A stretch of 64,000 nt of DNA from the IMG/VR virus record IMGVR_UViG_3300025137_000020, positions 1 to 64,000 of that record; one strand, 5' to 3'. The notes under the pieces were generated by a model. The model was given only the letters and a program-made list of their open reading frames with translations. It was not told the origin of the DNA and ran no database searches. The translations under genes were made by a program, and so were the position numbers. This DNA comes from a virus. Of the stretch, positions 1-64,000 are shown one piece after another (within the stretch, counting starts at the first letter, position 1; the number at the start of each line of letters is the position of its first letter).

Positions 1-562
1 TTTTAGGGTGATACACTTCGAACACCGGAGTGCCTAGTATTGAACCATGCGGGATGCAAGACTCATTGACAATTACTTCTGTTCCCTCTTTAACAAGCGA
101 TTCGCCTGAAATCGGAAGCAGAAGATTTTTGTTTAAAACGTAAGTGCCCTTCTCTAACTGATTGTTTTTATTTATAAAAAGGGTTGTCTCAACCAATGGA
201 ATATCTTTAATATTTGTTCCAGTTACTTCAGTTAATATGTTTGAAATTTCTTCGTCGGACAGTTCGGTGTGGTCTTTTATTAACCATAGGGCTGCTAAAT
301 AAGATGAGAGTGAAAGCTTACCAATTAACGGTACTTTGCGAATAAGCTTTCTTAAATTAAAAGCCAACTTATGAAACATGGTATAAACTTTTCTATCACC
401 GGAAGTTAATTCGTTTTTCGGTTTTGTAAGTTTATAATCTTTATCAATCACGCCAGCCTTATAAGCTCCAGTCTTTTCAACTGGCATAGTCATTAGCCTA
501 AGCAATCTAAGTGCGAAGGCTTGGTCTGCTATCTTAATAAACTCGTTTAATTGTTGTGTCAT
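1..562 (-). CDS. Conserved T4-like hypothetical protein (gp61.1-like), 3' end runs off the window
   Basis: Not in the ORF track. ATG at 562 overlaps the stop of the upstream gene (ATGA). Manual translation MTQQLNEFIKIADQAFALRLLRLMTMPVEKTGAYKAGVIDKDY...VYTMFHKLAFNLRKLIRKVP matches the AY(K)xGxID...YTxFHxLxxNL(K/R)xL motif of a conserved T4-like family. Frame is open to position 1. Confidence 0.7.
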   Translation of the reverse strand, partial: MTQQLNEFIKIADQAFALRLLRLMTMPVEKTGAYKAGVIDKDYKLTKPKNELTSGDRKVYTMFHKLAFNLRKLIRKVPLIGKLSLSSYLAALWLIKDHTELSDEEISNILTEVTGTNIKDIPLVETTLFINKNNQLEKGTYVLNKNLLLPISGESLVKEGTEVIVNESCIPHGSILGTPVFEVYHPK

Positions 563-924
563 AGTTTTCTTAGAATGTTAATGAGTTTTTCATCTAACGG
601 AATATTAGTATACCAACCCTGCGGAAGGTAGTTTAAATATACTAGAAAGGTTTTTAGCGACGGAAGACACTCTTCAGTCACTTTAAGGAACATCATTCTA
701 TTTGCGGCTTGAATATCAAACACGTTATAGAACGATATTAAATGGTTTAACACTAGTCTTTCTTTTATTTCTCCGTCTTTGATGTACCTTCCTAATAGTC
801 TTTTAATATATTTAATTCTGTTGAAATCATCCCAAAACTCATCGGCAGTGAGACATGCCTTATTGACATAATGCTCAACTGCGTAAGTCTTGATGTTTTT
901 TTCAGTTGGTAATAATATAGACAT
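559..924 (-). CDS. Conserved T4-like phage hypothetical protein
   Basis: Motif EFWDDFNRIKYIKRLLGRY...ERLVLNHLISFYNVF is typical of a cyanophage-like core hypothetical family. ATG 924 preferred over TTG 927; late promoter at 931-938. Confidence 0.75.
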   Translation of the reverse strand: MSILLPTEKNIKTYAVEHYVNKACLTADEFWDDFNRIKYIKRLLGRYIKDGEIKERLVLNHLISFYNVFDIQAANRMMFLKVTEECLPSLKTFLVYLNYLPQGWYTNIPLDEKLINILRKL

Positions 925-930
925 CAAAAG

Positions 931-938
931 TATTTATA
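931..938 (-). promoter_or_regulatory. T4-type late promoter TATAAATA
   Basis: Exact gp55 consensus 6 nt upstream of ATG 924. Confidence 0.8.
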
Positions 939-948
939 AGGGCTGGCC

Positions 949-1800
949 TTACTTCATACCTTTAATTAAAGCTGCGATTGCGTTGTATGTATCATCGGTA
1001 GCAGCGAGTCCTAATGCTTTAGCAAGCTTTTTAGGGTCCGTTTCTCCACCAGAAACCATTTGATGAAGGTCGCTCATTTTAGCTTCGTCGAGTTCAATGC
1101 CTTCAGAAATAAGCTTTCCAAGTAGAGCCAAATCAAAATATTCTTTTTGCTCTTCTTCTTCACCATCAATTGCTTTTCCAATAGCGGCCCTTTTCTTTTT
1201 AAGGTACTCGTCAGTTTCGTCTTCATCGCCATCATTGTCAATGTCGTCGTCCTCTTTACCTACTGGGTCAAGAGCTTCTTTTTTGACTTCTGGTTCTTCT
1301 GCTTCTATTTCTTCGCCATCTTCTTCTTCTTCGTCCTTGTCTTGGTGACCATCAACTCCTGTTTTAACGTCGATTGTTACTTCATCGTTCGACTTAAAAA
1401 TATTAGCTGCGATTGCTCCGCCTTCGGTCATGTCTTCTTCTTCGTCCTCGTCCTCTTCTTCCTCTTCCTCTTCATTGACGTGAGAACCCGATTTAATAGC
1501 GTCGATAAGGCTAACGATTTCTTCTTCTTCGATTTCATCTTCTGGCTCTTCATCTTCTTTAGAGTCAGCGATCTTTTTAGCAACATCTGCTGCTATTGTT
1601 ACTGGATATTCTTTTCCATCGAATACAAAGCTGTCTTTGCCTTCTTCTTTTGCGGAAGCTGCTGCTCCCATAAAACTAGCGACGTCCTCAGATGTGAGGT
1701 TTGCTACTAGCTCGTAAATACTGGTTTTGCCTTCGACAACTACTTTTGCTGCATCAGCTAGGCCAGCGATATCTTCTAATCTGTGTCCTATAAATGACAT
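949..1800 (-). CDS. Acidic internal head/core-like protein
   Basis: Very E/D-rich. Contains EALDPVGKEDDDIDNDGDEDETDEYL (DxDxDG loop) and several [ILV]xE sites. SD AGGAG upstream of ATG 1800. Confidence 0.6.
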   Translation of the reverse strand: MSFIGHRLEDIAGLADAAKVVVEGKTSIYELVANLTSEDVASFMGAAASAKEEGKDSFVFDGKEYPVTIAADVAKKIADSKEDEEPEDEIEEEEIVSLIDAIKSGSHVNEEEEEEEDEDEEEDMTEGGAIAANIFKSNDEVTIDVKTGVDGHQDKDEEEEDGEEIEAEEPEVKKEALDPVGKEDDDIDNDGDEDETDEYLKKKRAAIGKAIDGEEEEQKEYFDLALLGKLISEGIELDEAKMSDLHQMVSGGETDPKKLAKALGLAATDDTYNAIAALIKGMK

Positions 1801-1815
1801 GTTATTATTCTCCTT

Positions 1816-2121
1816 TTAATTTACCATTAATATTGCGCCGATGCCGGCAGTTACTATTGCCCCTATGACTATTAAGCCAAGTTGAACAACACTTGAAATT
1901 GTTGCTTTTGATTTTGCTAATAGCACCTCTGCATCACGAAGGCGTTCTTCCATTTCATCAAATTTAGTGTGTAGATCATCAATCGATTGCCAGATTGTTA
2001 CTGTCTTTTCTTCAAGACTATGAATCTTCTCCTCGGCACGAGCTAGTGATACTACTGCATCACATAGCTTATCAATCTTTTCCTCGATTCTATCGAGACG
2101 TGTACCTTCGTTTTTATTCAT
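1816..2121 (-). CDS. Coiled-coil protein with C-terminal transmembrane helix (XhlA/holin-like architecture)
   Basis: RLDRIEEKIDKL heptads followed by hydrophobic VVQLGLIVIGAIVTAGIGAILMV. Confidence 0.5.
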   Translation of the reverse strand: MNKNEGTRLDRIEEKIDKLCDAVVSLARAEEKIHSLEEKTVTIWQSIDDLHTKFDEMEERLRDAEVLLAKSKATISSVVQLGLIVIGAIVTAGIGAILMVN

Positions 2122-2122
2122 A

Positions 2123-2473
2123 TTAGTTATCTACTTTAGCAGAGCCTCTCCATTGGTAACAAGACCAGTACCGAGCTTTCCATTTCGGTCCAGGGTTATC
2201 ACAACTATGTCGTGCTCTAAAGTTTTTTCTGCGTTTGGGGTCGTCTCTTTTGATTTCCATATTGGGGTCACCAAATCGAACTACCACAACCGTACCTTTT
2301 TCGTTTTTGACGTATACTTTAAATTTCTTATTCTTATTCTCTGAAGTACGAATAGGATTATTAAGCTCTACTTTCTTACCTTGGTATTCAGCCTCAGTGA
2401 TTAGTAAGTGCTCGTAAAGACCTTCACATGCTTCATCTACCGCATCTTCAGTGTATGTTTTAAATTGCTTCAT
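2123..2473 (-). CDS. Small basic predicted internal head protein (RFGD...RKNFRARH..C...ARYWSC family)
   Basis: CTS-like start MKQFKTYTE. Conserved motif VVRFGDPNM...RRKNFRARHSCD...ARYWSC. Confidence 0.65.
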   Translation of the reverse strand: MKQFKTYTEDAVDEACEGLYEHLLITEAEYQGKKVELNNPIRTSENKNKKFKVYVKNEKGTVVVVRFGDPNMEIKRDDPKRRKNFRARHSCDNPGPKWKARYWSCYQWRGSAKVDN

Positions 2474-4824
2474 TATTTTTTTACTTTAGCAGCGAGGTCT
2501 TTATCAGCTCCACCCCAAGTTCCTTTTGATTTAGTTACAAATGAATTGACTCGGGCGTATCCCCATTGTGTTGGATTAGTACCTGGTCTATGTCCGGTTC
2601 TCCATGCTGCGACTCCGCGGTTGAAGACTTGTTTTAGAATGCCATAGGAAATACCAGTCTTGTCAGCTTTCTTTTGTAGTGCGTCCAATTTCTTTTCTTT
2701 TACCGTCGTTTTTTCGAACATCTCGTAAGGAAGGTTTTTCTTCTTATTGTATTCTAGCTTTCTAAGTTTTTCTCTAAACGCCTTTGAACGACCATCTAAT
2801 CCTTTGGGGTCGGCTTCGTCAAATAGAGCAATCAATGCGTTTAAGAGTTTTCCTTTTTGCAGTAAATCTCTTGAAGACTTATCGCCAAGAGCTGTCATGA
2901 TCGTCTCTTGAGATGCGGTCTTAAGTTTCTTAAACATAACGGCGATTTCTTTCGGAGTATCACCGCGTTTAATCATGTAAACTACATTGCCGGCAGTCTT
3001 CTTATCAGAACCTTTGAACTTTAGTTTATCTAATGCTTTAGACTCTTTAATTTCAGCTTCTTCGCTGTTGATGCTTTGGAGTTCTTCTTCTATTGACTCA
3101 TTCTTACGAAGAAGGAGTTCTCTATTTAGCATTGATATTGTTTTCTTAGCTCGGGTAACTCCTTTAAAAGCTTTAAGTAAGTCTAATATATCTTGTTTGG
3201 AAAGTTTGACGAGCTGAGCTGCAGTAGCTTCTTCAATTGATTCTAGTTTAGTCAGTTTCTTCTTAAGCATATCGACATACTTATTACCACCATACATCTT
3301 AACCATACGAGCATCTGGATTTTTAATTAGTGCTTTAAGGTCTTTGATTAGAAGTTGCTTTTCAGAAGCTTCATCAAGACTTTCTGCAAACATGTTATAT
3401 CCACGAACGTCTTCTTCGTCTTGCATTTTCTTTATAAACTTTTCTGCGGAGGTTTGATTTGGAAAAGACTTTTTCATCTTCTTACCATTCCACAGTTCGA
3501 CTGAAGCGACTACTTTCTTTGCTTCTTCAAGGTCAGTAGATTCTCCGATTGTATCAACCTCAGGTTGTTTTTGAATATAACGAATAATAGGCTTTTCATT
3601 TGGAACAATCATACTGAGACCAGATTTGTCAATGCTTGTATCCCACGAACTAAATTTGTTTCTCAGTTTCTTTTTAAGTCTTAACGCGGCTTGCTTAGTT
3701 AAAGCTTTAACTACTACACGGCGGCCATCTTTCACACCTATGTTTTCTTCAATACTATTAGATTCTCCTAACACCGCATCAACACTACCACCTGGAACTA
3801 GTGCGGGATTGCCTTTCATTTGCTTAATCCCTTTCTTAATAGCTTCGGCTGAGTTACGTGCTTTTACATCCACTGTCTGGCCCTTGAAGAGTTTACCAGC
3901 TTTCTTAGTAATAGTTACTGTCCAAAATTTGATTGCTTCATTAACAGATTCGTTGACTTCGTCGTTCATGTCAATTTCCATCTCAGACAATCCCTTCAAG
4001 CCGGCTTTCTTACGGAGAATGTTTAGCGCTTTAATTGTTTCTCTTTGCTTTGGTGAACCAGGAATCTGTTTCAGAGCTAGAGTTGTAAGCTTAAGCATGT
4101 CTGCGTCATTATGCTCGTCAACTGCATCGACCTCAGCATCGTCTTCGGCTTCGTCGGCTTGGCCATCTGTATAATCTAAGGTGTCTTCTTCGTCTTCGTC
4201 TACATCTACAACTCTTTTTAATACAGAGCTTGATTCATAGCTATCGTTATCTTCGCACTTTTGTTTAAGCTCAGCTAAATCGTTTTCATCTTTATACCAG
4301 CTTGACTTAACCTCTTCTCCCGTACTCTTCTGTGCTATCAATTGAAATTCTGTTCTTTCTGCTAAATCCCTTTTAAACGCCGCTAAGGCGATAGTCGACT
4401 CATAAAGAGAATAGTTAGTTATGTCGATAGGACGCTTTTCTAAAAAGGCTTCTAAAACTGCTTCGGCTTCACTCGGAAATGAAGTCTTTAAAATTTCTAA
4501 ACGATAATTAATCATAGTGTTTTCCTTTGCTGGTACCCGGGTTCTTTTTCCTTTAGGTGCTTTTCGTGGTGTAAATAAATCAGTTGATGGTATTTTTTTC
4601 ATGGGTGCACCAGAGAAAAATACTAAAGAGCCATCGTCGTCAAGGGCGGGATAATATTGGTCTGGGCGCTTATCAATATCCATTTTAATACCCAGCTTAA
4701 CTCGACCGGTGAGTTTACTAGTCGCAACAGCAATATTATGCTTCTTAGATAAAGATTTCTTTCGAAACTTATTACCCAATCTCCATGTCTTTGCTAAATC
4801 AACTGCCTGCTTTTTGTTTAACAT
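2473..4824 (-). CDS. Modular predicted internal head polyprotein with C-terminal DUF5824-like domain
   Basis: Tandem basic modules separated by ES-x(0-2)-[ILV]-[DEN]-E linkers. C-terminal LKQVFNRGVAAWRTGHRPG...QWGYARVNSF motif. Late promoter at 4834-4841. Confidence 0.65.
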   Translation of the reverse strand: MLNKKQAVDLAKTWRLGNKFRKKSLSKKHNIAVATSKLTGRVKLGIKMDIDKRPDQYYPALDDDGSLVFFSGAPMKKIPSTDLFTPRKAPKGKRTRVPAKENTMINYRLEILKTSFPSEAEAVLEAFLEKRPIDITNYSLYESTIALAAFKRDLAERTEFQLIAQKSTGEEVKSSWYKDENDLAELKQKCEDNDSYESSSVLKRVVDVDEDEEDTLDYTDGQADEAEDDAEVDAVDEHNDADMLKLTTLALKQIPGSPKQRETIKALNILRKKAGLKGLSEMEIDMNDEVNESVNEAIKFWTVTITKKAGKLFKGQTVDVKARNSAEAIKKGIKQMKGNPALVPGGSVDAVLGESNSIEENIGVKDGRRVVVKALTKQAALRLKKKLRNKFSSWDTSIDKSGLSMIVPNEKPIIRYIQKQPEVDTIGESTDLEEAKKVVASVELWNGKKMKKSFPNQTSAEKFIKKMQDEEDVRGYNMFAESLDEASEKQLLIKDLKALIKNPDARMVKMYGGNKYVDMLKKKLTKLESIEEATAAQLVKLSKQDILDLLKAFKGVTRAKKTISMLNRELLLRKNESIEEELQSINSEEAEIKESKALDKLKFKGSDKKTAGNVVYMIKRGDTPKEIAVMFKKLKTASQETIMTALGDKSSRDLLQKGKLLNALIALFDEADPKGLDGRSKAFREKLRKLEYNKKKNLPYEMFEKTTVKEKKLDALQKKADKTGISYGILKQVFNRGVAAWRTGHRPGTNPTQWGYARVNSFVTKSKGTWGGADKDLAAKVKK

Positions 4825-4833
4825 ACTAATCTC

Positions 4834-4841
4834 TATTTATA
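4834..4841 (-). promoter_or_regulatory. T4-type late promoter TATAAATA
   Basis: Exact consensus 9 nt upstream of ATG 4824. Confidence 0.8.
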
Positions 4842-4846
4842 CGATT

Positions 4847-7282
4847 TTACCCGCCAAACTCATGGCCAGCTACTCTTTTCATTTGCTTTTTAAATTCTGC
4901 GAAGTTAGGCTTAGTTTTATACAGCTTAATACTTATTTCTGCTCTTTCTTTTCCTTTGATTCTCCACTCGTAACCTTTGGCTTTGTGCTCAGGTTTAGTT
5001 GTTCGAACTACGCGTCTTTCAAATCCATTCTCCCAAGTCTCGCTCTTCTTTTCTTCTAAATCTTTTTCTTCGGGTACACAATTAGGAACATTCTTATTTC
5101 CCTTTTTCTTCATACCTACTTGCTTATAGCCATCCCAACAACCATCTGCTTCGTCTACCTCTTCGCCTGGGGTGTTCTTTTTATATTTTTTCGTTAGCTT
5201 ATCTGTTCCAAGTTCACCGTAGGTTTCTTTAAATGATTTAGTAGATTCTACTACCCATTCTTGGCCTTTTGGAACATACTTTTGAATCTTTCGTAGAATA
5301 TCTTTTTCGATATCAGTGTGTTTCATAGGTGGCTTACCTGATTCCTTAACCTTAAAGTATAAAGCATCTTTGAGAAACTGTCCGCCTTTATCGCTCTTTT
5401 TCAAATCACTATCTACACCAATCTTATTGAAGGCGAAGGTAATATCTCCGTCCATATATTTCTTTAGGCCTTTGCCCATCTTCACAATATCTAACATTGT
5501 TTGTGATGCGCCTCTATGAGTATTTACTAGAATTTCAATTGGTACTACTCTACCTCTTGTCGGATCGGTGTTCTGAGACTTAGCAACTTCTACATCGTTT
5601 ACTACCCATACGATATGAATATTCTTAGTAGGATAGCTTGCGCCTTGAAGAAGTCTAGTTATGTTGTCTAGCTTTCTTAAATCTTTTAGTGTGACATCGA
5701 ATATAACATTGGGCTTATCTTCAGGTTGCTTAGTCATTACCGATGTAAAGAATGCTGCCATCTTCTTATTAGGAAGATTCAATTCATCTGCTACTATACT
5801 GTGAAGTTTACTTACGTCGCCACTTCTAGTTAAATCGAATTTAGAAAGTTCTTGGCCAGTTTTGTCTTTAACAATCTGAGCAATCTTCGGTGCCTTGAGG
5901 ACTAATCTCTTTAATTCATCAACATCAAACTTCTTACCTTCCATGCCGATAAGATTGTCAAGTACAAATCCTTTACCGGAACCGGCTCCTCCAGCTAGAA
6001 TTAGTGCATGACCTGATTTAGGATATGCTTTTTTAGCGAAGGTAATTAGCTTCTCGTCAAGTTGAACATCCTCGACCATTGTGTATCCTAACTTAGGTAC
6101 ATTGTTATATCTTTCAAGCTCTTGTCCACTCGGTGTTTGAATTGATACTCCACCTTTAATCTTTACGATTTTAAGAGAGCTTGCTTTAGAACCGTATTCC
6201 TTCTTCAACTCCTTTTTGAGCTGAACCATGGTCATGTATTTAGTTTTTTCACCAAACATCTGTTGATACTTCTTTGTGTGTTTAGATGGTTTGGTTTTTG
6301 CAGTAGCATCACCGGGAGCGGGTTCGTATGCCGAATCATCATCGTCGTCTTTAGCTGCGCCTTTCTTAAAATGAGCGTCTCTTTTATCTTTAGTAGACTT
6401 GGACATCTCTTTACCTTTAGCATCTTTTCCATAATACTTAGCGGGTTGAGTGCCCTTTTTGTCTTTTACGTCTGGGTCTTGCTTAACTTCTGACAAATCT
6501 TGAATCCAATACTTTTTACCGATTGAAGATACAATGTAGTTTGGCTTTCTTTCTGATATAGTTACAATCTTGTTTTCTTTATTATAAACGGTGTCTCCAA
6601 CATTAAACACTTCGCCTCTAGCATATAATTCTCTTATATCTGATACTTTATCAAGTTGCACGTGTTCTCTAAAGTCGTTAACTTTCTTTAAGCCCATTGC
6701 TTTTCTTAATGCATTGAAGAGTTCGGCAGCACCAGAATAACCTTTCGGTAATCCATTTTGAAATAATTTAAAATCGCCATCTGATGCAGCAGTTCTCATC
6801 TTAGATGCTGACATGCCAGTTACGCCTTCAGCGTCTGGATCACGTTCTCCAGCCGATACTACATTAATGCCGTTGACGAAATTATAATATCCATGTCTAG
6901 CCTTTGTGTCGTTATACTTTTTCAATAAGCTATCAAAGTCTTGCACTCTATCACCACCAACAACCATAGTGATTTTATTATATCCCATATCATAAAGGTC
7001 TGAAGCGATGGCTAATGCATTATTGACCTTATTATTCATTACAATACTTCTTGCATGCTTTGGGAACATTTTGCGCATGAAGCGAATCTTATCTTTGTAT
7101 ACTAAAGGATTCTTTTTTGGGTCATTGGACGTGGATGCGTAAATCTTATAGTCTTTACTCTTTGCCACCTTAGCAATTTTGTCCATTAGCTTTTGGTGAC
7201 CGGTGGTAGGCGGGTTAAATCTGCCGAAAGTAAAAAATACTTCTTTTTCCTTTGCTTCATTAAATTGTTTAAATGACTTCAT
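4847..7282 (-). CDS. Cytidyltransferase-like (HxGH) nucleotidyltransferase fused to a P-loop kinase (AAA_33/zeta-like) and small modules; predicted head-packaged
   Basis: FTFGRFNPPTTGHQKL, VVGGDRV and GMSASKMR (HxGH/KMSKS-type fold). Walker A LAGGAGSGKG at ~5970-5995, then NVIFDVT and RVVPIEIL. CTS-like start MKSFKQFNE; CWDGYKQVG...VPNCVPE module. Confidence 0.8.
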   Translation of the reverse strand: MKSFKQFNEAKEKEVFFTFGRFNPPTTGHQKLMDKIAKVAKSKDYKIYASTSNDPKKNPLVYKDKIRFMRKMFPKHARSIVMNNKVNNALAIASDLYDMGYNKITMVVGGDRVQDFDSLLKKYNDTKARHGYYNFVNGINVVSAGERDPDAEGVTGMSASKMRTAASDGDFKLFQNGLPKGYSGAAELFNALRKAMGLKKVNDFREHVQLDKVSDIRELYARGEVFNVGDTVYNKENKIVTISERKPNYIVSSIGKKYWIQDLSEVKQDPDVKDKKGTQPAKYYGKDAKGKEMSKSTKDKRDAHFKKGAAKDDDDDSAYEPAPGDATAKTKPSKHTKKYQQMFGEKTKYMTMVQLKKELKKEYGSKASSLKIVKIKGGVSIQTPSGQELERYNNVPKLGYTMVEDVQLDEKLITFAKKAYPKSGHALILAGGAGSGKGFVLDNLIGMEGKKFDVDELKRLVLKAPKIAQIVKDKTGQELSKFDLTRSGDVSKLHSIVADELNLPNKKMAAFFTSVMTKQPEDKPNVIFDVTLKDLRKLDNITRLLQGASYPTKNIHIVWVVNDVEVAKSQNTDPTRGRVVPIEILVNTHRGASQTMLDIVKMGKGLKKYMDGDITFAFNKIGVDSDLKKSDKGGQFLKDALYFKVKESGKPPMKHTDIEKDILRKIQKYVPKGQEWVVESTKSFKETYGELGTDKLTKKYKKNTPGEEVDEADGCWDGYKQVGMKKKGNKNVPNCVPEEKDLEEKKSETWENGFERRVVRTTKPEHKAKGYEWRIKGKERAEISIKLYKTKPNFAEFKKQMKRVAGHEFGG

Positions 7283-7286
7283 ACTA

Positions 7287-7661
7287 CTATTTATCTTCGT
7301 TTGAGGATGCCCTAAATCTCTTCAATCTTTCTTTTTCCGCTTTCTTAACTTTAGGCAAAAGCTTTCGTGCTATCCGGCCGATTGCCGATTGTTTCTTTTT
7401 AAGTTTCTTTTCTAATGATTCCCGTTCTGCAAATGATAAGTCGCTCGGGTTTCTGTTCTTTAAAATCTTTTTAGTCAAAATCTTTCTAGCCAGTTTTCTA
7501 GCTCGGTTTTCTAGCTTTTCGGGTGTAGCCATTTTCCGCATCGCGAGCTTTTTCTTACGAGCAATTTTCTTAGCCATCCGCCGCATCTTCTGTCCTCGCT
7601 TAATTCTTTGAGCGCGAGTAAGAGCTTCGTCGGTTTGTGTGTATTCTTTAAATGATATCAT
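7287..7661 (-). CDS. Highly basic predicted internal head (DNA-binding) protein
   Basis: ATG 7661 overlaps the upstream stop (ATGA). Start MISFKEYTQTDE|A is CTS-like; remainder is very K/R-rich and helical. Confidence 0.65.
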   Translation of the reverse strand: MISFKEYTQTDEALTRAQRIKRGQKMRRMAKKIARKKKLAMRKMATPEKLENRARKLARKILTKKILKNRNPSDLSFAERESLEKKLKKKQSAIGRIARKLLPKVKKAEKERLKRFRASSNEDK

Positions 7662-8890
7662 TTTTCCCAACCCTTAATTACGTCTTTTGAAAAGTTATTA
7701 TAAGAAAACTCTAATCTATCTACAAGCTTAATTGCCCCGCCGCCAATCTTATCAATTGCAACAAACCCTTCTTGGCCCGTAACTTTAAATCCTTGTTTAG
7801 TTCTAACAAAAGTATTCATACTCTTAACCTTATCGAGTTTAGATATAATAAGTTCCTTTGCAACCACCAACTGCTTTTGTAGTTCGAACACTAGTTCTAA
7901 ATTCTTTTTGTTAGAAGCGGAGAAGAACTTAAGTCTTTCGTCTTTCTTCTGAACAACTTTTTCTTTTCCAGCTGCGCTCTTTCTCTTGTCAACCTCTTTA
8001 GTGTATCTTTGTTCATACCATTTGAGAAGATTGACAACATGCTTCTTTGAATCTTTAATCTTTTCTCCGGCTCTTACATATGTGTTATTGAATGTTTCGA
8101 GTTCTTGAGAAAGACTTGGGTCCTTTTCGATTTGTCTGAGTGTAGAGCCTTGAATCTTTTGGAATATCTTTCCTGCCACTGAAAGAGCTTTGGTAACCTC
8201 GTCGGTTTCTTCTTTTGACAATAGAGTACCAGACACATCTTTCAAACCAGCATCGTCAAAGAAGATTGAATCTGACTGCTTAAATGAGCCTGTGGCAACC
8301 TTATAAGTTGCTTTCATCGATTCAAAATCACTTCCGTTGTATGTGGTGTGAAAGATAATACCAATTTTAGCTTTATTAATCTTCTTGCCTAAATCAGATT
8401 TGACTGGTACTGCGTATACAATCGTGTTTGGTTGAAACGTATAATAGTTTTCCCCATCAATCGTTTCAGTATCTACATCATCAGTAAATAGTAAATCTCC
8501 CTGTACTACCCCTTTGATTCCTAACTTACTTAGTTCTGATAAAGCTACTTTGAGTTTGGATGCAAGGTCACCAGATGTATCGGCATCTACGTCTGCATTT
8601 GTTTTATAGACTTTAGGATTCTTATTGAAGATTCCTTTCTTAGCCACAAAGAATTTTCCATCGCTTGGGTCGATTCCAGCAAATACTGCAGGAGCACCAT
8701 CCCATTTAACAGTTACGTCGGTTGTCTTTGAAGATTCTCCGGCTAACATATCTCTCATACCACGAAGAGCAAAGATTGCTTCTCGAGCTCCTTTTACACC
8801 ACCATATAATACTCGGTCCTCAATATGAGTCATGTGAGTATTCTTACCGGGTGCTGATGCTTCAGCAATATATGATTTGAAATTAATCAT
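7658..8890 (-). CDS. DUF6267-like protein with ligase/covalent nucleotidyltransferase motifs; predicted head-packaged
   Basis: TVKWDGAP (motif I KxDG, 8696-8707), VVQGDLLF (III-like), GQEGFVAID (IV), AIKLVDR (V). Start MINFKSYIAE|A resembles the T4 CTS. Confidence 0.7.
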   Translation of the reverse strand: MINFKSYIAEASAPGKNTHMTHIEDRVLYGGVKGAREAIFALRGMRDMLAGESSKTTDVTVKWDGAPAVFAGIDPSDGKFFVAKKGIFNKNPKVYKTNADVDADTSGDLASKLKVALSELSKLGIKGVVQGDLLFTDDVDTETIDGENYYTFQPNTIVYAVPVKSDLGKKINKAKIGIIFHTTYNGSDFESMKATYKVATGSFKQSDSIFFDDAGLKDVSGTLLSKEETDEVTKALSVAGKIFQKIQGSTLRQIEKDPSLSQELETFNNTYVRAGEKIKDSKKHVVNLLKWYEQRYTKEVDKRKSAAGKEKVVQKKDERLKFFSASNKKNLELVFELQKQLVVAKELIISKLDKVKSMNTFVRTKQGFKVTGQEGFVAIDKIGGGAIKLVDRLEFSYNNFSKDVIKGWEK

Positions 8891-11043
8891 GGTTTTAATA
8901 TTACCTTTGCTTGTTTAATAATACCTTTTGGTCCAACTGATTTTTTTAAATATTTCACTAAAGCTTGAACTGCTTTTTTAAACGCGCCTTTAAAAGTAAA
9001 ATCTCCATCGTCTAAAACCATATTGCCCATCGCACGAATTGGAACCTTATAGTCAAACTTCCACGTGTCATTGCCTTTAGGTCTTTGACCTCCGTGTTTA
9101 GATGACCATTTTAATATATCAATATTAAACGGAATAGAGCCAAAGATTTCTTCTAATTCCCTTTCTTGCAAACTCTGAGCGTGCTCTTTAAAAGTAGTCT
9201 GTTCTACCACGTTGAGGTCTTTAAATTTCTTTTGTACTTCTGGGTGCCACTGATATGTCGTATTAAGTTTTCCGGTTACACCCGACTTTGACCTTTGGGT
9301 TTTCATTGCAATAGGAATACGCTTGCCGTCTTTAGTTATAGCATATACAAAAATGTTTCTTCCGGTAATCGCGCCAGTCTTCGAGTTCTTAGTAACCTCT
9401 TCACCATCACCTGGTTTACCAACATCGAAGTGAGTAATAAAATCGTCGGTAGATTCTATATTAAGTGCAGCTTTGATTTGCTCAGCTTCTACTACAGTAC
9501 CGCCCATATTTAAATTAAACAGGCCTGGATATTTTCCTACGCCTTCACCATCTTCACCATCGACAACTCCAAGATGGAGCTTATCAATTATATTCTTGCC
9601 TTCAAGATAGTCTCCTAACCCTTTAGATTCTCCGTTCGGCAATTTGATTTGCGTTTGATTTAGCTTATCGTTAGTTTCTCTTTGTACGTCTAAGCTTCTT
9701 TTCTTAATCTTGCCTAAGTTGACCTTAACATCGTTTTGAGCGCCGACTCTTTGAATCAGCTTAATCATATCCGTCGAAGGCTCTTTGGTTTTATTAGGAT
9801 CAGCCATGTAATCAATAAATGCTTTAAGCTGCTCTTCTTCACTAGCATCGTCTGCAACCGAAAATCTATTCTTAGTCTTAGTTCCTGTAAAGATTGATTT
9901 CTTACCGCCGACAAATCTAGACGCAACTAAAGGGTCTGCTTTTATCTTTTCAATAGCAGCTGTCATATCTACCTTCTGTAGACCTTGCCCTAGTGGTACT
10001 CCGACATCTTTAAGTGCAGCTTCAGCTGAGATCAAAGCCTTCTGACCATCTTCGATAATTGCGATGGCTTTAGCTTTTGTTTCTTCTTTAAGTTTTAAGC
10101 CAGAAATGACATCTTTCATTTGGTCTGACTCTTTGTTAGGTGTTGAATTGGCTTGGATATCTGATGTCGAAATCTTATCCGAGTGGAATGTTACAACTCC
10201 TCGGCCTTTGTTATCAATTGCAATTGAGGAAGTATCGGACGGATTCTCTCCACCACCACTCACTCTTATAAATTCTACTAATTGGGCTCTAGGAATCTCT
10301 ACACCTTTATTAGTATAAAAAGGACCTGCACTAGCTTTGATTAATTCGACCTGTGCTTCGATTGACTGTGAATGGCCATAGAAATTTCTAATTTTAGCTG
10401 GGGGAATAACTTTGCCGTCTTCAGCAAGTGCGTCAATCGCTTTAGTCATTTTCTTATGTTTTTGCATGCCAGACTTGGCAGTAGAACCCATAAGAGCAAA
10501 TAGCTTTTTATCTAAGCCTTCTCGTTCTCCTCTTTTAAATGTCTCACCGCCTGAGTTCTGTTTACCGAGGGTAGTGTCTTTGACTTGATTGTATAAAGCT
10601 CTCTGAAGTTCTTCTTCGGTAATATCTGGTTTAAGTGTAATAATGTTGGACGCTTCACCCGACATAATTTCCTGCATCATCGACCCCGCGTTTCCAGGTG
10701 CTGGTTTAAACCCATCTACTTCATTATAGCCAATATCTAATCCTTTCTGCTTAATGGCTCCATCAGAAAATTTGTCATCTCTGTCTCCTAGCTTTCCACG
10801 AGAAGGTGCATTTGACGTCGCAGTTGATTTTTTAGAAGGTTGAGCTTTATCAGATGGCGTTGTGTCTGATTTAGGGTCTGCTTTGGCAATTGGTTCTAAC
10901 CTTTTTCCGTCGTCAGATGCTTTGAAAGACGGTTTATCGCCTTTCTTTTTTCCATATACACCTCGGCCAAAATGGACTAATCCCATTTTCTTGGCTTTGT
11001 CTGATGCTTCTGATTCGTGTAACTTAAAACTTTTAATTGACAT
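8887..11043 (-). CDS. Large modular predicted internal head protein, function unknown
   Basis: CTS-like start MSIKSFKLHE|S followed by an ASDKAKKMGL...GRGVYG module. Internal FKEH...LQE/LEE site precedes a small C-terminal module. Late promoter at 11090-11097. Confidence 0.55.
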   Translation of the reverse strand: MSIKSFKLHESEASDKAKKMGLVHFGRGVYGKKKGDKPSFKASDDGKRLEPIAKADPKSDTTPSDKAQPSKKSTATSNAPSRGKLGDRDDKFSDGAIKQKGLDIGYNEVDGFKPAPGNAGSMMQEIMSGEASNIITLKPDITEEELQRALYNQVKDTTLGKQNSGGETFKRGEREGLDKKLFALMGSTAKSGMQKHKKMTKAIDALAEDGKVIPPAKIRNFYGHSQSIEAQVELIKASAGPFYTNKGVEIPRAQLVEFIRVSGGGENPSDTSSIAIDNKGRGVVTFHSDKISTSDIQANSTPNKESDQMKDVISGLKLKEETKAKAIAIIEDGQKALISAEAALKDVGVPLGQGLQKVDMTAAIEKIKADPLVASRFVGGKKSIFTGTKTKNRFSVADDASEEEQLKAFIDYMADPNKTKEPSTDMIKLIQRVGAQNDVKVNLGKIKKRSLDVQRETNDKLNQTQIKLPNGESKGLGDYLEGKNIIDKLHLGVVDGEDGEGVGKYPGLFNLNMGGTVVEAEQIKAALNIESTDDFITHFDVGKPGDGEEVTKNSKTGAITGRNIFVYAITKDGKRIPIAMKTQRSKSGVTGKLNTTYQWHPEVQKKFKDLNVVEQTTFKEHAQSLQERELEEIFGSIPFNIDILKWSSKHGGQRPKGNDTWKFDYKVPIRAMGNMVLDDGDFTFKGAFKKAVQALVKYLKKSVGPKGIIKQAKVILKP

Positions 11044-11089
11044 GCAGTGTTCCCATAAAAATAAAATTGTTAGGTCATTCTAACAATAC

Positions 11090-11097
11090 TATTTATA
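11090..11097 (-). promoter_or_regulatory. T4-type late promoter TATAAATA heading the head-cargo cluster
   Basis: Exact consensus, followed by a hairpin ATTGTTAG...CTAACAAT in the leader. Confidence 0.8.
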
Positions 11098-11109
11098 AGA
11101 AAAACTATT

Positions 11110-11571
11110 TTAAGTGGGGTCGTTTATAAAGCCGCCTCTAATATTTTTATCGTCAATCCATTGGTTAAATAATCCTAGTTCCATACCATACGCTTCGATT
11201 TCCCATGGCAATTCCCAATACTTGTCTGTAGTACGATATCGTTTACCATACCACGCTGAATACGAAATTGACTCTGTGTGTGCCAGTTCTTTTCGTGAGA
11301 ACTGTTTGACATGAACCATCTCGTGAGCTACGGATAGCAGTTTCTTACGAAGTGACATACCTTTGTCGACTTTGATTTCGAATGTATTTAAGTCTTCGGT
11401 GTCAATGCAGTTAGCCCAATCGCCTTCTGTATCTCTAAGATTGGTTACTTGTACAATATCAACCTCTAGGTTTTTCTTTCGAGGCATCATCTTGTATACA
11501 CAATAATAAGCAAGAGACACGATTAGTTCCCGCTCGCGCTTAGGACCGGTGGTTTCTATGGTTATTGCCAT
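11110..11571 (-). CDS. HExxH zinc metallopeptidase-like protein
   Basis: VAHEMVHVKQ zincin motif with downstream YWELPWEIEAY (third-ligand E). Confidence 0.75.
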   Translation of the reverse strand: MAITIETTGPKRERELIVSLAYYCVYKMMPRKKNLEVDIVQVTNLRDTEGDWANCIDTEDLNTFEIKVDKGMSLRKKLLSVAHEMVHVKQFSRKELAHTESISYSAWYGKRYRTTDKYWELPWEIEAYGMELGLFNQWIDDKNIRGGFINDPT

Positions 11572-11957
11572 TAATAAACGATCTCTTTAGTTTTTAGAAC
11601 ATCTTCTTTAGCGGTCGATTTGAAAAACTCATCGACGTTGTGAGCCTTGTCATCAATCCAAACATCATAGTGTGGTTTGCCAACTTTGAAGCTGCTGTAT
11701 TTTACACCCCACTTGTCTAACTGATTCTTAGTCAGCTCATGCTTAGCGTGGTAGTTGCCAGTGCTCGAACCTCGAGCTGTGTAATAATTAATTGTGTGAC
11801 CTTTATCGTGAAGGTCGTTGAAGTATTGGATTCGGTCCATGTAAGGTACCGCACGGGTTTCGTCATTGTCAATTCTCCCGTCTTTGTTGAGGTAGAGCTC
11901 AAGAGAACAAATCGTTCCGTCGATGTCTACTATGAATGTTTTTAAGTTATCTGCCAT
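11571..11957 (-). CDS. HAD-superfamily phosphatase (small, EcbF/BcbF-like)
   Basis: FIVDIDGTIC (DxDGT), YYTARG, GKPHYDVWIDDKA. Confidence 0.8.
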   Translation of the reverse strand: MADNLKTFIVDIDGTICSLELYLNKDGRIDNDETRAVPYMDRIQYFNDLHDKGHTINYYTARGSSTGNYHAKHELTKNQLDKWGVKYSSFKVGKPHYDVWIDDKAHNVDEFFKSTAKEDVLKTKEIVY

Positions 11958-11961
11958 ATAT

Positions 11962-12177
11962 TTACCTTTCTAAAATTACGAAATGCCCGAAGTAATTGTC
12001 GAACACGTTTATTAAATTATCATAATCACCAGATCGCATCTCTGATAATATTGTGTTTGTGTCAAATCCCAGCTGCTTTCCAAGTCGAGTAGCTGTTCCC
12101 ATTAGAGCAAATGCATTACCATCTGGTCCTGTCAAATCGATGACGGTTTCTGAGTTTTTAGTTTTTTCCCTTATCAT
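11962..12177 (-). CDS. Conserved phage hypothetical protein
   Basis: IDLTGPDGNAFALMG...EMRSGDYDNL motif. ATG 12177 lies just after a sigma70 -10 box; the ORF-track TTG start lies inside the promoter. Confidence 0.7.
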   Translation of the reverse strand: MIREKTKNSETVIDLTGPDGNAFALMGTATRLGKQLGFDTNTILSEMRSGDYDNLINVFDNYFGHFVILER

Positions 12178-12183
12178 AGTTAT

Positions 12184-12212
12184 ATTATACCATATTTTGG
12201 CCAAATTGTCTA
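12184..12212 (-). promoter_or_regulatory. Early sigma70-type promoter (TAGACA-17-TATAAT, extended -10)
   Basis: TAGACA atttggccaaaatatgg TATAAT, with TG at the extended -10 position. Confidence 0.8.
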
Positions 12213-12307
12213 CCGTTTTCTTGATTCACAAGTCCTTGACTGCCAAGAGGTTCATTAAATAGTTTTAAAAATCGTAAAAAACTCATAAGTGGTACAGCCG
12301 CAAGGGG

Positions 12308-12799
12308 TTATGCAGATATCGCTTCGAAGTGAGCTAGAGCCTCTTCTTCGGAGTTCGCTTCATGTCCGTCTTCAAAGACATACTGAACACTATAGTGACT
12401 CGAATCGCCTGAACGCAGTGCTTCAGCATTAGGAAATATCCAAGCATGTTTGTAACGCTTTAGTCCTTGCCGCAAGTCTTCGGTTCCGCTATGTCGCTCT
12501 CTTACGATGGTGCCATCTTCACAAATGGCCAAATATGTTCTGTCTTGCCAAGGTTCCCAAAGGGTGTTTTCATGCCATTCTGAAAAATCTTCGATGCTAA
12601 TAATACTCTCTTCTGAGTACTCACTTGAGTACGCAATGGTATTGTTGATTACTCCACTCGAAGTAGAATCGACGGAGCCATAAACCACATAGGTTTCTCC
12701 ACCCTTGTTCTTCCAGTACTGAGGACATTCCCCAGTGCCATCCCAATCGTGGGAGCCATAGTTTTCGCGATATTGTGTCTGTACGATTTTTTTTGCCAT
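12308..12799 (-). CDS. Conserved phage hypothetical protein
   Basis: TQYRENYGSHDWDGTGECPQYWKNKGG motif recurrent in marine T4-like phages. Confidence 0.65.
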   Translation of the reverse strand: MAKKIVQTQYRENYGSHDWDGTGECPQYWKNKGGETYVVYGSVDSTSSGVINNTIAYSSEYSEESIISIEDFSEWHENTLWEPWQDRTYLAICEDGTIVRERHSGTEDLRQGLKRYKHAWIFPNAEALRSGDSSHYSVQYVFEDGHEANSEEEALAHFEAISA

Positions 12800-12801
12800 A
12801 A

Positions 12802-13002
12802 TTATTTTACTAGGTGTTGTTCTACCGCTCGCAATTGAACATCTGCTCGGATAGAGAAAAAGGTCTTATGTTGAAGGTTTACGTTGTAATCCATAGCGAT
12901 GTCACGAGTGATTTCGTTATGCTCGCCAGTGCGAGTATTGGTGAGGTCGAATATGTTGCCATATCCTTTGTAGTCGATGATGTAGTTTATTACGTTTTCC
13001 AT
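12802..13002 (-). CDS. Hypothetical protein (early)
   Basis: 66-aa ORF tightly packed within the operon. Confidence 0.55.
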   Translation of the reverse strand: MENVINYIIDYKGYGNIFDLTNTRTGEHNEITRDIAMDYNVNLQHKTFFSIRADVQLRAVEQHLVK

Positions 13003-13005
13003 AGT

Positions 13006-13104
13006 TTAAGCGGGGATTGAGATTACCAAGCCATAGTAAAACATGGCTCCAAATAGTGCTCCCATTAAGGAGGCGATGAGTGTGTCTAGTATTATTTTTT
13101 TCAT
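13006..13104 (-). CDS. Small membrane peptide (32 aa)
   Basis: Below the ORF-track cutoff. MKKIILDTLIASLMGALFGAMFYYGLVISIPA; purine-rich AGAAAGAAAGGGAAC upstream; first ORF after a promoter; stop 3 nt before the next ATG. Confidence 0.6.
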   Translation of the reverse strand: MKKIILDTLIASLMGALFGAMFYYGLVISIPA

Positions 13105-13126
13105 AGTTCCCTTTCTTTCTAATACT

Positions 13127-13155
13127 ATTATACCATATTTGGGCACATTTGTATA
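13127..13155 (-). promoter_or_regulatory. Early sigma70-type promoter (TATACA-17-TATAAT, extended -10)
   Basis: TATACA aatgtgcccaaatatgg TATAAT; paralogous to the promoter at 12184-12212. Confidence 0.75.
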
Positions 13156-13250
13156 CTAAAATCTTCGACTAAAAGTCGTTGATAACGAACAGGTTACCGA
13201 ACATGACTAAAAACTCTTAAAGTTTTTGTATCTGATACAGCCGCAAGGAC

Positions 13251-14954
13251 TTACGCACTTTTCATCTTTGAGAAGTTGTTGACCTTCTCAAACGTCAGTT
13301 TATTCTCGAATTTACCGTCCAAAACGTCCGCCTTGTGGGATATAATAAAGGTATTTGTGTCGTCGTCGAGTGTACCTAGTATCTTCAGTAGATTGTCTAC
13401 GCCATCTGTATCTAGGCTCGAGTCAAATGTCTCGTCCAATATCAGTAGATTTGTGTTGGTTGAGTTCTTCATACGGGCGATCTGTCGCCACGTAAACATT
13501 AAAGATAGGTCGATACGAGACTTCTCGCCTTCTGAAAAGCTCGAGTACGAAAAGTCATCTCTGTGTCTAGACCTAATAGTCTCATTGAACGATTCGTCAA
13601 TATTGAATAGTACAAAGAAGTCTAGAACCTGCAGATACTGGTTAATTAGCTTGTTAATCACCGGCAAGTATTGCTTAATAACTTTTGACTTAATTCCACC
13701 ATCTCTTAGTAGTTCATCTACTGCCTGTGAGTAACTTAGCAACTCAGTAAATTCGGCATGGTCTTTAGAATGCTGGTTTAATGACTCGTATAGTTTAGTA
13801 AGAGACTTTTCGGCATCTGATGTGTCATTAGTTTTACCGAGCTTCTCTTGAAGTGTTTGTACTCTAGATAGCAGGGTTGCGACTTTACCAGCGTTCTCGT
13901 TAATATCTTGACCTACATTTCTTATTCGAACCAGCTCTGTCTGAGTCGCATTGAATAGTTCTTCAGTCTTACCAAGCTCTGATCGTAAAGAGTCTTTGCC
14001 TTCTGCTAATGCAGTAAGTTTTGTACTAGCCTTTAATAGAGCTGCAGATTTAATTTCGTCAGATATCTGTTGAGTGCAGGTTGGACAGGTTGTATTCTTA
14101 GTAAAGAATAGTTGTTCTGCTTTATACCTTTCAGCTTTAGATTGCATTTGCCCTTCAAACTTATTGAGCTCATTCTGCTTGTTTCGCAATCTAGTAATAT
14201 CGTCTTCAGTCACCTCAGTTATAAGTTGCTCTCTGAGCACCTCATTCTTTTCATTCAATGCTTTGGCTTGGTCATTGAGCTCGGTGATTTCGTCTTCTAC
14301 TTCTTTGGTCTTAGTATCATCAATCGATTGCAGTTCTTTAATGTGAGATTCTTGAAGTGTGATCTTCTGTCTTTGGAGTTCAATCTGGCTATCACTGTAT
14401 CCAATCTCATTACGGAGTTTAGTGAGCTTCTCTTTTAGAACATGACTCATCTTTGTAAAGATACCAATGTCAAGCAAGTCTTCTATCACTTCCCGTCTAT
14501 GGTGAGAAGGTAATTGCATAAATGGTATAAAGTTAGATGAACCAAGTACTACAATCTGGTGGAATGATTTGTGGTTAAGCTTAAGAATATTGTTCTCGAG
14601 CACCTTTTGATAATCTCGGGCATGAGATTCTTGGTTGTACATTTCACCATTACGCCATATCTCAAACTTGTTAGGTTTGATTCCTCTTATCACTTTATAG
14701 TTAGTAGTGCCAATAGAGAACTCCACTGTCACTTCAGTCTTTTTTTGATTGATACTATTAACTAGCTGTGGTTTGTTAATATTGCGATGAGCCTTCCCAA
14801 ACAGTGCGAACGACAAAGCATCTAACATTGTAGATTTTCCAGAGCCATTTGCTCCTACTACCAATGTGGTTTTATGACCTGATAGATGTACTTTAGTTGC
14901 TTTATCACCGGACGAGAGAAAGTTCTTGTACTCGATAGATTCAAATTTAATCAT
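13251..14954 (-). CDS. gp46: Recombination endonuclease subunit (Rad50/SbcC-like ATPase)
   Basis: Walker A GANGSGKS, zinc hook CPTC, signature FSEGEK, Walker B LLILDE, coiled coils. Confidence 0.97.
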   Translation of the reverse strand: MIKFESIEYKNFLSSGDKATKVHLSGHKTTLVVGANGSGKSTMLDALSFALFGKAHRNINKPQLVNSINQKKTEVTVEFSIGTTNYKVIRGIKPNKFEIWRNGEMYNQESHARDYQKVLENNILKLNHKSFHQIVVLGSSNFIPFMQLPSHHRREVIEDLLDIGIFTKMSHVLKEKLTKLRNEIGYSDSQIELQRQKITLQESHIKELQSIDDTKTKEVEDEITELNDQAKALNEKNEVLREQLITEVTEDDITRLRNKQNELNKFEGQMQSKAERYKAEQLFFTKNTTCPTCTQQISDEIKSAALLKASTKLTALAEGKDSLRSELGKTEELFNATQTELVRIRNVGQDINENAGKVATLLSRVQTLQEKLGKTNDTSDAEKSLTKLYESLNQHSKDHAEFTELLSYSQAVDELLRDGGIKSKVIKQYLPVINKLINQYLQVLDFFVLFNIDESFNETIRSRHRDDFSYSSFSEGEKSRIDLSLMFTWRQIARMKNSTNTNLLILDETFDSSLDTDGVDNLLKILGTLDDDTNTFIISHKADVLDGKFENKLTFEKVNNFSKMKSA

Positions 14955-16003
14955 ATAGCTTCTATTTCTAATGCTTCCGTATGAAGCTCACTTAGAATGG
15001 TTTTCAATTTTCTTTTACTTAATTTGGATTCAATAGCATCGACATATGTGTTGAGCAATGATTGAGTATCTTCAAGATTGATTTCTTCATCGGCGATGGT
15101 CTCTGCTGATAAGTCTCCAAAGTTTTCTACAATCTTCAAGTCTGTTGGATTAAGAGCTTGTACTCTATCTACATATTTATCAAACTCGTACGCGTTAGTT
15201 TTTTCCGATACGATAATCTTTACATACTTACCATGTACATCGGTGTAATCTGATTGTTCGTCATCAGAGTAATATAGCTTACGGAACAGTGTGTATGGAT
15301 TCCTCACCGGAGTCATCTCGCGGGTTTCAGTGTCAAAGATGTGGAAGTACTTTGGGTCGTGTGCATCAGACCAAGTCAGCTCAACTTGAGTACCAAGATA
15401 CGTAACGTTACTTTGACTTGACTTTGTGTGATAATGACCAGAATACACCGAATCAAATCGATTGAAGATTTCTGTACCCATACCATGTGAAGTGATATTG
15501 GTGTTAGCCATAAACTTAAACCCAGCTAGTTCGAAGTGGCCCATTAGAATTTGAGACTTGGTATTCTGAATAAAGTCCATACATTCTTTTTCATTCTCGG
15601 GGCATAGCCATGGTACTAAACCAATAGTAGTATCTTCAACCTCTAAGTCAGTCGGCTCCATGTGTATCTTAACACAATCGGTGTAGTGACCAAGGAGTTC
15701 TTTTAAAGAACAAAGGTCGTTAGTATTTTTATAATACACATCATGGTTACCAGGAACAATAGACATATTGATACCTTTAGACCTAATAACGTCAAGGAAC
15801 ATATGTCGATTTCGTTCAAGAGCTTTAAAATTAACAAATCTTCTATGGTCATAATAATCTCCTAAATGCAATATTTCTGTTATACCGTGTTCTTCTAGAT
15901 ACGGAAAGAATACCTTTGAGTAAAAGTCTTCTGCATTATCTAAGAACACATCACTGCCGTTCTTGACACCACAATGAGTGTCATTAATTATTGCTAGCTT
16001 CAT
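14951..16003 (-). CDS. gp47: Recombination endonuclease subunit (Mre11/SbcD-like)
   Basis: DTHCG, HLGDYYD, GNHD, GHFE, SGHYH metallophosphoesterase motifs; adjacent to gp46. Confidence 0.97.
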   Translation of the reverse strand: MKLAIINDTHCGVKNGSDVFLDNAEDFYSKVFFPYLEEHGITEILHLGDYYDHRRFVNFKALERNRHMFLDVIRSKGINMSIVPGNHDVYYKNTNDLCSLKELLGHYTDCVKIHMEPTDLEVEDTTIGLVPWLCPENEKECMDFIQNTKSQILMGHFELAGFKFMANTNITSHGMGTEIFNRFDSVYSGHYHTKSSQSNVTYLGTQVELTWSDAHDPKYFHIFDTETREMTPVRNPYTLFRKLYYSDDEQSDYTDVHGKYVKIIVSEKTNAYEFDKYVDRVQALNPTDLKIVENFGDLSAETIADEEINLEDTQSLLNTYVDAIESKLSKRKLKTILSELHTEALEIEAI

Positions 16004-16572
16004 TATTTAGTTTTACGCTTTTTGCGAGTGCTAAGACCGTGTTCATTAGCCCAGTCTCTTAAAGATTGGTCTTTGACCTTAACCGCATCAATTCGATTTT
16101 TAATTCTTTCGACAATGCTGTCACCCATATAACCACTATCACCTACATCCGCGAACGCTTCCATTCCAGAGTTTTCAATCCACTTCATCTTGATTTCCTG
16201 TTGTTTCTTCTCCTTAGCTATACGCCGCAGGAATGCGAAGTAGGATATCTGAGTGAAATACGCAAAGGCATTAGGTTTACCTGTTCGTGTTGCTGCTTCG
16301 ATGTTATAGTTATTAATAGCCTTAATACAATTCTCTACTGCATCCATTACCATTTCATCACGATAGGTGTATCGAACGAAGTTTGGTTTGTGTGATAGGC
16401 CTTCACAAATCTTTAGAAAACACGAGCCTATGTACTCAGGTATCTTTGGTTCTGTAGTTTCATTTTTAATAGCTTCGTTTGTCGCTCTCACGTGTTCTAC
16501 AACCGCTTCAGAAAAATCTCTGTTATTCACATAATGAGGTTTCTGTTTGGGTTTTAATTTCTCATTTTTCAT
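16003..16572 (-). CDS. gp55: Late-transcription sigma factor
   Basis: HYVNN, YIGSCFLKICEGLSHKPNF..YTYRDEM, NAFAYFTQI..AFLRRI.KEKKQ. ATG 16572 chosen because the ORF-track start lies within the promoter. Confidence 0.95.
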   Translation of the reverse strand: MKNEKLKPKQKPHYVNNRDFSEAVVEHVRATNEAIKNETTEPKIPEYIGSCFLKICEGLSHKPNFVRYTYRDEMVMDAVENCIKAINNYNIEAATRTGKPNAFAYFTQISYFAFLRRIAKEKKQQEIKMKWIENSGMEAFADVGDSGYMGDSIVERIKNRIDAVKVKDQSLRDWANEHGLSTRKKRKTK

Positions 16573-16578
16573 ATATAT

Positions 16579-16607
16579 AATATACACTGTTTTAAGGCAA
16601 ATGTAAA
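16579..16607 (-). promoter_or_regulatory. Sigma70-type promoter of gp55 (TTTACA-17-TATATT)
   Basis: TTTACA tttgccttaaaacagtg TATATT, 6 nt before ATG 16572. Confidence 0.75.
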
Positions 16608-16650
16608 ACCTTTTTTTCTTTATCTTTGATTAAAAAATGCACTGTTTATC

Positions 16651-16679
16651 TTGACGCTTGCTGCCAGTTTTGGTATAAT
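16651..16679 (+). promoter_or_regulatory. Sigma70-type promoter on + strand (TTGACG-17-TATAAT), antisense to 16687-17208
   Basis: TTGACG cttgctgccagttttgg TATAAT: near-perfect consensus with extended -10. Confidence 0.7.
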
Positions 16680-16686
16680 GATTAAA

Positions 16687-17208
16687 TCAATTATCAAAAG
16701 AATCCGTATCATCTCGCTTAGGTCCTTCGACCGGCTTCCATTCCATTCTATTCCTCCAAGGAGAGAGAATGTCTTCATCCTCTGTTGAATCTTTAGGTTC
16801 AAGACCATCTATTAATGATTGAAGAAACTCAAAAGGATTTGGTGTTACTTTACCATCTTCTTCTGTATCATCGTCATCAATTAACTCATCGTCTTCTTCT
16901 AGTCTATTCCGAATAAGTACTTTTGAGTAAAACTTTTTCATCTTAAACGTAGCTTCATGATATGTTATGATATTGTGCTGATCAATGAATACCTCAGTCG
17001 CGTCACAACCAAATAACCATTCATGCATACCTATTTGAGCTACGCCTCTACTAGTTTCAAGATCGATTGAATAAGGCTGCGATAGAATAAATGGTAATTC
17101 TTCTTCTGGTGGTTCTTCTACTATCCTTGCTATGATAGTCTCGCCAGTTATTAATTTAAAAACTGTAACGGGTAAAGAATCTAGGTATTCGTTTAATTCG
17201 TCGCTCAT
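16687..17208 (-). CDS. Conserved hypothetical protein (Sm-like fold) normally between uvsW and gp55
   Basis: VFKLITGETIIARI N-terminal motif, W-L-F motif, acidic tail; syntenic position. Confidence 0.65.
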   Translation of the reverse strand: MSDELNEYLDSLPVTVFKLITGETIIARIVEEPPEEELPFILSQPYSIDLETSRGVAQIGMHEWLFGCDATEVFIDQHNIITYHEATFKMKKFYSKVLIRNRLEEDDELIDDDDTEEDGKVTPNPFEFLQSLIDGLEPKDSTEDEDILSPWRNRMEWKPVEGPKRDDTDSFDN

Positions 17209-17224
17209 TGTAAGTCCTTTTTAT

Positions 17225-17232
17225 TATAAATA
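17225..17232 (+). promoter_or_regulatory. T4-type late promoter for the inverted cassette
   Basis: TATAAATA 34 nt upstream of ATG 17267. Confidence 0.75.
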
Positions 17233-17256
17233 GAGTTATAATTAACCCCACATAAG

Positions 17257-17264
17257 TATTTATA
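17257..17264 (-). promoter_or_regulatory. T4-type late promoter for 16687-17208
   Basis: TATAAATA on the minus strand, facing the + strand late promoter. Confidence 0.7.
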
Positions 17265-17266
17265 AG

Positions 17267-17896
17267 ATGTCAACCGTAGCAAATTTCAATATAGACCAAG
17301 GGTCGAGCTTTAGTACAACTATTAATATCGAGACTACTTCAGCCGGAGTCTTTGAGCTAGACACATATTCTGCCCGAGGCAAGATAAGAAAATCCTATAA
17401 AAGTTCTTCTTACGTGTCATTTGGATGTTCTATCAGTAATAATTCACCAGCACAAGATACCATTACAGCGTCATTAACATCAGCGCAAACAAAATCAATG
17501 AAGCCTGGTAGGTACGTATATGACATAGAAGTCTATAACACTAATAGCGACGTGATAAGAATTGTAGAGGGCCAAGTGGAGGTGCTGGCTTCGGTGACTC
17601 AATCGAATCCATTATCTGAAGGCATAGAATTTAAGTACACCGAAGAGAACTACGTATCACACAGTATGTATCACCCAACGACTGGTGCAGAAGCTGTTGT
17701 AGCTACATATGCAGACCATCTAACATATATGGCACAAGGATATGTTCATGTATATCCAATTGGTGGTGGAGGAACCGCCGCAGAAAATTCACAGAGTGCT
17801 AGTGATACGGTCACATCAAGCGCTGCAGAATCCGCCAATGACACAACATCTAATTCACCCGGCGATTCTGGCGGAGAAACGAGCAACTATTATTAA
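17267..17896 (+). CDS. Virion structural protein (Ig/BppU-like domain) with C-terminal extension
   Basis: ANFNIDQGSSF...RKSY...LTSAQTKSMKPGRYVYDIEV...RIVEGQVEV is the common T4-like virion Ig-like motif. Confidence 0.75.
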   Translation: MSTVANFNIDQGSSFSTTINIETTSAGVFELDTYSARGKIRKSYKSSSYVSFGCSISNNSPAQDTITASLTSAQTKSMKPGRYVYDIEVYNTNSDVIRIVEGQVEVLASVTQSNPLSEGIEFKYTEENYVSHSMYHPTTGAEAVVATYADHLTYMAQGYVHVYPIGGGGTAAENSQSASDTVTSSAAESANDTTSNSPGDSGGETSNYY

Positions 17897-17904
17897 GTAG
17901 CACT

Positions 17905-20817
17905 ATGGCAGATATAAAAGCGACACTGACGAGTAATAATACATCTTTAACGGCTTCCATAAACCAAGATACACGGATAATTGCAAAGTCTTTTACTAAT
18001 GAATCAAGGGCTGCAATATTCGCAGATGCTAGTTTAACTGGAGTTCCTACTGCACCGACAGCAATAGCTGGAACAAATACTACTCAAATAGCTACTACAG
18101 AGTTTGTTACTAGCGCGGTTCAAGGCGAAGACACCATCGCTGAAATGAATGATGTTACACTAACTTCACTGGCCGATGGCGAAGTGTTAGTTTCAAGTTC
18201 AGGCAATTTTATAAATCAAACTTTAGCTGACGCAGGCATAAATGCAATAACTTTAACAACTGCCGCTCAACCAAATATTACGAGTGTTGGTACATTAACA
18301 TCAGCCACAATATCTGGTGACTTAACAGTTGATACCGATACCTTAAAAGTAGATTCGACTAATAATCGAGTTGGTATAAATGTTGCTGTACCAGCCGGTG
18401 ATTTACATGTTGTAGGAGAAACTGGAACAGCAGGAAGAATTTATCTGTCTGATGTAGATAACGGTATAGAAACTGTTAATTCTTTATTGATAACTAAATC
18501 AGGCACAAACGCTTATATATACAATAGAGATGGCGGAAATTTGGGACTTGGGTCTAATGACGATATCGATGCGGTAATAATTAAATCAGATGGCAATGTT
18601 GGTATAGGAACTACAACACCATCTGTAAAATTAGAAGTAGTTGGCAATGTCATTGCTGCAACACCAACCGCAGATACACACTTAACCACGAAGCTGTATG
18701 TCGATACTCAAGTTGCGGGTGTAGTTAATTCTGCTCCTGCGGCATTAGATACTTTAAATGAATTAGCAGCGGCTTTAGGTGACGACGCCAGTTTTGCTAC
18801 TACGACTGCTACATCTATTGGTGAAAAATTAGCTAAGGCAAATAACTTATCAGATTTAAATAATGTTGCTACCGCAAGAACTAATTTGGGACTAGGCACT
18901 GCAGCAACTACTGATTCAACTGCTTATGCTCCAGCGGCGGGTTCTTCTAGCATTACAACTGTTGGCACATTAACTTCATTAACAGTTACTGGACAAATTG
19001 AATTAACAAGTGGTGCGGTGTTATCTAGTCATGGTAATTTTAATATTGTAACCGGAACATGCCAAACTGCGGCTCAACCAAATATTACAAGTGTTGGAAC
19101 ATTAACAGGTTTAAGTGTAAGTGGCAATGTTGGCATAGGAACAACGAGTCCTCAAGGACATCTTGATATAAATACTGAAAATGCAGAAGCGACAGAAGTG
19201 TTTATTAATGGAGAAGCAAACCAGAGCAAGTATCTTAAAATAAGACAATATGAAGCATCAGAGGCGGGCCTGGGCAACAATTTAGTATATATAGCTTCTA
19301 AAGTTACTGGGGTAGGTGTACTTGGCTCTATTTCGGCTGCTGGCGCAGAAACGGATGCACTTCATTGGGACGAAAATGGCAATGTTGGTATAGGAACAAC
19401 GAGTCCAGCTAAGAATTTACATATAACACACTCGTCAGCACCTACTATAAGATTTGCAAGAGATTTATCATATTACTGGGATATCGGCCATACTGGTAGT
19501 GATTTTCAATTTACGTCTCAAACCCCAGGGGTTGTAATGCATATGAATCATGATGGTAACATTGGTATTGCAACAACTGACCCACAAACAAAACTTCACG
19601 TTAACGAAGGAATCATTCTTGCCGATGGTTCATCTACAAATCACGGTTTTGAATTAAGAAGAGACAGTTTTGATACTTTTCAAATGCGGCATTTGGGTGG
19701 TAATTTTACTATAAGAAATTTTACTGATAATCGCACTGACTTATCTATTGACGGGGCTGGCAATGTTGGTATAGGAACAGCAACACCGAGTGAAGCATTA
19801 GATGTTAATGGTAATATTAAAGCAAGTGGAAGTATAACTGGCAATAGTCTAACGTTAATAGATGGTCCGACATTAACTGCAGGATCGACTTCATTTTTAA
19901 CAGTCACAACTGATCATGGTTATGTAGCGGTTGGTCCTGCAAATACATCCTTTTCTCATTTTTCAACCGATAGAGCAAAATTTTACTTTAATAAGCAAAT
20001 TATTGTTGACGAAGGTATAGTAAGCGCTTATAACGAACATGATTTAATACTTACTACAGGTTCATCACCTACTACATCAAGTACAGGTGTATTCATTAAG
20101 AACAGTACGCACGAAGTTGGTATTAACAACAACGCGCCGACTGAAGCATTAGATGTTACAGGAAATATTAAAGCAAGTGGAAGTATAACTGGTGCGAACT
20201 TAGTTGCTACATCAACCGGTATTAAATTTTCTGATTACACATCTACATCAGTTGGAACGGCAACTACATCAATTGATCCAAACCAAAGTAATATTCCAGC
20301 TGATGGAGCTGGAAATGATACTACAACTGATTTAGCTGTAGATCAAACAGGTAACGTAGTAAGAACGACTCAAGAGGCAACCTGGACTTTTTCAAGAGCT
20401 GAAATTGATGGTTTAGCGGCTGGTACTGCCGGCGCTGCTACACTTATCAATGCGCCTGGTACAGATAAATTTGTTATAATAGAAAAAGCTACATTTTTGT
20501 TAAACTATGCTTATAATGGCGGGACGATGAATAGTGGACAGAGCTATGCGGTCGTCCAAGATGGTAACGCGTCTGATATTATCGCTGTAATGCCCGCGTT
20601 AAGAGTACTCAATATTACAAAAAGTGGCCAAAGTGCATCAAGCAGTGATACGTATGGAATATTTGAACACGATACTGGCTATTCTACTTTAAATAGAACC
20701 TACAAACCAAACAAAGCAACGATATTTAGAAAAGCAAGTTCTAGTACACTCGCTACAGCCGTCACCTCAATGACTATTAAAATAAGATATAGAGTTTACG
20801 ATGTAGCATCGTTTTAA
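17905..20817 (+). CDS. Tail fibre / fibre-like virion protein
   Basis: LTGVPTAPTA..GTNTTQIATTEFV, APAALDTLNELAAALGDD, repeated TAAQPNITSVGTLT and GNVGIGTTxP beta-repeats. Confidence 0.8.
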   Translation: MADIKATLTSNNTSLTASINQDTRIIAKSFTNESRAAIFADASLTGVPTAPTAIAGTNTTQIATTEFVTSAVQGEDTIAEMNDVTLTSLADGEVLVSSSGNFINQTLADAGINAITLTTAAQPNITSVGTLTSATISGDLTVDTDTLKVDSTNNRVGINVAVPAGDLHVVGETGTAGRIYLSDVDNGIETVNSLLITKSGTNAYIYNRDGGNLGLGSNDDIDAVIIKSDGNVGIGTTTPSVKLEVVGNVIAATPTADTHLTTKLYVDTQVAGVVNSAPAALDTLNELAAALGDDASFATTTATSIGEKLAKANNLSDLNNVATARTNLGLGTAATTDSTAYAPAAGSSSITTVGTLTSLTVTGQIELTSGAVLSSHGNFNIVTGTCQTAAQPNITSVGTLTGLSVSGNVGIGTTSPQGHLDINTENAEATEVFINGEANQSKYLKIRQYEASEAGLGNNLVYIASKVTGVGVLGSISAAGAETDALHWDENGNVGIGTTSPAKNLHITHSSAPTIRFARDLSYYWDIGHTGSDFQFTSQTPGVVMHMNHDGNIGIATTDPQTKLHVNEGIILADGSSTNHGFELRRDSFDTFQMRHLGGNFTIRNFTDNRTDLSIDGAGNVGIGTATPSEALDVNGNIKASGSITGNSLTLIDGPTLTAGSTSFLTVTTDHGYVAVGPANTSFSHFSTDRAKFYFNKQIIVDEGIVSAYNEHDLILTTGSSPTTSSTGVFIKNSTHEVGINNNAPTEALDVTGNIKASGSITGANLVATSTGIKFSDYTSTSVGTATTSIDPNQSNIPADGAGNDTTTDLAVDQTGNVVRTTQEATWTFSRAEIDGLAAGTAGAATLINAPGTDKFVIIEKATFLLNYAYNGGTMNSGQSYAVVQDGNASDIIAVMPALRVLNITKSGQSASSSDTYGIFEHDTGYSTLNRTYKPNKATIFRKASSSTLATAVTSMTIKIRYRVYDVASF
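19791..20192 (+). repeat. 51-bp direct repeat within the fibre gene (19791-19841 and 20142-20192)
   Basis: tgaagcattagatgtta..gg.aatattaaagcaagtggaagtataactgg, 3 mismatches. Confidence 0.85.
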
Positions 20818-20823
20818 ACAATA

Positions 20824-22296
20824 CTACATAGGTACTGGGTGAGTTTTAAAGTCTAACTCTTCTTTTTCATAGATACCGATTCGTTCTATTCCGTGACCAA
20901 GAGTATAGTTCTTTCTAGTCTTCCAACTAAAGTCATCACATATATCGTATACCTTAGCAGGTTGCCCGCTTTCTGACTTTCTTAGTGAACGACCAATAGA
21001 TTGAAGAACTCTTACCTGGCTCTTCGTAGGAGCAGCGAATACCATATTGTGAAGATTCTTTATGTTGATACCAGTTGAGAACGTTCCAAGTGAAGCTACA
21101 ATAATAGCATCCTTTTCTTTTTCTACTAAGGTTCTGATTTCTTCTCTGTCAATAGCTCCAACTTCACCCGACACATAGAATACTTTTCTATCAATCTTGG
21201 CTGCATCTCTAATCAATTTAAATAATGGTTTGCCGTGTTTCTCTACAAGATTGAATAGAACTAAGGTGTTACCCTTTTGAGCTATCGCAAGATTCTTAAT
21301 AAAGTTATTTCTTTTTTCGTGAGCTACTATGTATTGTACTTCTTCTTGGTATGTCTTTTTGCCAAAAGCTTTTTTCTCAGCATCTGGATATTGCATATGT
21401 AGTACATCGATAGACAGCGCAGAAAGAGTTTCTGATTCGATTAGCTTCTTCGTAGACGTCACATTAAAGGTAGGACCAAAGGCACCTTCTAATACAAGCT
21501 TATGCACTTTAGTTCCATCAAGAGTTCCCGTGGTTCCTATTCTTAACCACGCATTTCTTAGATGGCCCATTATAGTAGTTAATGATTTGGCTTTAAACAG
21601 GTGAGCCTCATCTCCCACAACCATTTCGTAATCTTCAAACCAATTGCGTGGCATCTTAAAGACTGATTGCCAGGTAGTGATTACAACTCTTTGGGGAAAC
21701 GAATCTTTTTCTTTTCCTGCATATATCTTATGGACTTGATCGGCCTCGAAGGTATCGTCATTAGAGGCATAGTCAGCAAAGTCTTTCCATAGTTGTTCTA
21801 CAAGAGAAGTCGTTGGAACTACAATCAGAGCATTCTTATTGGAAGCTTCGAGATACCAACGAAGTATCATATAAATCATAAGAGACTTACCAGAACCTGT
21901 AGGAGAAACCAAAAGAGAGCGTCTAAACTTTAACGCATGATTAATTGCTACAGATTGATAATCACGCAGACTGATAGGATTCCCGCTATTAGATAGGCTA
22001 AGTTCAGGTATATTACAATTTTCAGTATTCGCTTGTTGTATTTCATTAAGTATTTCGTATCCTCGTTGTGCTGCAAATTTCTCTACGTGGTATAGTAAAC
22101 CACTAGGAAGTGTGTTATTGCGGGTATCATATAGTCTTATCTTACCGTCCCACAGTTTATTACGGTATGAAGGTACAAATTTATATCCAGGTACATAGAA
22201 AGTAAAGAACTCACTTAGTTCCATTACGATACCAGAATCATTTGATTTTACGATAATATCAACTTCATCATTTTTGGTTATAACGATGTCACTCAT
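20824..22296 (-). CDS. uvsW: RNA-DNA/DNA-DNA helicase
   Basis: LRDYQ, SPTGSGKS, DEAH, GTTGT, LQSIGR SF2 motifs; N-terminal WDGKIRL. Confidence 0.97.
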   Translation of the reverse strand: MSDIVITKNDEVDIIVKSNDSGIVMELSEFFTFYVPGYKFVPSYRNKLWDGKIRLYDTRNNTLPSGLLYHVEKFAAQRGYEILNEIQQANTENCNIPELSLSNSGNPISLRDYQSVAINHALKFRRSLLVSPTGSGKSLMIYMILRWYLEASNKNALIVVPTTSLVEQLWKDFADYASNDDTFEADQVHKIYAGKEKDSFPQRVVITTWQSVFKMPRNWFEDYEMVVGDEAHLFKAKSLTTIMGHLRNAWLRIGTTGTLDGTKVHKLVLEGAFGPTFNVTSTKKLIESETLSALSIDVLHMQYPDAEKKAFGKKTYQEEVQYIVAHEKRNNFIKNLAIAQKGNTLVLFNLVEKHGKPLFKLIRDAAKIDRKVFYVSGEVGAIDREEIRTLVEKEKDAIIVASLGTFSTGINIKNLHNMVFAAPTKSQVRVLQSIGRSLRKSESGQPAKVYDICDDFSWKTRKNYTLGHGIERIGIYEKEELDFKTHPVPM

Positions 22297-22302
22297 AGTA
22301 GT

Positions 22303-22310
22303 TATTTATA
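22303..22310 (-). promoter_or_regulatory. T4-type late promoter (uvsW)
   Basis: TATAAATA 6 nt before ATG 22296. Confidence 0.8.
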
Positions 22311-22757
22311 CTACCCGCCAGCTGAAAATCTGCGCCAATCAATTACGTTCTTAATCGTAGAGTGTCTCCAACGAATCACATTCATTATTTCTTCTAGTGT
22401 ATCAACTAGCGTTTGTTGGTATTCTATCTTAGCAACCAACTCTTGAATGTGTGGGTCTGAATCATAGTAATAATCCATATCACCTTTAAGTGGTTTAGTT
22501 CCACCCTTATACGGATCGTAGTCCCAACCCTTTGAATCCATATCTTCTTTAGTCATCTTGCCTGTATAATATAACCACTTGTCTTTTTTAAGTGAAGCAA
22601 TCTTTAGATTCAATCTCTTAAGTTGTAGTTTAGACACAGTTAATATTTCAAGATACTTCGAATGAAGCTTTGGTGTATCAGTAGAAGACTTGTCCAAATC
22701 GATATCATCAATCGGAGCATCTTTCTTCCACATTTCTAGTATTTGCTCAATAGTCAT
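22311..22757 (-). CDS. uvsY: Recombination mediator
   Basis: W.KD..ID...LD......PKLHSKYL, KWLYYTGK, IKNVIDWRRF; adjacent to uvsW. Confidence 0.93.
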   Translation of the reverse strand: MTIEQILEMWKKDAPIDDIDLDKSSTDTPKLHSKYLEILTVSKLQLKRLNLKIASLKKDKWLYYTGKMTKEDMDSKGWDYDPYKGGTKPLKGDMDYYYDSDPHIQELVAKIEYQQTLVDTLEEIMNVIRWRHSTIKNVIDWRRFSAGG

Positions 22758-22831
22758 TTAGTCTTAGCATAGCAGAATGCAATAAATACTGCAACGGCTA
22801 GCGCAATTATCATTTCAATATCATTTTCCAT
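22754..22831 (-). CDS. Small membrane peptide (25 aa)
   Basis: MENDIEMIIALAVAVFIAFCYAKTK. Starts 5 nt after late promoter 22837-22844; its TGA overlaps the uvsY ATG. Confidence 0.55.
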   Translation of the reverse strand: MENDIEMIIALAVAVFIAFCYAKTK

Positions 22832-22851
22832 AGTATTATTTATAATTTTTG

Positions 22852-23442
22852 TTAAAGGGTAACTAAGATAAGAGATTTGTCACTATTGTGGTCTTTAAAG
22901 AAATCTTCGTTAATAGTTGCTGAAGCGTGTAGGTTGAATGGCTCAGCTGACATATTTAATTTTCTCCACCCAGCCTTTCTTAAATCTAAATTAACTCGCG
23001 TATTAGGAAAAGATGTAACGAGAAGATATTTTGCACCAGCTCTTTTGATATTTGCGATAGCCGTAGAAACGTCGTGGTTTGATAAATGTACAAAGCAATC
23101 ACGAACCAACACTAGATCGACCGTCGGAAGAGTGTCTGATATAACATTAAGACATCTAAAGTCTATGTCTTTATACGTAATGCGATTCTGTTCTATCAAA
23201 GGTTCTACGATATCTGCACCAATATAATCGCATGCTAAATCAATCTCTTTCATGTAATTGAAGTCGCCACAGGGAATATCCAACATAGACTTGATTTCCC
23301 ATGTCTTTATTAAAGTTGGAATTTTATTTACAATAGTTTTAGTTTGCGCGAGTTCGCTTCCTTTGCCGCTTCTACTCTCATTGCTCTGCCAGCGATTAGT
23401 TCTGTAAATTTTAGTGAATTCTTCTTTCAAATCTCTAGACAT
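22852..23442 (-). CDS. Class I SAM-dependent methyltransferase
   Basis: ESRSGKGS, MLDIPCGDFNYM (motif I), YIGADIV, DLVLVRDCFVHL. Confidence 0.85.
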   Translation of the reverse strand: MSRDLKEEFTKIYRTNRWQSNESRSGKGSELAQTKTIVNKIPTLIKTWEIKSMLDIPCGDFNYMKEIDLACDYIGADIVEPLIEQNRITYKDIDFRCLNVISDTLPTVDLVLVRDCFVHLSNHDVSTAIANIKRAGAKYLLVTSFPNTRVNLDLRKAGWRKLNMSAEPFNLHASATINEDFFKDHNSDKSLILVTL

Positions 23443-23449
23443 AATATAT

Positions 23450-23478
23450 ACTATAACACAAAGTGCGCTATTTGTAAA
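23450..23478 (-). promoter_or_regulatory. Sigma70-type promoter of the methyltransferase (TTTACA-17-TATAGT)
   Basis: TTTACA aatagcgcactttgtgt TATAGT, 7 nt before ATG 23442. Confidence 0.7.
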
Positions 23479-23483
23479 GACAA

Positions 23484-23984
23484 TTATCTAATAAACTCGA
23501 ACCGGTTATACCTAAAGGTTACCGAACACGTTACATATTCAACTGAAGTATCTTGAGTTGTAAAACTTAAGTCTCCCAATGAAGTAGGAAATGTATCAAC
23601 AAATCGTATTTGTTTATTGATTGTGGCTTTATTAGTTTGAATAGATAGCGTAATATCTTTTAGCTTTTCTTCGTGGTTAAAGCTAGTCTTTTTAGTTGTG
23701 CTTACATTATGGTCAGCATTCTTTTTAATCCAACTCTGTATTTCGATATAGTTTTGCATCTCTTCATCGACAATGAAAGTAATATCAAATGTACCGTACT
23801 CTAGGGTGTCACCTGGAAAATACGAGTTTCTATTACCATATCCCTGCAATATTTCAGAAGCCGATAACGCTGGTACATTCGCCGCTGTACAGAAGAACTG
23901 TACATTAGCAAATTCTTTTGAGTCGATAGTCACCTTAAAATTGCCAGGTGAAAGCATGTTTAAATTGTCTGTTAGATTACTCAT
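23484..23984 (-). CDS. gp3: Tail completion / tube terminator protein
   Basis: NMLSPGNFK...FFCTAANVP...PGDTLEY..F..TFIVDEEMQNY.EI..W...FPTSL; follows gp23; late promoter at 23990-23997. Confidence 0.88.
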   Translation of the reverse strand: MSNLTDNLNMLSPGNFKVTIDSKEFANVQFFCTAANVPALSASEILQGYGNRNSYFPGDTLEYGTFDITFIVDEEMQNYIEIQSWIKKNADHNVSTTKKTSFNHEEKLKDITLSIQTNKATINKQIRFVDTFPTSLGDLSFTTQDTSVEYVTCSVTFRYNRFEFIR

Positions 23985-23998
23985 ATATCTATTTATAC

Positions 23999-24027
23999 AA
24001 AAAAGGAGGCCCCGTTAGGAGCCCCCT
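23999..24027 (-). terminator. Rho-independent terminator after gp23
   Basis: GGGGGCTCC-TAAC-GGGGCCTCC hairpin followed by a T run on the minus strand. Confidence 0.85.
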
Positions 24028-24054
24028 TAAAAGAATCTTTAGTTTTCGTAAAGA

Positions 24055-25308
24055 TTACAGACCTGCAACGTTGAACTTCGCGAAGTACGGATTTGCACCC
24101 GGTGCGAAAGGACTGTCGTTCTTACCTGCTGTGTATGCTTGAGCAAACGGATTTGCTGTCATGCCATAACGAGTCTTGAACGCGATACGTGGCTGGAAGT
24201 CTTCCTCGCCTACAGCCTTCACCATTGTGAGTGGGACGTATGGGCAATAGAATAGACCGGCATCGTAAGGAGAAGCTCCACGATATCCAACAACCACTGT
24301 TTCAGTAGCTGCATAAGGGTCTACATAGACTTTAAGCGAACCGTTAAGTGTACCAGCAAATGTGGATACTTGAGCGTCAATGTTAAGACCATTCTTCTCA
24401 AGAGCTTCACCATACTGGAGGTATCCAGATGCGGCAAGAGCTGAACCAATATTTGGGGATACGATAACGAAGTTACCTTTACCACGACGAGTTGCAACAC
24501 CAATTGCATTAGCAGTTTTATCGATTTGATATGCTAGTGCTTGGAACTTCTCTTGAGCCCAACGAGCGCCAAGATTGTCATTAGCTGTATCGCCATCGAA
24601 TCCGGTACCTGGTGAACCAACAGCAGTATCGATCGCATCAGACTTGATTCTGTCAATCATCTCACGATTGATTTCCGAAAGGATTTCAGTTGAGAGGATA
24701 TTAGCAAGTTCAGCTTCAGCATCAAGACCATGAATTGCTTTAAGGTCTTGTGCAAGTTCCATTGTGTAACCAGCTTTAAGAGCACGAGTCTTAGCTTCAA
24801 CGCTAGACTTGCGAATCTCGAAGCCCATTGCATTCATCTTAGTGCCATCAGAGGCAGTAGAGATAAGAGCTTCACCATCAGCAGTTGAATGACCAGTACC
24901 TGGAGAATCACCAGAGAAAGCAGTTTCTGCTTCATCGAATAGCGCTTCAGCACCAGATGTTACACCAGTAGCTGTATTAGCTTTGTACTGAGATACCATA
25001 GAGAATACAAGACCAGTTGGTCCACTCATTGGCTGAACACCAGCTACGTCATACGCAATAAGCGATGGCATAGCACGACGTACAAGAGCAATCAATACTG
25101 GGTCGAAGTTCTGTGCAGAACCGGCAACTGTATCGTTAGTTTCATTGATTTGAAAACTAGAGTGCGATGCGGTTTCGCGCAGAGCTTTTTCTTGATTTTC
25201 AAGCAAAACGGCAGTAACCGCTTTACGATATGAGTCCTTAATTGGGGCGCAATCGCCATGTTCCAATAGAGGAGCCCACTTCTTTTGAGCATTTTCTGAA
25301 TTAAACAT
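24055..25308 (-). CDS. gp23: Major capsid protein
   Basis: KWAPLL, DPVLIALVRRAMP, GVQPMSGPTGL, ELAQDLKAIHGLDAEAELANILSTEI, YDAGLFYCPYVPL, FQPRIAFKTRYG. Confidence 0.99.
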   Translation of the reverse strand: MFNSENAQKKWAPLLEHGDCAPIKDSYRKAVTAVLLENQEKALRETASHSSFQINETNDTVAGSAQNFDPVLIALVRRAMPSLIAYDVAGVQPMSGPTGLVFSMVSQYKANTATGVTSGAEALFDEAETAFSGDSPGTGHSTADGEALISTASDGTKMNAMGFEIRKSSVEAKTRALKAGYTMELAQDLKAIHGLDAEAELANILSTEILSEINREMIDRIKSDAIDTAVGSPGTGFDGDTANDNLGARWAQEKFQALAYQIDKTANAIGVATRRGKGNFVIVSPNIGSALAASGYLQYGEALEKNGLNIDAQVSTFAGTLNGSLKVYVDPYAATETVVVGYRGASPYDAGLFYCPYVPLTMVKAVGEEDFQPRIAFKTRYGMTANPFAQAYTAGKNDSPFAPGANPYFAKFNVAGL

Positions 25309-25361
25309 TTTTAATAATTCCTTTTCTATTTGTTGTTAGTTTAGTTAAATGTGACTATGGG

Positions 25362-26756
25362 TTAAAATGCTTCGCTATTTAATTTAGCGGTAGCATTGAC
25401 ATACCGACTCATTAGAGGTGAAAGTCCATCACTTTCTTCTTTCACTTCTTCTACCATGACTTCGGTTTTTGTATTTTTGTTTTCAGATTTTACGGTTTCT
25501 GCAACTGTACTTTTCTTCGAGAAATAAGATTCACGAACGATTTTAGCTTTCTTGGAGAACGCCTCGGCCGATTCAAATACGATATCTTTAGTAAGTTCTT
25601 TGAACTTAGCAACATCAGTATCGGCTAGACCTTCAGATAGTTCAGTGACAAGAGAAGCTTTCTTCAAAACAATTACTTCTTCAGCAAGTGCATTGATTGT
25701 TTCTTCTTTTGATTCAACATCTTCGGTTAGTTCTGCATTTTGTTGAGCTACTTCGTCGAACATATCTGTCTTACCTTCTGGCATTTCGATATAATGTTCG
25801 ATGAATGTGGATTTAAGAGAAGACATAAAGCCTTCTGCAATATCCGAGCGAAGAGTATTAGTAACAGCAACTTCGTTCTTCTCAATCCATTGTTCAGCTA
25901 CATAAGTTAAGTAGCTGTCAATCTTATCGATAAGACCTTCATGAAGTTCATTAACTTCTTCAGATACATAATCAGCATAAGATTCTTCGATCGATTGTAC
26001 GTGTTCTCTGACCTTTGAGGTTACAGCAGCTTCAAAAATAGTCGAGGCTTTAGTCTTGAATTCTTCAGTTAAAGAATCGTCTTCAGCACAGAGTGCGTCT
26101 AAGTCTTCTTTCATTGAACCATAACTAGCTTCGATTTTTTTCATTGCATGAGCTGTAGCTGCAGCGGTGATTGTTTTAGAGATTTGGTTAATAGCAGAAT
26201 CAACATCATCGCTCGGCTCTTCTGAACCTTCGATTCCGTCGTCTTCTTCTGACTCCTCTACCTCTTCTATATCGTCGTCGCCATCGTCGTCTTCGTCTTC
26301 ATCGCCATCGTCGTCACCGACAACTTCGTCTTCAACTTCGTCTTCCATGTCGTCTTCTGCATCATCTGCTTCAACTTCTACTTCATCAGTATCAACTTCG
26401 TCTTCGTCTTCGTCTTCTTGCTCTTCTTCGCCATCTTCGTCTTCTGCAACTTCATCTTCAGATACTTCGGCAGAACCTTCGATTCCGTCTTCTTCTTCAG
26501 TTTCAGTTACGTCTTCTTCTTCTTTCTCAGTTTCAGTGTCATCACCTTCTTCTGAGTCTTCAGCACCTTGATCTTCATCTTCGCCCCATACTTTAAAGAC
26601 TGCAGCCTCTTCAACAGCTTCTTCAGTAGTTTCTTCAACCACTGTTTCTGCTGCTTTGGATTCTACCTCTTCATTCTCTAGGAGTTCGGACTCAAGGCCA
26701 CCGATACCAGAAATGGTTTCTAGTATTGATTTTTGTTCTTTTTGATTTTTGGCCAT
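25362..26756 (-). CDS. gp22: Prohead core scaffold protein with long acidic N-terminal region
   Basis: LTEEFKTKASTIFEAAV, IDSYLTYVAEQWIEKNEVAV, FIEHYIEMPEGK, MSRYV; between gp21 and gp23. Confidence 0.93.
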   Translation of the reverse strand: MAKNQKEQKSILETISGIGGLESELLENEEVESKAAETVVEETTEEAVEEAAVFKVWGEDEDQGAEDSEEGDDTETEKEEEDVTETEEEDGIEGSAEVSEDEVAEDEDGEEEQEDEDEDEVDTDEVEVEADDAEDDMEDEVEDEVVGDDDGDEDEDDDGDDDIEEVEESEEDDGIEGSEEPSDDVDSAINQISKTITAAATAHAMKKIEASYGSMKEDLDALCAEDDSLTEEFKTKASTIFEAAVTSKVREHVQSIEESYADYVSEEVNELHEGLIDKIDSYLTYVAEQWIEKNEVAVTNTLRSDIAEGFMSSLKSTFIEHYIEMPEGKTDMFDEVAQQNAELTEDVESKEETINALAEEVIVLKKASLVTELSEGLADTDVAKFKELTKDIVFESAEAFSKKAKIVRESYFSKKSTVAETVKSENKNTKTEVMVEEVKEESDGLSPLMSRYVNATAKLNSEAF

Positions 26757-26775
26757 AATTATTTTTCCTATATTT

Positions 26776-27417
26776 TTAGAGTTTGGAGAGGAAATCCTTA
26801 AACACCTGTTCTTGTACAGAAGCTAGTTCTGCGGAAGAGGCTTTACGAATTTCAGTCTCATATTTTTCAAGTTGCTGAGCTTTCAATATTCCATTATCCC
26901 ATATCCACTCTACGCCTTCCATAATGCCATCTACGAAAGCACCTTGGGCTGAGGGGTCTTGGACAATGTCTACTGTAGAGAGTATGTAGTCACTATTGAC
27001 ATACGTAGCTCCCTGTTTATTCTCAACTGTTCCCATACCACGGCTAGAGACGCCAAGCTTAACTCCACCTTCAATAAGACCTTCAACGATCTTACCCATA
27101 GGGGTGTTAAGAATTTGCGCCTTTCCAACAACATCATCACCATTAAATTTTAATTCGGTGATTTTGTGTGAAACTTTATCGAGGTTAATTTGTGGACCTT
27201 CTGGGTGGTCTAACTCTCCCACCGCACGTCCTTGACTAACCTGTTCGGTGACGTATTTTTCAACGGCATCGAATAAAATGTCTTTAGGATAGACTCGGCC
27301 ATTTCTATTTTTCTTTGCAGCCTGCATAAAGATACCTTCAATGAAAGTATGTTTTTTGCCATCCTTTTCTTCTGTAAGATAATTTAAATTATCGTAATGT
27401 TCTGTTATTAATCTCAT
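26776..27417 (-). CDS. gp21: Prohead protease
   Basis: IEGIFMQA..KNRNGRVYP, GELDHP, GVSSRGMG, DIVQDPSA. Confidence 0.98.
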   Translation of the reverse strand: MRLITEHYDNLNYLTEEKDGKKHTFIEGIFMQAAKKNRNGRVYPKDILFDAVEKYVTEQVSQGRAVGELDHPEGPQINLDKVSHKITELKFNGDDVVGKAQILNTPMGKIVEGLIEGGVKLGVSSRGMGTVENKQGATYVNSDYILSTVDIVQDPSAQGAFVDGIMEGVEWIWDNGILKAQQLEKYETEIRKASSAELASVQEQVFKDFLSKL

Positions 27418-27575
27418 CGTTCTTGTGCTTGATTAAAAATGTTAGCCGATACCGCTACTCTTTTAACACTAAGCGCTTCGCTCTTTTTAGAGTTCAATGC
27501 TTTTTCAAAAGACTTAGTAGCGCCTTCGGTGTCGCCCTTATACAAAGAGCCCAATAAATTATTTATTTCTTTCAT
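27414..27575 (-). CDS. Small prohead core protein (gp67-like)
   Basis: Position between gp20 and gp21; motif A...FEKAL..K..EAL...R..V...IF. ATG 27575 preferred; late promoter at 27601-27608. Confidence 0.65.
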   Translation of the reverse strand: MKEINNLLGSLYKGDTEGATKSFEKALNSKKSEALSVKRVAVSANIFNQAQER

Positions 27576-27647
27576 GTTTTTACTTTTTTCAGTATACATA
27601 TATTTATACGTTTAGTGATTTCAACCGTGTGTATTTAGTTGTGTCTT

Positions 27648-29279
27648 TTATTTTAGAATATCTGATTCTAATGAGCCTGATTCACTACCAAGCTCATTTT
27701 CTAATTCGCCGCGAACAGCTTCAGTGTCAGAAATCAGATCATCAATCGCCTCATCGCCTTGGCCTTCGTCTTCTGCTTTTTCATCGGCAATTTGTTTATC
27801 GATCATGTCAATCTCTTGATCATCCTGTCCTAAGATTTTCTTACGAGCCCATTCTTTTGAATAATATCCTTGCTCAACAAGAGACTCAGCCTGTGACATC
27901 ATATCAAATCTATCTCGCATAATTTCAAACTCTTTTAGTTCAGCAAAATAGTTATCTTTTAAGAAGTCAACATAAATACTTTCCGAAATACCTTGCCAGT
28001 CATCTTCATTAATAACTCCCTTTAGAATCAGTTGTGTTCTTAGAGCATCAATTAATAAGCTAGAGAATCTTTTTCTAAGCCTCTGGATAAACTTATTAAA
28101 TTTAACCTCTTCTCTATTGATTTCTGTAGCTCTTCCTACCTGAAAACCGCTTTCAGCATCAAGGCGACTTAATGGTACATTCAATGACTTGTATAGTTTC
28201 TTTTGGAAAAACAAAATATCATCAATTTGGCCAAGGTTTTCGCCGCCAGGCAATGTTGTAATTTCTGTGCCTCTACCACCTTCTCGTCTTGGCAAGAAGA
28301 AATCTTCAAGCATTGATTTATGACGTCTGTCATCTCTAACCTCACCAGATGACGCATCATACACAATTTTATTACGATACTGAGACATCATGTTTCTTAC
28401 ATACTCTTCAGCTTTACCCTTTGGCAAATTGCCAACATCAATATAAAAGATTCTCCGTTCAGGCGCTCTTGATATACGATATATAACCAACGCGTCTTCA
28501 AGCATTCTAAGCTGATTAATAATCTTAATTGACTTATGAAGGTGTGACAGTACTTTAGACCGAGAAGAATCCATTAAACCACTGGTCTGGTATAATATAG
28601 CTTCTGGTGCAACCTTAATTCCACTAATAGTATCAGCTGAAGCTGAAGACGATATGTGATTAGTAGTAGCGTCTTCGCTGTATACAAAGTATTCTTCAGC
28701 ATTTTCTTCAACCGTTACTCCAGTTAGCTTATCGACTTCTTTTTTGACTTCTCTGACTTTCCGCATATTAACGGGGTCGACATATCGCAAATCCTTTATA
28801 CCTTCTTTAGGGTTGTTACTATCGATTACAATATGAAAATAAATTCTTCCATCGACATACCATTTTCTAAAATAGTCAGAGCCAAATTCTTGTATTTTAA
28901 ATAAATTACAAACCGTGTCAAATTCATTTAAAATCTTTCTTTTGAGCTCTTCTTCAAATTCTAAGTCATCTAAATTAAGCGACATTGGTGTTCCAACATT
29001 ACTCGCGGTTATAGCTTCATTAATAATATCGTCGATAGCATTATCCGTTTCTGGCTGTTCTGCTGCAGCGCGATATTTAAAAATCATCTCACGGTCAGTA
29101 TTGCCACCGTCCATTCCATCAATATCATAATATTGTCCGAAATATCCACCTGCGGATACTGTAGTTACGCCTTCGTCTGACACCGGAGGTACAAAAGACT
29201 TTATATTAGACTCCTGCTCTTCAGTCTCGTCTTCACCACGATTGATACGTCTTTTTATTTCAAATCCGAATAATTCCAT
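27648..29279 (-). CDS. gp20: Portal vertex protein
   Basis: WYVDGRIYFH, NQLRMLEDALVIYRISRAPERRIFYIDVGNLPKGKAEEY, LPRREGGRGTEITTLPGG. Confidence 0.99.
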   Translation of the reverse strand: MELFGFEIKRRINRGEDETEEQESNIKSFVPPVSDEGVTTVSAGGYFGQYYDIDGMDGGNTDREMIFKYRAAAEQPETDNAIDDIINEAITASNVGTPMSLNLDDLEFEEELKRKILNEFDTVCNLFKIQEFGSDYFRKWYVDGRIYFHIVIDSNNPKEGIKDLRYVDPVNMRKVREVKKEVDKLTGVTVEENAEEYFVYSEDATTNHISSSASADTISGIKVAPEAILYQTSGLMDSSRSKVLSHLHKSIKIINQLRMLEDALVIYRISRAPERRIFYIDVGNLPKGKAEEYVRNMMSQYRNKIVYDASSGEVRDDRRHKSMLEDFFLPRREGGRGTEITTLPGGENLGQIDDILFFQKKLYKSLNVPLSRLDAESGFQVGRATEINREEVKFNKFIQRLRKRFSSLLIDALRTQLILKGVINEDDWQGISESIYVDFLKDNYFAELKEFEIMRDRFDMMSQAESLVEQGYYSKEWARKKILGQDDQEIDMIDKQIADEKAEDEGQGDEAIDDLISDTEAVRGELENELGSESGSLESDILK

Positions 29280-29284
29280 AATAC

Positions 29285-29292
29285 TATTTATA
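29285..29292 (-). promoter_or_regulatory. T4-type late promoter (gp20)
   Basis: TATAAATA 5 nt before ATG 29279. Confidence 0.8.
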
Positions 29293-29317
29293 TGTTTTAC
29301 TCGCTCAAGTACACAAG

Positions 29318-29347
29318 AAAAAACTCCTCTTTTTCAAGAGGAGTTTT
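29318..29347 (-). terminator. Rho-independent terminator after gp19 (possibly bidirectional)
   Basis: AAAACTCCTCTT-loop-AAGAGGAGTTTT inverted repeat flanked by A/T runs. Confidence 0.8.
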
Positions 29348-29369
29348 GTAACTTAACTTCTTAACTTAA

Positions 29370-29897
29370 TTAAGAGGTTGTATTAGATTCCCAGTACTGA
29401 TAGTTGATTTCAACTGTGAATTCTTCGATCTGGTCGTTTGTATCATAGCTCAATTCAATTTGAGAAACGTTGGTTGGAAAAGCACCGCGAATTTTATATT
29501 CTTTCGTTACTGATCCATCTTTACCTAGTTGCTCAACAATCATGTCAGCTTGATAGTCGGTTGGATTTTGAAGGCCCGTGTTATTCACGTGCTCATTGAT
29601 TCCGTTCATCCAAGTTTCAAACGCGTTGCGAACCTTCATTTCACTATCGTTAATGATAGTAATAGTCCAAGGTTCGAATGTCCTATCACCAGCAATCTTC
29701 AACTGACGACCACGGAATGGTACGTCAATATTCGCGATTGTAGATGAAGGCAATCCAGCGCCTTTAACCATAAATGAGGTGAACTCACTGTCTCCACCAG
29801 CATAAGCAGGGAAGTTAATTGTAGCTTTGAACAGATTTGGGCGTGCACCCCCACCTGTCAATTTTGCTTTGAAGTCGTCTACTCCTAAAATAGCCAT
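29370..29897 (-). CDS. gp19: Tail tube protein
   Basis: GGARPNLF, VPFRGRQLKIAGDRTFEPWTITIIND, IEEFTVE..YQYW. Confidence 0.98.
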   Translation of the reverse strand: MAILGVDDFKAKLTGGGARPNLFKATINFPAYAGGDSEFTSFMVKGAGLPSSTIANIDVPFRGRQLKIAGDRTFEPWTITIINDSEMKVRNAFETWMNGINEHVNNTGLQNPTDYQADMIVEQLGKDGSVTKEYKIRGAFPTNVSQIELSYDTNDQIEEFTVEINYQYWESNTTS

Positions 29898-29917
29898 TGT
29901 ATTTTTCCTTTCTTATG

Positions 29918-31810
29918 TTAGCCGCCTACTACTTCAGAGAACTCGACTCCTGTACGTGTTGCCACGAAGTTGAGCGTAATGAAGTTGATAGAACGTGCGG
30001 GTTTAATATAAATATCTGCAACGAAACGATTGGTATCAATCACCTGTCCAGTGTTATTTGTTTCATCACAGACGACTAAAAAGTCTGTAACTCCACGTCG
30101 ACCTTTAACATCTCTCAAGAATGGTTCCACTAGATTGCGGAATTGAGCGCGAGTAAACTCGTCATTCAATTCGAATAGTGAGAACTTAGATGCAGTAGAA
30201 ATCGCTTTTTCGAGAACGATAAACAATCTACGAACATTAATTCTGTCGAATGCTGAAGCTTTGACTTGACCAGTCTTGTCTCCAAATAGTAAGATGCCAT
30301 TACCAGGGAAAGAACAAATCGGATTGACTTGAGCTTTATAGAGGCCATCTCTTGAACTTTGATTTGGATTAAATGCTAACTTAGTAACGCCTAATAGATT
30401 ACCACGATTATATCCTGCTGGTGAGAACCAAGGGTCATTTGTACCATCTGTCCTCGCACAAAGTCCGGCCATGTGACCAGAAGCTGCGATATATTCATAA
30501 TTATCGGCGTATTTATTATAGACATATATTGGAGAACTATCCATAAATGCATAGCTATTCATATTTGTCAACGCAGTTCGTTTTGCCAATACTCGTTTCA
30601 GTTTGTCTGCTTCTGTAGTTGCATTTTCAACTGCATCTGCATCGGCTGCTGTAGATGCATCTCCTACACCAACATTTGGTGAGACGAAAGCAACACAATC
30701 TTTACGAGTTGATGCACATTGAATAAGGTCATTGTCAATCGTGATTTGAGAATCGCCATCGACTAGTCCTGCACCTGCCATCAATAGATTTACATCTACA
30801 GTATCTGCATCTTCGAATAAATCAATAGCAGCTAGATATCCAGAGCTAGATACATCGCCGTCTTGACCATTTGACAAACGGTCTACATAAAGACCATCTG
30901 CAAAGTAACCCGAATCGTCTGTACCTAAATCAGATGTAGTGTCTGTATCTGCATTACCATCAATTGCTGCTGTAGCATTACCAATAGTTCCATCAGCTCC
31001 AGTGAATAGTCCATCGGTAGCGTCACCGATTTTATTAACAAACACATATTGTGAACTTTGATTGATTACATCATAATAGTAATTCGAGCTACCGTCAGCT
31101 TCTTTAGAGTCTGATAGTAGAGAAAGACTTTGATATTTCTCAACAACGTTATTAGGTGTGCCTGTTACTAAACCATCCTCATCAATGATAAGAACATGAA
31201 TTTCATCTGCCAGCGGGGTAGATGTTCCACTAATATCTTTAGTATTGAGTGAACCTGCAGCTGCATCGAAGTTTGCTTGAACTGTAGCTAAATCCAAATT
31301 AATTGGAGTATCACTACCAGCGGTGTATGCATTAGTTCCGTGAGATATAATAACCTTCAATGAGTTACCATATTCGCCGGGACAACGCGAAACGAAAGTC
31401 ACGCCTTTATTGATTGCTGTTTGTTTGGCATAAAAATCTGTTAGATTTTTAATTTGCGTTTTATAATTGGCTTGAATCAGATCGCTTCCTCTGTTACCAG
31501 CTGTTGCTGATATCGTGTCGGATGACGCGACTGTGTCACCAGTGCTAAGGGGCGTTACTGCCCTAGAGACTTTTAAGGTATTCCCGTATTTTAAAAAACC
31601 AGCAGCTTGTAAGAAAGACTTACTTACTGTGGCATCGGGTTTACCGAAAACCTCTGATAGGTCGTTTTCGGAACTAATGTTAATTAGTTCATCAACTGGA
31701 CCCCATTTGAACTCTCCTGCAAATCCGCCGATCGATGTCGACAAAGCAGGAATTACGTTCGTTAAGTCGATTTCTTTTACCTCGACTCCGGGTGATACTA
31801 AGAATCCCAT
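29918..31810 (-). CDS. gp18: Tail sheath protein
   Basis: SPGVEVKEIDLT, PWFSPAGYNRG, FDRINVRRLF, IYIKPARSINFITLNFVATRTG. Confidence 0.99.
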   Translation of the reverse strand: MGFLVSPGVEVKEIDLTNVIPALSTSIGGFAGEFKWGPVDELINISSENDLSEVFGKPDATVSKSFLQAAGFLKYGNTLKVSRAVTPLSTGDTVASSDTISATAGNRGSDLIQANYKTQIKNLTDFYAKQTAINKGVTFVSRCPGEYGNSLKVIISHGTNAYTAGSDTPINLDLATVQANFDAAAGSLNTKDISGTSTPLADEIHVLIIDEDGLVTGTPNNVVEKYQSLSLLSDSKEADGSSNYYYDVINQSSQYVFVNKIGDATDGLFTGADGTIGNATAAIDGNADTDTTSDLGTDDSGYFADGLYVDRLSNGQDGDVSSSGYLAAIDLFEDADTVDVNLLMAGAGLVDGDSQITIDNDLIQCASTRKDCVAFVSPNVGVGDASTAADADAVENATTEADKLKRVLAKRTALTNMNSYAFMDSSPIYVYNKYADNYEYIAASGHMAGLCARTDGTNDPWFSPAGYNRGNLLGVTKLAFNPNQSSRDGLYKAQVNPICSFPGNGILLFGDKTGQVKASAFDRINVRRLFIVLEKAISTASKFSLFELNDEFTRAQFRNLVEPFLRDVKGRRGVTDFLVVCDETNNTGQVIDTNRFVADIYIKPARSINFITLNFVATRTGVEFSEVVGG

Positions 31811-31875
31811 AATTGTTTCCTCTTGTTTTCAGTTAATTAATAAGTGTTATCATTGCAAGTTTATTTCAATATCTC

Positions 31876-31883
31876 TATTTATA
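31876..31883 (-). promoter_or_regulatory. T4-type late promoter (gp18)
   Basis: TATAAATA just downstream of the gp17 stop. Confidence 0.8.
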
Positions 31884-31886
31884 ATA

Positions 31887-33455
31887 CTACAAATCTCTCC
31901 AAGCACGCTGCTCATCAAGCATGTCGCTGTAATCATTGTTCGTGCTGGCATTATTGTAAAAACCAAAATCTAATAAATCATCTTCCATAGCTTCTCTATC
32001 TTTGTAAAGCATATCTTTTAGACTTATTTCATCAATATCTCCAAACGCTTCTGTAGATACAAACCAGCCAAACATAACTAGGTTCATCACCATATCATCG
32101 TGAGCGCCTTTGTCTGCTTCATAGCTCGAGCCTTTTGGTACAAATGTAGATAGCTCTAAAATAGTATTACTGTCAACCAATTCTAGCCCACCCTGTTCTA
32201 TCAAATCTTTCATATTAGAACACCCCATTCGTTTAATCTTTTTAGTCATGGTAACACCAATGCCACCTTTCTTAATAGCCGATTCAACAAAAGTGTTTTC
32301 GTATTCTAATTCGTAGTAAACTCCATTGCACACCACTTGTCCAGCGTCATTACTTTCAATTACTACAATGGCTTCGTTATAGTAATTAGCTGCGTGGACA
32401 ATAATGTCTGGAAATAACAAAGGTGAGATCATGTTATCTCTATACGCTGCCACCTGTTTAAATGGTCTTGACGACATATCAATTACAGTAAATGTAGAAT
32501 AGTCTTGGCCTCGCCCCTTTGAAACGTCTACCATCATTATATACTCATGCCCCTCTTGGGGTAATTCATATAACTTAACATCTCTAATAGTTTTAATTGG
32601 TTCTTTAGCTTTTAAGCCAAGAAGACAATCCGCTGTAATAAGTGTTGAAGAACTACCGACGAACTGATTTCCAAACTCTTGAATGAATTGAGTCTCTGAT
32701 GTATTTGATATCGTTTGCTTTTTCCATGCGTCATCTCTGCCAGGCACGTCCCACCAATCAACTCTGAAGTTAGCAAAATCATTTGCCTTTTGTACCGCAC
32801 CTTCCCATATCTTATAGAACATGTTGCCTACTCCATTTGGCGTAGATGTAATAATAACTTTGGTTTCTTTACCAGATGAAATTACGGGATAGGTCGAGGT
32901 ATAGAAAGTTGTGGCATTCTCAACGAAAGCAAACTCGTCAAGGAATAGTAAATTGACTGATTGACCACGAATAGAAGATGCAGATGTAGCCGACGCAATA
33001 ATCTTTGAGTTATTGGAGAACTCAAGTGAACCTTTATTCAATACTCTACAACCGGGCTGTAAAAAGAACGGAAGATTCTCAAGAGCTAACGTAACTCGAG
33101 ATAACATTTCTCTTGCAGTAGCTCCTTTATTAGCAAGTACTGCAATAGTTTTTTCGGGGTGAAAGATCGCATACCAAAGAATATAAACGACCGACGAAAT
33201 AGATTTACCAGACTGTCGACATGCAAGAACAACACTAAACCGGTTATCGTTGAAATGCTCAAACATTTTTTCTTGGTATGGATATAAGTCAAACGGAACT
33301 AGCCCCTTATCAAGATTGATAACTTTCACATACGTTTTTGCGAAGTGCACAGGGTCACGCATACACTTTTGGTATTCGGTGATTTCTTCTTTGGTGTAGT
33401 TATGAGTTACACCGTCTCTCTTAACCAGAGAGTTTCCATTATATCCGTCAGTCAT
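31887..33455 (-). CDS. gp17: Terminase large subunit
   Basis: LYPYQ, CRQSGKS, LFLDEFAF, ITSTPNG, DVSKGRGQDYS, HDDMVM. No intein or intron visible. Confidence 0.99.
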   Translation of the reverse strand: MTDGYNGNSLVKRDGVTHNYTKEEITEYQKCMRDPVHFAKTYVKVINLDKGLVPFDLYPYQEKMFEHFNDNRFSVVLACRQSGKSISSVVYILWYAIFHPEKTIAVLANKGATAREMLSRVTLALENLPFFLQPGCRVLNKGSLEFSNNSKIIASATSASSIRGQSVNLLFLDEFAFVENATTFYTSTYPVISSGKETKVIITSTPNGVGNMFYKIWEGAVQKANDFANFRVDWWDVPGRDDAWKKQTISNTSETQFIQEFGNQFVGSSSTLITADCLLGLKAKEPIKTIRDVKLYELPQEGHEYIMMVDVSKGRGQDYSTFTVIDMSSRPFKQVAAYRDNMISPLLFPDIIVHAANYYNEAIVVIESNDAGQVVCNGVYYELEYENTFVESAIKKGGIGVTMTKKIKRMGCSNMKDLIEQGGLELVDSNTILELSTFVPKGSSYEADKGAHDDMVMNLVMFGWFVSTEAFGDIDEISLKDMLYKDREAMEDDLLDFGFYNNASTNNDYSDMLDEQRAWRDL

Positions 33456-33852
33456 TATCTACCTTCTTCGCCAGCATTTTCTGAAGTTCAGAAGTCGAAC
33501 CGACAAAGAGGTTATTATTCGTGACGCCACTAGATTCAGTCGGTTCATTATTTAGTTTATCAAGTTCGTGTCTTTTCTTTTGTAAATCAATTAATTGTGT
33601 AGTTACATCAGCTGAGGTTTTAAACATTCCCGCAAGAACTTCAAAAGCTCTGGGATGCTCGGCTTCTACTGCAACCTGCATCATGTGGTCAAGAGCCTCG
33701 TCAGATTTGTCAAGTAGGCTTTTTAGATTATCTCTAGCTAAATTGTAATCTTCTTCTGCATCGTCAGTAAGATTAACTTCTTTTTGAATAGGAACTAGCG
33801 GTCTTGCGTTAGAAACCAATGCCTTATTTATTTTGTCAAGTTTATCACTCAT
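33448..33852 (-). CDS. gp16: Terminase small subunit
   Basis: DYNLARDNL, EHPRAFEV, NNLFVGSTSELQKML. Confidence 0.95.
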   Translation of the reverse strand: MSDKLDKINKALVSNARPLVPIQKEVNLTDDAEEDYNLARDNLKSLLDKSDEALDHMMQVAVEAEHPRAFEVLAGMFKTSADVTTQLIDLQKKRHELDKLNNEPTESSGVTNNNLFVGSTSELQKMLAKKVDND

Positions 33853-35941
33853 TTACTGTCATATTAAATACTGTTCTAGTTACTCCAGAGGTTAGTCCCG
33901 TAAGAACTTCTTCTTCAACAAACTTAGATTCTAACTCCTTTACCACTATTACGTTATTACTTGAAGATACAATAGTCGCTCGTCCTAACGTTGCATTTCC
34001 TGTTACGATTTCGCCTATTGTAAAATTTTGGTTGTCGGATGATGAAACGTTAAGAGTTTCGCCTCTTGAGCCAATTCTTATATTCCAGCCAGCTACAACT
34101 GGATTTACCGTGTCATTTACATTATCGGCAATCAACGTGCCATTTCTAAGTAATTGCCATTCATCACCACTGTATTGAATACTTACTGCAGCGTTTGGAC
34201 TATTACTTCCGCCAGACGGTGAATTCAAATCAAATTTTGGAAGGCCATTTACTTTACCATTTCTAATAAAATTACCGGATATAATCGTATCATTTACTGA
34301 ATCGATATCTATAACCAATGGGGTTGTAGGAGAATTAGCCGGGCTATCAATTTCTCCTAATTGCTCTGCTGGAATAGTGATTTGGTCAGTAACTAAATAA
34401 TCTACACCACCGTCAATAATTGTAATATTAGAAACCGAGCCAGTCTTGTCTAAATCAATGTCTAATGATAGACCACCACCGGTTCCGCCATCAACAGTTA
34501 TGCTACGAGTAAAGGTTGGATTATAATCTGCTATTGTATCAGCATTAGCAGAATCACCTGCAGTTACAGTAAATGTATTAACACCTCCTTGAGCCACACC
34601 CGTACCAGAAATACTAGCAGCGGTTATAACTCCACTATCGATTGTAGTAACTGTAACTGTTGCATCGTTAGCTGGACTTGCGCCACCTAAAGATGTACCA
34701 AGAACTGTAATTGTTTCGTTTTCAGCGAATGCAGTTCCGCCGTCACTTATAGCACTAATGCTATATACAGTGCCATCTTTTTGTATAGATAAATCAGCGT
34801 CTGTTCCACTAATACCACCATCCAAATCTGTAATATCATATACTATAGCTTCAGTAGAATCAATAGTATCTACATTTATCGTCAAACTTGTATTATGATA
34901 AGGCGAATCAGATATTGTTAATGTATCTGCTACAGTAAATTTGAGTCCCGCGAGTGAAGTTGCCACCGCAGTAGTTATTCCTGTTCTGCCGTCTATAGTA
35001 ACATCAAATGCAGCTCCTGTGCCAGTGCCGCCTGTCGCAGATAAAGATGAAATAGCAATATTAGTATTATCCGCAGCAATTCTATCTAAGTCAGTAGTAC
35101 CACTATTAATAGAAACACTATTAATATCGTTTAACGCAGCAATACCCGATAAAACTAAACTGTTAACTGCTAAATTCGCCGAGTGCTGGTTATCTGCATC
35201 AAACAATGAAGTAAACACGTCGATTGCACCCGATGGAGAATCTTGTGATACTTGTACAGTGCTTAATGTATTTGCTAACCCAACCGCCACCGATGTAAAA
35301 TCAGCAATTTCGGTTTCAACCTTTTTGATAATTGATACCCTTGAAGTATCGGGTGCGAATCTAATTCTTACAGTAAAGTCTAATGTATAAACTATGGTTC
35401 TTCTTGTTGCAACATCTGATTCATAATCATCTGTAAATGTAACGCTGTTTAGAATAAACGGGACGTCGGTAAGAGAGCCAGGTCCTTCAATGCCTTTAAT
35501 ACTTACTGTGTATTCTGGTGAAAATGTTGGAAGAATCTGCTCTACAATTTGTAACGCGTCCTCTTGGTTTCTAGCCATAATATTCAATTGCATACCCAGA
35601 GTATAAGGAACACTCTGATACATAGAATTTCTACTATTAGGCGAGTTAGAAATAGTATGTAGAGTCTTATTCAGTCTATTCAATTTTGTACTAGAGTCGT
35701 AATCAATAGAAGTAATTTCAAAAGACATTCTTGGCAACTTAATTGCTACCCGCTGCTGCTCTAGGTTCTCTTTCATTCTATCCAAGAATTTATTTCGAGG
35801 CCCATAAGATATAGGAACCCTTTGGATATTAGATATAGTATTTCCACTGTGTCGACCGACAACAATGTTATTAAAGATTGTACCAAATACTGATACAATT
35901 CTTTTTATTGTAGCGTGATAAAAATGTACTCCGTTAAGCAT
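33845..35941 (-). CDS. gp15: Tail sheath stabilizer/terminator with ~460-aa C-terminal beta-repeat extension
   Basis: N-terminal FYHATI...FGTIFNNI, VPISYGPR.KFL, LPRMSFEI, DALQIVEQILPTF, DDYE....RR.IVYTLDF. ATG 35941. Confidence 0.9.
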   Translation of the reverse strand: MLNGVHFYHATIKRIVSVFGTIFNNIVVGRHSGNTISNIQRVPISYGPRNKFLDRMKENLEQQRVAIKLPRMSFEITSIDYDSSTKLNRLNKTLHTISNSPNSRNSMYQSVPYTLGMQLNIMARNQEDALQIVEQILPTFSPEYTVSIKGIEGPGSLTDVPFILNSVTFTDDYESDVATRRTIVYTLDFTVRIRFAPDTSRVSIIKKVETEIADFTSVAVGLANTLSTVQVSQDSPSGAIDVFTSLFDADNQHSANLAVNSLVLSGIAALNDINSVSINSGTTDLDRIAADNTNIAISSLSATGGTGTGAAFDVTIDGRTGITTAVATSLAGLKFTVADTLTISDSPYHNTSLTINVDTIDSTEAIVYDITDLDGGISGTDADLSIQKDGTVYSISAISDGGTAFAENETITVLGTSLGGASPANDATVTVTTIDSGVITAASISGTGVAQGGVNTFTVTAGDSANADTIADYNPTFTRSITVDGGTGGGLSLDIDLDKTGSVSNITIIDGGVDYLVTDQITIPAEQLGEIDSPANSPTTPLVIDIDSVNDTIISGNFIRNGKVNGLPKFDLNSPSGGSNSPNAAVSIQYSGDEWQLLRNGTLIADNVNDTVNPVVAGWNIRIGSRGETLNVSSSDNQNFTIGEIVTGNATLGRATIVSSSNNVIVVKELESKFVEEEVLTGLTSGVTRTVFNMTVNE

Positions 35942-36830
35942 TGTCGTTTGGCTCTCCAAATGGATTTAATTCACTAAAGTCTAAGTAATTGTTATTGATT
36001 GCTTCAAAGTCTGCAGCGTCGTCAAACGCGTCATTTGAATATATTTCTGATGTCAAATCTTCTTCGGCCGCAACAGTCGCAGCTGCAGCTGATTTGGTAC
36101 CAACAATAGTATCACCGATTTTAATCTTATTGACAGTACCGTCAACAACTGACAGTGTGCCAAGGTTTAATACGATTGGGGTCTGGTCTTCATCAAAGCC
36201 AAGAACTTCTGAGGTTCCAACAGAAGAATCTGCAAACGTAATGTTAACCTCTTCGCCTATCTCAAATTTAGTCGTGGACGTATAAGTAATCCCAATACTA
36301 GTTGTAGCTTCGTGAATTGTTTGAACATCATCAATTAAACCAAGTCCCGTGTCAATATCTTCGCCTCGGTATTCGAATAGTTCACATTGAAGTTTATATA
36401 CGACAAGATTGTTTAATTGATAAAAAGGCTGTTCGTGTTCAACAAATTTCAATTCAAATAACGACTTTGACAGTGGAATATAAATTAAGTCACCTTCTTT
36501 AGGTCTTATCATATCCGACCCTCGGGTGGCTCTTGAAAAGCTTCTTCTTGCTACGATAAGGCTAACTTGGTCTCTTATCTCTAATCCAAATTTACCGAGC
36601 AAATCGCCATCACCATCAAAGCCATCAGTATTTTCGATATACATTTCAACAAGGTATGAATCCGTAAATTTAGACTCGATGGTTTCATTGATTATATCAT
36701 CAGAGCTAATAATATCACGAGGAATATAATACACATCTTGACCGTAAATACCCAAAGCTTCTACGACCATATCCTCGTAGAGGTCTTTCTCTCCTACAGA
36801 GCCCTGTGAAAAATAAGTATTTCTTGCCAT
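35934..36830 (-). CDS. gp14: Neck protein
   Basis: YGQDVYYIPR, KFGLEIRD, RPKEGDLIY, FVEHEQPFYQL, DFSELNPFG. Confidence 0.96.
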   Translation of the reverse strand: MARNTYFSQGSVGEKDLYEDMVVEALGIYGQDVYYIPRDIISSDDIINETIESKFTDSYLVEMYIENTDGFDGDGDLLGKFGLEIRDQVSLIVARRSFSRATRGSDMIRPKEGDLIYIPLSKSLFELKFVEHEQPFYQLNNLVVYKLQCELFEYRGEDIDTGLGLIDDVQTIHEATTSIGITYTSTTKFEIGEEVNITFADSSVGTSEVLGFDEDQTPIVLNLGTLSVVDGTVNKIKIGDTIVGTKSAAAATVAAEEDLTSEIYSNDAFDDAADFEAINNNYLDFSELNPFGEPNDNA

Positions 36831-36842
36831 AATATCATCTCG

Positions 36843-37655
36843 TTATCCTACATAGAAAGCCGGAGGCATTTCGTATTTAAGTTGAGCCTCTTCTTCGATC
36901 TTTATGATTTCTTCATTAGCTTCATCATAAATCTGTTGACCGTTCATTGTAACTCCACCGGGCAATTGCATCCCATCAAACTTTTTGATATTAGTACCCC
37001 ACTGCTTTTTAACTAATGCAGTTAAATATTTTTTTAAGAACATATCGTTATATACTTTAGTTGATGTAGCTTCTGTTGTTGCCGATACGTCTGCGCCGGA
37101 ACCATAAGTATCTCCGGTCGAATTTGTTTTTGGTACAACTGCTTCATAACCCTCAAACACTATGTATTGGTCTAATCTTAAGTCAGTGCCCCATCGGGTC
37201 TCAATATAAAGCCTATTTATGTGTCTGTTAAATCTTACTGTTTGGTCTTTGCCATCAAACATTTGATCTATCAAAGCTAGGTGTTGTTGTGTCATTGAAT
37301 ATTGCAGCATATTACCTGCCCCCTTATTCAAATCATATAAGCCATTTAACATCATTTGATATTCTATATTAAAGTCGCCGGTACCACCAGAATTAGAATT
37401 AAATGGTAACACTCTAGACACGGTAAGATAGGTATCTGGTATAGTAATATACTCGTTGTCGATATCCGCCTGGGTTATCTTATATTTTCGAAATCTTTTA
37501 ATTACAGCGTCTGAATGATACTCTTGGTAAAATTGCAGCGCTTCATCTAGACGATCACCTAGTTGGTCATCATCTACATTTATTTCAATCACTGGAGCTC
37601 CTAAAGCTCTTAAACAATAATCAACTAATGTTTGTCTAGAATATGGTTTCGACAT
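36843..37655 (-). CDS. gp13: Neck protein
   Basis: YCLRALGAPVIEINVDDDQ, LKKYLTALVKKQWGTN..KF.G.QLPGGVT.NG. Late promoter at 37661-37668. Confidence 0.96.
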   Translation of the reverse strand: MSKPYSRQTLVDYCLRALGAPVIEINVDDDQLGDRLDEALQFYQEYHSDAVIKRFRKYKITQADIDNEYITIPDTYLTVSRVLPFNSNSGGTGDFNIEYQMMLNGLYDLNKGAGNMLQYSMTQQHLALIDQMFDGKDQTVRFNRHINRLYIETRWGTDLRLDQYIVFEGYEAVVPKTNSTGDTYGSGADVSATTEATSTKVYNDMFLKKYLTALVKKQWGTNIKKFDGMQLPGGVTMNGQQIYDEANEEIIKIEEEAQLKYEMPPAFYVG

Positions 37656-37701
37656 ATATCTATTTATAAGAAACGACTAGTCGGAATGGCAGAAACTACA
37701 T

Positions 37702-39897
37702 TTAACTATTTGGGCCACTTGATTTATACACCTGCCCCGCATCTATTAATTGAGATTCATCTATTCGAGGTGGCCAACTAGTAGTACCGTATGTTTCATA
37801 CGGTGCTCGTGATGTACTTCTAAGATCACCTTGAGGTTCTACGACAGAAGTAATATGAATCCCGCGTCTCATTCCGTAGTTCCCCTCTTTTACCCATGAA
37901 ATCTCGCCATTCTGTTTTCCTTTCCACCCAATTAAATAGTATCCGTGACCTCCATGGCCACCGCCGCCACCTCTGTTACCTCCACCCCCGGTACTACCGC
38001 TTTGCCCGCCATAAGTTCTAATAGTTGGATGACCATATAAAGTATTATATATTACGACTACACTTCCGCCGGCCCCACCTCCGCCAGATGCGCTACCACC
38101 GTCGCCAGACCGCGTTCCATTAAGAGAGTTACCATTTTGGCCTCCTCCAACGCCTTCCTCATAGCAACTCGAAGAGCCTGAGCCGGGTGTATAAGCATTA
38201 CTGTTATCACTCGACCCTCTACCTTGTCCCCGCGCGTATAAAAGGGTCGCATCTGATTGATAATATGCTGAGTTAGTACCACCACTAGCACCACTGCTTT
38301 GATCCGATCGCTTACCCATAGGAATTGGTGCTAAATAGTAACTATTGGATACGTCGCCAGCTGATTCGACTGCAACCCCGCCCGTCTTTAAGTTTGGCGC
38401 GTCTGCAAATCTTATAATAGGCGCTACTAAGACAATACAACCGGCTCCAGTAGCATTTTTGCCACCCGGCACCCCGTCATATGTAATGGTACTCCGCCGC
38501 CAGCTACTGCCGCTGGAAACCGATGTACTGACGATGCCACCCTTGCCGCCGGCACCGCTCACTCCACCATAAAGAACTGGAAAATCATCGTTGTTGGCGT
38601 AGGGATCGGCCGCTAAACCATATTTACCTTTCATAGTATACCCAAAAGATTTCATAAATGATACAGCAGTACCATCCGCGCTTCTGCCACTGACTCCGTT
38701 GGCCCCTGAGCTATTGTTTCCGCGGTAGCCTCCACCTGCGCCACTCGCGCTTTGTACTACGCTGCCTGAAACGTTAGCGCCTTCGTCTATAGTGCGCTTA
38801 TAGCTTAATGCAGTGCTCGTGCCACCGGTGGCGGTGAGGGATCTGCTATTAGCACCACCACCACCGCCGCCACCACCAGTGCTAAAAATCTGGCTATATG
38901 CTGCGGCCGACCCAAAATCTGAGGTGGTGTTCGCTCCTGTTCGCGTTCCTGTGGGGTTTGCATTTATTCTTACCCCAGCTCCGAATGTAATAGACTTAGT
39001 AGCAAATATAATAACACGACCAGGATACCCAGTAGGAACCAGTTCTGTGTTATCTCGTATGACTACATCAGTAAAATTTTTAGTGCCATTGATTTTAGCA
39101 TTTATAAATTTGCCAATCCCTGCACTTGAATAATAACTACAATTTTCATCTGTGGAGCCGCCGCTGCGCGGTCTTCCTTCAAAATAAATGTACTCGAAAA
39201 AGTTATCTGCGAATAACTTGCGGACGGCGGAGGCGGGGTCACTCGTGTAAAACGGGTCTTCATACCAAATTCCACGGTAAGAGTATTCACTAGCGACGGA
39301 CGCCGATACCCTATCTGCATAAGGATACAGATTCTGACCTGACAGATACATTCTAGTAAATGGTGTTACACCAAATGGTACTTTAGATTCTCTTGAGAGC
39401 ATCCGTCGGTAGAAGGAGGTTCCACCTGAGGTGTATAGTGTTACTAATTCCCACCCGCCCCAACGCCTTCCAGCGCTTAATACACCATTATTATAAGTGG
39501 TAGATTCATTCCAAAGAAAAAAGTAGTCCAAGCCCAAAGGCGTATTATCATAAATTGATACAGCAACCCAAGCTTTTTTACCAACAAAAAAACCAGCGCT
39601 TTCAATTTCTGAACCGTCCAAACCTGCGTGGTAAGTTGCCGTTGACATTGTACTACGGTATCCTGGTGAAGCTGTATCAGTAGCAGTTATGGTAGTTTCA
39701 ACCCATTTAACACCATCTTGAGATGCGGGGTCGAAGTGTGGAAAGCTACTTGCGATGATCCCACTTTTAGGTTGGCCAGGATTGTATGTTTGTTTTACTT
39801 CATACTCGATTGGCCCATAAACGTGAGAGCCATCAGATCCGTCACCCCAGCGATACGGCTCGGGTGTTGTTATTTCAACTTGACCGTGTCTACTCAT
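37702..39897 (-). CDS. Glycine-rich virion/tail-fibre-associated protein
   Basis: Poly-Gly tracts with GxGGxVxIxY-type strands; directly follows the long tail fibre. Confidence 0.6.
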   Translation of the reverse strand: MSRHGQVEITTPEPYRWGDGSDGSHVYGPIEYEVKQTYNPGQPKSGIIASSFPHFDPASQDGVKWVETTITATDTASPGYRSTMSTATYHAGLDGSEIESAGFFVGKKAWVAVSIYDNTPLGLDYFFLWNESTTYNNGVLSAGRRWGGWELVTLYTSGGTSFYRRMLSRESKVPFGVTPFTRMYLSGQNLYPYADRVSASVASEYSYRGIWYEDPFYTSDPASAVRKLFADNFFEYIYFEGRPRSGGSTDENCSYYSSAGIGKFINAKINGTKNFTDVVIRDNTELVPTGYPGRVIIFATKSITFGAGVRINANPTGTRTGANTTSDFGSAAAYSQIFSTGGGGGGGGANSRSLTATGGTSTALSYKRTIDEGANVSGSVVQSASGAGGGYRGNNSSGANGVSGRSADGTAVSFMKSFGYTMKGKYGLAADPYANNDDFPVLYGGVSGAGGKGGIVSTSVSSGSSWRRSTITYDGVPGGKNATGAGCIVLVAPIIRFADAPNLKTGGVAVESAGDVSNSYYLAPIPMGKRSDQSSGASGGTNSAYYQSDATLLYARGQGRGSSDNSNAYTPGSGSSSCYEEGVGGGQNGNSLNGTRSGDGGSASGGGGAGGSVVVIYNTLYGHPTIRTYGGQSGSTGGGGNRGGGGGHGGHGYYLIGWKGKQNGEISWVKEGNYGMRRGIHITSVVEPQGDLRSTSRAPYETYGTTSWPPRIDESQLIDAGQVYKSSGPNS

Positions 39898-39903
39898 ATT
39901 TTA

Positions 39904-42900
39904 TTAGCTAGGTTGTAAATCGTATGTGATTGCTGCGTAGAAGATACCTGATACATATACACCAGATAGAATATCAACTCCGTCGGGTCCAGGTGTTAAT
40001 GTTGGATCACCGCCTGCAAAGTGCATATTGCTTGGAAAATCAATGTCGTAACTACCAGCGTTTTTGATGATCATTGTAAATGCTCCACCGGTGTCTCGAG
40101 TACTGTTCGCGGACAATGTCATAGTAGAATTACCACTTACATTAATAACATGAACATTAGAATCTCCTAGATATATTGTAAATGCACCATTAGCAGTAGT
40201 TGTCTTAATGTTATTTGTGACAGTACCTTGAAATTTTACATGATTCGAATCGTGGTGATAGCTAAACACTCTGTGCTCGGCACCACCAGAGCTATTACCA
40301 GTTTCCTCTGGTCTTGACGTACCGCTGATTTGAGTTGTGCTAGCAGATTTTCTAAAGAATGTTATTTCGTCCTCACTTCCAACAACTGAAGGGTTGTTGT
40401 CGCCGTTGTATAAGAAACCACCACCGTGAGTACCCGATTGGCCAACGTAAATTCTACCAGTTCCTTGGGAGGTACCCATAAGTCGAAGCTCTGCGACTTC
40501 GGTATCTGGTGCGACTATATCAATACCCTCGCCATTGGCGTAGTGACCACTAGGAGAAGCTGTACCAATACCAAGTCTCCGTCGTGACTGGTCGTATACC
40601 ATACCATTGGTATCAATTGTCAAATCTCCACTTGCTACAATTGGCTGGCTGAATGTAATATTACTAGAATTGAACTGCGCCACTGTAGAAGAACCACCTG
40701 GCTGTAGTTTAATATTTTTAGCCGCTGCAGCAGTTGCAGTAGTTCTAATTTCAAGACCTGAAGAGCTGGCTTTAATAGCATGAAGGGAACCACCACCAGA
40801 GCTTTCAAATCTAATATGGTCACCCACATCAGTAGTTCCAGTTTTTGTAGATTTTAAACTTAACACCGCATCTGGTGTGATGTCCATTGCGGTGGCATTG
40901 CCAGAAATGAATAGAGCATTTTCAAATATGTTCGATCCATTTCTGCTGATTTTATATCTATCTACTTTAGTTGCACTATTGGCTCTACGTGTTGTAATAG
41001 AGAAGATTCGATCGTCGGCAGTACCTACTTTAATAGTAGCTTGCATTACCCCGCTTCTATAAAAATCAAGAACCGAGGAATCGGCATTTACATTAAACCC
41101 ACCACATGCATTAGTTTTTCGCGAGAACATGAAAAATGGACTTCCGCTATTGTGATTAAACGAAAATCCTTGGTCTGTATTGTTTAAACCAGGTACGCCA
41201 GTGCTGTCAGTAAGTGCGCCAGTTGAATCAGTCTTAAACAAGATAAGCCTGGTTGTGGTCATATCAAGCGCGTAATCTGTATCAGCTGACGAGCCAGATT
41301 GGGTTTGCAAATCGTTATCGGCTAGATTTTGAGCCGTCCTTGCCATTAATCCTAACCTATTGTATGAAGTGTTAATATTGTTTCTAAAGGTAGTACCCGT
41401 TGTGTGCCTAACTACAAAGTGGTCGCCACTGCTGTTATCGCAGAGGTCTAAAACAAGACTACCGTAATCAGTGGCGTTGGTCGTCGCGGAGGAGTCTTTA
41501 CTGTTTTCAGCATATAATCTTGCGCCATCTGTACCATCTCCAGCAGCTTGCTTATCGATGGCTGGAAACTGTAAGTATTCTTTTCTATTCAGATAACTGC
41601 TACTATCACCGGAAGATGCGAAGGTCCCAGCCGTTCCGCGTATACGTACTGTCCCTTGTACATCCAATGCTTCAGCTGGTGTTGTAACACCTATACCAAT
41701 CGAATCCGATTCGATCGTGGGCACTTTGAACTTAACTAAAGATTCGACTTCAGTACTATTCCAATCCATAACCCTGGTACTATCAGAATATAGGGCGAGG
41801 TCTTCGGAGTTATTTCCATGTGTTCTAAAATAATGGCTTTTACCAGTACCAAAAGTGCCTTCTATCTTTAACGCAATATTGTTCTCGAAATCTCCTTTTA
41901 AATGAAGTTGGGCATCTGGATTAGTAAGGCCTATGCCAACCTTACCATCTGTATCGATAGCTAATCTTTCTTTGCTATCAGTTTGATCATAAATTCTAAA
42001 TACTCCAGCATCAGTAATAAGTCTAAAGTGACCTTCAGAGTTCTGTAAGTCGTAGCCAGCTTGGCCAGCGCCTGTTGTCTTAACCAAGACTTTAGCACTC
42101 CCCACAGTTGTGTCAGTTACATCTAGAAGTGCAGTAGGAGCGGTGACTCCTCCAATACCAACTTTTCCATCAGTATCAACTACGAACTTTGTTTGTGCTG
42201 GACGAGCCGTGTCAATGCCATCTGCGGCATAACCAAGCATAAAGGTAGATTGAAGATAGCCGCTTCCCGCAAACCATTCACGATCATTGGCACTAACTGC
42301 GCTATTTAAGCTATCTTTAATATAAATCCCTGCGGCTCTACCTTCGAATCCTATTAGGTTTATGACTGCAGTATCCAACGGCGCAGCGCCGTCATCGGCT
42401 ACATCTACCACTAATCCGCCATGACTAGTCGTCCTAATCGTTCCGCCGGCGACGATGGAACCTACATCAGAAATATTACCAGATGCATCAACATCAAAAT
42501 TACCATTAGCGGCCTGTATAGTTCCGTCTGCATATATGTTACCACTAATATGAAGATTGCTACCGACATAAAGCTTCTTGGTCACGGCTAATCCGCCAGA
42601 TAAAGTATTTGCTCCACCGTCTGCTGAGCTTGTTGCGTCTGTTGTTAAAGTATTAGTAAATATACCATTCATTGATATACCACCAACCTCATCCAAATCT
42701 ACTTGGTTAAACTCTACAGTAGCTGAACTTCCCGTTGATGATATTCCAGTAACATTCAAATTACCAGTGATATTAACATTACCTTTTAATTTAGCGTCTC
42801 CATCGACCTGAAATTTGTATGGTCCGTAAGTCCGGCCATCTAAATCTACAGTAGCATCAGCCGAAGTTGCGTTTATTCCTACAAAACTATTGTCGGAGTC

Positions 42901-45219
42901 GATGGTTAGAGCGGTGTGCGTCGCGTCAACTTTTCTAAAGAAGTGCTTCGACGCGTCATAATAGGCTTTATTCTGTTGAGAGGCTTCGCTCCAAGTTCCG
43001 CTGTATAATTCTATATTTGCTCCACCGACGTTCAAAGCGTCACTCTGTAATATTAACTTCCGAGCTGTATTAGTGCCAAATGCACCTATGGTTCCACTAT
43101 TTAGGAATATTCCTGCGGTCGCAAATCCGACATCGTAAGCACTAGTTGCACCAATACTCAGCCGTTGATTCGATGGGTTATAAATTAATTTATTGCTAGC
43201 GGTACTACCAATTTCTAAATTGCCGAGACCTACAATTGAACTAGTTGAAAGTAGAGAACCACCAGTGACCGCCGAGCTAGCAGTAAGCGCTCCAGTTACA
43301 GTTGTTGTTGAATCTGTAATTGTAAGTCTATTACTGTTAGCAATTTTAAATTGGTGTTCTGTAGAGCCGGTAGAATCTTTTTCTATTCGATAATCATTGG
43401 ATACAAAAGTACCATCACCATCACGGGTTTGGATTTCAAATGTATGGTCATTGCCAATAGTTAAATTAGTCTGATTATATCCAGTAGTAGTACTATCACC
43501 ACCTGTAGGTGAGTTAGACGTATCAAAAAGTTTAAACGATGGATTAGTACTTTTAGCGATGATCTGACCGATGGCAGTGATACTCCCCGTAGTACTAAGC
43601 TCTCCACTACTAGTAAGTGTCATCTTAGTAGCAGCACCGTGGATACCGCCTATGCCGAATTTAATAGAACCCGTACCAGCATTTGACATATAAAATGCTT
43701 CATCTCTATGCCCTTGGATACCGTATCCATTAAATCGAGCATTTTGGTCACCCGGGTCACCATTTGTCCCTGTACCATCGCTGAAGAAGTCATTAACGCC
43801 TTTAATTGTTCCACCGACGTGCAATGTCGAAGATGGGGTGACGCCAGTACCAAGATTAATACCAACTCTATCATTGCCGGCATCTACAAATAGTGTGTCG
43901 TCATCGACATTCAAATCTGCCCCTGTTGAAATTAATACATCTTTTCTAAAATCAAATTTTCTATCGACGATAACCGTATTACCAGCTACTCCCAGCGAAA
44001 TAGTATCGCCTTGCAGCTGGCTAAACAGAGTTCTTAAATCTTGGAAATCAGATTCCCGTGGAATCTGCATATCGAATGAACTGCTTCCAGTATATCCACT
44101 GGACAATGGGCTATTCAACCCATAAGTTAAATTCTGTTTAGATATTGAATCAACATGACCATAAGCATCAAATCCAATATTAGATAAAATCTCTACTTCT
44201 CTATGTCCGACTTCAGAATTTGCTGGAGAAGAAGACGTAAACGTCTGGTCAGATTGAACACTAACCGCAGCATGATTAAGTGTAACCGTCTGATTGACCC
44301 CATTATTAAGAAAGAAGTTTCCGCCATCAGTTAAATGATTACCAGCAGTGACTGTAACAAGTTTATTATTAGCTGAGTTGACTTCTAATTCACTGACTAC
44401 GGTCAGCTGACCATATTGATTATAAGTAATTTGTGGTACTAATACCTTTCTTATTTTACCAGATGTGTGGGTGTAAGCTTGAGCTTCTTCTTCATCTGAT
44501 ATTGCACCTTTGGTGGCTGCGGTAATTAAACTAGTAAGACCAACTTCGGCTGCACCACCATTATTAACAACACCATTTGTTACAGTAATATTTCCGCCAG
44601 AAGCACCAGCTAAAGTCTTTACGTAGTTTCCGTGAGTTTTAACTCCAAGCTCAAGTGAATAATCTTTTACCGTAACTTTACCACTAGAAGAGTCTATATC
44701 TAACGGCCCTTTCTTTTCGTTTCCTGCTCCTAGCTGGTCGTTTCCATCAGCTCCAAATGTTTGATTGGTGTTAGAAAGTATACCACCTAATTCATTATCT
44801 TTAGCTGTAAGCAGGTTGATTGTTCTATCGGCTTGCAGATTGCCCGTTCCGTCTAACCCTATTCCAGCTGTTATAACAATAGTATCCCAAGCTTTATTTG
44901 ATAAGTCAGTAGCAATAGCAGATAAGTCTTCTGCATGTTCGGTAAGATTAACATCTATTTCAGAAATATCACCATCATTCTTAGTAATTTGACTTTGATG
45001 ACTTACAATTGCAGTATTAAAGTCTGATGCCAATTGATTTAAATTCTTACGAAGTTCTTCAATCGTATTTGTATTTTTAACACCACCACTTGGGAATGCC
45101 GATAAATCAGCTGCGGAGTACGCGGCTGCATATGGACTACTTAACGCAGTCGGCGAATCAGCAGAGATTGTTCTGGCAGTATATGCTGGAGATTGGTGTG
45201 TTTGAGTTCCTGTTGGCAT
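39904..45219 (-). CDS. Long tail fibre protein
   Basis: N-terminal TNTIEELRKNLN coiled coil, repeated (G)KVGIG...P...LDV beta-repeats, C-terminal domain ...FTMIIKNAG...IDFP....FAGG.PTLT....VDIL. Confidence 0.8.
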   Translation of the reverse strand: MPTGTQTHQSPAYTARTISADSPTALSSPYAAAYSAADLSAFPSGGVKNTNTIEELRKNLNQLASDFNTAIVSHQSQITKNDGDISEIDVNLTEHAEDLSAIATDLSNKAWDTIVITAGIGLDGTGNLQADRTINLLTAKDNELGGILSNTNQTFGADGNDQLGAGNEKKGPLDIDSSSGKVTVKDYSLELGVKTHGNYVKTLAGASGGNITVTNGVVNNGGAAEVGLTSLITAATKGAISDEEEAQAYTHTSGKIRKVLVPQITYNQYGQLTVVSELEVNSANNKLVTVTAGNHLTDGGNFFLNNGVNQTVTLNHAAVSVQSDQTFTSSSPANSEVGHREVEILSNIGFDAYGHVDSISKQNLTYGLNSPLSSGYTGSSSFDMQIPRESDFQDLRTLFSQLQGDTISLGVAGNTVIVDRKFDFRKDVLISTGADLNVDDDTLFVDAGNDRVGINLGTGVTPSSTLHVGGTIKGVNDFFSDGTGTNGDPGDQNARFNGYGIQGHRDEAFYMSNAGTGSIKFGIGGIHGAATKMTLTSSGELSTTGSITAIGQIIAKSTNPSFKLFDTSNSPTGGDSTTTGYNQTNLTIGNDHTFEIQTRDGDGTFVSNDYRIEKDSTGSTEHQFKIANSNRLTITDSTTTVTGALTASSAVTGGSLLSTSSIVGLGNLEIGSTASNKLIYNPSNQRLSIGATSAYDVGFATAGIFLNSGTIGAFGTNTARKLILQSDALNVGGANIELYSGTWSEASQQNKAYYDASKHFFRKVDATHTALTIDSDNSFVGINATSADATVDLDGRTYGPYKFQVDGDAKLKGNVNITGNLNVTGISSTGSSATVEFNQVDLDEVGGISMNGIFTNTLTTDATSSADGGANTLSGGLAVTKKLYVGSNLHISGNIYADGTIQAANGNFDVDASGNISDVGSIVAGGTIRTTSHGGLVVDVADDGAAPLDTAVINLIGFEGRAAGIYIKDSLNSAVSANDREWFAGSGYLQSTFMLGYAADGIDTARPAQTKFVVDTDGKVGIGGVTAPTALLDVTDTTVGSAKVLVKTTGAGQAGYDLQNSEGHFRLITDAGVFRIYDQTDSKERLAIDTDGKVGIGLTNPDAQLHLKGDFENNIALKIEGTFGTGKSHYFRTHGNNSEDLALYSDSTRVMDWNSTEVESLVKFKVPTIESDSIGIGVTTPAEALDVQGTVRIRGTAGTFASSGDSSSYLNRKEYLQFPAIDKQAAGDGTDGARLYAENSKDSSATTNATDYGSLVLDLCDNSSGDHFVVRHTTGTTFRNNINTSYNRLGLMARTAQNLADNDLQTQSGSSADTDYALDMTTTRLILFKTDSTGALTDSTGVPGLNNTDQGFSFNHNSGSPFFMFSRKTNACGGFNVNADSSVLDFYRSGVMQATIKVGTADDRIFSITTRRANSATKVDRYKISRNGSNIFENALFISGNATAMDITPDAVLSLKSTKTGTTDVGDHIRFESSGGGSLHAIKASSSGLEIRTTATAAAAKNIKLQPGGSSTVAQFNSSNITFSQPIVASGDLTIDTNGMVYDQSRRRLGIGTASPSGHYANGEGIDIVAPDTEVAELRLMGTSQGTGRIYVGQSGTHGGGFLYNGDNNPSVVGSEDEITFFRKSASTTQISGTSRPEETGNSSGGAEHRVFSYHHDSNHVKFQGTVTNNIKTTTANGAFTIYLGDSNVHVINVSGNSTMTLSANSTRDTGGAFTMIIKNAGSYDIDFPSNMHFAGGDPTLTPGPDGVDILSGVYVSGIFYAAITYDLQPS

Positions 45220-45225
45220 CTTTGT

Positions 45226-45441
45226 TTAACCTATTTTATTTATTAAATTTTTTACTAAATCTTTTAGTTCATTTACTTCAGCTCTTAAATTATTCATATT
45301 ATTTTTTTCTTCTAGAATCCTCTGTTTCTTTATAATATACTTTTCGTAAGCTTCACTGTCTGTATTTATAATAGCTTTAGAGTAATTATTCCTAAGCAGT
45401 TTAGGATTATCCTTAATTTGATGAAAATTACAATCGCTCAT
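45226..45441 (-). CDS. Small conserved coiled-coil virion-associated protein
   Basis: L.R...SKAIINTD..AY..Y...K followed by a coiled coil; typically follows the DUF4815 gene. ATG 45441. Confidence 0.7.
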   Translation of the reverse strand: MSDCNFHQIKDNPKLLRNNYSKAIINTDSEAYEKYIIKKQRILEEKNNMNNLRAEVNELKDLVKNLINKIG

Positions 45442-45442
45442 T

Positions 45443-48400
45443 TTATTGGGTTGCGATTGCTCTAAAGTTTTTAATCTCTGGTACAATAGCGCTATCTGCA
45501 GTTGTACCATCGGATGCCACAGACCTTAGTATAATTTTTATCTGAAATTTAGTAAATAGATTTATGTCATCAGAAGTTGATGTTCGAAAGTGTACTTCTC
45601 TGAAGTTCCCGCTGACTGGTATAGTTGCCGATTCTAATTTAACGTATGCGCTTGATCCAGTGATGTCATCAAATCTAGCATACACATCTACATTACATTG
45701 TGGCAAAGGCCTTTTAATGTCCATATATACGTCTAGCCTATCCGCCGAGTTGTCTAAAACTACTGGCTTCGTGATATATCTTGCATCTGCATTGCCATGT
45801 GTCTCTCTAGTTTCATTAGTCAAATCATTGTCAATGTTATTCTTAATTGACAATAATGATAATCTTTGAACATCTAATTGTGGAGTTACGTATTTATTGT
45901 TAGACTTTAGCGTTGCTGTTAAAGCTAATCGATTTGCATATAAATCTACTGTAGAATGTAGATTTAGAACTCTACCCGGCGATATGGAATACGTTTCACC
46001 GGCTACAGTAAGACTATATGAAATCGAAGTTCCTGGTAGTTCAACTGAGTTACCTGCATTCAGATTAATCGCGTCACACTTTACTGGATTGCCCGAAGTC
46101 GTACCTGCAGGAAAAATTTTAGTAAATGAAGAATATCCACATGTAGTAGATGTTTTAGTTACAGACGATCCGCTTTCAAAGAATTGCATATAATTGATTT
46201 TCATCTTGAAATCTTTATTTTGATCAGGCGTCCAAGTTGAAGCATTAGCTGATTTGAGAGATACACCAGTATAAGGATTCTTTGTAATTCTTTGAGAACC
46301 TGCTCCTACATCAATTCCACCAACTTCAGAATGCCATAATGTCCAATCTGGCGAGTTACTCATTACTACGATAGCATATTCACTTCCGCCTTTGAGATGT
46401 ACTGGAGAGTCAAACACAAACTTAGTGGCTAATGAAGCATTGGTTGGGTCGACTTCTGCAATTGTTTTAGTCCCCACCGCTGCAGCGGCAGCGAGAGTTG
46501 CAGAAGCTCCGGCATCAACTGCGGCTTGAGCATTTGGGTATCTTTCAACTCTACTAAATGGAATCATTTTTTGGGTTGGAATACCATTCTCTGTTGGTAC
46601 CAAGTGTATTGAAACTGGTAATTTACTATGAGATTTAGCAAAGTATAAATCAATATCTTTTAGTGTTATGCCAGCTGGGTATAAATCTCCATCTATTAAG
46701 AAGGTTTGTGCAAGAGGGTCAACGTGTCTAATTCTGCCAGTAGCTGCTACCTGAGTAGTTGTTAATGTTCTATTTGATTCAACTCGTCTTTCGTCAATTG
46801 CGACTCTTCTTGTAGTTAAAACTTGCTCTTCAACTGTCTGCAATAGGCCTCTAGCTGCGTATGTAGCTTTAGCATATGTTGTAGCAGCAGTCAAATCATT
46901 ATTAGAATCGTCTGAAAATATTACTTCTCTTTCACCAGTTCTAAATCTGAGCGCGTCGTTATTTGGAATAACCAAATAACCTGTCAATGTGCCAGCGTCA
47001 TTACTCACTAAAGTGTCTGCTGAGATATCACCTGGAGAATCGTTAGTGTGGTCTTGACGGGTCGAATCGTCTCTAAATTCGACAAACGCAGTAGATTTAA
47101 CATAACCACTAACATCAACGCCATCAAAGAACGGATATATTGTAGTGTTAGGTTTTAATCCGGTAGCTCTAAAATACACTCTCCTTGAACGGATAAATGG
47201 TACAAAAGATACATCAACAACTTTGTCTCCTAAACTTTCTCTAATTGTTTCGAGTTCAGCAAACTGTTGCATGCCGTCTCTAGTTTGAATAGTTGATGTA
47301 GTTCTCGCCTCTAGTTCAATCTGAGCGCGTCTTTGGTTTACTGCTGTTACAGTACCACCATTAAATGTTGGTACCTCTAAAGTGTTTCTATGCCCGCATC
47401 TGCAATTTCTAGTATGGGTTGTCCCGCCATGCTGCCTCATAATATTTGCGGTCGAGGTCATGTTATTCCAACCCAAACTCCTAGTTTCGGTTACTCCACT
47501 CCAAGTTGTGTTCCAATCGTTCCAACGAGTACCTTCTGATGCTAATTGTTCATTTACTAGATTTAAAATAGCTTCAGAATTACCATCTTGTGATATAATT
47601 ACTTCTGGTCTGCGATTAGTATCTCTCCATTCATCATTGTCAGGCGAGAGCTTAACTTCACCCACCCAAGATGCTACATCAAATGGATTAACACTTATTG
47701 CAACTGATGCGAATGGTTGGTCAATCAACGTACCGATTGAGCTAGAATTTAATCTAATAATATCTTCTTGGCCGATTGGTGAAGGGTCATCCACTATGCC
47801 CCCGGTGGTTTTTAGTTTGTCGTCTGCTTTATTGCCGGCTCCTGGTGTCCCAAGAGTAATTCCGATATTGGTAGTACGAAATGATGGCCTTAAGATTCCT
47901 TTTTCAGGCTCTATTGATATTCTATAACCAGGGTCACTCGGCATGCCGATTGCGTGACCTTTAAATTCATCGACCATAATTCCATGCTTAAATCTGTCAA
48001 TGATAGTATCATCGTCAAGCACTTTTTGATCTTTTGTAATCTGCTCTAAAAGGGATAATGAAGAATAGTACTCTAAGTTCTTAACGCGTCGGTCAATCTT
48101 ACCGATGTCTTTCATCGTATAACGACGATTGTCATGGTAACCTATCTCGATACCCTGTACGGAATTTGTGTAAGCTGGTACATCTAAATCATAGAGCAAC
48201 ATTGCGTTATCTGGTATAGATTGAGGACCATTTGCTTCTGTATCGCCTTCTAAATATTCAAACTCGCCATTTGTTTTTAAAACTATTCTGTCGTGTCGAG
48301 GAATAAAAAATTCAATATTACCAAACTCAATAATACCATTGGGGTCAATAGAAACATTTGAGCCTCTAAAGTCAATCATATCTAATAAATGTCGACCGCT

Positions 48401-50641
48401 GAAATGTGATACCTCAGCTCTTTGAACATTGGTAGCATCTCCGGCTGAAACGTCATCACCAATTGTATATGAGTCAACCCAAAAAGCATCATTGCCAGTT
48501 TGGGCATGTTCTAAATATCTATAAGCGACTGTCAATGTCTGTGTTGTAGTCACTGCTTTAGTGCATTTTAGTTGGCCTACACCATAATTAGTAGGTGTCT
48601 GGCCGTTCACTAAAATAAAGCTATCGGCTAAATCTCCATCAACACTACCTACAATAGTATCAATTCCAATGACATCGGTCTTTACTAAATTGGCGGTTTG
48701 ACCTCTAGTATATGTAGATGTACTAATCACTTCGCCTGATATAAATGTTTTTGTTTTTGTTTTTAGTGTAGCAGTTCGCTTAAAAGAATATGTCGCCTTG
48801 GCGGCGGCAGCATTTGCAAATCCGTGGCCAGACGCTAGAGTTAAAGTACAATCTTGGGCTGAGTTCGTAATACTTACATTACTCACCTGTTTGAAGGCGC
48901 CAGATGCATTAACTACAATATAATCATTTGGGTTATCTTGATAGTACTGACTTCCGCTCAATTGTGGTAATGCGATAGTTGCAACACTGCCAGAGACCGC
49001 TACAGTCCTGGTAGTTGAAGTTTCTCTAATAGGAATTTTAATTGTATTGAGCGAACTGGAGGGTACTTGAGTTAGACTCTTTACCACATTTTGTGGAAGT
49101 GGGAATACTAAATCACCTGAACTGATATCATTTAGCTGAAATCCGCCAGCAAATCCATTAGTACCTGTAAATGTACTAGTACCATCTGCGGCAGTACCAA
49201 AAATAAATTTAGCCGCAGATAATTTATTAGCGCCCATCGTCACAGCGCTAATATAAAGTCTAAATCTTCGTCCAGTATATTCTATACCTCGAATGGTACA
49301 TGTTCCTAGAGATGACCCGCCAGATGTTGCTGATAACGTATACGATGTAGGTGAAGAGGCATTAGCATCGCATTTGGGTAAATTAGCAATACTAGTCAAT
49401 TCAATATAGTTACCTTGTCTAGCTTGAATAAATTCACTGGTGTGAACTTCAGTGTCTCGTGCTTTATCAACAATGATTTCTTGTTTCTTTATAATTTCAA
49501 TCCGCTTACCTTTTACGTAGGCGGTAGAAGGTTCTAGAGCTGCAATAAATTTAGCGCCGTTACCTGCAGGAACCGCACCAGCAGCGTATTTTCCTCGATT
49601 GAAACCGGTGTTCAAATGTTCTCTTAATTCAAGTTGGAACGGCTGAAGAGCGTAGTCTCCACTTTCTTCGAATGTTCTTGTGGCTAAAGTTTCTCCTAAT
49701 TTATTGTACTTTGTTTGTACTGGCTGAGTAACTTGAGCCTGATTTAATGTTATGACATCAATTGCATTGGCTGTCGATGTTCCAACTACATGAGCGGGTG
49801 TACTAATTATTTGTGTGTCATCTGTAATTAAACAGAGAGTCAGGCTCATCGTAAATCTATCTGCGCCAGGAGCACTTTGATTTGTAGTTCCCGCTGCATT
49901 ATCATAAAGAGTATTATCATTGACCGCACTAACTGTGCTCTCATTGACTAAAAAGCCTACTTTACCATCTAAGAGAGTGTACGGGGTTGATTGATCAACA
50001 TCTATATATTTGGTTTGCGCGTTTGCAATAACAAAATATCCTTTAATGAAATATACGCCCTTATTATTATGCAGCTTTATTGCGAACCCACTTTTTACTA
50101 TATCAGTACCATCACCAAGTACACCATTCACTGACAAAAATATTTCACCACTATCTTGTAACTGAGTAGATATTTTAATGTCAGTTTGGATGCGAGTCCC
50201 GTTCTCAAAAGCTGTGGTTTGAGAATCATAACGGACATAGAATCTATACTTATCGCCAGATACTAATTCGTAATCCATAATGGTGGCAGAGACTGTTGCT
50301 GAGGCTAAGGCAGTCCCAACATAAATTCTTTTACCAATAAGCGGTCTATTTGCATTTGCTGCTGCGCTTGCACCACCACTAGATAATGTGATATCTACCC
50401 ATTGTACTTTATTATCAACATCAATTTCACCTTCAAGAACTCTCGTTCCGTCTACAAATATGTGCTGACCAAACTTATCAATCTGATCTTGAATAGCAGA
50501 CTGCATTTGATTCAATTCACGAACTTGGACTGACCGCCCCGCCTGAAATAGAACCTTTAAGTAGTTTTTGTCTGAATTGCCACTGGCCGTATAATCGTCG
50601 AAATACGGTTGGCCTGCAGTTGATGATGTGTCGATTGCCAT
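45443..50641 (-). CDS. Large virion structural protein, DUF4815/VrlC-like
   Basis: PYFDDY...KVLFQAGRSVQVRELNQMQS, APGADR, RTFEESGDY, NRRYTMKDIGKIDRRVKNLEYYSSLSLLE, DPLAQTF, W..DQ..D.K, P.IKNFRAIA. Confidence 0.88.
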   Translation of the reverse strand: MAIDTSSTAGQPYFDDYTASGNSDKNYLKVLFQAGRSVQVRELNQMQSAIQDQIDKFGQHIFVDGTRVLEGEIDVDNKVQWVDITLSSGGASAAANANRPLIGKRIYVGTALASATVSATIMDYELVSGDKYRFYVRYDSQTTAFENGTRIQTDIKISTQLQDSGEIFLSVNGVLGDGTDIVKSGFAIKLHNNKGVYFIKGYFVIANAQTKYIDVDQSTPYTLLDGKVGFLVNESTVSAVNDNTLYDNAAGTTNQSAPGADRFTMSLTLCLITDDTQIISTPAHVVGTSTANAIDVITLNQAQVTQPVQTKYNKLGETLATRTFEESGDYALQPFQLELREHLNTGFNRGKYAAGAVPAGNGAKFIAALEPSTAYVKGKRIEIIKKQEIIVDKARDTEVHTSEFIQARQGNYIELTSIANLPKCDANASSPTSYTLSATSGGSSLGTCTIRGIEYTGRRFRLYISAVTMGANKLSAAKFIFGTAADGTSTFTGTNGFAGGFQLNDISSGDLVFPLPQNVVKSLTQVPSSSLNTIKIPIRETSTTRTVAVSGSVATIALPQLSGSQYYQDNPNDYIVVNASGAFKQVSNVSITNSAQDCTLTLASGHGFANAAAAKATYSFKRTATLKTKTKTFISGEVISTSTYTRGQTANLVKTDVIGIDTIVGSVDGDLADSFILVNGQTPTNYGVGQLKCTKAVTTTQTLTVAYRYLEHAQTGNDAFWVDSYTIGDDVSAGDATNVQRAEVSHFSGRHLLDMIDFRGSNVSIDPNGIIEFGNIEFFIPRHDRIVLKTNGEFEYLEGDTEANGPQSIPDNAMLLYDLDVPAYTNSVQGIEIGYHDNRRYTMKDIGKIDRRVKNLEYYSSLSLLEQITKDQKVLDDDTIIDRFKHGIMVDEFKGHAIGMPSDPGYRISIEPEKGILRPSFRTTNIGITLGTPGAGNKADDKLKTTGGIVDDPSPIGQEDIIRLNSSSIGTLIDQPFASVAISVNPFDVASWVGEVKLSPDNDEWRDTNRRPEVIISQDGNSEAILNLVNEQLASEGTRWNDWNTTWSGVTETRSLGWNNMTSTANIMRQHGGTTHTRNCRCGHRNTLEVPTFNGGTVTAVNQRRAQIELEARTTSTIQTRDGMQQFAELETIRESLGDKVVDVSFVPFIRSRRVYFRATGLKPNTTIYPFFDGVDVSGYVKSTAFVEFRDDSTRQDHTNDSPGDISADTLVSNDAGTLTGYLVIPNNDALRFRTGEREVIFSDDSNNDLTAATTYAKATYAARGLLQTVEEQVLTTRRVAIDERRVESNRTLTTTQVAATGRIRHVDPLAQTFLIDGDLYPAGITLKDIDLYFAKSHSKLPVSIHLVPTENGIPTQKMIPFSRVERYPNAQAAVDAGASATLAAAAAVGTKTIAEVDPTNASLATKFVFDSPVHLKGGSEYAIVVMSNSPDWTLWHSEVGGIDVGAGSQRITKNPYTGVSLKSANASTWTPDQNKDFKMKINYMQFFESGSSVTKTSTTCGYSSFTKIFPAGTTSGNPVKCDAINLNAGNSVELPGTSISYSLTVAGETYSISPGRVLNLHSTVDLYANRLALTATLKSNNKYVTPQLDVQRLSLLSIKNNIDNDLTNETRETHGNADARYITKPVVLDNSADRLDVYMDIKRPLPQCNVDVYARFDDITGSSAYVKLESATIPVSGNFREVHFRTSTSDDINLFTKFQIKIILRSVASDGTTADSAIVPEIKNFRAIATQ

Positions 50642-50652
50642 AGTTTATTCCT

Positions 50653-52485
50653 TTAAAATTGTATAATAAGTCTTACTTCTTCTGTTTGCTGTGCGTTTCT
50701 TCTAATTGGTGCTCTGTTATCAACAAATAAAACATCGCCAGTATCTTGATTATATTCTCCTTGCTTTAAATTAACGTATCCAATCGCAGCACTGCCCTGT
50801 TGAACACCATTACTGTTAAATATTTTAACATTACCACTACTATTAAATGGTTTTTGGTTAATAGATTTATGGCTATTCTGGTGAAAGTAAATTCTGTATC
50901 CGCCGGATTGTGTGCCAGCCGTATTAGGGTCTCCGTCTATTGGGTCTAGTGCTTCGTACTCAGATACCTTATCAAGCCATGCAAGAGGATTTGTCGCAGT
51001 GCCGGCATCCATTTCTATATATGCTCCAGTTCCTAAGTTTTGAATTTCATTAGGAACTGAGTTCGCGAATACCTGAAGATACTGTAAACAGTTCATCGCT
51101 TTCTCCGCGGGAAGATTTTCTTCGTCTGGATATGTCCCGCCAGGACTATTCAAATCATCTTCAGCTGTTCTCATATCTTTTAGCGAGTCTCTAACTAATG
51201 ACACCTGTCTAAAGTCAATGCCTACTAATGATTCTGCAATATATTGAGGTGGACTATTGTTAACACTTTCTGCAGATTCATTACCCACAGTTCCAACAAA
51301 GTCAGAAGAAATACCACAATAATAACTTGGAAGGTCCAATAGCGGACTCCAGCCAAAACCATTTTCGGGTGCAATTAAAGGTTGAATATCAGCTTCAACG
51401 AAGGTCGCTGAACTAATAAATAGATTCGCGGAATCAATTACTTCAATACTGACTTCTCTCATCCCGCCGCCGTTTACTACAGATTGTGTCCAATTAGGTC
51501 CACTACTAGTACCTCCAGTTGCGGAAGATGCTGGGACAGATGCTATTCCATATCCGAGCGCTTTAGCTTTGTCTAAATCCCATACAACTTTGGTAACTTG
51601 GCCACTCGCATTAGTTTCTAAAGATATATCAATTGCGGCCGTCTCATTACCTTGAAGTATTGTTCCATCTAATCTCCGACCTGTAAGTCGTGCCGGCAAC
51701 GCATTACCATTAGCAACACTTCGATTTTCAGGATACCCAGTGCCTGGAGTCTCAGCACCAATTCTAAATCCATATACTAAACCAGCTGTAGCTCTAGCGG
51801 CTCTCTGACGACCATTTTCATACGCGCCACCTTCGCCATGTCCTGCAATATTATTTAATCTACCGTCTACTAGTGCGTTTGGAGTAACATTTACAAATGT
51901 CTTTGAATCGCCAAACAGATTTGATAAACTTTCTTTATTATAATAGTCAATATATCCCCAAATATAACCATCAGTATTTTGTACTACACCAAATGGAAAG
52001 TTTTCTCCAGCTGGCATTGTAGGAATTCGTGCGGTTGTGGCTAATCCACCATTGTTGCCTAAACAAACATAGAGCTTTGAGTGACCTAAACTATCTGTAT
52101 ACATTACATAACAAGGAAGTTCTTGTAAATTAATATCGGCATCAAAACACCCGGTATTTGTAGGATCATATACTTTATACATGGCCCCAACTTTAAATTC
52201 AATTTGTGGTACAAGTCTAAGAACATCAGTAGCATCGATCTTCATAAGAGTCATAAGATTCTTTTTGATGTCTGCCTTTTCTAAAACATTACCTTCTGGC
52301 AACGGAACAATAAATCCGGTTTCTGCCTCGGTTCGGCCGTTATCATCTCTGTCCCAAGGGTCCGTTTTACCGATACCTACATAATAATTGACCGCTGTTG
52401 AAGTCGGTGATTGACTAGAACTAACATCTTCAATAAACCTCTCAATGTTACTTTTTCTAAAATCGTCTGTGATAATTGCTGCCAT
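50653..52485 (-). CDS. gp8: Baseplate wedge subunit
   Basis: MAAIITDDFR, LYVCLGN, DGYIWGY, DFRQVSLV, C-terminal TGDVLFVDNRAPIRRNAQQTEEVRLIIQF. Late promoter at 52516-52523. Confidence 0.88.
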   Translation of the reverse strand: MAAIITDDFRKSNIERFIEDVSSSQSPTSTAVNYYVGIGKTDPWDRDDNGRTEAETGFIVPLPEGNVLEKADIKKNLMTLMKIDATDVLRLVPQIEFKVGAMYKVYDPTNTGCFDADINLQELPCYVMYTDSLGHSKLYVCLGNNGGLATTARIPTMPAGENFPFGVVQNTDGYIWGYIDYYNKESLSNLFGDSKTFVNVTPNALVDGRLNNIAGHGEGGAYENGRQRAARATAGLVYGFRIGAETPGTGYPENRSVANGNALPARLTGRRLDGTILQGNETAAIDISLETNASGQVTKVVWDLDKAKALGYGIASVPASSATGGTSSGPNWTQSVVNGGGMREVSIEVIDSANLFISSATFVEADIQPLIAPENGFGWSPLLDLPSYYCGISSDFVGTVGNESAESVNNSPPQYIAESLVGIDFRQVSLVRDSLKDMRTAEDDLNSPGGTYPDEENLPAEKAMNCLQYLQVFANSVPNEIQNLGTGAYIEMDAGTATNPLAWLDKVSEYEALDPIDGDPNTAGTQSGGYRIYFHQNSHKSINQKPFNSSGNVKIFNSNGVQQGSAAIGYVNLKQGEYNQDTGDVLFVDNRAPIRRNAQQTEEVRLIIQF

Positions 52486-52551
52486 AAGTGTTCCCGTTAA
52501 TTTAGATTTTAATCTTATTTATATGAGTTGCTGTGTAATTTATTTAGTTAT

Positions 52552-55500
52552 TTAAAAATCAAAATCACCAGACTCAACTCCACCGTCTGTAATTTCTATT
52601 GATTTACCTCCACCCGAAACTGCTGTTACTAATAGTGTTCTGGCATTAGAAACTATGTTTGTCGGTGTAGTGTCATTAGGAGAATCATATTGTGCTCCTG
52701 CAAAATATTTTGTACTGCCCATAGTAAATTTGATGTCTGACGTATCAGTATCATTAAACGTAACAGCATTACCACTTACTGGATTCACTGCTATATCAAC
52801 AATTGGGTTTTGTTGGTCTGATGCATCAACTACTTTAAATGTGCCACTCCTGCCTGTGCCAGTTACCCGCATTCCATTTACTATAGTGCCTGTTGGTGCT
52901 CCGGCTAATCTAATTGTAGTTTCTTTAAATATAATAGATTTACCATTCCCAATGTCGCCCGTAAGAGGACTACTTAATTCAATTGCACTCTGTCCAATAC
53001 TAACAATTGTAACAGTTCCTGTTGGAAAATTAGCATTTGTTGATGTTACCACCATTCCGGTCGATAAGCTACTCATACTATTACCGCTTTTGCCAGTTAT
53101 AGTATGCACTCCCAACTTAGTATCTCCATTTATATACGGTCTTTTTATTACTACATTATTTCCTAAATTTCCTGTAGGAGCTGAACTTATAGTTATCTGA
53201 CTATTTGGTACATCAATATTGGTAATTGTAATTGTACCAGATGGCCAAGTCGATGCGGTACAGGTTAACACATCGCCGATATTTAAATCTGCAATTGTAT
53301 TTGTATAGCCATCTCTAAATCCATCGATTGCAAATGTAGCAGATGCTGCAGCAGTTTGATTTCTATCAAAGGTGAATACAGAACTTTTAGCAGTAGGTGC
53401 TACTCCAAATGTTCCAGTTGCATCTTCAATAGTACCAGTAGGTAATGTAAAGTACGCGTTATTCGCCCAAGATACATAGCATCTACTTAGTTCATCGCTA
53501 TTAAATGTGGTTCCTGCAAAATCTATTTCCGGTCCAACCGTCGCTCTACTTAAAGAACTTAGATTTAATTTATGAAATCCAATTAGCTTAACTCCACTTC
53601 CAATATTTTTAAACGCAGCATTCAATGTAGTTACATTAGTCGTATCCAAACCTCTTACATCAATATGTCTAAGACTTGAACAATTTTCAAACAGTGTTCT
53701 TAAATTAGTAAGATTTGAAGTATTACTAATTCCTTTAATAGAAATGAAGTCGGTTAGTCCGGTACAACCTTTTAGTGATAATGATGCACTAGTACTACCA
53801 CCTTGTACTAACGCCGAATTACCCAAATAGAATTTTCTTAAGTGTGTTTTGAAATTAGCTCGAGCTGCTGTTAATTGTATTGCAGTGATTCCAGTTACCG
53901 CCGCGGATGGACCTGAACTATTAATAGCCCCCACATTAAATTTGTGGTATGTACCAGCCACTTTAATTATAAATCGTTGTGGTGATGCAGTTTCAGTATA
54001 CACGTGATACAAATCGCGGTCTCTCGATGTGTCTACTTGATTTGAGGTGCCGTCACCCCAATCGATTGAGATGTTATGGCCATTCGACGACTGATCTTTT
54101 TGGAATGGCAATATAATCATATTAGTATTAGTACCACCAGAAGCTGGAATTTCAATTTCTATCAGAGTTTCGACTGGTGCGCCAGTACTTATAAGTGAGC
54201 CATTAATTTCATCTGAATATTCAATACCATTTTTAATTTCGTCAATTGTCACTGAAAAGTCTTGGCCTTCAATAATATGACTGTAATTGCTAATAGCTTC
54301 ATCTGCATTTAATATAGGTGTCTTCCAATTAATAATTTGAATTTTCTTTTCATAATCATCTGCACCTAATTTATACTTAGCTTTGCCACTAGTAAGTTCT
54401 TCAATAGATGGTTCTAAGCCATTAACTTCATCGATTCGTGGAGCATAGAATTGTACTGGGTGTTCGGCATCTAATGGATTAGCATTCTGAAGAACAGTCA
54501 GCTGAATCTTAGTCATAGCAGAATTAAATTTCCAATCTCCACGACTTGTAGAAGCTGGTAATGTACGAACTTTCAGTGGATTAGTACTTGGAAGATAGAT
54601 ACCACTATCTTCGTGGTCTGTAGTTCCTACATGCCCGAATGGTCTAATATGTCCGACTACTAAGAACCATTGATTTTCATTCAGTGGGTTTCCATCGGGC
54701 GATGAGGTTGTAGTTGAATTTAATCCAAAGTCAAAGTCATCTATAAATGTTGGTGTATTTATTTCATCACCGCTGGTAATGTTTATAGCTTCAAGTGTCG
54801 CACCAGAATCATTAAGTCCTTTCCATCTAAATACTTTAATACCACCGTCTGTAGTGTCATAAGGATTTACTCCTGCAGCGTATCTAACATCAGAAGCTTT
54901 AACCCATACTGACATTCGATATGTTTTACGTGTATCTACATCTACTTGTGGGCTTATAAATCCACCATCAGCAAAACTTATTACTTTACCGCTACTTGTA
55001 TTAATAGTACCACTTACTAAATTTGCCCTGCCTATAAATTCTGTGCCGGAGGTAGTTAATGTTTGACCGGCTTTAATCTTAACTAAAATATTTGCTGTTT
55101 CATATACACCCGCTGCAGTAGTTTTACCATAATTAACTCCACCATCCGTAATAGTAATTGATGTTGGTTTACCACCGCTTACTACAATCGTAGCTTTAGC
55201 TCCAACACCCACGGCATCTGAATCATTCGGCGAATCGGTTATTTCTACATTAGTGTATGTTCCATTAGTATATCCACTACCAGCTACATATCCTGTGCCA
55301 CTTAAAAATATACTAGAAAGTTTTGCCCAGTCACCATCTTTATTTCTGGCCTCCCATAATACATCTGTACTTCCAAATGGTGTTACACCTTCGAGCTGAA
55401 CGTTTTCTTGCGTTGTTCTAAATGGAGAGTTACTTCCACTATTAAAGGCAATTGGGTTACCTAGAGCTTCAAAATTATTATTGGTTCCGGTACCGACTGT

Positions 55501-58500
55501 AAATGGTAAATTACCAGCTAGTAGATTTGATTCTATTATCGGCAGCGCGTTTAAATCAAAGTCGCCTAAATTAGTATTCTTATCGCCTTTTACATTATAG
55601 AAATTAGTATCTGCGGGATGTTTAATATCAATTGCAACACAAGCCTCATCATTTGTTTTAAGTGTATTTAACGAAATATCATAGTCTACATTATCTTTTA
55701 AGTCAATAATAGTTTCTCTTCTTTCGTCAATCTCGTCTTTGCCTTTTACTATATCAGAATCAAAACCTTCTTTAATATTAACGTCTTTGATATAGAAATA
55801 TTCTCCGCTAGCATCACCAGTATACCCAGCATAACCACGAAGTGCATTATCCTTTAGTGTAGTAACAAATCTAACTATAGGTCTAGGGTCTTGTTGAACA
55901 GAAGGTGCAATAAATTTATGAGTAAATGGTATCCAATTGCCCTTTTCTGTCACAACTACTGGTTCAGTTCCATACGCGTCATAGCCGGCAAGATCGCCCG
56001 TCATAATCTGAAACTCGCCTGATAGATTTGAGAACAAAGGATTTCCAGTATCGTCATACACATATTGACCACTAATTTCGTCCGTAGCTCTTTGATTGAT
56101 TCCTGCCATAACATGAATCTGTTCTAGTTTAGTATTTGTTGACGGTATATAAATCTTTCCGGTGACCTCATAAATCTCGCCTGGATTATATAATTCGCCT
56201 ATTCCAAATCCACCAGACTCGTCACCGAGTGAAACATAATGTAATACTGAAGAAGACGCAATATATTTTAAAGCACCATATTTACCTTTAGGTACGCCCA
56301 AGTATGGATTTCCGCTTGAATGATATTCTTGACCAACATCCGCAGAATCTAAAGTTCTGTTCTCTAATGCAGGTACAATTAGAGTTCCGCCGTATTTAGT
56401 TGCGCCATCTGTGGCTGCAATACTGCTGAAATCTACGGGTCTGTAAAATTCTGTATAAAAATTGGGGTGTTGATTTGTTCTTCCTATAAACCCAGCATCT
56501 GGAGCATCGGCGACTATACATTGGAAATTCCCTTGGTATACCCTCTTTCTTTTCTCGCGAACTTTAAAATTCTCAAGCTTCCAATTGTATTCATACAGTC
56601 TTTCGAGATCAGCGATTGCGGTATTAATTGCTAAACTATTACCAGTCCTAGTTTGGTCTCTATCAACAATATGGTCAATTAGAATTTTAGGGTCATTCTC
56701 ATCTGCGGGAATGTAAAGCTTATGTGTATTAGCGCCTTCTACAATCAGACCATTGTCTAATGGCTCTACTTTAACAAATCCACCGCTTCCGCTGATCCCA
56801 TCGCCCGAATCTCTATTATAAAGTTGAAGTATATTTTCGCCAATAGATAGAAATTCTGATTCAAATACGAATAGGCTATAAAATTCACTCTCTGAAGTAA
56901 TATTATTCAGCTGATTATTCTGGTCAGGTACTACTCTAACTGCCGTAGTAGATTTGTAATAGTCTACTGGAGTTCTTGTCCTACTTATCGAGTCGGCGTT
57001 AGTGTCATCAACTCTTAACTGGTGACCATTATGTGCAAAAGAGTATCCACCTTCAGCGTCTCCAATGTACAGATATATTCTACATATGCCTTCTAATGAT
57101 GAGTTGAATTTAAATTCGTGAGGGCCTGTTCCGTGGTGTCCAGTACCACCCAAATCTGCATTTGGATTTCCAACACAAGAACTCGGGCTCGACCGACGTA
57201 TTGGAAAATACTTTCCAATTTTACCGGCAGACAAGAATAGATTCGCAGGAATATTTTTATCATTAATTTTAGTGGCATTAAACGAAATTTCATATGCCCG
57301 GTCTGATTCCCATCTAAAGTCATCCGATACATATGCACCGAGCTCTCCTTTATTCACCGGTTCATTCGTAGAGAACTTAACATCTCTTGTTAAGTACAAG
57401 GGTCTGTCGTGAGTATTGCTTGCAAGCGCATTATGTTCAGTATTAATTTCACCATTACCTACAGTATCAACTATCAATGTTATGTCGGATAAACCTGAAA
57501 GATTTCCAATTTCAGCATTTGGAATGACAAATCTGTCGTATTCGTCAAAACCAGTTATATCAGTCAATAAGTCAATTTGACCATAGCTTCCGCCAATGCC
57601 CGCTCGATATGCTAATTCTAAACCACTACCAAACGAGCTTGTGATATCAACGCCATCTTTATCGGTTATAGTAAATTGGCCGTCAGTAAGTAATGTGTGC
57701 TCACTTATTGTACCAACAAGCGCTGACCTGCTAGCAGCTCCAGTTCGCCTAAAGCTTCGAGGTGTTGTAGCCTTAAGAGCTTGTGCGGAGTCTCCGCCCA
57801 ATGATATAGTATTATTTAATTCCAATACTTCAATACCACCGTTATATGTGAGTGGCGTGTAGTCAGTACTGGTTTCGGTCGCAGGAATTGGATTATGAGC
57901 AGGACTGTCAGAGGTTAACCTATCAAACGAAATACCAACTTTATCTGTTTCAGTAATTAAATATTTAACTTCTTCTTCGTCGCTTTTATTGGTTGAGTAG
58001 ATATCTCTTACATCAATATTTGTAGGATATTTTGACAACTGGTGAGGCAAAACATTATTGTGTAATAATGAATGTACACTCGGCGCTTCATTATTTTCAT
58101 CTAAGTAATCAATTCTCGGTCTTGCGAATTCAATTTCATTGCCGGTAGTAATAGCTCTATACAAAAAACTTCTAATTAGAACCGCATTGGTGTCAGTGCC
58201 CAGCGAAAATTCTTGGATAGTTATACTAGAAATTTTATTTTTAGTTTCAACAGAGTATATTCCGCCATCACTGTAATCATTATAGCTTAAGCTTTCAGCT
58301 TCCGTTCTTTTAAAGAAATTTTTATTATACGTGCCGTTACTGCCATCAGCTTTAGTTATATATCCAACTGCCATATACCATTTGCCTACTTCAATCCCAT
58401 CTGGCAGAGAACTCAAATCAAAACTGAAAAAGTATGGATTATTAGTAGTAATTGTGTTATTCCGTTTCGACGCTACAGTTCCTCTTACACCACTACTTGT

Positions 58501-61500
58501 GCTGGTATATGGATAAGCGCCAAAATACAATTTGCCATCGACCGCCTCATTAATTTTAAAAAATTGAATAAATCTGTAATCTTTAATCGCGGATTGGGTA
58601 GCTATAATCGGTGACTTGTATCCGCCGTTAGACCTTATGCCCTCTACTGCATTTTTACTCGCGGCCCATACTACATCAATGTCTCCAAAGGGTCCAGTTC
58701 TAAATTCTCTAACCGACTCAGCATCATCTTTACTAACACCATTCAAGCCAGTCCGATTCCATCGCCCAGTAACGCCATTCGCAGTAGTGTTAAAGTCACC
58801 GATACCCGGTCTCCACGGCAAATAGCTGGAAGATTTGAGTAGATTGGTTTCTACTTCAGGCGCAATATCCATTGAATGAACTCCGCTCAATTTAGAATCT
58901 TTCACTAAAGTGCCGACTGCAAATGTATTAGGATATGTTTTGTTTGAATCAGTTGCTGGTGTAGGAACTACTGGAAGTGAGCTATTAGCAATTTTATTAA
59001 ATCCAAAATTTGGGTCATGTTTTAAAATCGCATTGTTATAAACTGGTTTACCGTCAGCTCTTTCAATTTTTAAATTCTTAAATAGTGTACTAGGTACGTG
59101 TCCCTCTACTTTATTGGTAGTCGCGGGGCTGTAATGTCCAATAAGAACTATTCTAAACTTAGTTGAGGTTGGGTCAAACTTTGTAGACGAACGGCCAGTT
59201 TGATTTACGGGATATTTATTATATGAATATGGTGCGGTTCCAATTCGGGTATCAGCTCTGCGTGGATTAAATCCACTAAAGTTAGCAGTAAACGTTCTCG
59301 ACTGCCCTCCAGTTAGATTGACACCACCGGCTATTCCGTAATTAAAGATCTGCTGCTCGTCAGAGAAAATTCTATTACCAGCATCATCAATACTGCTAAC
59401 GCCGGCAAAAACCCTATTAGTTTTATCTGGCAATAAATTTTCAATCTCTAATGATATATTGTATGTAGCATCTTCATCAATAGGTATTTCTAAAGGAATT
59501 TCTAACCATTGAGAATTACCATATAATACTAATCCGCCAAAGGCTTCGTCGTAATCATACCCGCCATGGTCAGCTCCGGTTTGCGCGTAATCGTTATAAG
59601 CAGTCACATATGGTGACCAGTCGTATCCAGTGAAATCAATTTTACTGAGATACTTTGGATCGCTAGCTTCTAATTCGCTTCTGTGCTCCACCCAAGCACC
59701 ATTTATATATTCTGAAACAGCTCCATTTGCATTAATTCTTAATTTTTGATAGCCTGATGTGGGGTGAGCAATAACTACCGGATTACCCGTCAATACAGGT
59801 GTGTCAATACTAATTCTTTCTGTGCCGATGAATGGATAATGTTCACATTTATCTGATGTAGTATATCTCAGTGATAATGACGGACTCACTTGCTGAGCAT
59901 TGAGTGTCGACGTTAAAGTCGAGCTCGTCACTGTTTGAGACTTTTCAAATATTCTGTTATGCCTTTTGTCGTATACGATACATTGCGCAGTTCGCTTTCT
60001 GCTCCATGTAGTAGTCGAATTGCGATACTGAACACTGCCTTTGCTCTTTAACCATTCTCTTAAAAATGGTTCTCCTTGACTATTATTTCCTAATCTACAA
60101 GAAGATGCATCCTGAGTATATACAATAGCAATCTCATTAGCTGAAATATTATCTAAGTGATTTACTAACTGCGATTCGGCGGCTTCGCTTTCAATGGTAC
60201 TGTTGCCATACGTATCGTATGCTGCAGCCGAATAAGTTTTAGTAGTTGGATTGAATACTATTATGTTATGTCCGCGATTTACTTGGCCATAATTATATGT
60301 TGTAGCCGAACTGGTGGCTACTAATGTTGCGGAGCCAGATGCATTTTGAGTGGTAAGGTCTGGAAATATACCAGTACCTAGATTTGTGCCCGATAGCAAT
60401 GTATTACCATCAGCTCTAAGACGGGCAATGTGCCAAGTTCCGTGTGTCGCTCCAGTTACCACCTCAGAAATATTTTCTTTCTTTATAACGTAAGTAGAAT
60501 CACCGTCAGTGTGTCTGTAACTACCAAGCTTATTGGCAGAATATGCTCTATCAAAATCAGAGTTTGTTGCACTGCTTATTGTAATAGCCGACAATAAATC
60601 AAAAGTAGTACTAGGTCTTGCGACAGTTCTATCTGTAAAAGTAACGCCCCTAGCATACTCATCCTTTGAATCTAATTGTGTTCCCACAACTCTGAATACT
60701 GTATCTACAGCCTTTTGTTCTGCTGTAGCTGTTACGCCATTATCTGTAACCAATACGGAAACCTGTTTCTGACCATTTGGCAAATCATCAATTTGTTTAA
60801 TTGATAATTCTCTTTCGTAGCCATCTTGACCTGTCCATTTTGTACCAGCTACATATTTATCACTACCAGATTCCTTTAATTTAAAAGACAATTCAATTTC
60901 GGAATCTTTAGTAATCCTTGCGCCAGTACGTATACCGGTTCCATTACCATCTAAAGAAATATATTTGTCTTCGTATGCTAATGAATTAATACTGTTCAAA
61001 ATAGCGTTATTGGTGTGTCCTTTTAGCGTAAAGCCGGCTGAATCACCATTAGTATCGATACCACCGTCACCGATTTGTTTTATTCTTAGTCCACTGTCGT
61101 GGTCATAGAACGTATCTTTTTTGCTATTAAAGTTAGGTTGAGTCGTTTTGTAAAATGCTGAGAATTTCTCATATAGAATAATTTCTAACAATACATTAAA
61201 GAAGTATTCCAACCAACCCGGCTGCCATTTTGGTGAGTGTTGGCCCTTTGCGACAGTCTGTTGAATAGCAGAAAGCCATACGCGTACACCATCAGCAACA
61301 TTAATTCTTAATGGATCGCTATCTTTAGCTCGTCTAGATTCTAGTTCTAAGTACAACGCAGTAAAGAACTTTAAACCAGACGGGTGAATAAGTTTATTAT
61401 AATCAGTATCCCATCTATCAACAGATAGGTTTGTTCTGATTACATATGAAAATTCTTGAAAGTAATCGCTATCGTGAAGTTTATTTACATCAGATAAAAA

Positions 61501-63585
61501 TCCTTTTGTTCCGGCCCAAGATATTTTTCTAGGGTATGAACTTCCACTGGAAGAAAGCCCAAAATTAGTTTCTACTATCGGGCTGCTAGCACTTCCAAAC
61601 CCCTTTAACGCTGACGCGATAATCAGGTTCCGTCCCTTATTTGTAAAGTTAGTACTTCCATTATTATTAAAATCAATATCAATTATCTTGTTTAAGCCTG
61701 GTAATGACTTAGCGTTAACGTAATTTTTCAGCTCGGTGTCAGTACATACTCTATCATAAAAAGCAAACTGGTAAAAATATAATTCGCCATCTGGGTTTAA
61801 ACCCTTTTCGCCACTTGTACCTGTTGAACCACTATTATGGCAATACCCAAGCATCGATGGATATAGTGACATTTGATGATCGTTACGATCAATATTTCCG
61901 TTAGTTGTTGGCGTTATAGATTGCGGGCCGTTATCGGTCACGCCCGAATTTGTCATTGCAATTTTAACTACATCAAATGTAGTCATGATTCCGTTAGCTA
62001 TTGTTGATTCTACAGTAATAGCTAATCTAATTCTCTGTCTACCTAAATTTGCGGTTTCTTGGAATGGAAATGCGCCTACTCCCGTTACATAGTTGTTAAA
62101 TGTTTTACTAAAATCATTTTGATGATTACCAAACCGGCCAGCAATATTAAGATTATTGCTACCATCGATTTTAATAGAAACCCCACCGTCTTTACCTGCG
62201 TCTAGGCTTAGCTCATTTGCGCTTGCAAAATGAAGATTGCTCGCGGCGAAAAGCGGGGAGTATTTGTGTGCATTTTGCTGGTTAGAATTATATCCAGCGG
62301 GTGGAGTAGGGTCTTTTCTATAATTATTTCCAAATTTAAAATCGATAAAGTATGTTGCTTTATTAACTTGCGAGTATGCACCCTGTTGGTAAAAAGCAAT
62401 TCGTCTGTAATCCTCAAACCCCTTCTTATACCAGTATTTTTCTAGTGTTGAAGATTCATCTGCAGTACCTTGGTATATGCCATCAGATGGTTTAAACAAT
62501 ACCTCTTTTGGATAAAATATAGAAGCAATCTCGTCAAAAAAGATTTTAAAGAAAGATTCGAGTGAAGCTTCACTACCCCGTGTATTATAATATTCTACAA
62601 CCTTTTTATATAGTGAATTTCTATCTAAATTTTTAGCTTCGGGTATGCCTTTAGCAATTTCTTTTGATATTCTTCCAAGATAGTCATCTGTAGTTTTATC
62701 GATGTCGTGCTCTTCTAAAATTCTTTTTACCACATTAGTGGGTGAAGCAATAACATCACTGACTGTAAATATAGTAGTACCAAGAATATCAATTTCAATA
62801 ACATCATCAATCCTGTATCCTTGCCCTGGTTTATTAGGAAAAACTGATACCGTTTTTCCCGTATCAACTACGATGTCTAATGTTAGGCCGGATCCGTGTC
62901 CGCCTATAGTTGGAACATTAGAAAAATTAATTAAATCAGTTTTTGTCGGTGTAATCGCGGTGGTTAATGCAATAGGATTAATTGTCCCTTTTGAATACGC
63001 AGCTGACGTTGTGATGTCTGCAGTAATAGTCGATGCACTTACGTGCTCAGACCACAATACATTTTCTAAATTGTCAATTTTACTACCAATTGGGTCAACC
63101 AACCAATCTCTATCATAAAAATCATATTTAACTTTACCATCGAGTATTGATAGCATTACCCAAGTATCATTATAAGCAGTTCGACTAGAGTCGAGCCTCA
63201 TTATAAAATACTCTGGCTGAATAAGACCTCTATAAACTATAGTTCCTTTCGCTGATTGAGGAAAATTGCTCGCTACAATTTCTTCATCTGTCAATTTACC
63301 ATATTGCTGATTATAAGTCGACGGGACAAATGATTTTACATCAAGTCCAAGTCGTGCATCAGATTCTTTTAAATCTGCATATTGAAGTTCTTCGCCAGAG
63401 CCAGTATTAATAATACTAATTCCGTTAACGACCCCATCAATATTCATATAATCGTAATACTCTGTCAAAAGAGTAATAAGATTACTTGCATTACCTCTCA
63501 ATTGCTCGGGTATGAGCGATTCTACGCGAGAAGACTCGTTATTATGTGGCTGAATTGCAAATGATTCAATGGCTTCGTGTGACAT
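52552..63585 (-). CDS. gp7: Giant gp7-like baseplate wedge initiator with multi-domain adhesin-like extension
   Basis: SLIPEQLR...LLTEYYDYM, YYNTRGSEASLESFFKIFF, LFKPSDG, KGFLSD..KLHDSDYFQEFSYVIRT.....W......IHPSGLKFF; located between gp6 and gp8. Confidence 0.8.
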   Translation of the reverse strand: MSHEAIESFAIQPHNNESSRVESLIPEQLRGNASNLITLLTEYYDYMNIDGVVNGISIINTGSGEELQYADLKESDARLGLDVKSFVPSTYNQQYGKLTDEEIVASNFPQSAKGTIVYRGLIQPEYFIMRLDSSRTAYNDTWVMLSILDGKVKYDFYDRDWLVDPIGSKIDNLENVLWSEHVSASTITADITTSAAYSKGTINPIALTTAITPTKTDLINFSNVPTIGGHGSGLTLDIVVDTGKTVSVFPNKPGQGYRIDDVIEIDILGTTIFTVSDVIASPTNVVKRILEEHDIDKTTDDYLGRISKEIAKGIPEAKNLDRNSLYKKVVEYYNTRGSEASLESFFKIFFDEIASIFYPKEVLFKPSDGIYQGTADESSTLEKYWYKKGFEDYRRIAFYQQGAYSQVNKATYFIDFKFGNNYRKDPTPPAGYNSNQQNAHKYSPLFAASNLHFASANELSLDAGKDGGVSIKIDGSNNLNIAGRFGNHQNDFSKTFNNYVTGVGAFPFQETANLGRQRIRLAITVESTIANGIMTTFDVVKIAMTNSGVTDNGPQSITPTTNGNIDRNDHQMSLYPSMLGYCHNSGSTGTSGEKGLNPDGELYFYQFAFYDRVCTDTELKNYVNAKSLPGLNKIIDIDFNNNGSTNFTNKGRNLIIASALKGFGSASSPIVETNFGLSSSGSSYPRKISWAGTKGFLSDVNKLHDSDYFQEFSYVIRTNLSVDRWDTDYNKLIHPSGLKFFTALYLELESRRAKDSDPLRINVADGVRVWLSAIQQTVAKGQHSPKWQPGWLEYFFNVLLEIILYEKFSAFYKTTQPNFNSKKDTFYDHDSGLRIKQIGDGGIDTNGDSAGFTLKGHTNNAILNSINSLAYEDKYISLDGNGTGIRTGARITKDSEIELSFKLKESGSDKYVAGTKWTGQDGYERELSIKQIDDLPNGQKQVSVLVTDNGVTATAEQKAVDTVFRVVGTQLDSKDEYARGVTFTDRTVARPSTTFDLLSAITISSATNSDFDRAYSANKLGSYRHTDGDSTYVIKKENISEVVTGATHGTWHIARLRADGNTLLSGTNLGTGIFPDLTTQNASGSATLVATSSATTYNYGQVNRGHNIIVFNPTTKTYSAAAYDTYGNSTIESEAAESQLVNHLDNISANEIAIVYTQDASSCRLGNNSQGEPFLREWLKSKGSVQYRNSTTTWSRKRTAQCIVYDKRHNRIFEKSQTVTSSTLTSTLNAQQVSPSLSLRYTTSDKCEHYPFIGTERISIDTPVLTGNPVVIAHPTSGYQKLRINANGAVSEYINGAWVEHRSELEASDPKYLSKIDFTGYDWSPYVTAYNDYAQTGADHGGYDYDEAFGGLVLYGNSQWLEIPLEIPIDEDATYNISLEIENLLPDKTNRVFAGVSSIDDAGNRIFSDEQQIFNYGIAGGVNLTGGQSRTFTANFSGFNPRRADTRIGTAPYSYNKYPVNQTGRSSTKFDPTSTKFRIVLIGHYSPATTNKVEGHVPSTLFKNLKIERADGKPVYNNAILKHDPNFGFNKIANSSLPVVPTPATDSNKTYPNTFAVGTLVKDSKLSGVHSMDIAPEVETNLLKSSSYLPWRPGIGDFNTTANGVTGRWNRTGLNGVSKDDAESVREFRTGPFGDIDVVWAASKNAVEGIRSNGGYKSPIIATQSAIKDYRFIQFFKINEAVDGKLYFGAYPYTSTSSGVRGTVASKRNNTITTNNPYFFSFDLSSLPDGIEVGKWYMAVGYITKADGSNGTYNKNFFKRTEAESLSYNDYSDGGIYSVETKNKISSITIQEFSLGTDTNAVLIRSFLYRAITTGNEIEFARPRIDYLDENNEAPSVHSLLHNNVLPHQLSKYPTNIDVRDIYSTNKSDEEEVKYLITETDKVGISFDRLTSDSPAHNPIPATETSTDYTPLTYNGGIEVLELNNTISLGGDSAQALKATTPRSFRRTGAASRSALVGTISEHTLLTDGQFTITDKDGVDITSSFGSGLELAYRAGIGGSYGQIDLLTDITGFDEYDRFVIPNAEIGNLSGLSDITLIVDTVGNGEINTEHNALASNTHDRPLYLTRDVKFSTNEPVNKGELGAYVSDDFRWESDRAYEISFNATKINDKNIPANLFLSAGKIGKYFPIRRSSPSSCVGNPNADLGGTGHHGTGPHEFKFNSSLEGICRIYLYIGDAEGGYSFAHNGHQLRVDDTNADSISRTRTPVDYYKSTTAVRVVPDQNNQLNNITSESEFYSLFVFESEFLSIGENILQLYNRDSGDGISGSGGFVKVEPLDNGLIVEGANTHKLYIPADENDPKILIDHIVDRDQTRTGNSLAINTAIADLERLYEYNWKLENFKVREKRKRVYQGNFQCIVADAPDAGFIGRTNQHPNFYTEFYRPVDFSSIAATDGATKYGGTLIVPALENRTLDSADVGQEYHSSGNPYLGVPKGKYGALKYIASSSVLHYVSLGDESGGFGIGELYNPGEIYEVTGKIYIPSTNTKLEQIHVMAGINQRATDEISGQYVYDDTGNPLFSNLSGEFQIMTGDLAGYDAYGTEPVVVTEKGNWIPFTHKFIAPSVQQDPRPIVRFVTTLKDNALRGYAGYTGDASGEYFYIKDVNIKEGFDSDIVKGKDEIDERRETIIDLKDNVDYDISLNTLKTNDEACVAIDIKHPADTNFYNVKGDKNTNLGDFDLNALPIIESNLLAGNLPFTVGTGTNNNFEALGNPIAFNSGSNSPFRTTQENVQLEGVTPFGSTDVLWEARNKDGDWAKLSSIFLSGTGYVAGSGYTNGTYTNVEITDSPNDSDAVGVGAKATIVVSGGKPTSITITDGGVNYGKTTAAGVYETANILVKIKAGQTLTTSGTEFIGRANLVSGTINTSSGKVISFADGGFISPQVDVDTRKTYRMSVWVKASDVRYAAGVNPYDTTDGGIKVFRWKGLNDSGATLEAINITSGDEINTPTFIDDFDFGLNSTTTSSPDGNPLNENQWFLVVGHIRPFGHVGTTDHEDSGIYLPSTNPLKVRTLPASTSRGDWKFNSAMTKIQLTVLQNANPLDAEHPVQFYAPRIDEVNGLEPSIEELTSGKAKYKLGADDYEKKIQIINWKTPILNADEAISNYSHIIEGQDFSVTIDEIKNGIEYSDEINGSLISTGAPVETLIEIEIPASGGTNTNMIILPFQKDQSSNGHNISIDWGDGTSNQVDTSRDRDLYHVYTETASPQRFIIKVAGTYHKFNVGAINSSGPSAAVTGITAIQLTAARANFKTHLRKFYLGNSALVQGGSTSASLSLKGCTGLTDFISIKGISNTSNLTNLRTLFENCSSLRHIDVRGLDTTNVTTLNAAFKNIGSGVKLIGFHKLNLSSLSRATVGPEIDFAGTTFNSDELSRCYVSWANNAYFTLPTGTIEDATGTFGVAPTAKSSVFTFDRNQTAAASATFAIDGFRDGYTNTIADLNIGDVLTCTASTWPSGTITITNIDVPNSQITISSAPTGNLGNNVVIKRPYINGDTKLGVHTITGKSGNSMSSLSTGMVVTSTNANFPTGTVTIVSIGQSAIELSSPLTGDIGNGKSIIFKETTIRLAGAPTGTIVNGMRVTGTGRSGTFKVVDASDQQNPIVDIAVNPVSGNAVTFNDTDTSDIKFTMGSTKYFAGAQYDSPNDTTPTNIVSNARTLLVTAVSGGGKSIEITDGGVESGDFDF

Positions 63586-63591
63586 ATTTTA

Positions 63592-64000
63592 TTAATCTCG
63601 TGAGACTGTAGTATAACTAGCTAAACCAGAAGAACCAGCAATACTGATATTATCAATATCCCCTTGTATATTAGTTCTTTCCACGTCTATTTGTAAAATT
63701 TTCTTTCTTTGTGAAATGATATCATCGGCTGCCGGTCTAACTTCTACTCGTAATGATTCGTTAACATCATTCTGTAAATCTGATAAATCGACTAAACCTG
63801 TATTAGGATAAAGATAACCGACATTTGCATTAATAATAACAACTCGACCAGTGGAGTCTATTTGGTACGCATAGATTTGTCGTTTTTCGCTATCACCTGG
63901 AATGTGTTTATCCGCAAGAATTGCTTCCTTTCCTCCAATTATAATTGAAGACGTTGCAATCATTGATTCAGACTGGTCTAGCTTTCCATCGATAGTAAAT
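63592..64000 (-). CDS. gp6: Baseplate wedge subunit, C-terminal part (5' end outside window)
   Basis: Frame is open to the window edge. NVGYLYPNTGLVDL and PAADDIISQRKKILQID match the gp6 C-terminus; upstream of gp7. Confidence 0.8.
   Translation of the reverse strand, partial: FTIDGKLDQSESMIATSSIIIGGKEAILADKHIPGDSEKRQIYAYQIDSTGRVVIINANVGYLYPNTGLVDLSDLQNDVNESLRVEVRPAADDIISQRKKILQIDVERTNIQGDIDNISIAGSSGLASYTTVSRD

Follow-up and report, generated by a model that had tools for sequence, protein, structure and literature searches.

Why do five predicted late genes of an uncultured marine T4-like phage begin with much the same short peptide, ending in glutamate? Could this leader load their products into the phage head, and does it belong to one locus only? 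We addressed these questions in a window of 64,000 nucleotides, the whole stretch of DNA analysed (IMG/VR record IMGVR_UViG_3300025137_000020, positions 1 to 64,000). The genome measures 105 kb. AGT-like, thymidylate-synthase-like and deaminase genes are among those it encodes, and its genes for tail and baseplate are large and unusual. A megablast search of the locus against 50,697 phage records gave no match.

Layout of the late locus and its leaders

The features of the locus, and of the head machinery encoded nearby, are as follows.

949-11097, minus strand: late cargo locus, eight late-operon genes, five of them with a leader
11090-11097, minus strand: T4-type late promoter TATAAATA, exact match, heading the 718-, 410-, 124- and 811-aa genes
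8887-11043, minus strand: 718-aa cargo protein with leader MSIKSFKLHE (11014-11043), small N-domain, core and fused C-terminal 93-aa module
9163-9198, minus strand: internal CTS-like linker TTFKEHAQSLQE, residues 616-627 of the 718-aa protein, at the fusion joint
7658-8890, minus strand: 410-aa DUF6267 protein with leader MINFKSYIAE (8861-8890) and KWDG at 8696-8707
7287-7661, minus strand: 124-aa very basic protein with leader MISFKEYTQTDE (7626-7661)
4847-7282, minus strand: 811-aa fused cargo protein with leader MKSFKQFNE (7256-7282), followed by five parts
5213-5242, minus strand: internal CTS-like motif TKSFKETYGE, residues 681-690 of the 811-aa protein, between the kinase end (about 676) and the next module
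4834-4841, minus strand: second late promoter TATAAATA, exact match, heading the 783-, 116-, 101- and 283-aa genes
2473-4824, minus strand: 783-aa Lys-rich chain of mini-modules without N-terminal CTS, with a DUF5824 module at its end (PF19141, E 1.3e-16)
2123-2473, minus strand: 116-aa DUF5754-like protein with leader MKQFKTYTE (2447-2473)
1816-2121, minus strand: 101-aa protein with a coiled coil and a membrane helix at its C-terminus; conserved, likewise leaderless, in relatives
949-1800, minus strand: 283-aa very acidic protein (pI 4.1), no leader
26776-27417, minus strand: gp21 prohead protease (phrog_207, E 5e-76), the presumed processing enzyme
25362-26756, minus strand: gp22 scaffold protein (phrog_237, E 7e-60), the presumed docking partner of the leader

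A sequence-only reading of this DNA had described similar N-termini at 2473, 7282, 7661, 8890 and 11043, and all five are present as described, on the minus strand. It had counted them as five of six consecutive late-promoter genes. The five leaders stand; the 783-aa gene lacks the motif, as do the 101- and 283-aa genes, which had gone uncounted. Late boxes exist as well, but the locus has only two (11090-11097 and 4834-4841), and two perfect boxes imply two late operons, not a promoter for each gene. The window holds 17 TATAAATA boxes against 7.6 expected, the remaining ones lying upstream of gp20, gp18 and other late structural genes. The gp21 gene was rightly placed in the window; gp23 is also encoded and carries an aligned I-N-E site. 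A HAD phosphatase-like gene adjoins the locus (11571-11957).

How close are these leaders to the known signal? The T4 capsid targeting sequence (CTS) is MKTYQEFIAE (PMC8442874), in which targeting depends on residues 4 and 7 and processing on residues 8 and 10 (PMC9026906). The consensus of the five leaders, M-x-x-F-K-x-[YF]-[IL]-x-E, agrees with it at these four functional positions. MINFKSYIAE is an exact fit (F4, Y7, I8, E10), and the other four fit with shifts of one or two residues, MSIKSFKLHE being displaced by two. A foreign orthologue starts with MKTFKEFITE, identical to the T4 CTS at 7 of 10 residues. In three leaders the length is off, by one residue too few or two too many, and the last residues are F-N-E, Y-T-E or T-D-E, not [LI]-x-E; cleavage at these is uncertain. 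AF2 models show disorder in the leader and in the internal motif of the 718-aa protein. Without their leaders, the mature products are all basic (pI 9.3-11.8).

Specificity and spread of the leader

Every ATG of the 105-kb genome was scanned in six frames with the regular expression ^M.{1,4}FK.[YFL].{1,4}E, which gave five matches, four of them gene starts in the locus. With a PWM trained solely on 38 foreign DUF6267 N-termini, the best three of 99 gene starts all fall in the locus, and all five leaders are among the top 16 of 32,858 positions in the genome. The enrichment that the sequence-only reading had proposed to look for by such a scan is thus borne out. Nor is the motif equally frequent at the N-termini of other genes: it is absent from other late genes (gp23, gp20, gp18, tail genes), and the leader is confined to the late locus.

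The same restriction holds in complete relatives. A strict DNA pattern of the leader matches four times in the C48C1 genome, always at 61.8-68.1 kb, and once in Melnitz; the complete relatives scanned gave no reverse-strand or control matches, and the strict motif was found solely in the syntenic cargo locus. In HTVC008M and P-HM2, strict and relaxed patterns did not rise above control. Since these two phages give no strict match, not every member of the family has the tag; in HTVC008M the leader takes looser forms only, such as MLSFTGYSNLSE.

Among 80 related IMG/VR loci we counted 203 tagged ATG starts on the gene strand and 0 on the opposite strand. Among these, 113 distinct N-termini belong to ORFs of 66-605 aa that fall outside the DUF6267 length class (400-420 aa), and the leader is common to orthologues and to more than 100 unrelated ORFs of related phages. 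Codons vary at its conserved residues (six Ser codons and three Ile codons, for example); the leader is conserved at the protein level. The DUF6267 proteins of cyanophages P-HM2 and S-SM1 have no leader and begin directly at the mature KNTHLEHLED, by which comparison the leader is a separable module.

Are tagged proteins found in virus particles? SSM1_190 and SSM1_192 belong to the S-SM1 locus that is syntenic with 949-11097. According to Table S8 of Sullivan 2010 (PMC3037559), mass spectrometry detected both in purified S-SM1 virions, SSM1_190 (tag MKKFSAFLNE) with 25 peptides and SSM1_192 (tag MLSFKELQE) with 7; these tagged S-SM1 proteins are designated GC190 and GC1455. The table gives 10 virion peptides for GC1454, the S-SM1 homologue of the acidic 283-aa protein, which is 60% identical to SSM1_191 (T4-GC1454) over 48 aa in BLASTP. 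Two neighbouring, untagged S-SM1 gene products likewise occur in virions, so the tag is not the sole route into the particle. Untagged DUF6267 is absent from the cyanophage virion proteins in the covered part of Table S8.

Cargo enzymes and fused chains

In the DUF6267 protein, motif I (KxDG) has K62, D64 and G65 invariant in 42 sequences, and the fold qualifies as that of an adenylyltransferase, with a helical insert of about 130 aa. No named ligase family was recovered: Pfam gives only PF19782, NCBIfam nothing, and phmmer and profile searches against PDB nothing. For want of such sequence-profile membership we file the protein as superfamily-like, a predicted covalent nucleotidyltransferase resembling RNA ligases, and not as Rnl1, Rnl2 or another named family. 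Of all the products, the 124-aa protein comes closest to the internal proteins of T4. Its leader MISFKEYTQTDE starts at the ATG at 7661, three codons into a TTG-started ORF, and without it the protein has 13.2 kDa and a pI of 11.8; orthologues in most related loci begin with a leader, such as MKSFKEYTE, MVSFKQYLTE or MLSFKQFVSE.

After its leader the 811-aa protein has an HxGH nucleotidyltransferase (about residues 10-290), which a linker joins to a zeta/Pnk-type P-loop kinase (405-676); a CWDGY...VPNCVP mini-module and an end module of 64 aa follow. The protein matches phrog_395, phrog_3041 and phrog_5268. Its N-domain is a predicted HxGH nucleotidyltransferase (PF01467, 23.1 bits against a cut-off of 21; GRFNPPTTGH at residues 20-29), for which NCBIfam gives only weak NMNAT-type matches (TIGR01526 at 25.6 bits, far below its cut-off). 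The kinase matches PF06414 (23.9 bits, cut-off 22.3) and has a Walker A motif, GGAGSGKG, at 431-438; in the Atlas it falls with Zeta toxin clusters (0.95 by features, TM 0.80) and polynucleotide kinase clusters (TM 0.57 and 0.81). The core of the 718-aa protein is a possible candidate for a PD-(D/E)xK nuclease fold of the HinP1I/MspI type. Foldseek found no match at E < 0.1 for the model of this protein, and a Pfam search of all 58 family members at E up to 5 gave scattered chance matches and no R-HINP1I; phmmer and profile searches of the 718- and 811-aa proteins against PDB sequences gave nothing meaningful.

How did these two proteins become so large? The internal motifs reported earlier are both present, TKSFKETYGE at residues 681-690 and TTFKEHAQSLQE at 616-627, and the suggestion of growth by fusion of cargo genes is upheld, for at both motifs relatives show a gene end or a separate tagged gene. 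In the 718-aa model, residues 614-630, which include TTFKEHAQSLQE, are disordered (pLDDT < 50). The 93 aa that follow TTFKEHAQSLQE are 83% identical to a standalone 102-aa gene of a related locus (L017:2201-2509) starting MKTFKEHLEE; homologues without the C-terminal module stop at about residue 610, and fused orthologues retain an FKE/SF..E...LEE linker. At the other joint, the orthologous ORFs of L021 and L030 stop precisely at query residue 679, and in L030 a new gene with the start MKSFREYMTE begins right where the 811-aa-like ORF ends. The mini-module matches L043:7421 (start MKTFKEYAE), and the end module shares 83% identity with L048:7686, a standalone gene (start MKTFSQYISE). That the 718- and 811-aa proteins grew by fusion of once-separate tagged genes is directly shown.

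The 783-aa chain of the second operon, a supposed polyprotein, carries no CTS at all. It has six ES-x(0-2)-[ILV]-[DEN]-E linkers between 3082 and 3951, a pattern that matches 6 times in this protein against 2 in the remaining ~33,000 aa of the genome. Its mini-modules reappear in different order in ORFs of other loci, and the DUF5824 module occurs in relatives as a standalone 79-90-aa gene with a leader, such as MIKFKAYINE or MITFKKYLEE; for its first 215 residues, 85 related loci yielded no homologue. The broader claim that [ILV]-x-E sites separate the modules has no statistical weight. The density of plain [LI]xE in the cargo equals that of shuffled sequences (z -1.4 to +1.0; +2.3 for the 116-aa protein), and its enrichment as a cargo signature was therefore rejected. 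The 116-aa protein has a second canonical site, LLITE (2393-2407), just upstream of its conserved AEYxGxKV core, and its orthologues begin MKKFKQYIDE, MKNFKEHLNE or MMRFKEYISE. The 101-aa protein is probably not cargo.

Packing, purpose and known systems

Five predicted late genes start with a T4-type tag, which makes it very probable that the virus particle contains their products, in part as fused chains of cargo genes that were once separate. We consider it likely that the locus encodes the internal proteins (head cargo) of a marine T4-like myovirus, and that it works as follows. The cargo genes would be transcribed late, giving five products with an N-terminal T4-type CTS. By analogy with T4, the leader would dock the protein on the gp22 scaffold core during prohead assembly, and gp21 would cut after Glu and remove it, leaving basic mature proteins in the head with the DNA. 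The cargo genes are small cassettes that recombine, split and fuse. The fused 718- and 811-aa proteins, which keep tag-like, disordered linkers ending in Glu at their joints, would probably be cut apart there, and the untagged 783-aa chain, with its ES-x-[ILV]-x-E linkers, would probably be processed likewise.

What would such cargo be for? We infer that tagged cargo is injected with the DNA, most likely as a set of enzymes made in advance for RNA end repair, nucleotide or NAD chemistry and perhaps attack on host DNA. In its most specific form this proposal is doubtful, though possible: abundant marine T4-like phages would deliver with their DNA a tag-loaded kit of an RNA-ligase-like enzyme, a Pnk/zeta kinase, an NMNAT-like nucleotidyltransferase and a HinP1I/MspI-fold nuclease, partly as polyproteins cut by the head protease, and so repair RNA, rebuild NAD and attack unmodified host DNA before phage gene expression. 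If so, the phage's own DNA would be spared from the packaged nuclease because it is probably hypermodified, as the AGT-like, thymidylate-synthase-like and deaminase genes suggest.

Might the tagged proteins enter the prohead and act inside the particle only, in DNA condensation or charge neutralisation, as parts of the scaffold core, or as head-internal enzymes on packaged DNA? The basic pI of all mature products (9.3-11.8) and the histone-like composition of the 124-aa protein would suit such a role, as would the acidic 283-aa protein, which resembles scaffold-type material and whose S-SM1 homologue is in virions. We regard it as improbable, since the T4 proteins that bear the tag are injected (PMC12373910), the ligase-like enzyme, kinase and nucleotidyltransferase require nucleotide cofactors, unexpected in a filled head, and the cassette-like turnover of the cargo points to an arms race more than to a structural role.

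Two further readings deny the leader its part in head targeting. The shared N-terminus could be a conserved 5' end that genes retain through cassette recombination, or an element that acts in the translation or at the mRNA level of late genes; leaders do sit at the boundaries of shuffled cassettes, in an A+T-rich region where Lys, Phe and Glu codons are themselves A/T-rich. Yet synonymous codons vary freely at conserved residues, the other late genes (gp23, gp20, gp18, tail) lack the motif, it is kept inside fused proteins, where no initiation role is possible, and tagged S-SM1 proteins occur in virions; this makes the idea very unlikely. To convergence, in which the peptide would be a pro-sequence or docking tag for baseplate, tail lumen, membrane or chaperone, we give equally little credence. 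The comparison does span only about ten residues, the tail and baseplate genes are unusual, and the S-SM1 detection concerns whole virions irrespective of location in the particle. But the match takes in exactly the four positions mapped genetically in T4, the phage has gp21, gp22 and gp23 homologues, and the leaders have no signal-peptide-like hydrophobic core. Head packing by a T4-type tag is the reading we prefer.

If the tag works as in T4, the packed proteins of a very abundant group of ocean phages, including relatives of pelagiphages, OM43 phages and cyanophages, can be read from sequence. It would explain a puzzle of 2010, the 'cytidylyltransferase' and neighbouring proteins in purified S-SM1 particles, and would extend T4-like head cargo beyond small inhibitors to whole enzymes, whose evolution would proceed through fusion and splitting of cassettes with a tag. 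For time-zero counter-defence, candidates from this family can be tested (RNA repair, NAD chemistry, nuclease), and its leaders are natural alternatives to the T4 tag for loading foreign proteins into phage heads.

The closest known system is that of the T4 internal proteins (1994; Silas et al. 2025, PMC12373910). The two share a ten-residue leader, aromatic or hydrophobic at 4 and 7, with I/L at 8 and Glu at 10; the presence of gp21, gp22 and gp23 in the same phage; cargo genes of late type, here by prediction; basic mature products; and unrelated cargo with only the leader in common, in a hyperplastic, cassette-like locus. Unlike the small (8-20 kDa), non-enzymatic GmrSD inhibitors of T4, the cargo here includes 44-90-kDa enzymes and fused multi-module proteins that retain internal tag-like linkers; T4 has Y-Q at positions 4-5 where the marine consensus has F-K, and the present phages have marine heterotrophs as hosts. 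The T4 ADP-ribosyltransferase Alt, likewise a large enzyme, owes its place in the head to an N-terminal propeptide; gp21 processes it and it is injected (PMC9026906; PMC9503650), but its enzymology differs (no ART domain was found here), and it is a single-domain protein, not a cassette fusion. T4 Pnkp and Rnl1/Rnl2 offer a parallel in RNA repair, with a KxDG ligase-fold enzyme and a Pnk/zeta-type P-loop kinase, and here with the HAD phosphatase-like gene alongside; those T4 enzymes, however, are early or middle-period products that stay unpackaged, and DUF6267 has its helical insert and no sequence-level Rnl match. In phiKZ and SPN3US, ejection and inner-body proteins (PMC5694885) are also cut after Glu in a short x-E motif by a gp21-family protease, and many head proteins have N-terminal propeptides, but these mostly exceed 100 residues, the motif is A/S-x-E and no decapeptide leader is shared. 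Polyvalent proteins (Iyer, Burroughs, Anand, de Souza and Aravind 2017, summarised in PMC9503650) similarly combine several effector domains in one virion-delivered polypeptide, with proposed proteolytic release and rapid domain shuffling. Those are usually giant, often MuF- or portal-linked, and bring their own peptidases, whereas the proteins described here are modest fusions with a T4 CTS, presumably cut by the head maturation protease, whose unfused states survive in sister phages.

A leader peptide on putative late cargo genes

The window comes from a 105-kb contig that belongs to an uncultured marine T4-like myovirus. The T4 core genes in it include those for portal gp20, prohead protease gp21, scaffold gp22, major capsid protein gp23 and UvsY. 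Comparison with phage records found no near-identical one. At protein level its nearest relatives are Phage C48C1 (56% in the DUF6267 protein), the OM43 phages (Melnitz), Stenotrophomonas phage DLP_6, Pelagibacter phage HTVC008M and several hundred cyanomyoviruses. Positions 949-11097 hold eight head-to-tail genes on the minus strand, and exact matches to the T4 late promoter at two places divide them into two putative late operons.

Features of the cargo locus and of other parts of the window
11090-11097, T4 late promoter TATAAATA, exact match
4834-4841, T4 late promoter TATAAATA, exact match
1816-2121, minus strand, coiled-coil protein of 101 aa, membrane helix at the C-terminus, conserved RLDRIEEK motif, within the cargo cluster
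11571-11957, minus strand, HAD phosphatase-like protein of 128 aa with DIDGT, just upstream of the cargo operon
52552-63585, minus strand, ORF of 3677 aa in the tail and baseplate region

The 101-aa protein recurs in the cargo cluster of many relatives, never with the leader. Near the 3677-aa ORF lie ORFs of 1771 and 1732 aa, all three unusually large for structural proteins.

Is the leader peptide real, and is it specific to this locus? Five gene products (116, 811, 124, 410 and 718 aa) do begin with it, as the sequence-only reading had claimed, and both of its internal tag-like motifs are present. When every ATG in six frames of the 105-kb genome was searched with a regular expression for the leader, five matches were obtained, four of them gene starts in the cargo locus. 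A position matrix, independent of the other window genes, was derived from foreign DUF6267 orthologues with 38 distinct N-termini between them. Run over the proteome, it placed its best three of 99 gene starts in the cargo locus, and all five leaders fell within the 16 best of 32,858 proteome positions. The pattern in the cargo locus is far beyond chance. The same matrix gives 8.7 to the gp21 C-terminus (EQVFKDFLSKL, 26779-26811) and 7.8 to residues 279-290 of scaffold gp22 (25362-26756), which contain SYLTYVAE.

The T4 capsid targeting sequence (CTS) is MKTYQEFIAE (PMC8442874), and suppressor genetics in T4 assigned targeting to residues 4 and 7 and processing to residues 8 and 10 (PMC9026906). 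The leader of the DUF6267 protein, MINFKSYIAE, carries F, Y, I and E at precisely these four positions. Taken over 120 orthologues, the consensus reads M-x-[ST]-F-K-[TSEQ]-[YF]-[IL]-[STA]-E, and the variant MKTFKEFITE is identical to the T4 sequence at seven of ten residues. The first 18 residues of the DUF6267 protein are disordered in its AlphaFold model; the DUF6267 proteins of cyanophages P-HM2 and S-SM1 start directly at the conserved KNTHLEHLED, and that of DLP_6 begins MMKFTQFLAE. The leader is a separable module.

Spread, fusion and fission of tagged cassettes

In C48C1 and Melnitz the syntenic genes have the N-termini MMLDFKNFITE, MLSFKQFVSE, MITFKKYLEE, MKKFKQYIDE, MQGFKTFLSE and MKKFSEIIE. 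For the C48C1 cytidylyltransferase (OQ984149, locus L001, 10622-10688) the annotation places the start, MNPPTIGH..., too far downstream, where it cuts into the region of the HxGH motif; starting at a GTG that lies 22 codons upstream yields a full-length protein with the N-terminus (M)IKNFSQYLLE. A strict leader DNA pattern matched four times in the complete 156-kb C48C1 genome, always between 61.8 and 68.1 kb, and once in Melnitz, with zero matches on the reverse strands of both and zero for a control pattern. The 80 related viral contigs scanned hold 833 kb; their gene strand has 203 ATG starts at or above the matrix threshold, the opposite strand none. These starts include 113 distinct N-termini whose ORFs, 66-605 aa long, fall outside the 400-420-aa length class of DUF6267. 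Not every relative has the tag: HTVC008M shows loose leader forms only, and P-HM2 none above control.

The proposal that the locus grew by fusion of once-independent cargo genes holds when modules and joints of the 718- and 811-aa proteins are compared with relatives. Over its last 93 residues the 718-aa protein shares 83% identity with a 102-aa gene that stands alone and begins MKTFKEHLEE, the alignment starting directly after the latter's leader. Within the 58-member family this end module occurs only in tag-bearing close orthologues, the others all stopping at about residue 610. Fused orthologues retain the linker TFKE... or SF.E...LEE, and linker residues 614-630 are disordered in the model of the 718-aa protein. 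Orthologous ORFs of the 811-aa protein in two loci stop exactly at residue 679; in one related locus, L030, a new tagged gene starts there, and its counterpart in the window is TKSFKETYGE, with Thr replacing Met. Two further parts of this protein are standalone tagged genes elsewhere, namely the CWDGY...VPNCVP mini-module (start MKTFKEYAE) and the last 64 residues (start MKTFSQYISE). The DUF5824 module at the C-terminal end of the 783-aa protein is found elsewhere as a tagged gene of 79-90 aa or as a nucleotidyltransferase C-terminus. The 1239-aa homologue P0130 joins the 718-aa family to DUF6267 and retains EVTSFKSITE at the joint, and DUF6267 homologues of 526-532 aa (P0002, P0004, P0025, P0029 and P0103) are longer by a front module of about 120 aa and retain the leader internally (for example ...FAVEDGFKKYVEILE followed by ATKAGKNVHMTHIED).

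Distant homologues (P0134-P0226) of the 718-aa protein (8887-11043), some on very large contigs of 217-524 kb, have no CTS and share another conserved N-terminal domain (...L.EW.YRV.DG.P....N..H....). The 718-aa core seems to be attached to differing N-terminal modules in other phage groups.

The 783-aa protein itself lacks a leader, and no homologue of its first 215 residues turned up in the related loci compared. Its mini-modules are reordered in other loci and lie between linkers of the form ES-x(0-2)-[ILV]-[DEN]-E, six of which are spaced 47-74 residues apart in this protein, with two in the genome's other ~33,000 residues. The suggestion that [ILV]-x-E sites separate modules carries no weight, since plain [LI]xE is not enriched in any large cargo protein.

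Virion proteins of S-SM1 and the probable fate of the cargo

Purified virions of cyanophage S-SM1, whose syntenic locus is SSM1_188 to SSM1_192, were analysed by Sullivan et al. 2010 (PMC3037559), and the rows of their Table S8 covered here list four products of that locus as detected. The gene lengths agree with the annotation.

Products of the S-SM1 locus in the covered rows of Table S8 (PMC3037559)
SSM1_190, T4-GC190, 'cytidylyltransferase', 25 peptides
SSM1_188, GC1453, 12 peptides
SSM1_191, GC1454, 10 peptides
SSM1_192, GC1455, 7 peptides

SSM1_190 (MKKFSAFLNE) and SSM1_192 (MLSFKELQE) are tagged, so two tagged proteins of the syntenic locus are among the particle proteins in these rows. 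The untagged S-SM1 DUF6267 protein (GC71) is absent from the same rows. As far as these rows go, the pattern fits tag-dependent loading, and the tag offers a new explanation for these virion proteins. SSM1_188 and SSM1_191, the latter a homologue of the acidic 283-aa window protein, are untagged and also listed, and the tag is therefore not the sole route.

We consider it quite probable that tagged cargo would be synthesized late, dock by its leader on the scaffold core and lose the leader through gp21 cleavage after Glu, that basic cargo would be retained alongside the DNA, and that linkers derived from tags would be the sites at which fused cargo is cut. The leader may mimic a self-association segment of scaffold or protease. 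Could the conserved stretch instead be a nucleotide-level or recombination element? The conserved leader residues show free variation in codon usage, which places the selection on the peptide; this alternative is less likely. Less likely, too, are a tag for another destination and a role inside the head, after loading but without injection. T4 injects Alt and its internal proteins (IPs), of which Ip1-3 block GmrSD (PMC12373910), and by this analogy we infer injection, and a purpose, for the present cargo.

What might that purpose be? The tagged proteins are all basic, and the 124-aa protein minus its leader (13 kDa, pI 11.8) is the nearest analogue of the T4 IPs. The 811-aa protein is an HxGH nucleotidyltransferase, weakly NMNAT-like, joined to a zeta/Pnk-type P-loop kinase. 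The 128-aa HAD-like protein matches phrog_415 'polynucleotide kinase' (E 4e-10) and, weakly, PF25109 HAD_PNKP, and could act as phosphatase alongside the kinase and ligase-like enzymes of the predicted packaged set. Since this HAD phosphatase-like neighbour is found together with a ligase-like enzyme and a Pnk-like kinase, RNA end repair ranks first among candidate purposes, followed by NAD or nucleotide chemistry and then by a strike at host DNA by the possible nuclease. Outside the window, contig positions 95233-101074 (L087) encode a thymidylate-synthase-family enzyme, a dCMP deaminase, a C5 DNA methylase-like protein and an AGT-like DNA glucosyltransferase (24.3 bits, just below cut-off), and the phage DNA may on account of these genes be hypermodified as in T-even phages; an APH-like kinase and a small cytidylyltransferase are also encoded there.

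Comparison with known systems

The CTS and internal proteins are classical in T-even phages. In the literature searched, no paper ties the CTS to marine T4-like phages, cyanophages included, and the one review found does not make the link. Multi-domain effectors delivered by virions already have a name, polyvalent proteins (PMC9503650). New against this background are the occurrence of the tag on large enzymes within this lineage and the evidence that tagged cassettes have fused and split, with their linkers retained.

Follow-up and report, generated by a model that had tools for sequence, protein, structure and literature searches.

P0001 is a 783-aa reading frame on the minus strand of a 64,000-nt stretch of viral DNA (record IMGVR_UViG_3300025137_000020, positions 1 to 64,000; hereafter the window) and comprises an N-terminal region of 296 aa, about seven modules and a spacer of 14 aa. 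We infer its packaging, cleavage and injection as well as the roles of its modules, and consider it rather probable that P0001 is a head-packaged polyprotein which is cut into internal-protein-like peptides. Made late, along with the structural proteins, this precursor of the phage head interior would be taken into the scaffolding core of the prohead. A gp21-type serine protease (Peptidase_S77) would then cut each [L/I/V]-x-E linker behind its Glu and free about seven basic, Lys-rich mini-proteins of 5-13 kDa, whose size and charge recall those of the T4 internal proteins; N2, the spacer and linker remnants would be left as acidic fragments. The basic pieces would remain with the packaged DNA and accompany it into the host, and the acidic pieces would exit the head, as T4 scaffold peptides do. 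The short linker may double as a joint for the exchange of modules from gene to gene and from phage to phage, which would provide each phage with its own combination.

All features are listed in Table 1. A span of 2473-4030 had been assigned to the polyprotein by a first-pass annotation made from the sequence; this covers the module part, while the whole ORF extends to 4824. The same annotation had described the segments between the linkers as Lys-rich and unrelated to each other, and this holds: they contain 18% Lys, the predicted products have a pI of 8.3-10.5, and no similarity among the segments was found beyond the linker tails. Its recognisable last domain is Pfam DUF5824 (PF19141), matched by aa 696-775 with 61.4 bits (gathering cut-off 25, E 1.3e-16). 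In the N-terminal region, diverged copies of N1 (30-38% identity) occur at C-terminal positions of other family proteins. In N2, a folded part (aa 107-206) is followed by a poly-acidic stretch that is disordered (aa 207-238) and then by a helical part; its cut fragment aa 126-296 has a pI of 4.3 and a net charge of -23.

Table 1. Features of P0001 and its surroundings (window positions; linker rows are matches to ES-x(0-2)-[ILV]-[DEN]-E; arrows mark putative cut sites)
Feature	Residues (aa)	Window position	Strand	Remark
Late cluster around P0001		949..11043	-	~10 kb; other genes draw on common module pool
Whole ORF P0001	783 aa in total	2473..4824	-	late gene of marine T4-like phage
T4-type late promoter TATAAATA		4834..4841	-	9 nt 5' of ATG at 4824
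N1	1-103	4516..4824	-	basic alpha/beta domain, modelled pLDDT ~88
N2	104-296	3937..4515	-	terminates in linker 1
Linker 1	292-296	3937-3951	-	
Module M1	297-360	3745..3936	-	beta-beta-alpha-beta mini-domain, linker 2 at end
Linker 2	354-360	3745-3765	-	
Module M2	361-434	3523..3744	-	small alpha/beta domain, linker 3 at end
Linker 3	428-434	3523-3543	-	
Module M3	435-485	3370..3522	-	linker 4 at end
Linker 4	481-485	3370-3384	-	
Module M4	486-532	3229..3369	-	helical, linker 5 at end
Linker 5	528-532	3229-3243	-	
Module M5	533-580	3085..3228	-	helical, linker 6 at end
Linker 6	576-580	3085-3099	-	
Acidic 14-aa spacer	581-594	3043..3084	-	terminates in I-K-E↓S
Module M7/8	595-710	2695..3042	-	single helical 116-aa unit, V-K-E↓K at end
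C-terminal DUF5824 module	711-783	2476..2694	-	doubled or internal in some relatives
gp21-type prohead protease gene, Peptidase_S77		26776..27417	-	E 1e-37; phrog_207 E 5e-76

The start codon position of P0001 is kept in the homologues P0002-P0013. Late expression is indicated at the sequence level by the consensus late promoter; the window carries 17 such T4-type sites where 7.6 are expected, and the majority precede structural genes. T4-like capsid-targeting leaders open five genes neighbouring P0001. A search for such an N-terminal leader of ~10 aa in P0001 itself, which starts MLNKKQ, revealed no leader pattern, and its entry into the prohead is therefore an assumption. The window also holds a T4-type scaffold gene alongside the Peptidase_S77 gene, whose product is presumed to be the enzyme cutting the linkers of P0001. 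The predicted propeptide site of the major capsid protein, I-N-E↓T, obeys the same rule as the linkers.

The regular linker reported in the first pass is real, with six matches lying within a few bases of the positions originally given. In 20,000 shuffles of aa 285-783, the strict motif was found 0.02 times on average and at most twice. Elsewhere in the 105,336-bp genome, just two matches occur among the other ~96 ORFs; in the 120 closest relatives, the linker motif was counted 350 times, sited at module boundaries. Selection against cutting inside modules would be expected to deplete their cores of [ILV]xE. Within the module cores of P0001, this motif is absent where 3.2 occurrences are expected, a weak depletion (P = 0.026), and in 34 non-redundant family cores it occurs 16 times against 20.5 expected, which is not significant. 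Some of these core sites are probably weaker linkers. T4 gp21 leaves some sites of this kind uncut.

The modules recur in 274 metagenomic relatives with 80-97% identity, in varying order and number and in varying host proteins; 186 segment clusters were obtained across 240 proteins. M1 is the most widely shuffled module, with 29 types of left and 22 types of right neighbours, and in L021, M3 is found as a cassette within the NMNAT-like protein. The position of the spacer is taken in relatives by a longer insert or another module. Shuffled order and content had been anticipated for a module-by-module search and are thus strongly borne out.

For the analysis of boundary residues, module starts were set by BLAST alone, which yielded 264 unique contexts from the 274 metagenomic proteins. 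P1 is Glu in 234 of the 264 contexts and Asp in none; P3 is Leu, Ile or Val in 222 and P1' is Ala in 152, and at P2 and P4 Asp and Glu are freely interchangeable. This module-wise procedure was less noisy than a histogram of HSP end points from the whole protein. The background frequency of [ILVM]xE is 2.4% per position; its last residue falls directly on the boundary of M1 in 105 of 117 contexts, of M2 in 15 of 17, of M3 in 22 of 28 and of M5 in all 8. The same motif is found at the M7 boundary (IKE↓S, aa 592-594) in all 20 upstream contexts and at the boundary of the C-terminal module (VKE↓K, aa 708-710) in 38 of 46. These two weaker sites of the first-pass annotation are thus true boundaries. 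The third, LFDE↓A (aa 667-670), is none: its flanking pieces always travel together in relatives, and with a boundary placed at aa 668/669, two residues before the site, the motif occurs in 0 of 20 contexts. The released proteins, originally put at about eight, are therefore reduced to about seven. An L/I-x-E motif is found at every shuffling boundary of P0001. The double Glu of the linkers had been taken to provide every module with sites at its two ends; such sites are indeed present, but double cutting does not extend to every linker, as an additional first site, [LIVM]-x-E↓S, is suggested by the sequence in only about a third of them (P9 is hydrophobic in 99 of the 264 contexts, and P7 is Glu in 144).

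Among 262 family proteins sharing modules with P0001, 40 carry a capsid-targeting leader at the N-terminus. In P0196, P0206, P0209 and P0221, this leader terminates in the linker motif directly before M3 or M1, and in P0130 it is followed by four modules. The linker motif also precedes first modules, right behind the leader or behind a 5-aa start peptide. T4 gp21 recognises L/I-X-E and cleaves a glutamyl-alanyl bond, and Asp as the last leader residue blocks processing (PMC9026906). That the linkers fit this rule, and that the same motif ends the capsid-targeting leaders of relatives, is supported by the comparison. A point against cleavage is the conserved E-S at P7-P6, which lies outside the known gp21 rule.

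Structure prediction had been expected to return independent domains, and the full-length AlphaFold model (pTM 0.24) indeed shows confident small domains arranged like beads on a string. Several linkers coincide with drops in its pLDDT (at aa 283-296, 419-434, 472-486, 575-594 and 697-708), and M1 modelled alone reaches a pLDDT of 80.6, with its linker tail below 50. The view that the modules are independent units is supported by these models. Foldseek searches returned no significant fold match, neither for the full-length model (PDB and BFVD, VIA wide) nor for the M1 model (PDB, VIA wide). The best fold-search Z scores are 5.5-6.8, each match being limited to one module; AcrIE2 (Z 4.6) and T7 Gp2 (Z 4.5) are listed for M1 at noise level, and for M2 the ESM Atlas yields no more than a generic likeness to small alpha/beta folds (TM ~0.4). 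None of these structure searches linked a module to the fold of a known inhibitor or DNA-binding protein. Pfam and PHROGs, searched with the whole protein and with each piece alone, detect only DUF5824, and no embedded processing peptidase and no signature enzymatic or LPD domain. In a database of cultured phages, the gene has no match at the DNA level, and only the last 60 aa of the protein match, in HTVC008M, Melnitz and C48C1. Literature searches yielded no description of such module arrays and no paper mentioning DUF5824.

Of the other readings, an uncleaved multi-domain protein of the polyvalent style, acting as one chain, survives best, although we regard it as rather unlikely. The linker would then be a conserved flexible or helix-capping connector and its short DNA a recombination joint. 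Shuffling breaks always fall at the linker, several linkers sit in helices rather than coil in the full-length model, and the lack of a targeting leader in P0001 points the same way. The codons also fit: P3 Leu is CTT in 14 of 14 linkers of the loci against a background of 38%, and P1 Glu is always GAA, giving a common DNA core CTT-GAA-GAA-GC. The looser linker codon comparison comprises 21 contexts that are non-independent, and its strict 24-nt version had too few cases. However, the linker Ser codons alternate between TCN and AGT, and thus the constraint acts at the protein level. A mere connector should, moreover, be as tolerant of Asp at P1 as at P2 and P4, and it would not be needed before a first module, where there is no domain to connect. 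Finally, the motif coincides with the specificity of a protease encoded by the phage. The two ideas are not exclusive, and the role of the linker as a recombination joint probably holds alongside cleavage. Polyvalent proteins resemble P0001 in combining many unrelated domains per chain with extreme architectural mosaicism, and for them, too, delivery with the DNA has been proposed and a comparison with the polyproteins of viruses explicitly drawn (Iyer et al. 2017, PMC5512222). Their domains are large and mostly enzymatic, and processing, where present, is by embedded peptidase domains (PMC5512222). The modules of P0001, in contrast, measure 47-116 aa, belong to no known family and include no embedded peptidase; the prohead protease would cut in trans.

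Less likely still is a sacrificial scaffold or core component like T4 gp22, gp67 and gp68, which would be chopped at the linkers so that the pieces can exit, the modules being no cargo with functions of their own. T4 core proteins are cleaved into several fragments (PMC9026906), N2 has a long poly-acidic stretch comparable to the one in the scaffold protein encoded in the window, and the late timing is shared. In T4 gp22, gp67 and gp68 and in the propeptides of phiKZ, 201phi2-1 and SPN3US, a gp21-related protease cuts after Glu at several sites per chain in the prohead, as is predicted for P0001, but these are degraded scaffolds or propeptides and not arrays of conserved, independently folding, shuffled modules (PMC9026906, PMC10052503). 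Modules such as M1 keep their 80-97% identity over dozens of unrelated contexts and form compact folds, which argues for functions of their own. Furthermore, their basic nature would favour retention on the DNA, and essential assembly components do not usually differ in content from phage to phage, as P0001 and its relatives do. That an acidic tetrapeptide recurs by chance in a protein rich in Glu, Lys and aliphatic residues is refuted by the shuffling, the counts in relatives and the placement at boundaries, and we assign it a negligible probability.

For the head-packaged polyprotein, the closest known counterparts are Ip1-3 of T4, which reach the host by injection together with the DNA and each inhibit restriction enzymes of the GmrSD type (PMC9026906, PMC3012670, PMC12373910); Lys residues of T4 internal proteins contact DNA phosphates (PMC3012670). 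Shared traits are small, basic late proteins, a leader ending in L/I-x-E↓A, a gp21-family protease and a content that varies strongly among related phages. In the T-even phages, however, every Ip has a gene and a leader of its own, whereas P0001 joins about seven unrelated modules, repeats the cleavage motif between them and lacks a leader at its N-terminus. P0001 showed no similarity to Ip1-3 in either sequence or fold. Polyproteins of eukaryotic RNA viruses also combine one ORF, repeated protease sites and several mature products, but there is no evolutionary relation; the protease presumed to cut P0001 is encoded by a separate gene, and cutting would occur in the assembling capsid.

The T-even internal proteins, the classic example of injected factors against restriction, are to our knowledge known only from coliphages, where each is a single small gene. 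If our reading is true, abundant ocean myophages would package many internal-type proteins from one gene, and the protease site would be a standard connector for module swapping. The linker would then supply a simple sequence rule by which uncharacterised metagenomic proteins, hundreds in number, can be split into their functional units, every one of them a candidate for an inhibitor or a DNA-binding peptide. It would also offer a natural design by which a T4-type capsid could be loaded with several cargo proteins. More tentatively, and with considerable doubt, we suggest that marine T4-like phages related to the Pelagibacter/OM43 myophages deliver their cargo in a combinatorial system. Cassettes of 50-120 aa from a large pool, all of them flanked by the prohead-protease site that is also the recombination joint, would be built into variable polyproteins, cut in the head and injected with the DNA as a phage-specific effector mix against host defences. 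The cultured relatives HTVC008M and Melnitz carry the same leader-bearing gene cluster, and the idea is therefore directly testable. With such a system, a dsDNA phage would be following a polyprotein strategy, and the cassettes would form a rich library of candidate anti-defence mini-proteins whose borders are already defined.

The 783-aa protein P0001 contains six matches to the strict linker pattern ES-x(0-2)-[ILV]-[DEN]-E, all at the places reported in the first-pass annotation. Shuffling of aa 285-783 yields 0.02 matches on average and 2 at most, and the remaining ~96 ORFs of the genome hold 2 in total. The stretches between the linkers (47-116 aa, pI 8.3-10.5) had also been described as Lys-rich and unrelated to each other; they contain 18% Lys, and their similarity is confined to the linker tails. 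Pfam and PHROGs searches with P0001 and its pieces recognised a single module, the last one, DUF5824.

In order to avoid circularity, module starts were set by BLAST alone and the preceding residues were then read, giving 264 unique contexts. The last residue before the boundary (P1) is Glu in 234 contexts and Asp in none. P2 is Glu in 167 and Asp in 24, P3 is Leu, Ile or Val in 222, P4 is Asp in 77 and Glu in 60, and Ala follows the boundary (P1') in 152. An [ILVM]xE motif, with a background of 2.4% per position, ends exactly at the boundary of M1 (105/117), M2 (15/17), M3 (22/28), M4 (24/40), M5 (8/8), M7 (20/20) and DUF5824 (38/46). By sequence, this is the published rule of the T4 prohead protease gp21, L/I-X-E, originally defined on a glutamyl-alanyl bond; Asp as the last leader residue stops T4 processing, and processing of T4 core proteins yields several fragments (PMC9026906). 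The phage's major head protein shows I-N-E|T where removal of the propeptide is expected, and its scaffold protein is full of [L/I]-x-E-type sites. A tendency to Glu-Ser at P7-P6 may be explained only partly by a first cleavage site, with a hydrophobic residue at P9 in 99 of the contexts. Depletion of cleavable sites inside the modules is weak. The role of the linker as a prohead-protease site is well supported by sequence comparison but unproven, and we infer cleavage, packaging and function of the modules.

The AlphaFold model of P0001, built with 32 colinear homologues, has a mean pLDDT of 63 and a pTM of 0.24. Small domains are predicted with confidence (pLDDT ~88 for N1, ~80 for N2a, 73-86 for M4, M5, M7 and DUF5824), while pLDDT dips at several linkers (aa 283-296, 419-434, 472-486, 575-594 and 697-708), which are often modelled as helix. 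Fold searches gave no significant match, and each weak match is limited to one module. Thus, no integrated fold extends across the linkers, as anticipated for independent domains. M1 and M3 show no confident fold in the full-length model, where alignment depth is too small. Modelled alone with 30 diverse homologues, M1 (window 3745-3936) reaches a pLDDT of 80.6; its predicted fold is beta-beta-alpha-beta, and its linker tail is disordered. Its structural neighbours at noise level include AcrIE2 (Z 4.6), T7 Gp2 (Z 4.5), AcrIF9, AcrIC9 and Dmd, none of them significant; a likeness of the M1 model to small phage inhibitors is only a lead.

A search of 5.8 billion proteins returned 2,498 matches in a mosaic pattern; shorter proteins and the hits of a complete HMMER scan with M1 as query brought the collection to 274 sequences. 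P0001 was split at the linkers and each piece was run separately by BLAST. The shuffled order and content predicted for related phages were found: modules recur at 80-97% identity, while order, number and host protein vary. Among the relatives, P0005 has M3 in first place and M1 close to the C-terminus, P0003 carries an additional module between M1 and M2, and P0004 has a 240-aa insert instead of the 14-aa spacer. In others, DUF5824 is doubled or internal, or N1-like copies are found close to the C-terminus. When 240 proteins were segmented de novo, 186 segment clusters resulted, and M1 had 29 kinds of left and 22 kinds of right neighbours. In 1.84 billion representatives M1 occurs in only 67 clusters, always within multi-module proteins (62-1105 aa) and at variable position.

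Judged by its genes, the phage (GC ~38%, virus record of 105,336 bp) is a T4-like myovirus with major head protein, T4-type scaffold, portal, sheath, large terminase, neck and baseplate genes, as well as gp46/47-like nuclease and helicase genes. Two ORFs of 1771 and 1732 aa near the 3677-aa ORF are without PHROG match; all three may encode giant baseplate or fibre proteins of pelagimyophage type. All family modules of the genome reside in genes between 949 and 11043.

Features of the phage and of two cultured relatives
Feature	Sequence	Positions	Strand	Remarks
116-aa protein	window	2123-2473	-	immediately downstream of P0001; ATG overlaps P0001 stop
P0001 ORF, 783 aa	window	2473-4824	-	
Internal ATG, codon 104 of P0001	window	4513-4530	-	AAGGAA ahead at Shine-Dalgarno distance
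811-aa protein	window	4847-7282	-	leader, NMNAT-like nucleotidyltransferase (PF01467), zeta-toxin/P-loop kinase-like domain
410-aa DUF6267 protein	window	7658-8890	-	DUF6267 E 6e-107; leader ends I-A-E|A
718-aa protein	window	8887-11043	-	leader; near C-terminus internal leader-like and L-E-E sites
gp21-type prohead protease	window	26776-27417	-	Peptidase_S77, E 1e-37
3677-aa ORF	window	52552-63585	-	adjoins baseplate wedge gene
Equivalent late cluster	HTVC008M (L029)	103767-111126		
Equivalent late cluster	Melnitz (L030)	12203-19789		

The P0001 ATG is preceded, at a distance of 9 nt, by a consensus T4 late promoter. P0001 is without an N-terminal leader, the T4-like capsid-targeting sequence found on the neighbouring 116-, 811-, 124-, 410- and 718-aa genes and on 40 of 262 family proteins. 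To enter the prohead it would have to be addressed in another way; T4 Alt, also processed at both ends, is such a case (PMC9026906). From the codon-104 ATG onwards, the sequence (M-I-N-Y-..) is similar to the leader of the neighbouring 410-aa protein (M-I-N-F-..), and a shorter, leader-bearing product from this internal start is conceivable. The 410-aa leader closely resembles the T4 IPIII type; both the 410-aa and the 718-aa protein are candidate packaged proteins. In P0196, P0206, P0209 and P0221 the linker motif forms the end of the leader, with M3 or M1 following immediately, so internal linker and cleavage end of the leader are the same element. In P0130 the leader is followed by four modules.

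The 116-aa protein has its leader at the start and a Cys/Trp-rich module (weak DUF5754 match) at the end. This module also occurs as a C-terminal fusion in the NMNAT protein of Melnitz, and it is joined to further family proteins. In the 811-aa protein, V-V-E|S comes after the kinase-like domain and precedes a leader-like stretch inside the chain; a small Cys module and a C-terminal module complete the protein. Its NMNAT-like homologue in the related locus L021 carries M3 as a cassette exactly between two linker copies, where the 811-aa protein has one linker; hence this enzyme-bearing protein uses the same module pool. In L021, M1 and DUF5824 are encoded by smaller genes of their own.

Cultured relatives of P0001 are only Pelagibacter phage HTVC008M, Methylophilales phage Melnitz isolates and phage C48C1, matching its last 60 aa only. 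HTVC008M and Melnitz share the cluster with leader-bearing genes, a DUF6267 protein, the Cys module and an NMNAT protein that ends in or contains DUF5824, and could therefore be used for experiments; small shuffled modules are few in their clusters.

T-even phages have more than ten known internal proteins, and inhibition of GmrSD enzymes is common to T4 Ip1-3 (PMC12373910). T-even internal proteins are single genes with a leader each, whereas P0001 is a module array. Polyvalent proteins (PMC5512222) resemble it in their mosaic multi-domain logic and in the analogy to polyproteins, but differ in their embedded peptidases and large enzymatic domains. In the literature searched we found neither an account of internal-protein-like module arrays with prohead-protease sites as connectors nor a paper on DUF5824.

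The Ser codon varies among the six P0001 linkers (TCT, TCA or AGT), and thus the constraint on the linker acts on the protein. In 21 non-independent linker contexts (L001-L028 and window 1-11100), all 14 Leu residues at P3 are encoded by CTT, against a background of 38%, and the P1 Glu codon is always GAA. The shared DNA core, CTT-GAA-GAA-GC, hints that the linker doubles as a short recombination joint and could provide microhomology for cassette exchange.

Follow-up and report, generated by a model that had tools for sequence, protein, structure and literature searches.

A candidate head-cargo operon of a marine T4-like phage combines a ligase-like protein with a transferase–kinase polyprotein

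What does a T4-like phage do with a ligase-like protein encoded close to a nucleotidyltransferase that is fused to a P-loop kinase? The question is raised by a marine T4-like myovirus related to Kyanoviridae, of which a stretch of 64,000 nucleotides (the window) was analyzed. The original prediction, made from the letters of the DNA, was that this locus encodes an injected enzyme pathway. The two ORFs are located as it stated, at 7658–8890 (410 aa) and 4847–7282 (811 aa), both on the minus strand, and an ORF for a basic protein (full span 7287–7670, 127 aa) lies between them. [quoted passage not shown] Its elements are listed below; a slash marks a predicted cut.

11090–11097, minus strand: T4-type late promoter motif TATAAATA, 46 nt 5′ of the operon's first gene
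8887–11043, minus strand: 718-aa protein, the first gene, with a CTS-like start in shifted register (MSIKSFKLHESE/A)
7658–8890, minus strand: DUF6267 ligase-like covalent nucleotidyltransferase (Pfam PF19782, E 6e-107)
7287–7661, minus strand: small, very basic protein (~124 aa if counted from Met4) that begins MISFKEYTQTDE/A
4847–7282, minus strand: 811-aa multi-module protein with a CTS-like start, an NMNAT-like transferase, a conserved linker motif, a kinase, and small C-terminal modules
4834–4841, minus strand: second copy of TATAAATA, 10 nt 5′ of the next cargo gene (2473–4824)
26776–27417, minus strand: gp21-type prohead protease, which would cleave the tags and junctions

The promoter motif is also found just 5′ of gp20, the sheath gene, and further structural genes, and its 17 matches (7.6 expected) were reached in no shuffle. 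Family searches placed the 718-aa protein in no known family, and its homologues were found in the nearest relatives only. The basic protein is a candidate internal DNA-associated protein by analogy with T4 IPII and IPIII; of 80 related loci, 52 have a small basic protein encoded between the DUF6267 and transferase genes.

The ligase-like character of the 410-aa protein was predicted from four motifs, KWDG (62–65), QGDLLF (130–135), EGFV (374–377), and KLV (388–390), all of which are present.

8696–8707, minus strand: motif I, KWDG, with K62 as the predicted nucleotidyl-accepting Lys (no variation at K62 and D64; conservation of at least 90% at G65)
7715–7771, minus strand: motif IV, EGFV (374–377), and motif V, KLVDR (388–392) (no variation at G375 and K388; conservation of at least 90% at E374 and R392)

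Across 65 relatives (34–66% identity), five residues never vary (K62, D64, G131, G375, and K388), and conservation reaches at least 90% at G65, Q130, D132, and E374; the motifs are therefore not due to chance. The structure model is confident (pLDDT 93), and no OB domain is seen in it, in agreement with the original prediction. A large helical insert (residues 226–352, 127 residues) separates motifs IIIa and IV. RNA ligases head the structural matches (5cot, Z 8.4; 1xdn, 8.1; Trl1, 8.1), and those to T4 Rnl2 and Rnl1 have Z scores of 7.7 and 7.2, respectively, although values of 7–8.4 fall in a range that the tool rates as middling. The top six rows from VIA-align are all RNA ligases (Z 7.5–8.4 over 178–207 residues), and DNA ligases rank below RNA ligases in the wide structural search, whereas the top seven rows from Foldseek are DNA ligases (E 0.05–0.2). 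Sequence-profile searches with the 410-aa protein found no relative with a solved structure, and the protein itself matched none of the Pfam RNA-ligase families, although 3 of the 65 relatives touch RNA_lig_T4_1 (best E 6e-4). In hhalign, its EGFV aligned nonsignificantly onto the EGFV of RB43 Rnl2. Motif conservation and the modeled fold together support assignment to the ligase-type covalent nucleotidyltransferases.

The 811-aa protein contains the following modules.

6413–7237, minus strand: (T/H)xGH nucleotidyltransferase module, approximately residues 16–290, with TTGH (26–29) and SASKMR (158–163)
6053–6064, minus strand: junction Q-L-D-E410, directly before K411-LITF, a predicted prohead-protease site
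5255–6052, minus strand: P-loop kinase module, residues 411–676, with K437 in the P-loop, D453/D455, D529, and R576/R578
4850–5254, minus strand: C-terminal tail with VVE679/S, the CTS relic TKSFKETYGE, GTDxLTKKYKKxTPGE, the Cys motif CWDGYKQVGMKKKGNKNVPNCVPEE, and the ETWENGFERRVV module

The first module was described as an HxGH transferase; an NMNAT-like transferase is indeed present, but its motif reads T-T-G-H, with T26, G28, and H29 invariant. Pfam CTP_transf_like (PF01467) matches residues 18–116 (23.1 bits; cut-off 21), and the "cytidyltransferase" phrog_395/3041 spans residues 8–288 (phrog_395, E 5e-64). The nearest NCBIfam model is the NadR NMN adenylyltransferase (E 1.3e-6), at 27.9 bits far under its curated cut-off of 341. 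In the kinase module, GGAGSGKG (431–438), VIFDVT (526–531), and RVVPIEIL (578–585) were located as predicted; phrog_5268 spans residues 405–676 (E 6e-101), and Pfam Zeta_toxin (PF06414) matches residues 505–596 just over its cut-off (23.9 against 22.3 bits). The lid had been thought to contain a single Arg, which is incorrect because R576 and R578, spaced as RxR, are both invariant. In its structure model, which is of moderate confidence (pLDDT 76), the kinase resembles AvrRxo1 (Z 12.8) and zeta toxins (zeta, 12.1; PezT, 10.3) more than T4 Pnk (8.0), with CthPnkp at 10.1.

The next point is whether these proteins could be packaged.

8861–8890, minus strand: CTS-like propeptide MINFKSYIAE (residues 1–10 of the 410-aa protein), with the predicted cut after E10

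In the T4 CTS (MKTYQEFIAE), the key positions have been tested experimentally (PMC8442874, PMC9026906); positions 4 and 7 govern targeting, and positions 8 and 10 govern processing (PMC9026906). The CTS-like N termini claimed for both enzymes fit these positions (MINFKSYIAE/A and MKSFKQFNE/A). F4, Y7, I8, and E10 of the 410-aa tag occupy the T4 determinants, and its residues 1–10 are disordered in the model; in the P0001 tag, position 8 is N rather than L/I. Of the 109 ORFs on the contig, 4 open with the strict pattern M-x-x-[FY]-K-x-[FY] (0.06 expected; P ~7e-7); these four are adjacent, and a fifth gene has a CTS-like start with a shifted register. Among relatives, the DUF6267 tag is present in some, including the cultured phages Melnitz, C48C1, and DLP_6, and absent in others; its place is directly N-terminal to the conserved core KNxHLxHxED. 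The same tag heads nearly every cargo module encoded as a separate gene (orf101 being the exception). At fusion joints the CTS persists as a relic. The tail modules of the 811-aa protein are separate small genes in relatives, each with its own CTS-like start. The Glu sites predicted around the kinase, LDE410/K411 and VVE679/S680, bracket it exactly at the start and end of stand-alone kinases. The sequence [L/I]-x-E/KLITF is conserved in eight fused relatives with unrelated upstream sequence and also ends the leader of stand-alone kinases. The gp23 maturation site of this phage, which lies in the window and which we take from the T4 alignment to be FQINE/T, fits L/I-x-E.

The originally proposed CTS-like starts and Glu sites hold up, the latter as conserved junctions, and they are joined by a late promoter motif and gp21. 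Since each protein of the operon has a CTS-type start, the ligase-like, transferase–kinase, and basic proteins are probably loaded into the head, processed, and delivered together with the DNA. Evidence from virions concerns the transferase. Proteomes of purified S-SZBM1, S-CREM2, and S-SCSM1 virions include tagged homologues (PMC9146016, PMC10665884, PMC9602691), although the proteome authors themselves concede possible carry-over of abundant proteins (PMC10665884). The cyanophage "cytidylyltransferase/NMNAT" (S-SZBM1, S-CREM2, S-SCSM1, and S-CBWM1) is ~40% identical to the N-terminal module of the 811-aa protein; like it, it is tagged (MRFRQFIIE/A) and adjoined by a DUF6267 gene but, unlike it, is not fused to a kinase. 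The S-CREM2 virion table, to which the S-CREM2 ORF for DUF6267 was not matched, does not list this family, and the text on the S-SZBM1 proteome does not mention it. Because the proteomes do not record DUF6267 and the cyanophage copies examined are untagged, its packaging here depends on the tag; the virion proteomes back the predicted association for the transferase.

The co-occurrence anticipated for the two enzymes was confirmed: of the 46 loci with flanks of 3 kb or more, 44 carry the transferase 3′ of DUF6267, at a median distance of 430 nt, and DUF6267–CTP_transf_like fusions exist in both orders. The transferase–kinase fusion occurs in this phage and its nearest relatives, and P0128 is the sole kinase–DUF6267 fusion found. 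All three pairwise fusions thus exist in nature, which ties the three enzymes functionally. In HTVC008M, a P-loop kinase gene lies between those for DUF6267 and the transferase. The kinase was found at none of 80 DUF6267 loci of more distant relatives, and DUF6267 is constantly partnered by the transferase rather than by the kinase.

The known systems resemble this locus in part. T4 IPI, IPII, IPIII, and the packaged ADP-ribosyltransferase Alt carry a CTS and are processed by gp21; shared features are the N-terminal tag of ~10 residues, which has aromatics at 4 and 7 together with a Glu cleavage site, late expression, a homologue of gp21, a small very basic cargo protein, and, as predicted here from the genes, delivery of an enzyme with the DNA. 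Unlike in T4, the cargo is a nucleotide-handling set (ligase-like, NMNAT-like, and zeta-like kinase) whose modules are shuffled among relatives as polyproteins or single genes. As in T4 Pnk (P-loop kinase and HAD phosphatase) with Rnl1 and in fungal Trl1 (ligase–kinase–CPD), a KxDG ligase-type enzyme accompanies a P-loop kinase; P0128 parallels the kinase–ligase fusion of Trl1, and the structures that best match the 410-aa protein include Rnl1, Rnl2, and Trl1-LIG. The helical insert and the missing Pfam RNA-ligase match set the 410-aa protein apart from these systems, the kinase differs in its lid (RxR rather than RxxxR), and the Pnk/Rnl1 and Trl1 systems do not have the (T/H)xGH transferase. 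The operon contains no 3′-end-healing domain, and, in place of a fused phosphatase or CPD, there is only a separate small HAD gene at 11571–11957.

Here, we propose a mechanism for the cargo. The N-terminal peptide would dock each protein onto the scaffolding core, and gp21 would trim the tag after Glu and cut the 811-aa chain at [L/I/V]-x-E junctions, giving free transferase, kinase, and small tail modules. The mature enzymes would remain in the DNA-filled head and then enter the cell alongside the genome; injection at "time zero" is inferred from this scheme. DUF6267, as a ligase/capping superfamily enzyme, should form a K62–NMP intermediate. RNA/DNA end repair, NAD-linked chemistry, and host poisoning are possible roles. 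We suggest, very tentatively, that the trio is a ready kit for nucleic-acid ends, in which the kinase would add phosphate to 5′-OH ends or to a nucleotide cofactor, 5′-phosphate ends would be adenylylated and sealed by the ligase-like enzyme, and the transferase would make or regenerate an adenylyl donor, e.g., NAD+ from NMN. The injected pathway of the original prediction gains from the enzyme identities, their co-occurrence, and the packaging signals; it is made less certain by the constant partnership of the ligase-like protein with the transferase and by a kinase closer to small-molecule kinases than to Pnk, which also counts against an end kit.

An NAD+ supply kit that counters NAD-depleting defences at DNA entry, with a transferase (NMN + ATP to NAD+) and a kinase acting as in NadR and the ligase-like enzyme an NAD+-using partner or unrelated, seems unlikely to us. 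The single-chain order of an HxGH-type adenylyltransferase followed by a P-loop kinase is that of NadR, the closest NCBIfam models are NMN/NaMN adenylyltransferases, homologues annotated as NMNAT are present in virions (PMC9602691), and AvrRxo1, the best structural match of the kinase, binds NAD+ (PMC5491322). However, the NMNAT score falls well short of its family's threshold, PPAT-type models score too, and TxGH is the motif of PPAT. The 811-aa protein also differs from NadR in having no HTH domain and in the predicted protease site between its modules; its kinase is zeta/AvrRxo1-like, with no NadR-type ribosylnicotinamide kinase among its best 50 structural matches. The near-obligate pairing or fusion with the ligase-like enzyme would be left unexplained. 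The zeta toxins (PezT and zeta) and AvrRxo1, kinases of UDP-GlcNAc or NAD+, share with the kinase module the Walker A Lys, an acidic residue 16–18 positions on, and lid Arg residues, at a sequence identity of only 10–14%. An injected effector that poisons the host by phosphorylating one of these host nucleotides, arresting cell-wall or redox metabolism while the transferase and ligase-like enzyme nucleotidylate other host targets, would fit the structural ranking (which also includes Neisseria zeta1 and with which Foldseek concurs), the marginal Zeta_toxin match, and the formation of 3′-NADP by AvrRxo1 (PMC5087710, PMC5491322). We give it a low probability: no antitoxin-like partner is present, polynucleotide kinases are just 2–3 Z units lower, the kinase model is of only moderate confidence, and the kinase is a mobile module missing at most DUF6267 loci.

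It is also improbable, in our view, that the enzymes are intracellular rather than cargo, with DUF6267 as the missing nucleic-acid ligase of Kyanoviridae in replication or repair and the N-terminal peptides having another role or being mere lineage-specific additions. The cyanophage DUF6267 gene sits untagged amid replication genes, and a PF01068 ligase is absent from five complete DUF6267-bearing Kyanoviridae (C48C1, Melnitz-3, S-WAM1, S-SZBM1, and HTVC008M), as is a PF01653 ligase from the four tested (C48C1, Melnitz-3, S-WAM1, and HTVC008M). Against this, Stenotrophomonas phage DLP_6 carries both DUF6267 and a PF01068 ligase, the DUF6267 model lacks an OB domain and matches RNA ligases ahead of DNA ligases in the wide structural search, and the gene here belongs to a tagged operon behind a late-promoter motif. 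In the same ligase comparison, RB43 has gp30.

The stretch comes from a 105-kb viral contig with a CheckV completeness of 59% and carries gp20, gp21, gp22, gp23, and tail genes of a T4-like myovirus, nearly all of them on the minus strand. Megablast of positions 4000-12000 against phage isolates revealed no near relative at the DNA level. At the protein level, the nearest isolates were phage C48C1 (56%), Methylophilales phage Melnitz (52%), and Stenotrophomonas phage DLP_6 (46%), followed by Pelagibacter phage HTVC008M (41%) and several hundred cyanomyoviruses (37-40%). The ORFs of 410 and 811 aa were found as originally predicted, with a 127-aa basic ORF in between. The features considered here are as follows.

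11571-11957 (-): HAD-type phosphatase, 128 aa, two genes upstream of the late operon
11090-11097: T4 late-promoter motif TATAAATA, 46 nt upstream of the 718-aa gene
8887-11043 (-): 718-aa protein, first gene of the operon
7658-8890 (-): 410-aa DUF6267 protein
between the two: 127-aa basic protein
4847-7282 (-): 811-aa protein with transferase, kinase, and tail modules
4850-5254 (-) and 2473-4824 (-): small cargo modules
4834-4841: TATAAATA ahead of the next cargo gene
2123-2473: ORF with a tag-like N-terminus
26776-27417: gp21-type protease gene

The 410-aa protein is a member of Pfam DUF6267 (PF19782), matched over residues 17-401 (358.7 bits, cut-off 27; E 6e-107). The family comprises 2689 clusters at 50% identity and >8000 at 90%, and the viruses that encode it include cyanomyoviruses, pelagimyophages, and phages of methylotrophs. 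DUF6267 has no assigned function, no paper on "DUF6267" or "cytitidyltransferase" was found in the searched literature, and the protein atlas returned DUF6267 clusters only. Among 65 relatives (34-66% identity), K62 and D64 of motif I (KWDG, residues 62-65), G131, G375, and K388 are invariant, and conservation is ≥90% at G65, Q130, D132, E374, and R392. The KWDG, QGD, EG, and K residues singled out by the original prediction are conserved and correspond, in order, to ligase motifs I, III, IV, and V. In the AlphaFold model (pLDDT 93, pTM 0.90; residues 1-10 alone are disordered), Q130-G131-D132 is located on strand 128-135, E374-G375 on strand 375-380, and K388 on strand 386-389. The absence of the OB domain that DNA ligases and mRNA-capping enzymes carry behind the nucleotidyltransferase domain also proved correct, as the model stops 20 residues past motif V. 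The sole extra domain is a helical insert (226-352) that separates the strand following motif IIIa from motif IV. The family also shares a conserved N-terminal segment, H19-x-x-H22-x-E-D, which is not known as a feature of Rnl1 or Rnl2.

In structural searches with this model, RNA and DNA ligases led the rankings, at moderate scores. The top seven Foldseek matches were ATP-dependent DNA ligases, with weak E values (0.05-0.2). In a wide VIA-align search, RNA ligases ranked first, with overall Z values of 7-8.4 over 170-207 aligned residues, which are middling by the tool's own warning. The matches were the Naegleria nick-sealing ligase 5cot (Z 8.4, 188 residues), REL1 (Z 8.1), the Trl1 ligase domain (Z 8.1 and 8.0), T4 Rnl2 (Z 7.7 and 7.5), T4 Rnl1 (Z 7.2), and DNA ligases (Z 5.7-6.6). 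Because these values are middling, the fold by itself is not proof of a ligase. Searches by sequence gave little: the 410-aa protein has no match to Pfam RNA_lig_T4_1 (PF09511, the T4 Rnl1 family), and 3/65 relatives match it weakly (best E 6e-4). A six-frame search with PF09511 found nothing in the contig or in five related phage genomes. In hhalign against RB43 Rnl2, the EGFV motif alone was aligned (probability 0.3%), and PDB sequence and profile searches with DUF6267, the transferase, and the kinase returned nothing meaningful. From the fold searches and the invariant motifs together, the 410-aa protein very probably has a ligase-type active site, and a covalent Lys-NMP intermediate is predicted on K62.

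Residues 16-290 of the 811-aa protein form a (T/H)xGH nucleotidyltransferase module (PF01467, 23.1 bits against a cut-off of 21; phrog_395, E 5e-64) with two conserved signatures, T26-T-G28-H29 and S158-A-S-K161-M-R163 (SASKMR). The family had been named correctly, but the motif, described as HxGH, actually reads TTGH. The nearest named activities are NMN/NaMN adenylyltransferases, with scores far under the curated cut-offs (27.9 versus 341 bits for the NadR-type model TIGR01526 and 18.8 versus 112 for TIGR00482), and PPAT models score too. Therefore, NMNAT is the nearest named activity of this module and not an assignment.

The kinase module (residues 411-676) is a P-loop kinase that belongs to phrog_5268 (E 6e-101) and matches PF06414 Zeta_toxin marginally (23.9 versus 22.3 bits); its model is of moderate confidence (pLDDT 76). 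K437, D453, D455, K458, D529, T531, R576, R578, and H589 are invariant. Since both R576 and R578 are invariant, the lid has two arginines with RxR spacing, and the single lid arginine proposed earlier was not borne out. The structural matches were AvrRxo1 (Z 12.8, 175 residues), zeta toxin (Z 12.1), Neisseria zeta1 and PezT (10.3), clostridial Pnkp (Z 10.1), mammalian PNKP (Z 9.4), and T4 Pnk (Z 8.0), and Foldseek agrees. AvrRxo1 phosphorylates NAD+ (PMC5491322, PMC5087710). Unlike T4 Pnk, the kinase has an RxR lid, not RxxxR, and no fused DxDGT HAD phosphatase. Its neighbors are cargo modules only, with no antitoxin or chaperone gene beside it. Kinase homologues also occur in RB43-, KP27-, and Aeromonas 65-type phages. 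The homologue in Escherichia phage RB43, ORF241c (L005 3980-5324), adjoins an NT5C-type HAD nucleotidase, and rnlB (RNA ligase 2) is ~3 kb away.

The neighborhood analysis confirmed the pairing of the two enzymes. In 80 IMG/VR DUF6267 loci, the usual gene order is DUF6267, basic protein, transferase, and then small modules; where flanking sequence of ≥3 kb is available (46 loci), the transferase follows DUF6267 in 44, at a median gap of 430 nt. Many metagenomic proteins fuse DUF6267 with the transferase, in one order or the other, and the PHROG 455 profile itself includes such a fusion. The kinase is more mobile, being fused behind the transferase solely in the nearest relatives, stand-alone within the cluster in ~10 loci, and elsewhere in most others. 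In HTVC008M, a different P-loop kinase (gp129) has its own gene, flanked by those of DUF6267 and the transferase. A kinase of the same kind is fused to DUF6267 in P0128, a metagenomic protein of 636 aa, where it is tagged (AAA_33/Zeta_toxin, residues 22-190). With the DUF6267-transferase, transferase-kinase, and kinase-DUF6267 proteins, all three pairwise fusions therefore exist.

In the T4 capsid-targeting sequence (CTS), MKTYQEFIAE, residues 4 and 7 control targeting and residues 8 and 10 control processing; the gp21 cleavage site follows L/I-x-E (PMC8442874, PMC9026906). CTS-like N-termini were found on both enzymes, as had been proposed: the 410-aa protein has F4, Y7, I8, and E10, and the 811-aa protein has F4, F7, and E9 but N8.

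N-termini of the putative cargo proteins (arrow, predicted gp21 cut after Glu)
DUF6267 protein: MINFKSYIAE↓A
811-aa protein: MKSFKQFNE↓A
Basic protein: MISFKEYTQTDE↓A
718-aa protein: MSIKSFKLHESE↓A (shifted tag)
ORF 2123-2473: MKQFKTYTED

The strict tag pattern is present in 4/109 contig ORFs, all adjacent, versus 0.06 expected (P ~7e-7). In relatives, the tag is found on the transferase, kinase, basic protein, DUF5824 mini-proteins, and tail modules when these are encoded as separate genes, with one exception among the cargo modules, the coiled-coil orf101. RB43 is a true T4-family coliphage, and its kinase homologue ORF241c starts with MKSFKDFVSLDE↓ALITF. The tag ahead of the DUF6267 core is gained or lost as a unit among relatives. 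Relics of it persist where modules are joined, as TKSFKETYGE behind the kinase in this phage and as MGKTFTDFITE in P0128, and the start of the kinase module is constant ([L/I]-x-E↓KLITF) regardless of the upstream sequence. An AT-rich start-codon bias as the sole source of the shared N-termini was rejected because the tag moves as a unit before a conserved core, persists at internal joints, and sits in one gene block.

The late-promoter motif TATAAATA occurs 17 times in the whole window versus 7.6 expected, mostly on the minus strand and within ~50 nt upstream of structural genes, a distribution to be expected if this phage uses T4-type late promoters. We take FQINE↓T to be the gp23 maturation site here, by alignment with T4. 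Published proteomes of purified virions include homologues of the transferase in S-SZBM1, S-CREM2, and S-SCSM1, accompanied in S-SZBM1 by the 457-aa protein encoded downstream and in S-CREM2 by ORFs 155 and 156; a further case is cited for S-CBWM1, and virion carriage of these enzymes was already proposed by the proteome authors (PMC9146016, PMC10665884, PMC9602691). In the cyanophages S-WAM1 and S-SZBM1 (L003 6995-9240; L004 4995-7276), the transferase is tagged (MRFRQFIIE↓A), and the adjacent DUF6267 protein has no tag and starts with the core itself, MSKNTHLEHLED. Of the two, the transferase is the one detected in virion proteomes. DUF6267 is absent from the S-CREM2 virion table (its S-CREM2 ORF is unconfirmed) and is unnamed in the S-SZBM1 text. 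DUF6267 would therefore be packaged in some lineages at most; in the window phage, the tag and the promoter are the only signs that it may be.

Five complete Kyanoviridae genomes with DUF6267 (C48C1, Melnitz-3, S-WAM1, HTVC008M, and S-SZBM1) are without a PF01068 ATP-dependent ligase gene, and a PF01653 NAD-dependent ligase gene is absent in the first four, the ones tested for it. Among the comparison genomes, RB43 has gp30, and DLP_6 carries both a PF01068 ligase and DUF6267; for the latter reason, strict replacement of the gp30 DNA ligase by DUF6267 was rejected. End healing and sealing is suggested by the ligase-like fold, the recurrent kinases, the kinase-ligase fusion, and the upstream HAD phosphatase. 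The phosphatase is of the PNKP/GmhB type (phrog_1238, E 3e-25; phrog_415 "polynucleotide kinase", E 4e-10; Pfam HAD_PNKP, sub-threshold E 0.006), starts with MADNLKTFIVDIDGT, which is not a CTS-like tag, and could supply the missing 3'-end-healing activity. NAD-linked chemistry is suggested by the NMNAT-like transferase and the AvrRxo1-like kinase. An NAD+-using ligase with NMN recycling would join the two readings. In one such scheme, DUF6267 and the transferase would constitute a self-recharging ligase, in which DUF6267 would take AMP from NAD+ with release of NMN, and the NMNAT-like partner would use ATP to rebuild NAD+ from that NMN. Together they would fill the place of the nucleic-acid ligase long missed in Kyanoviridae and, in some lineages, would be delivered ready-made in the capsid with an end-phosphorylating kinase, sealing DNA or RNA ends even in NAD-depleted cells. 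We consider this complete scheme improbable.

Earlier work had described the T4 CTS system and had placed an NMNAT-like protein in cyanophage virions. The searched literature contained no ligase-type reading of DUF6267, no mention of its locked pairing and fusions or of the kinase fusion, and no account of one tag serving many shuffled modules of marine T4-like phages. DUF6267 is encoded by some of the ocean's most abundant viruses, and its ligase-type reading, together with an NMNAT-like partner and often a kinase, opens the family to direct biochemical tests. The analysis also suggests a testable answer to the puzzle of Kyanoviridae without a recognisable ligase. The tags suggest that T4 head-loading, known for a few T4 proteins, is widely used in the ocean for delivery of enzyme kits at infection, which bears on host takeover, counter-defence, and the loading of foreign proteins into marine phage capsids.

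Searches of Pfam, PHROGs, and the protein atlas gave no family for the 718-aa protein, and its homologues appear in the closest relatives only. The small cargo modules are shuffled among loci (L006-L165), appearing as single tagged genes or fused into chains that reach 1600 aa. Among the modules are a DUF5824 domain, a Cys motif (CWDGYKQVGMKKKGNKNVPNCVPEE), a short motif (GTDxxTKKYKKxTPGE or PSKHTKKYQQMFGE), and a ETWENGFERRVV module.
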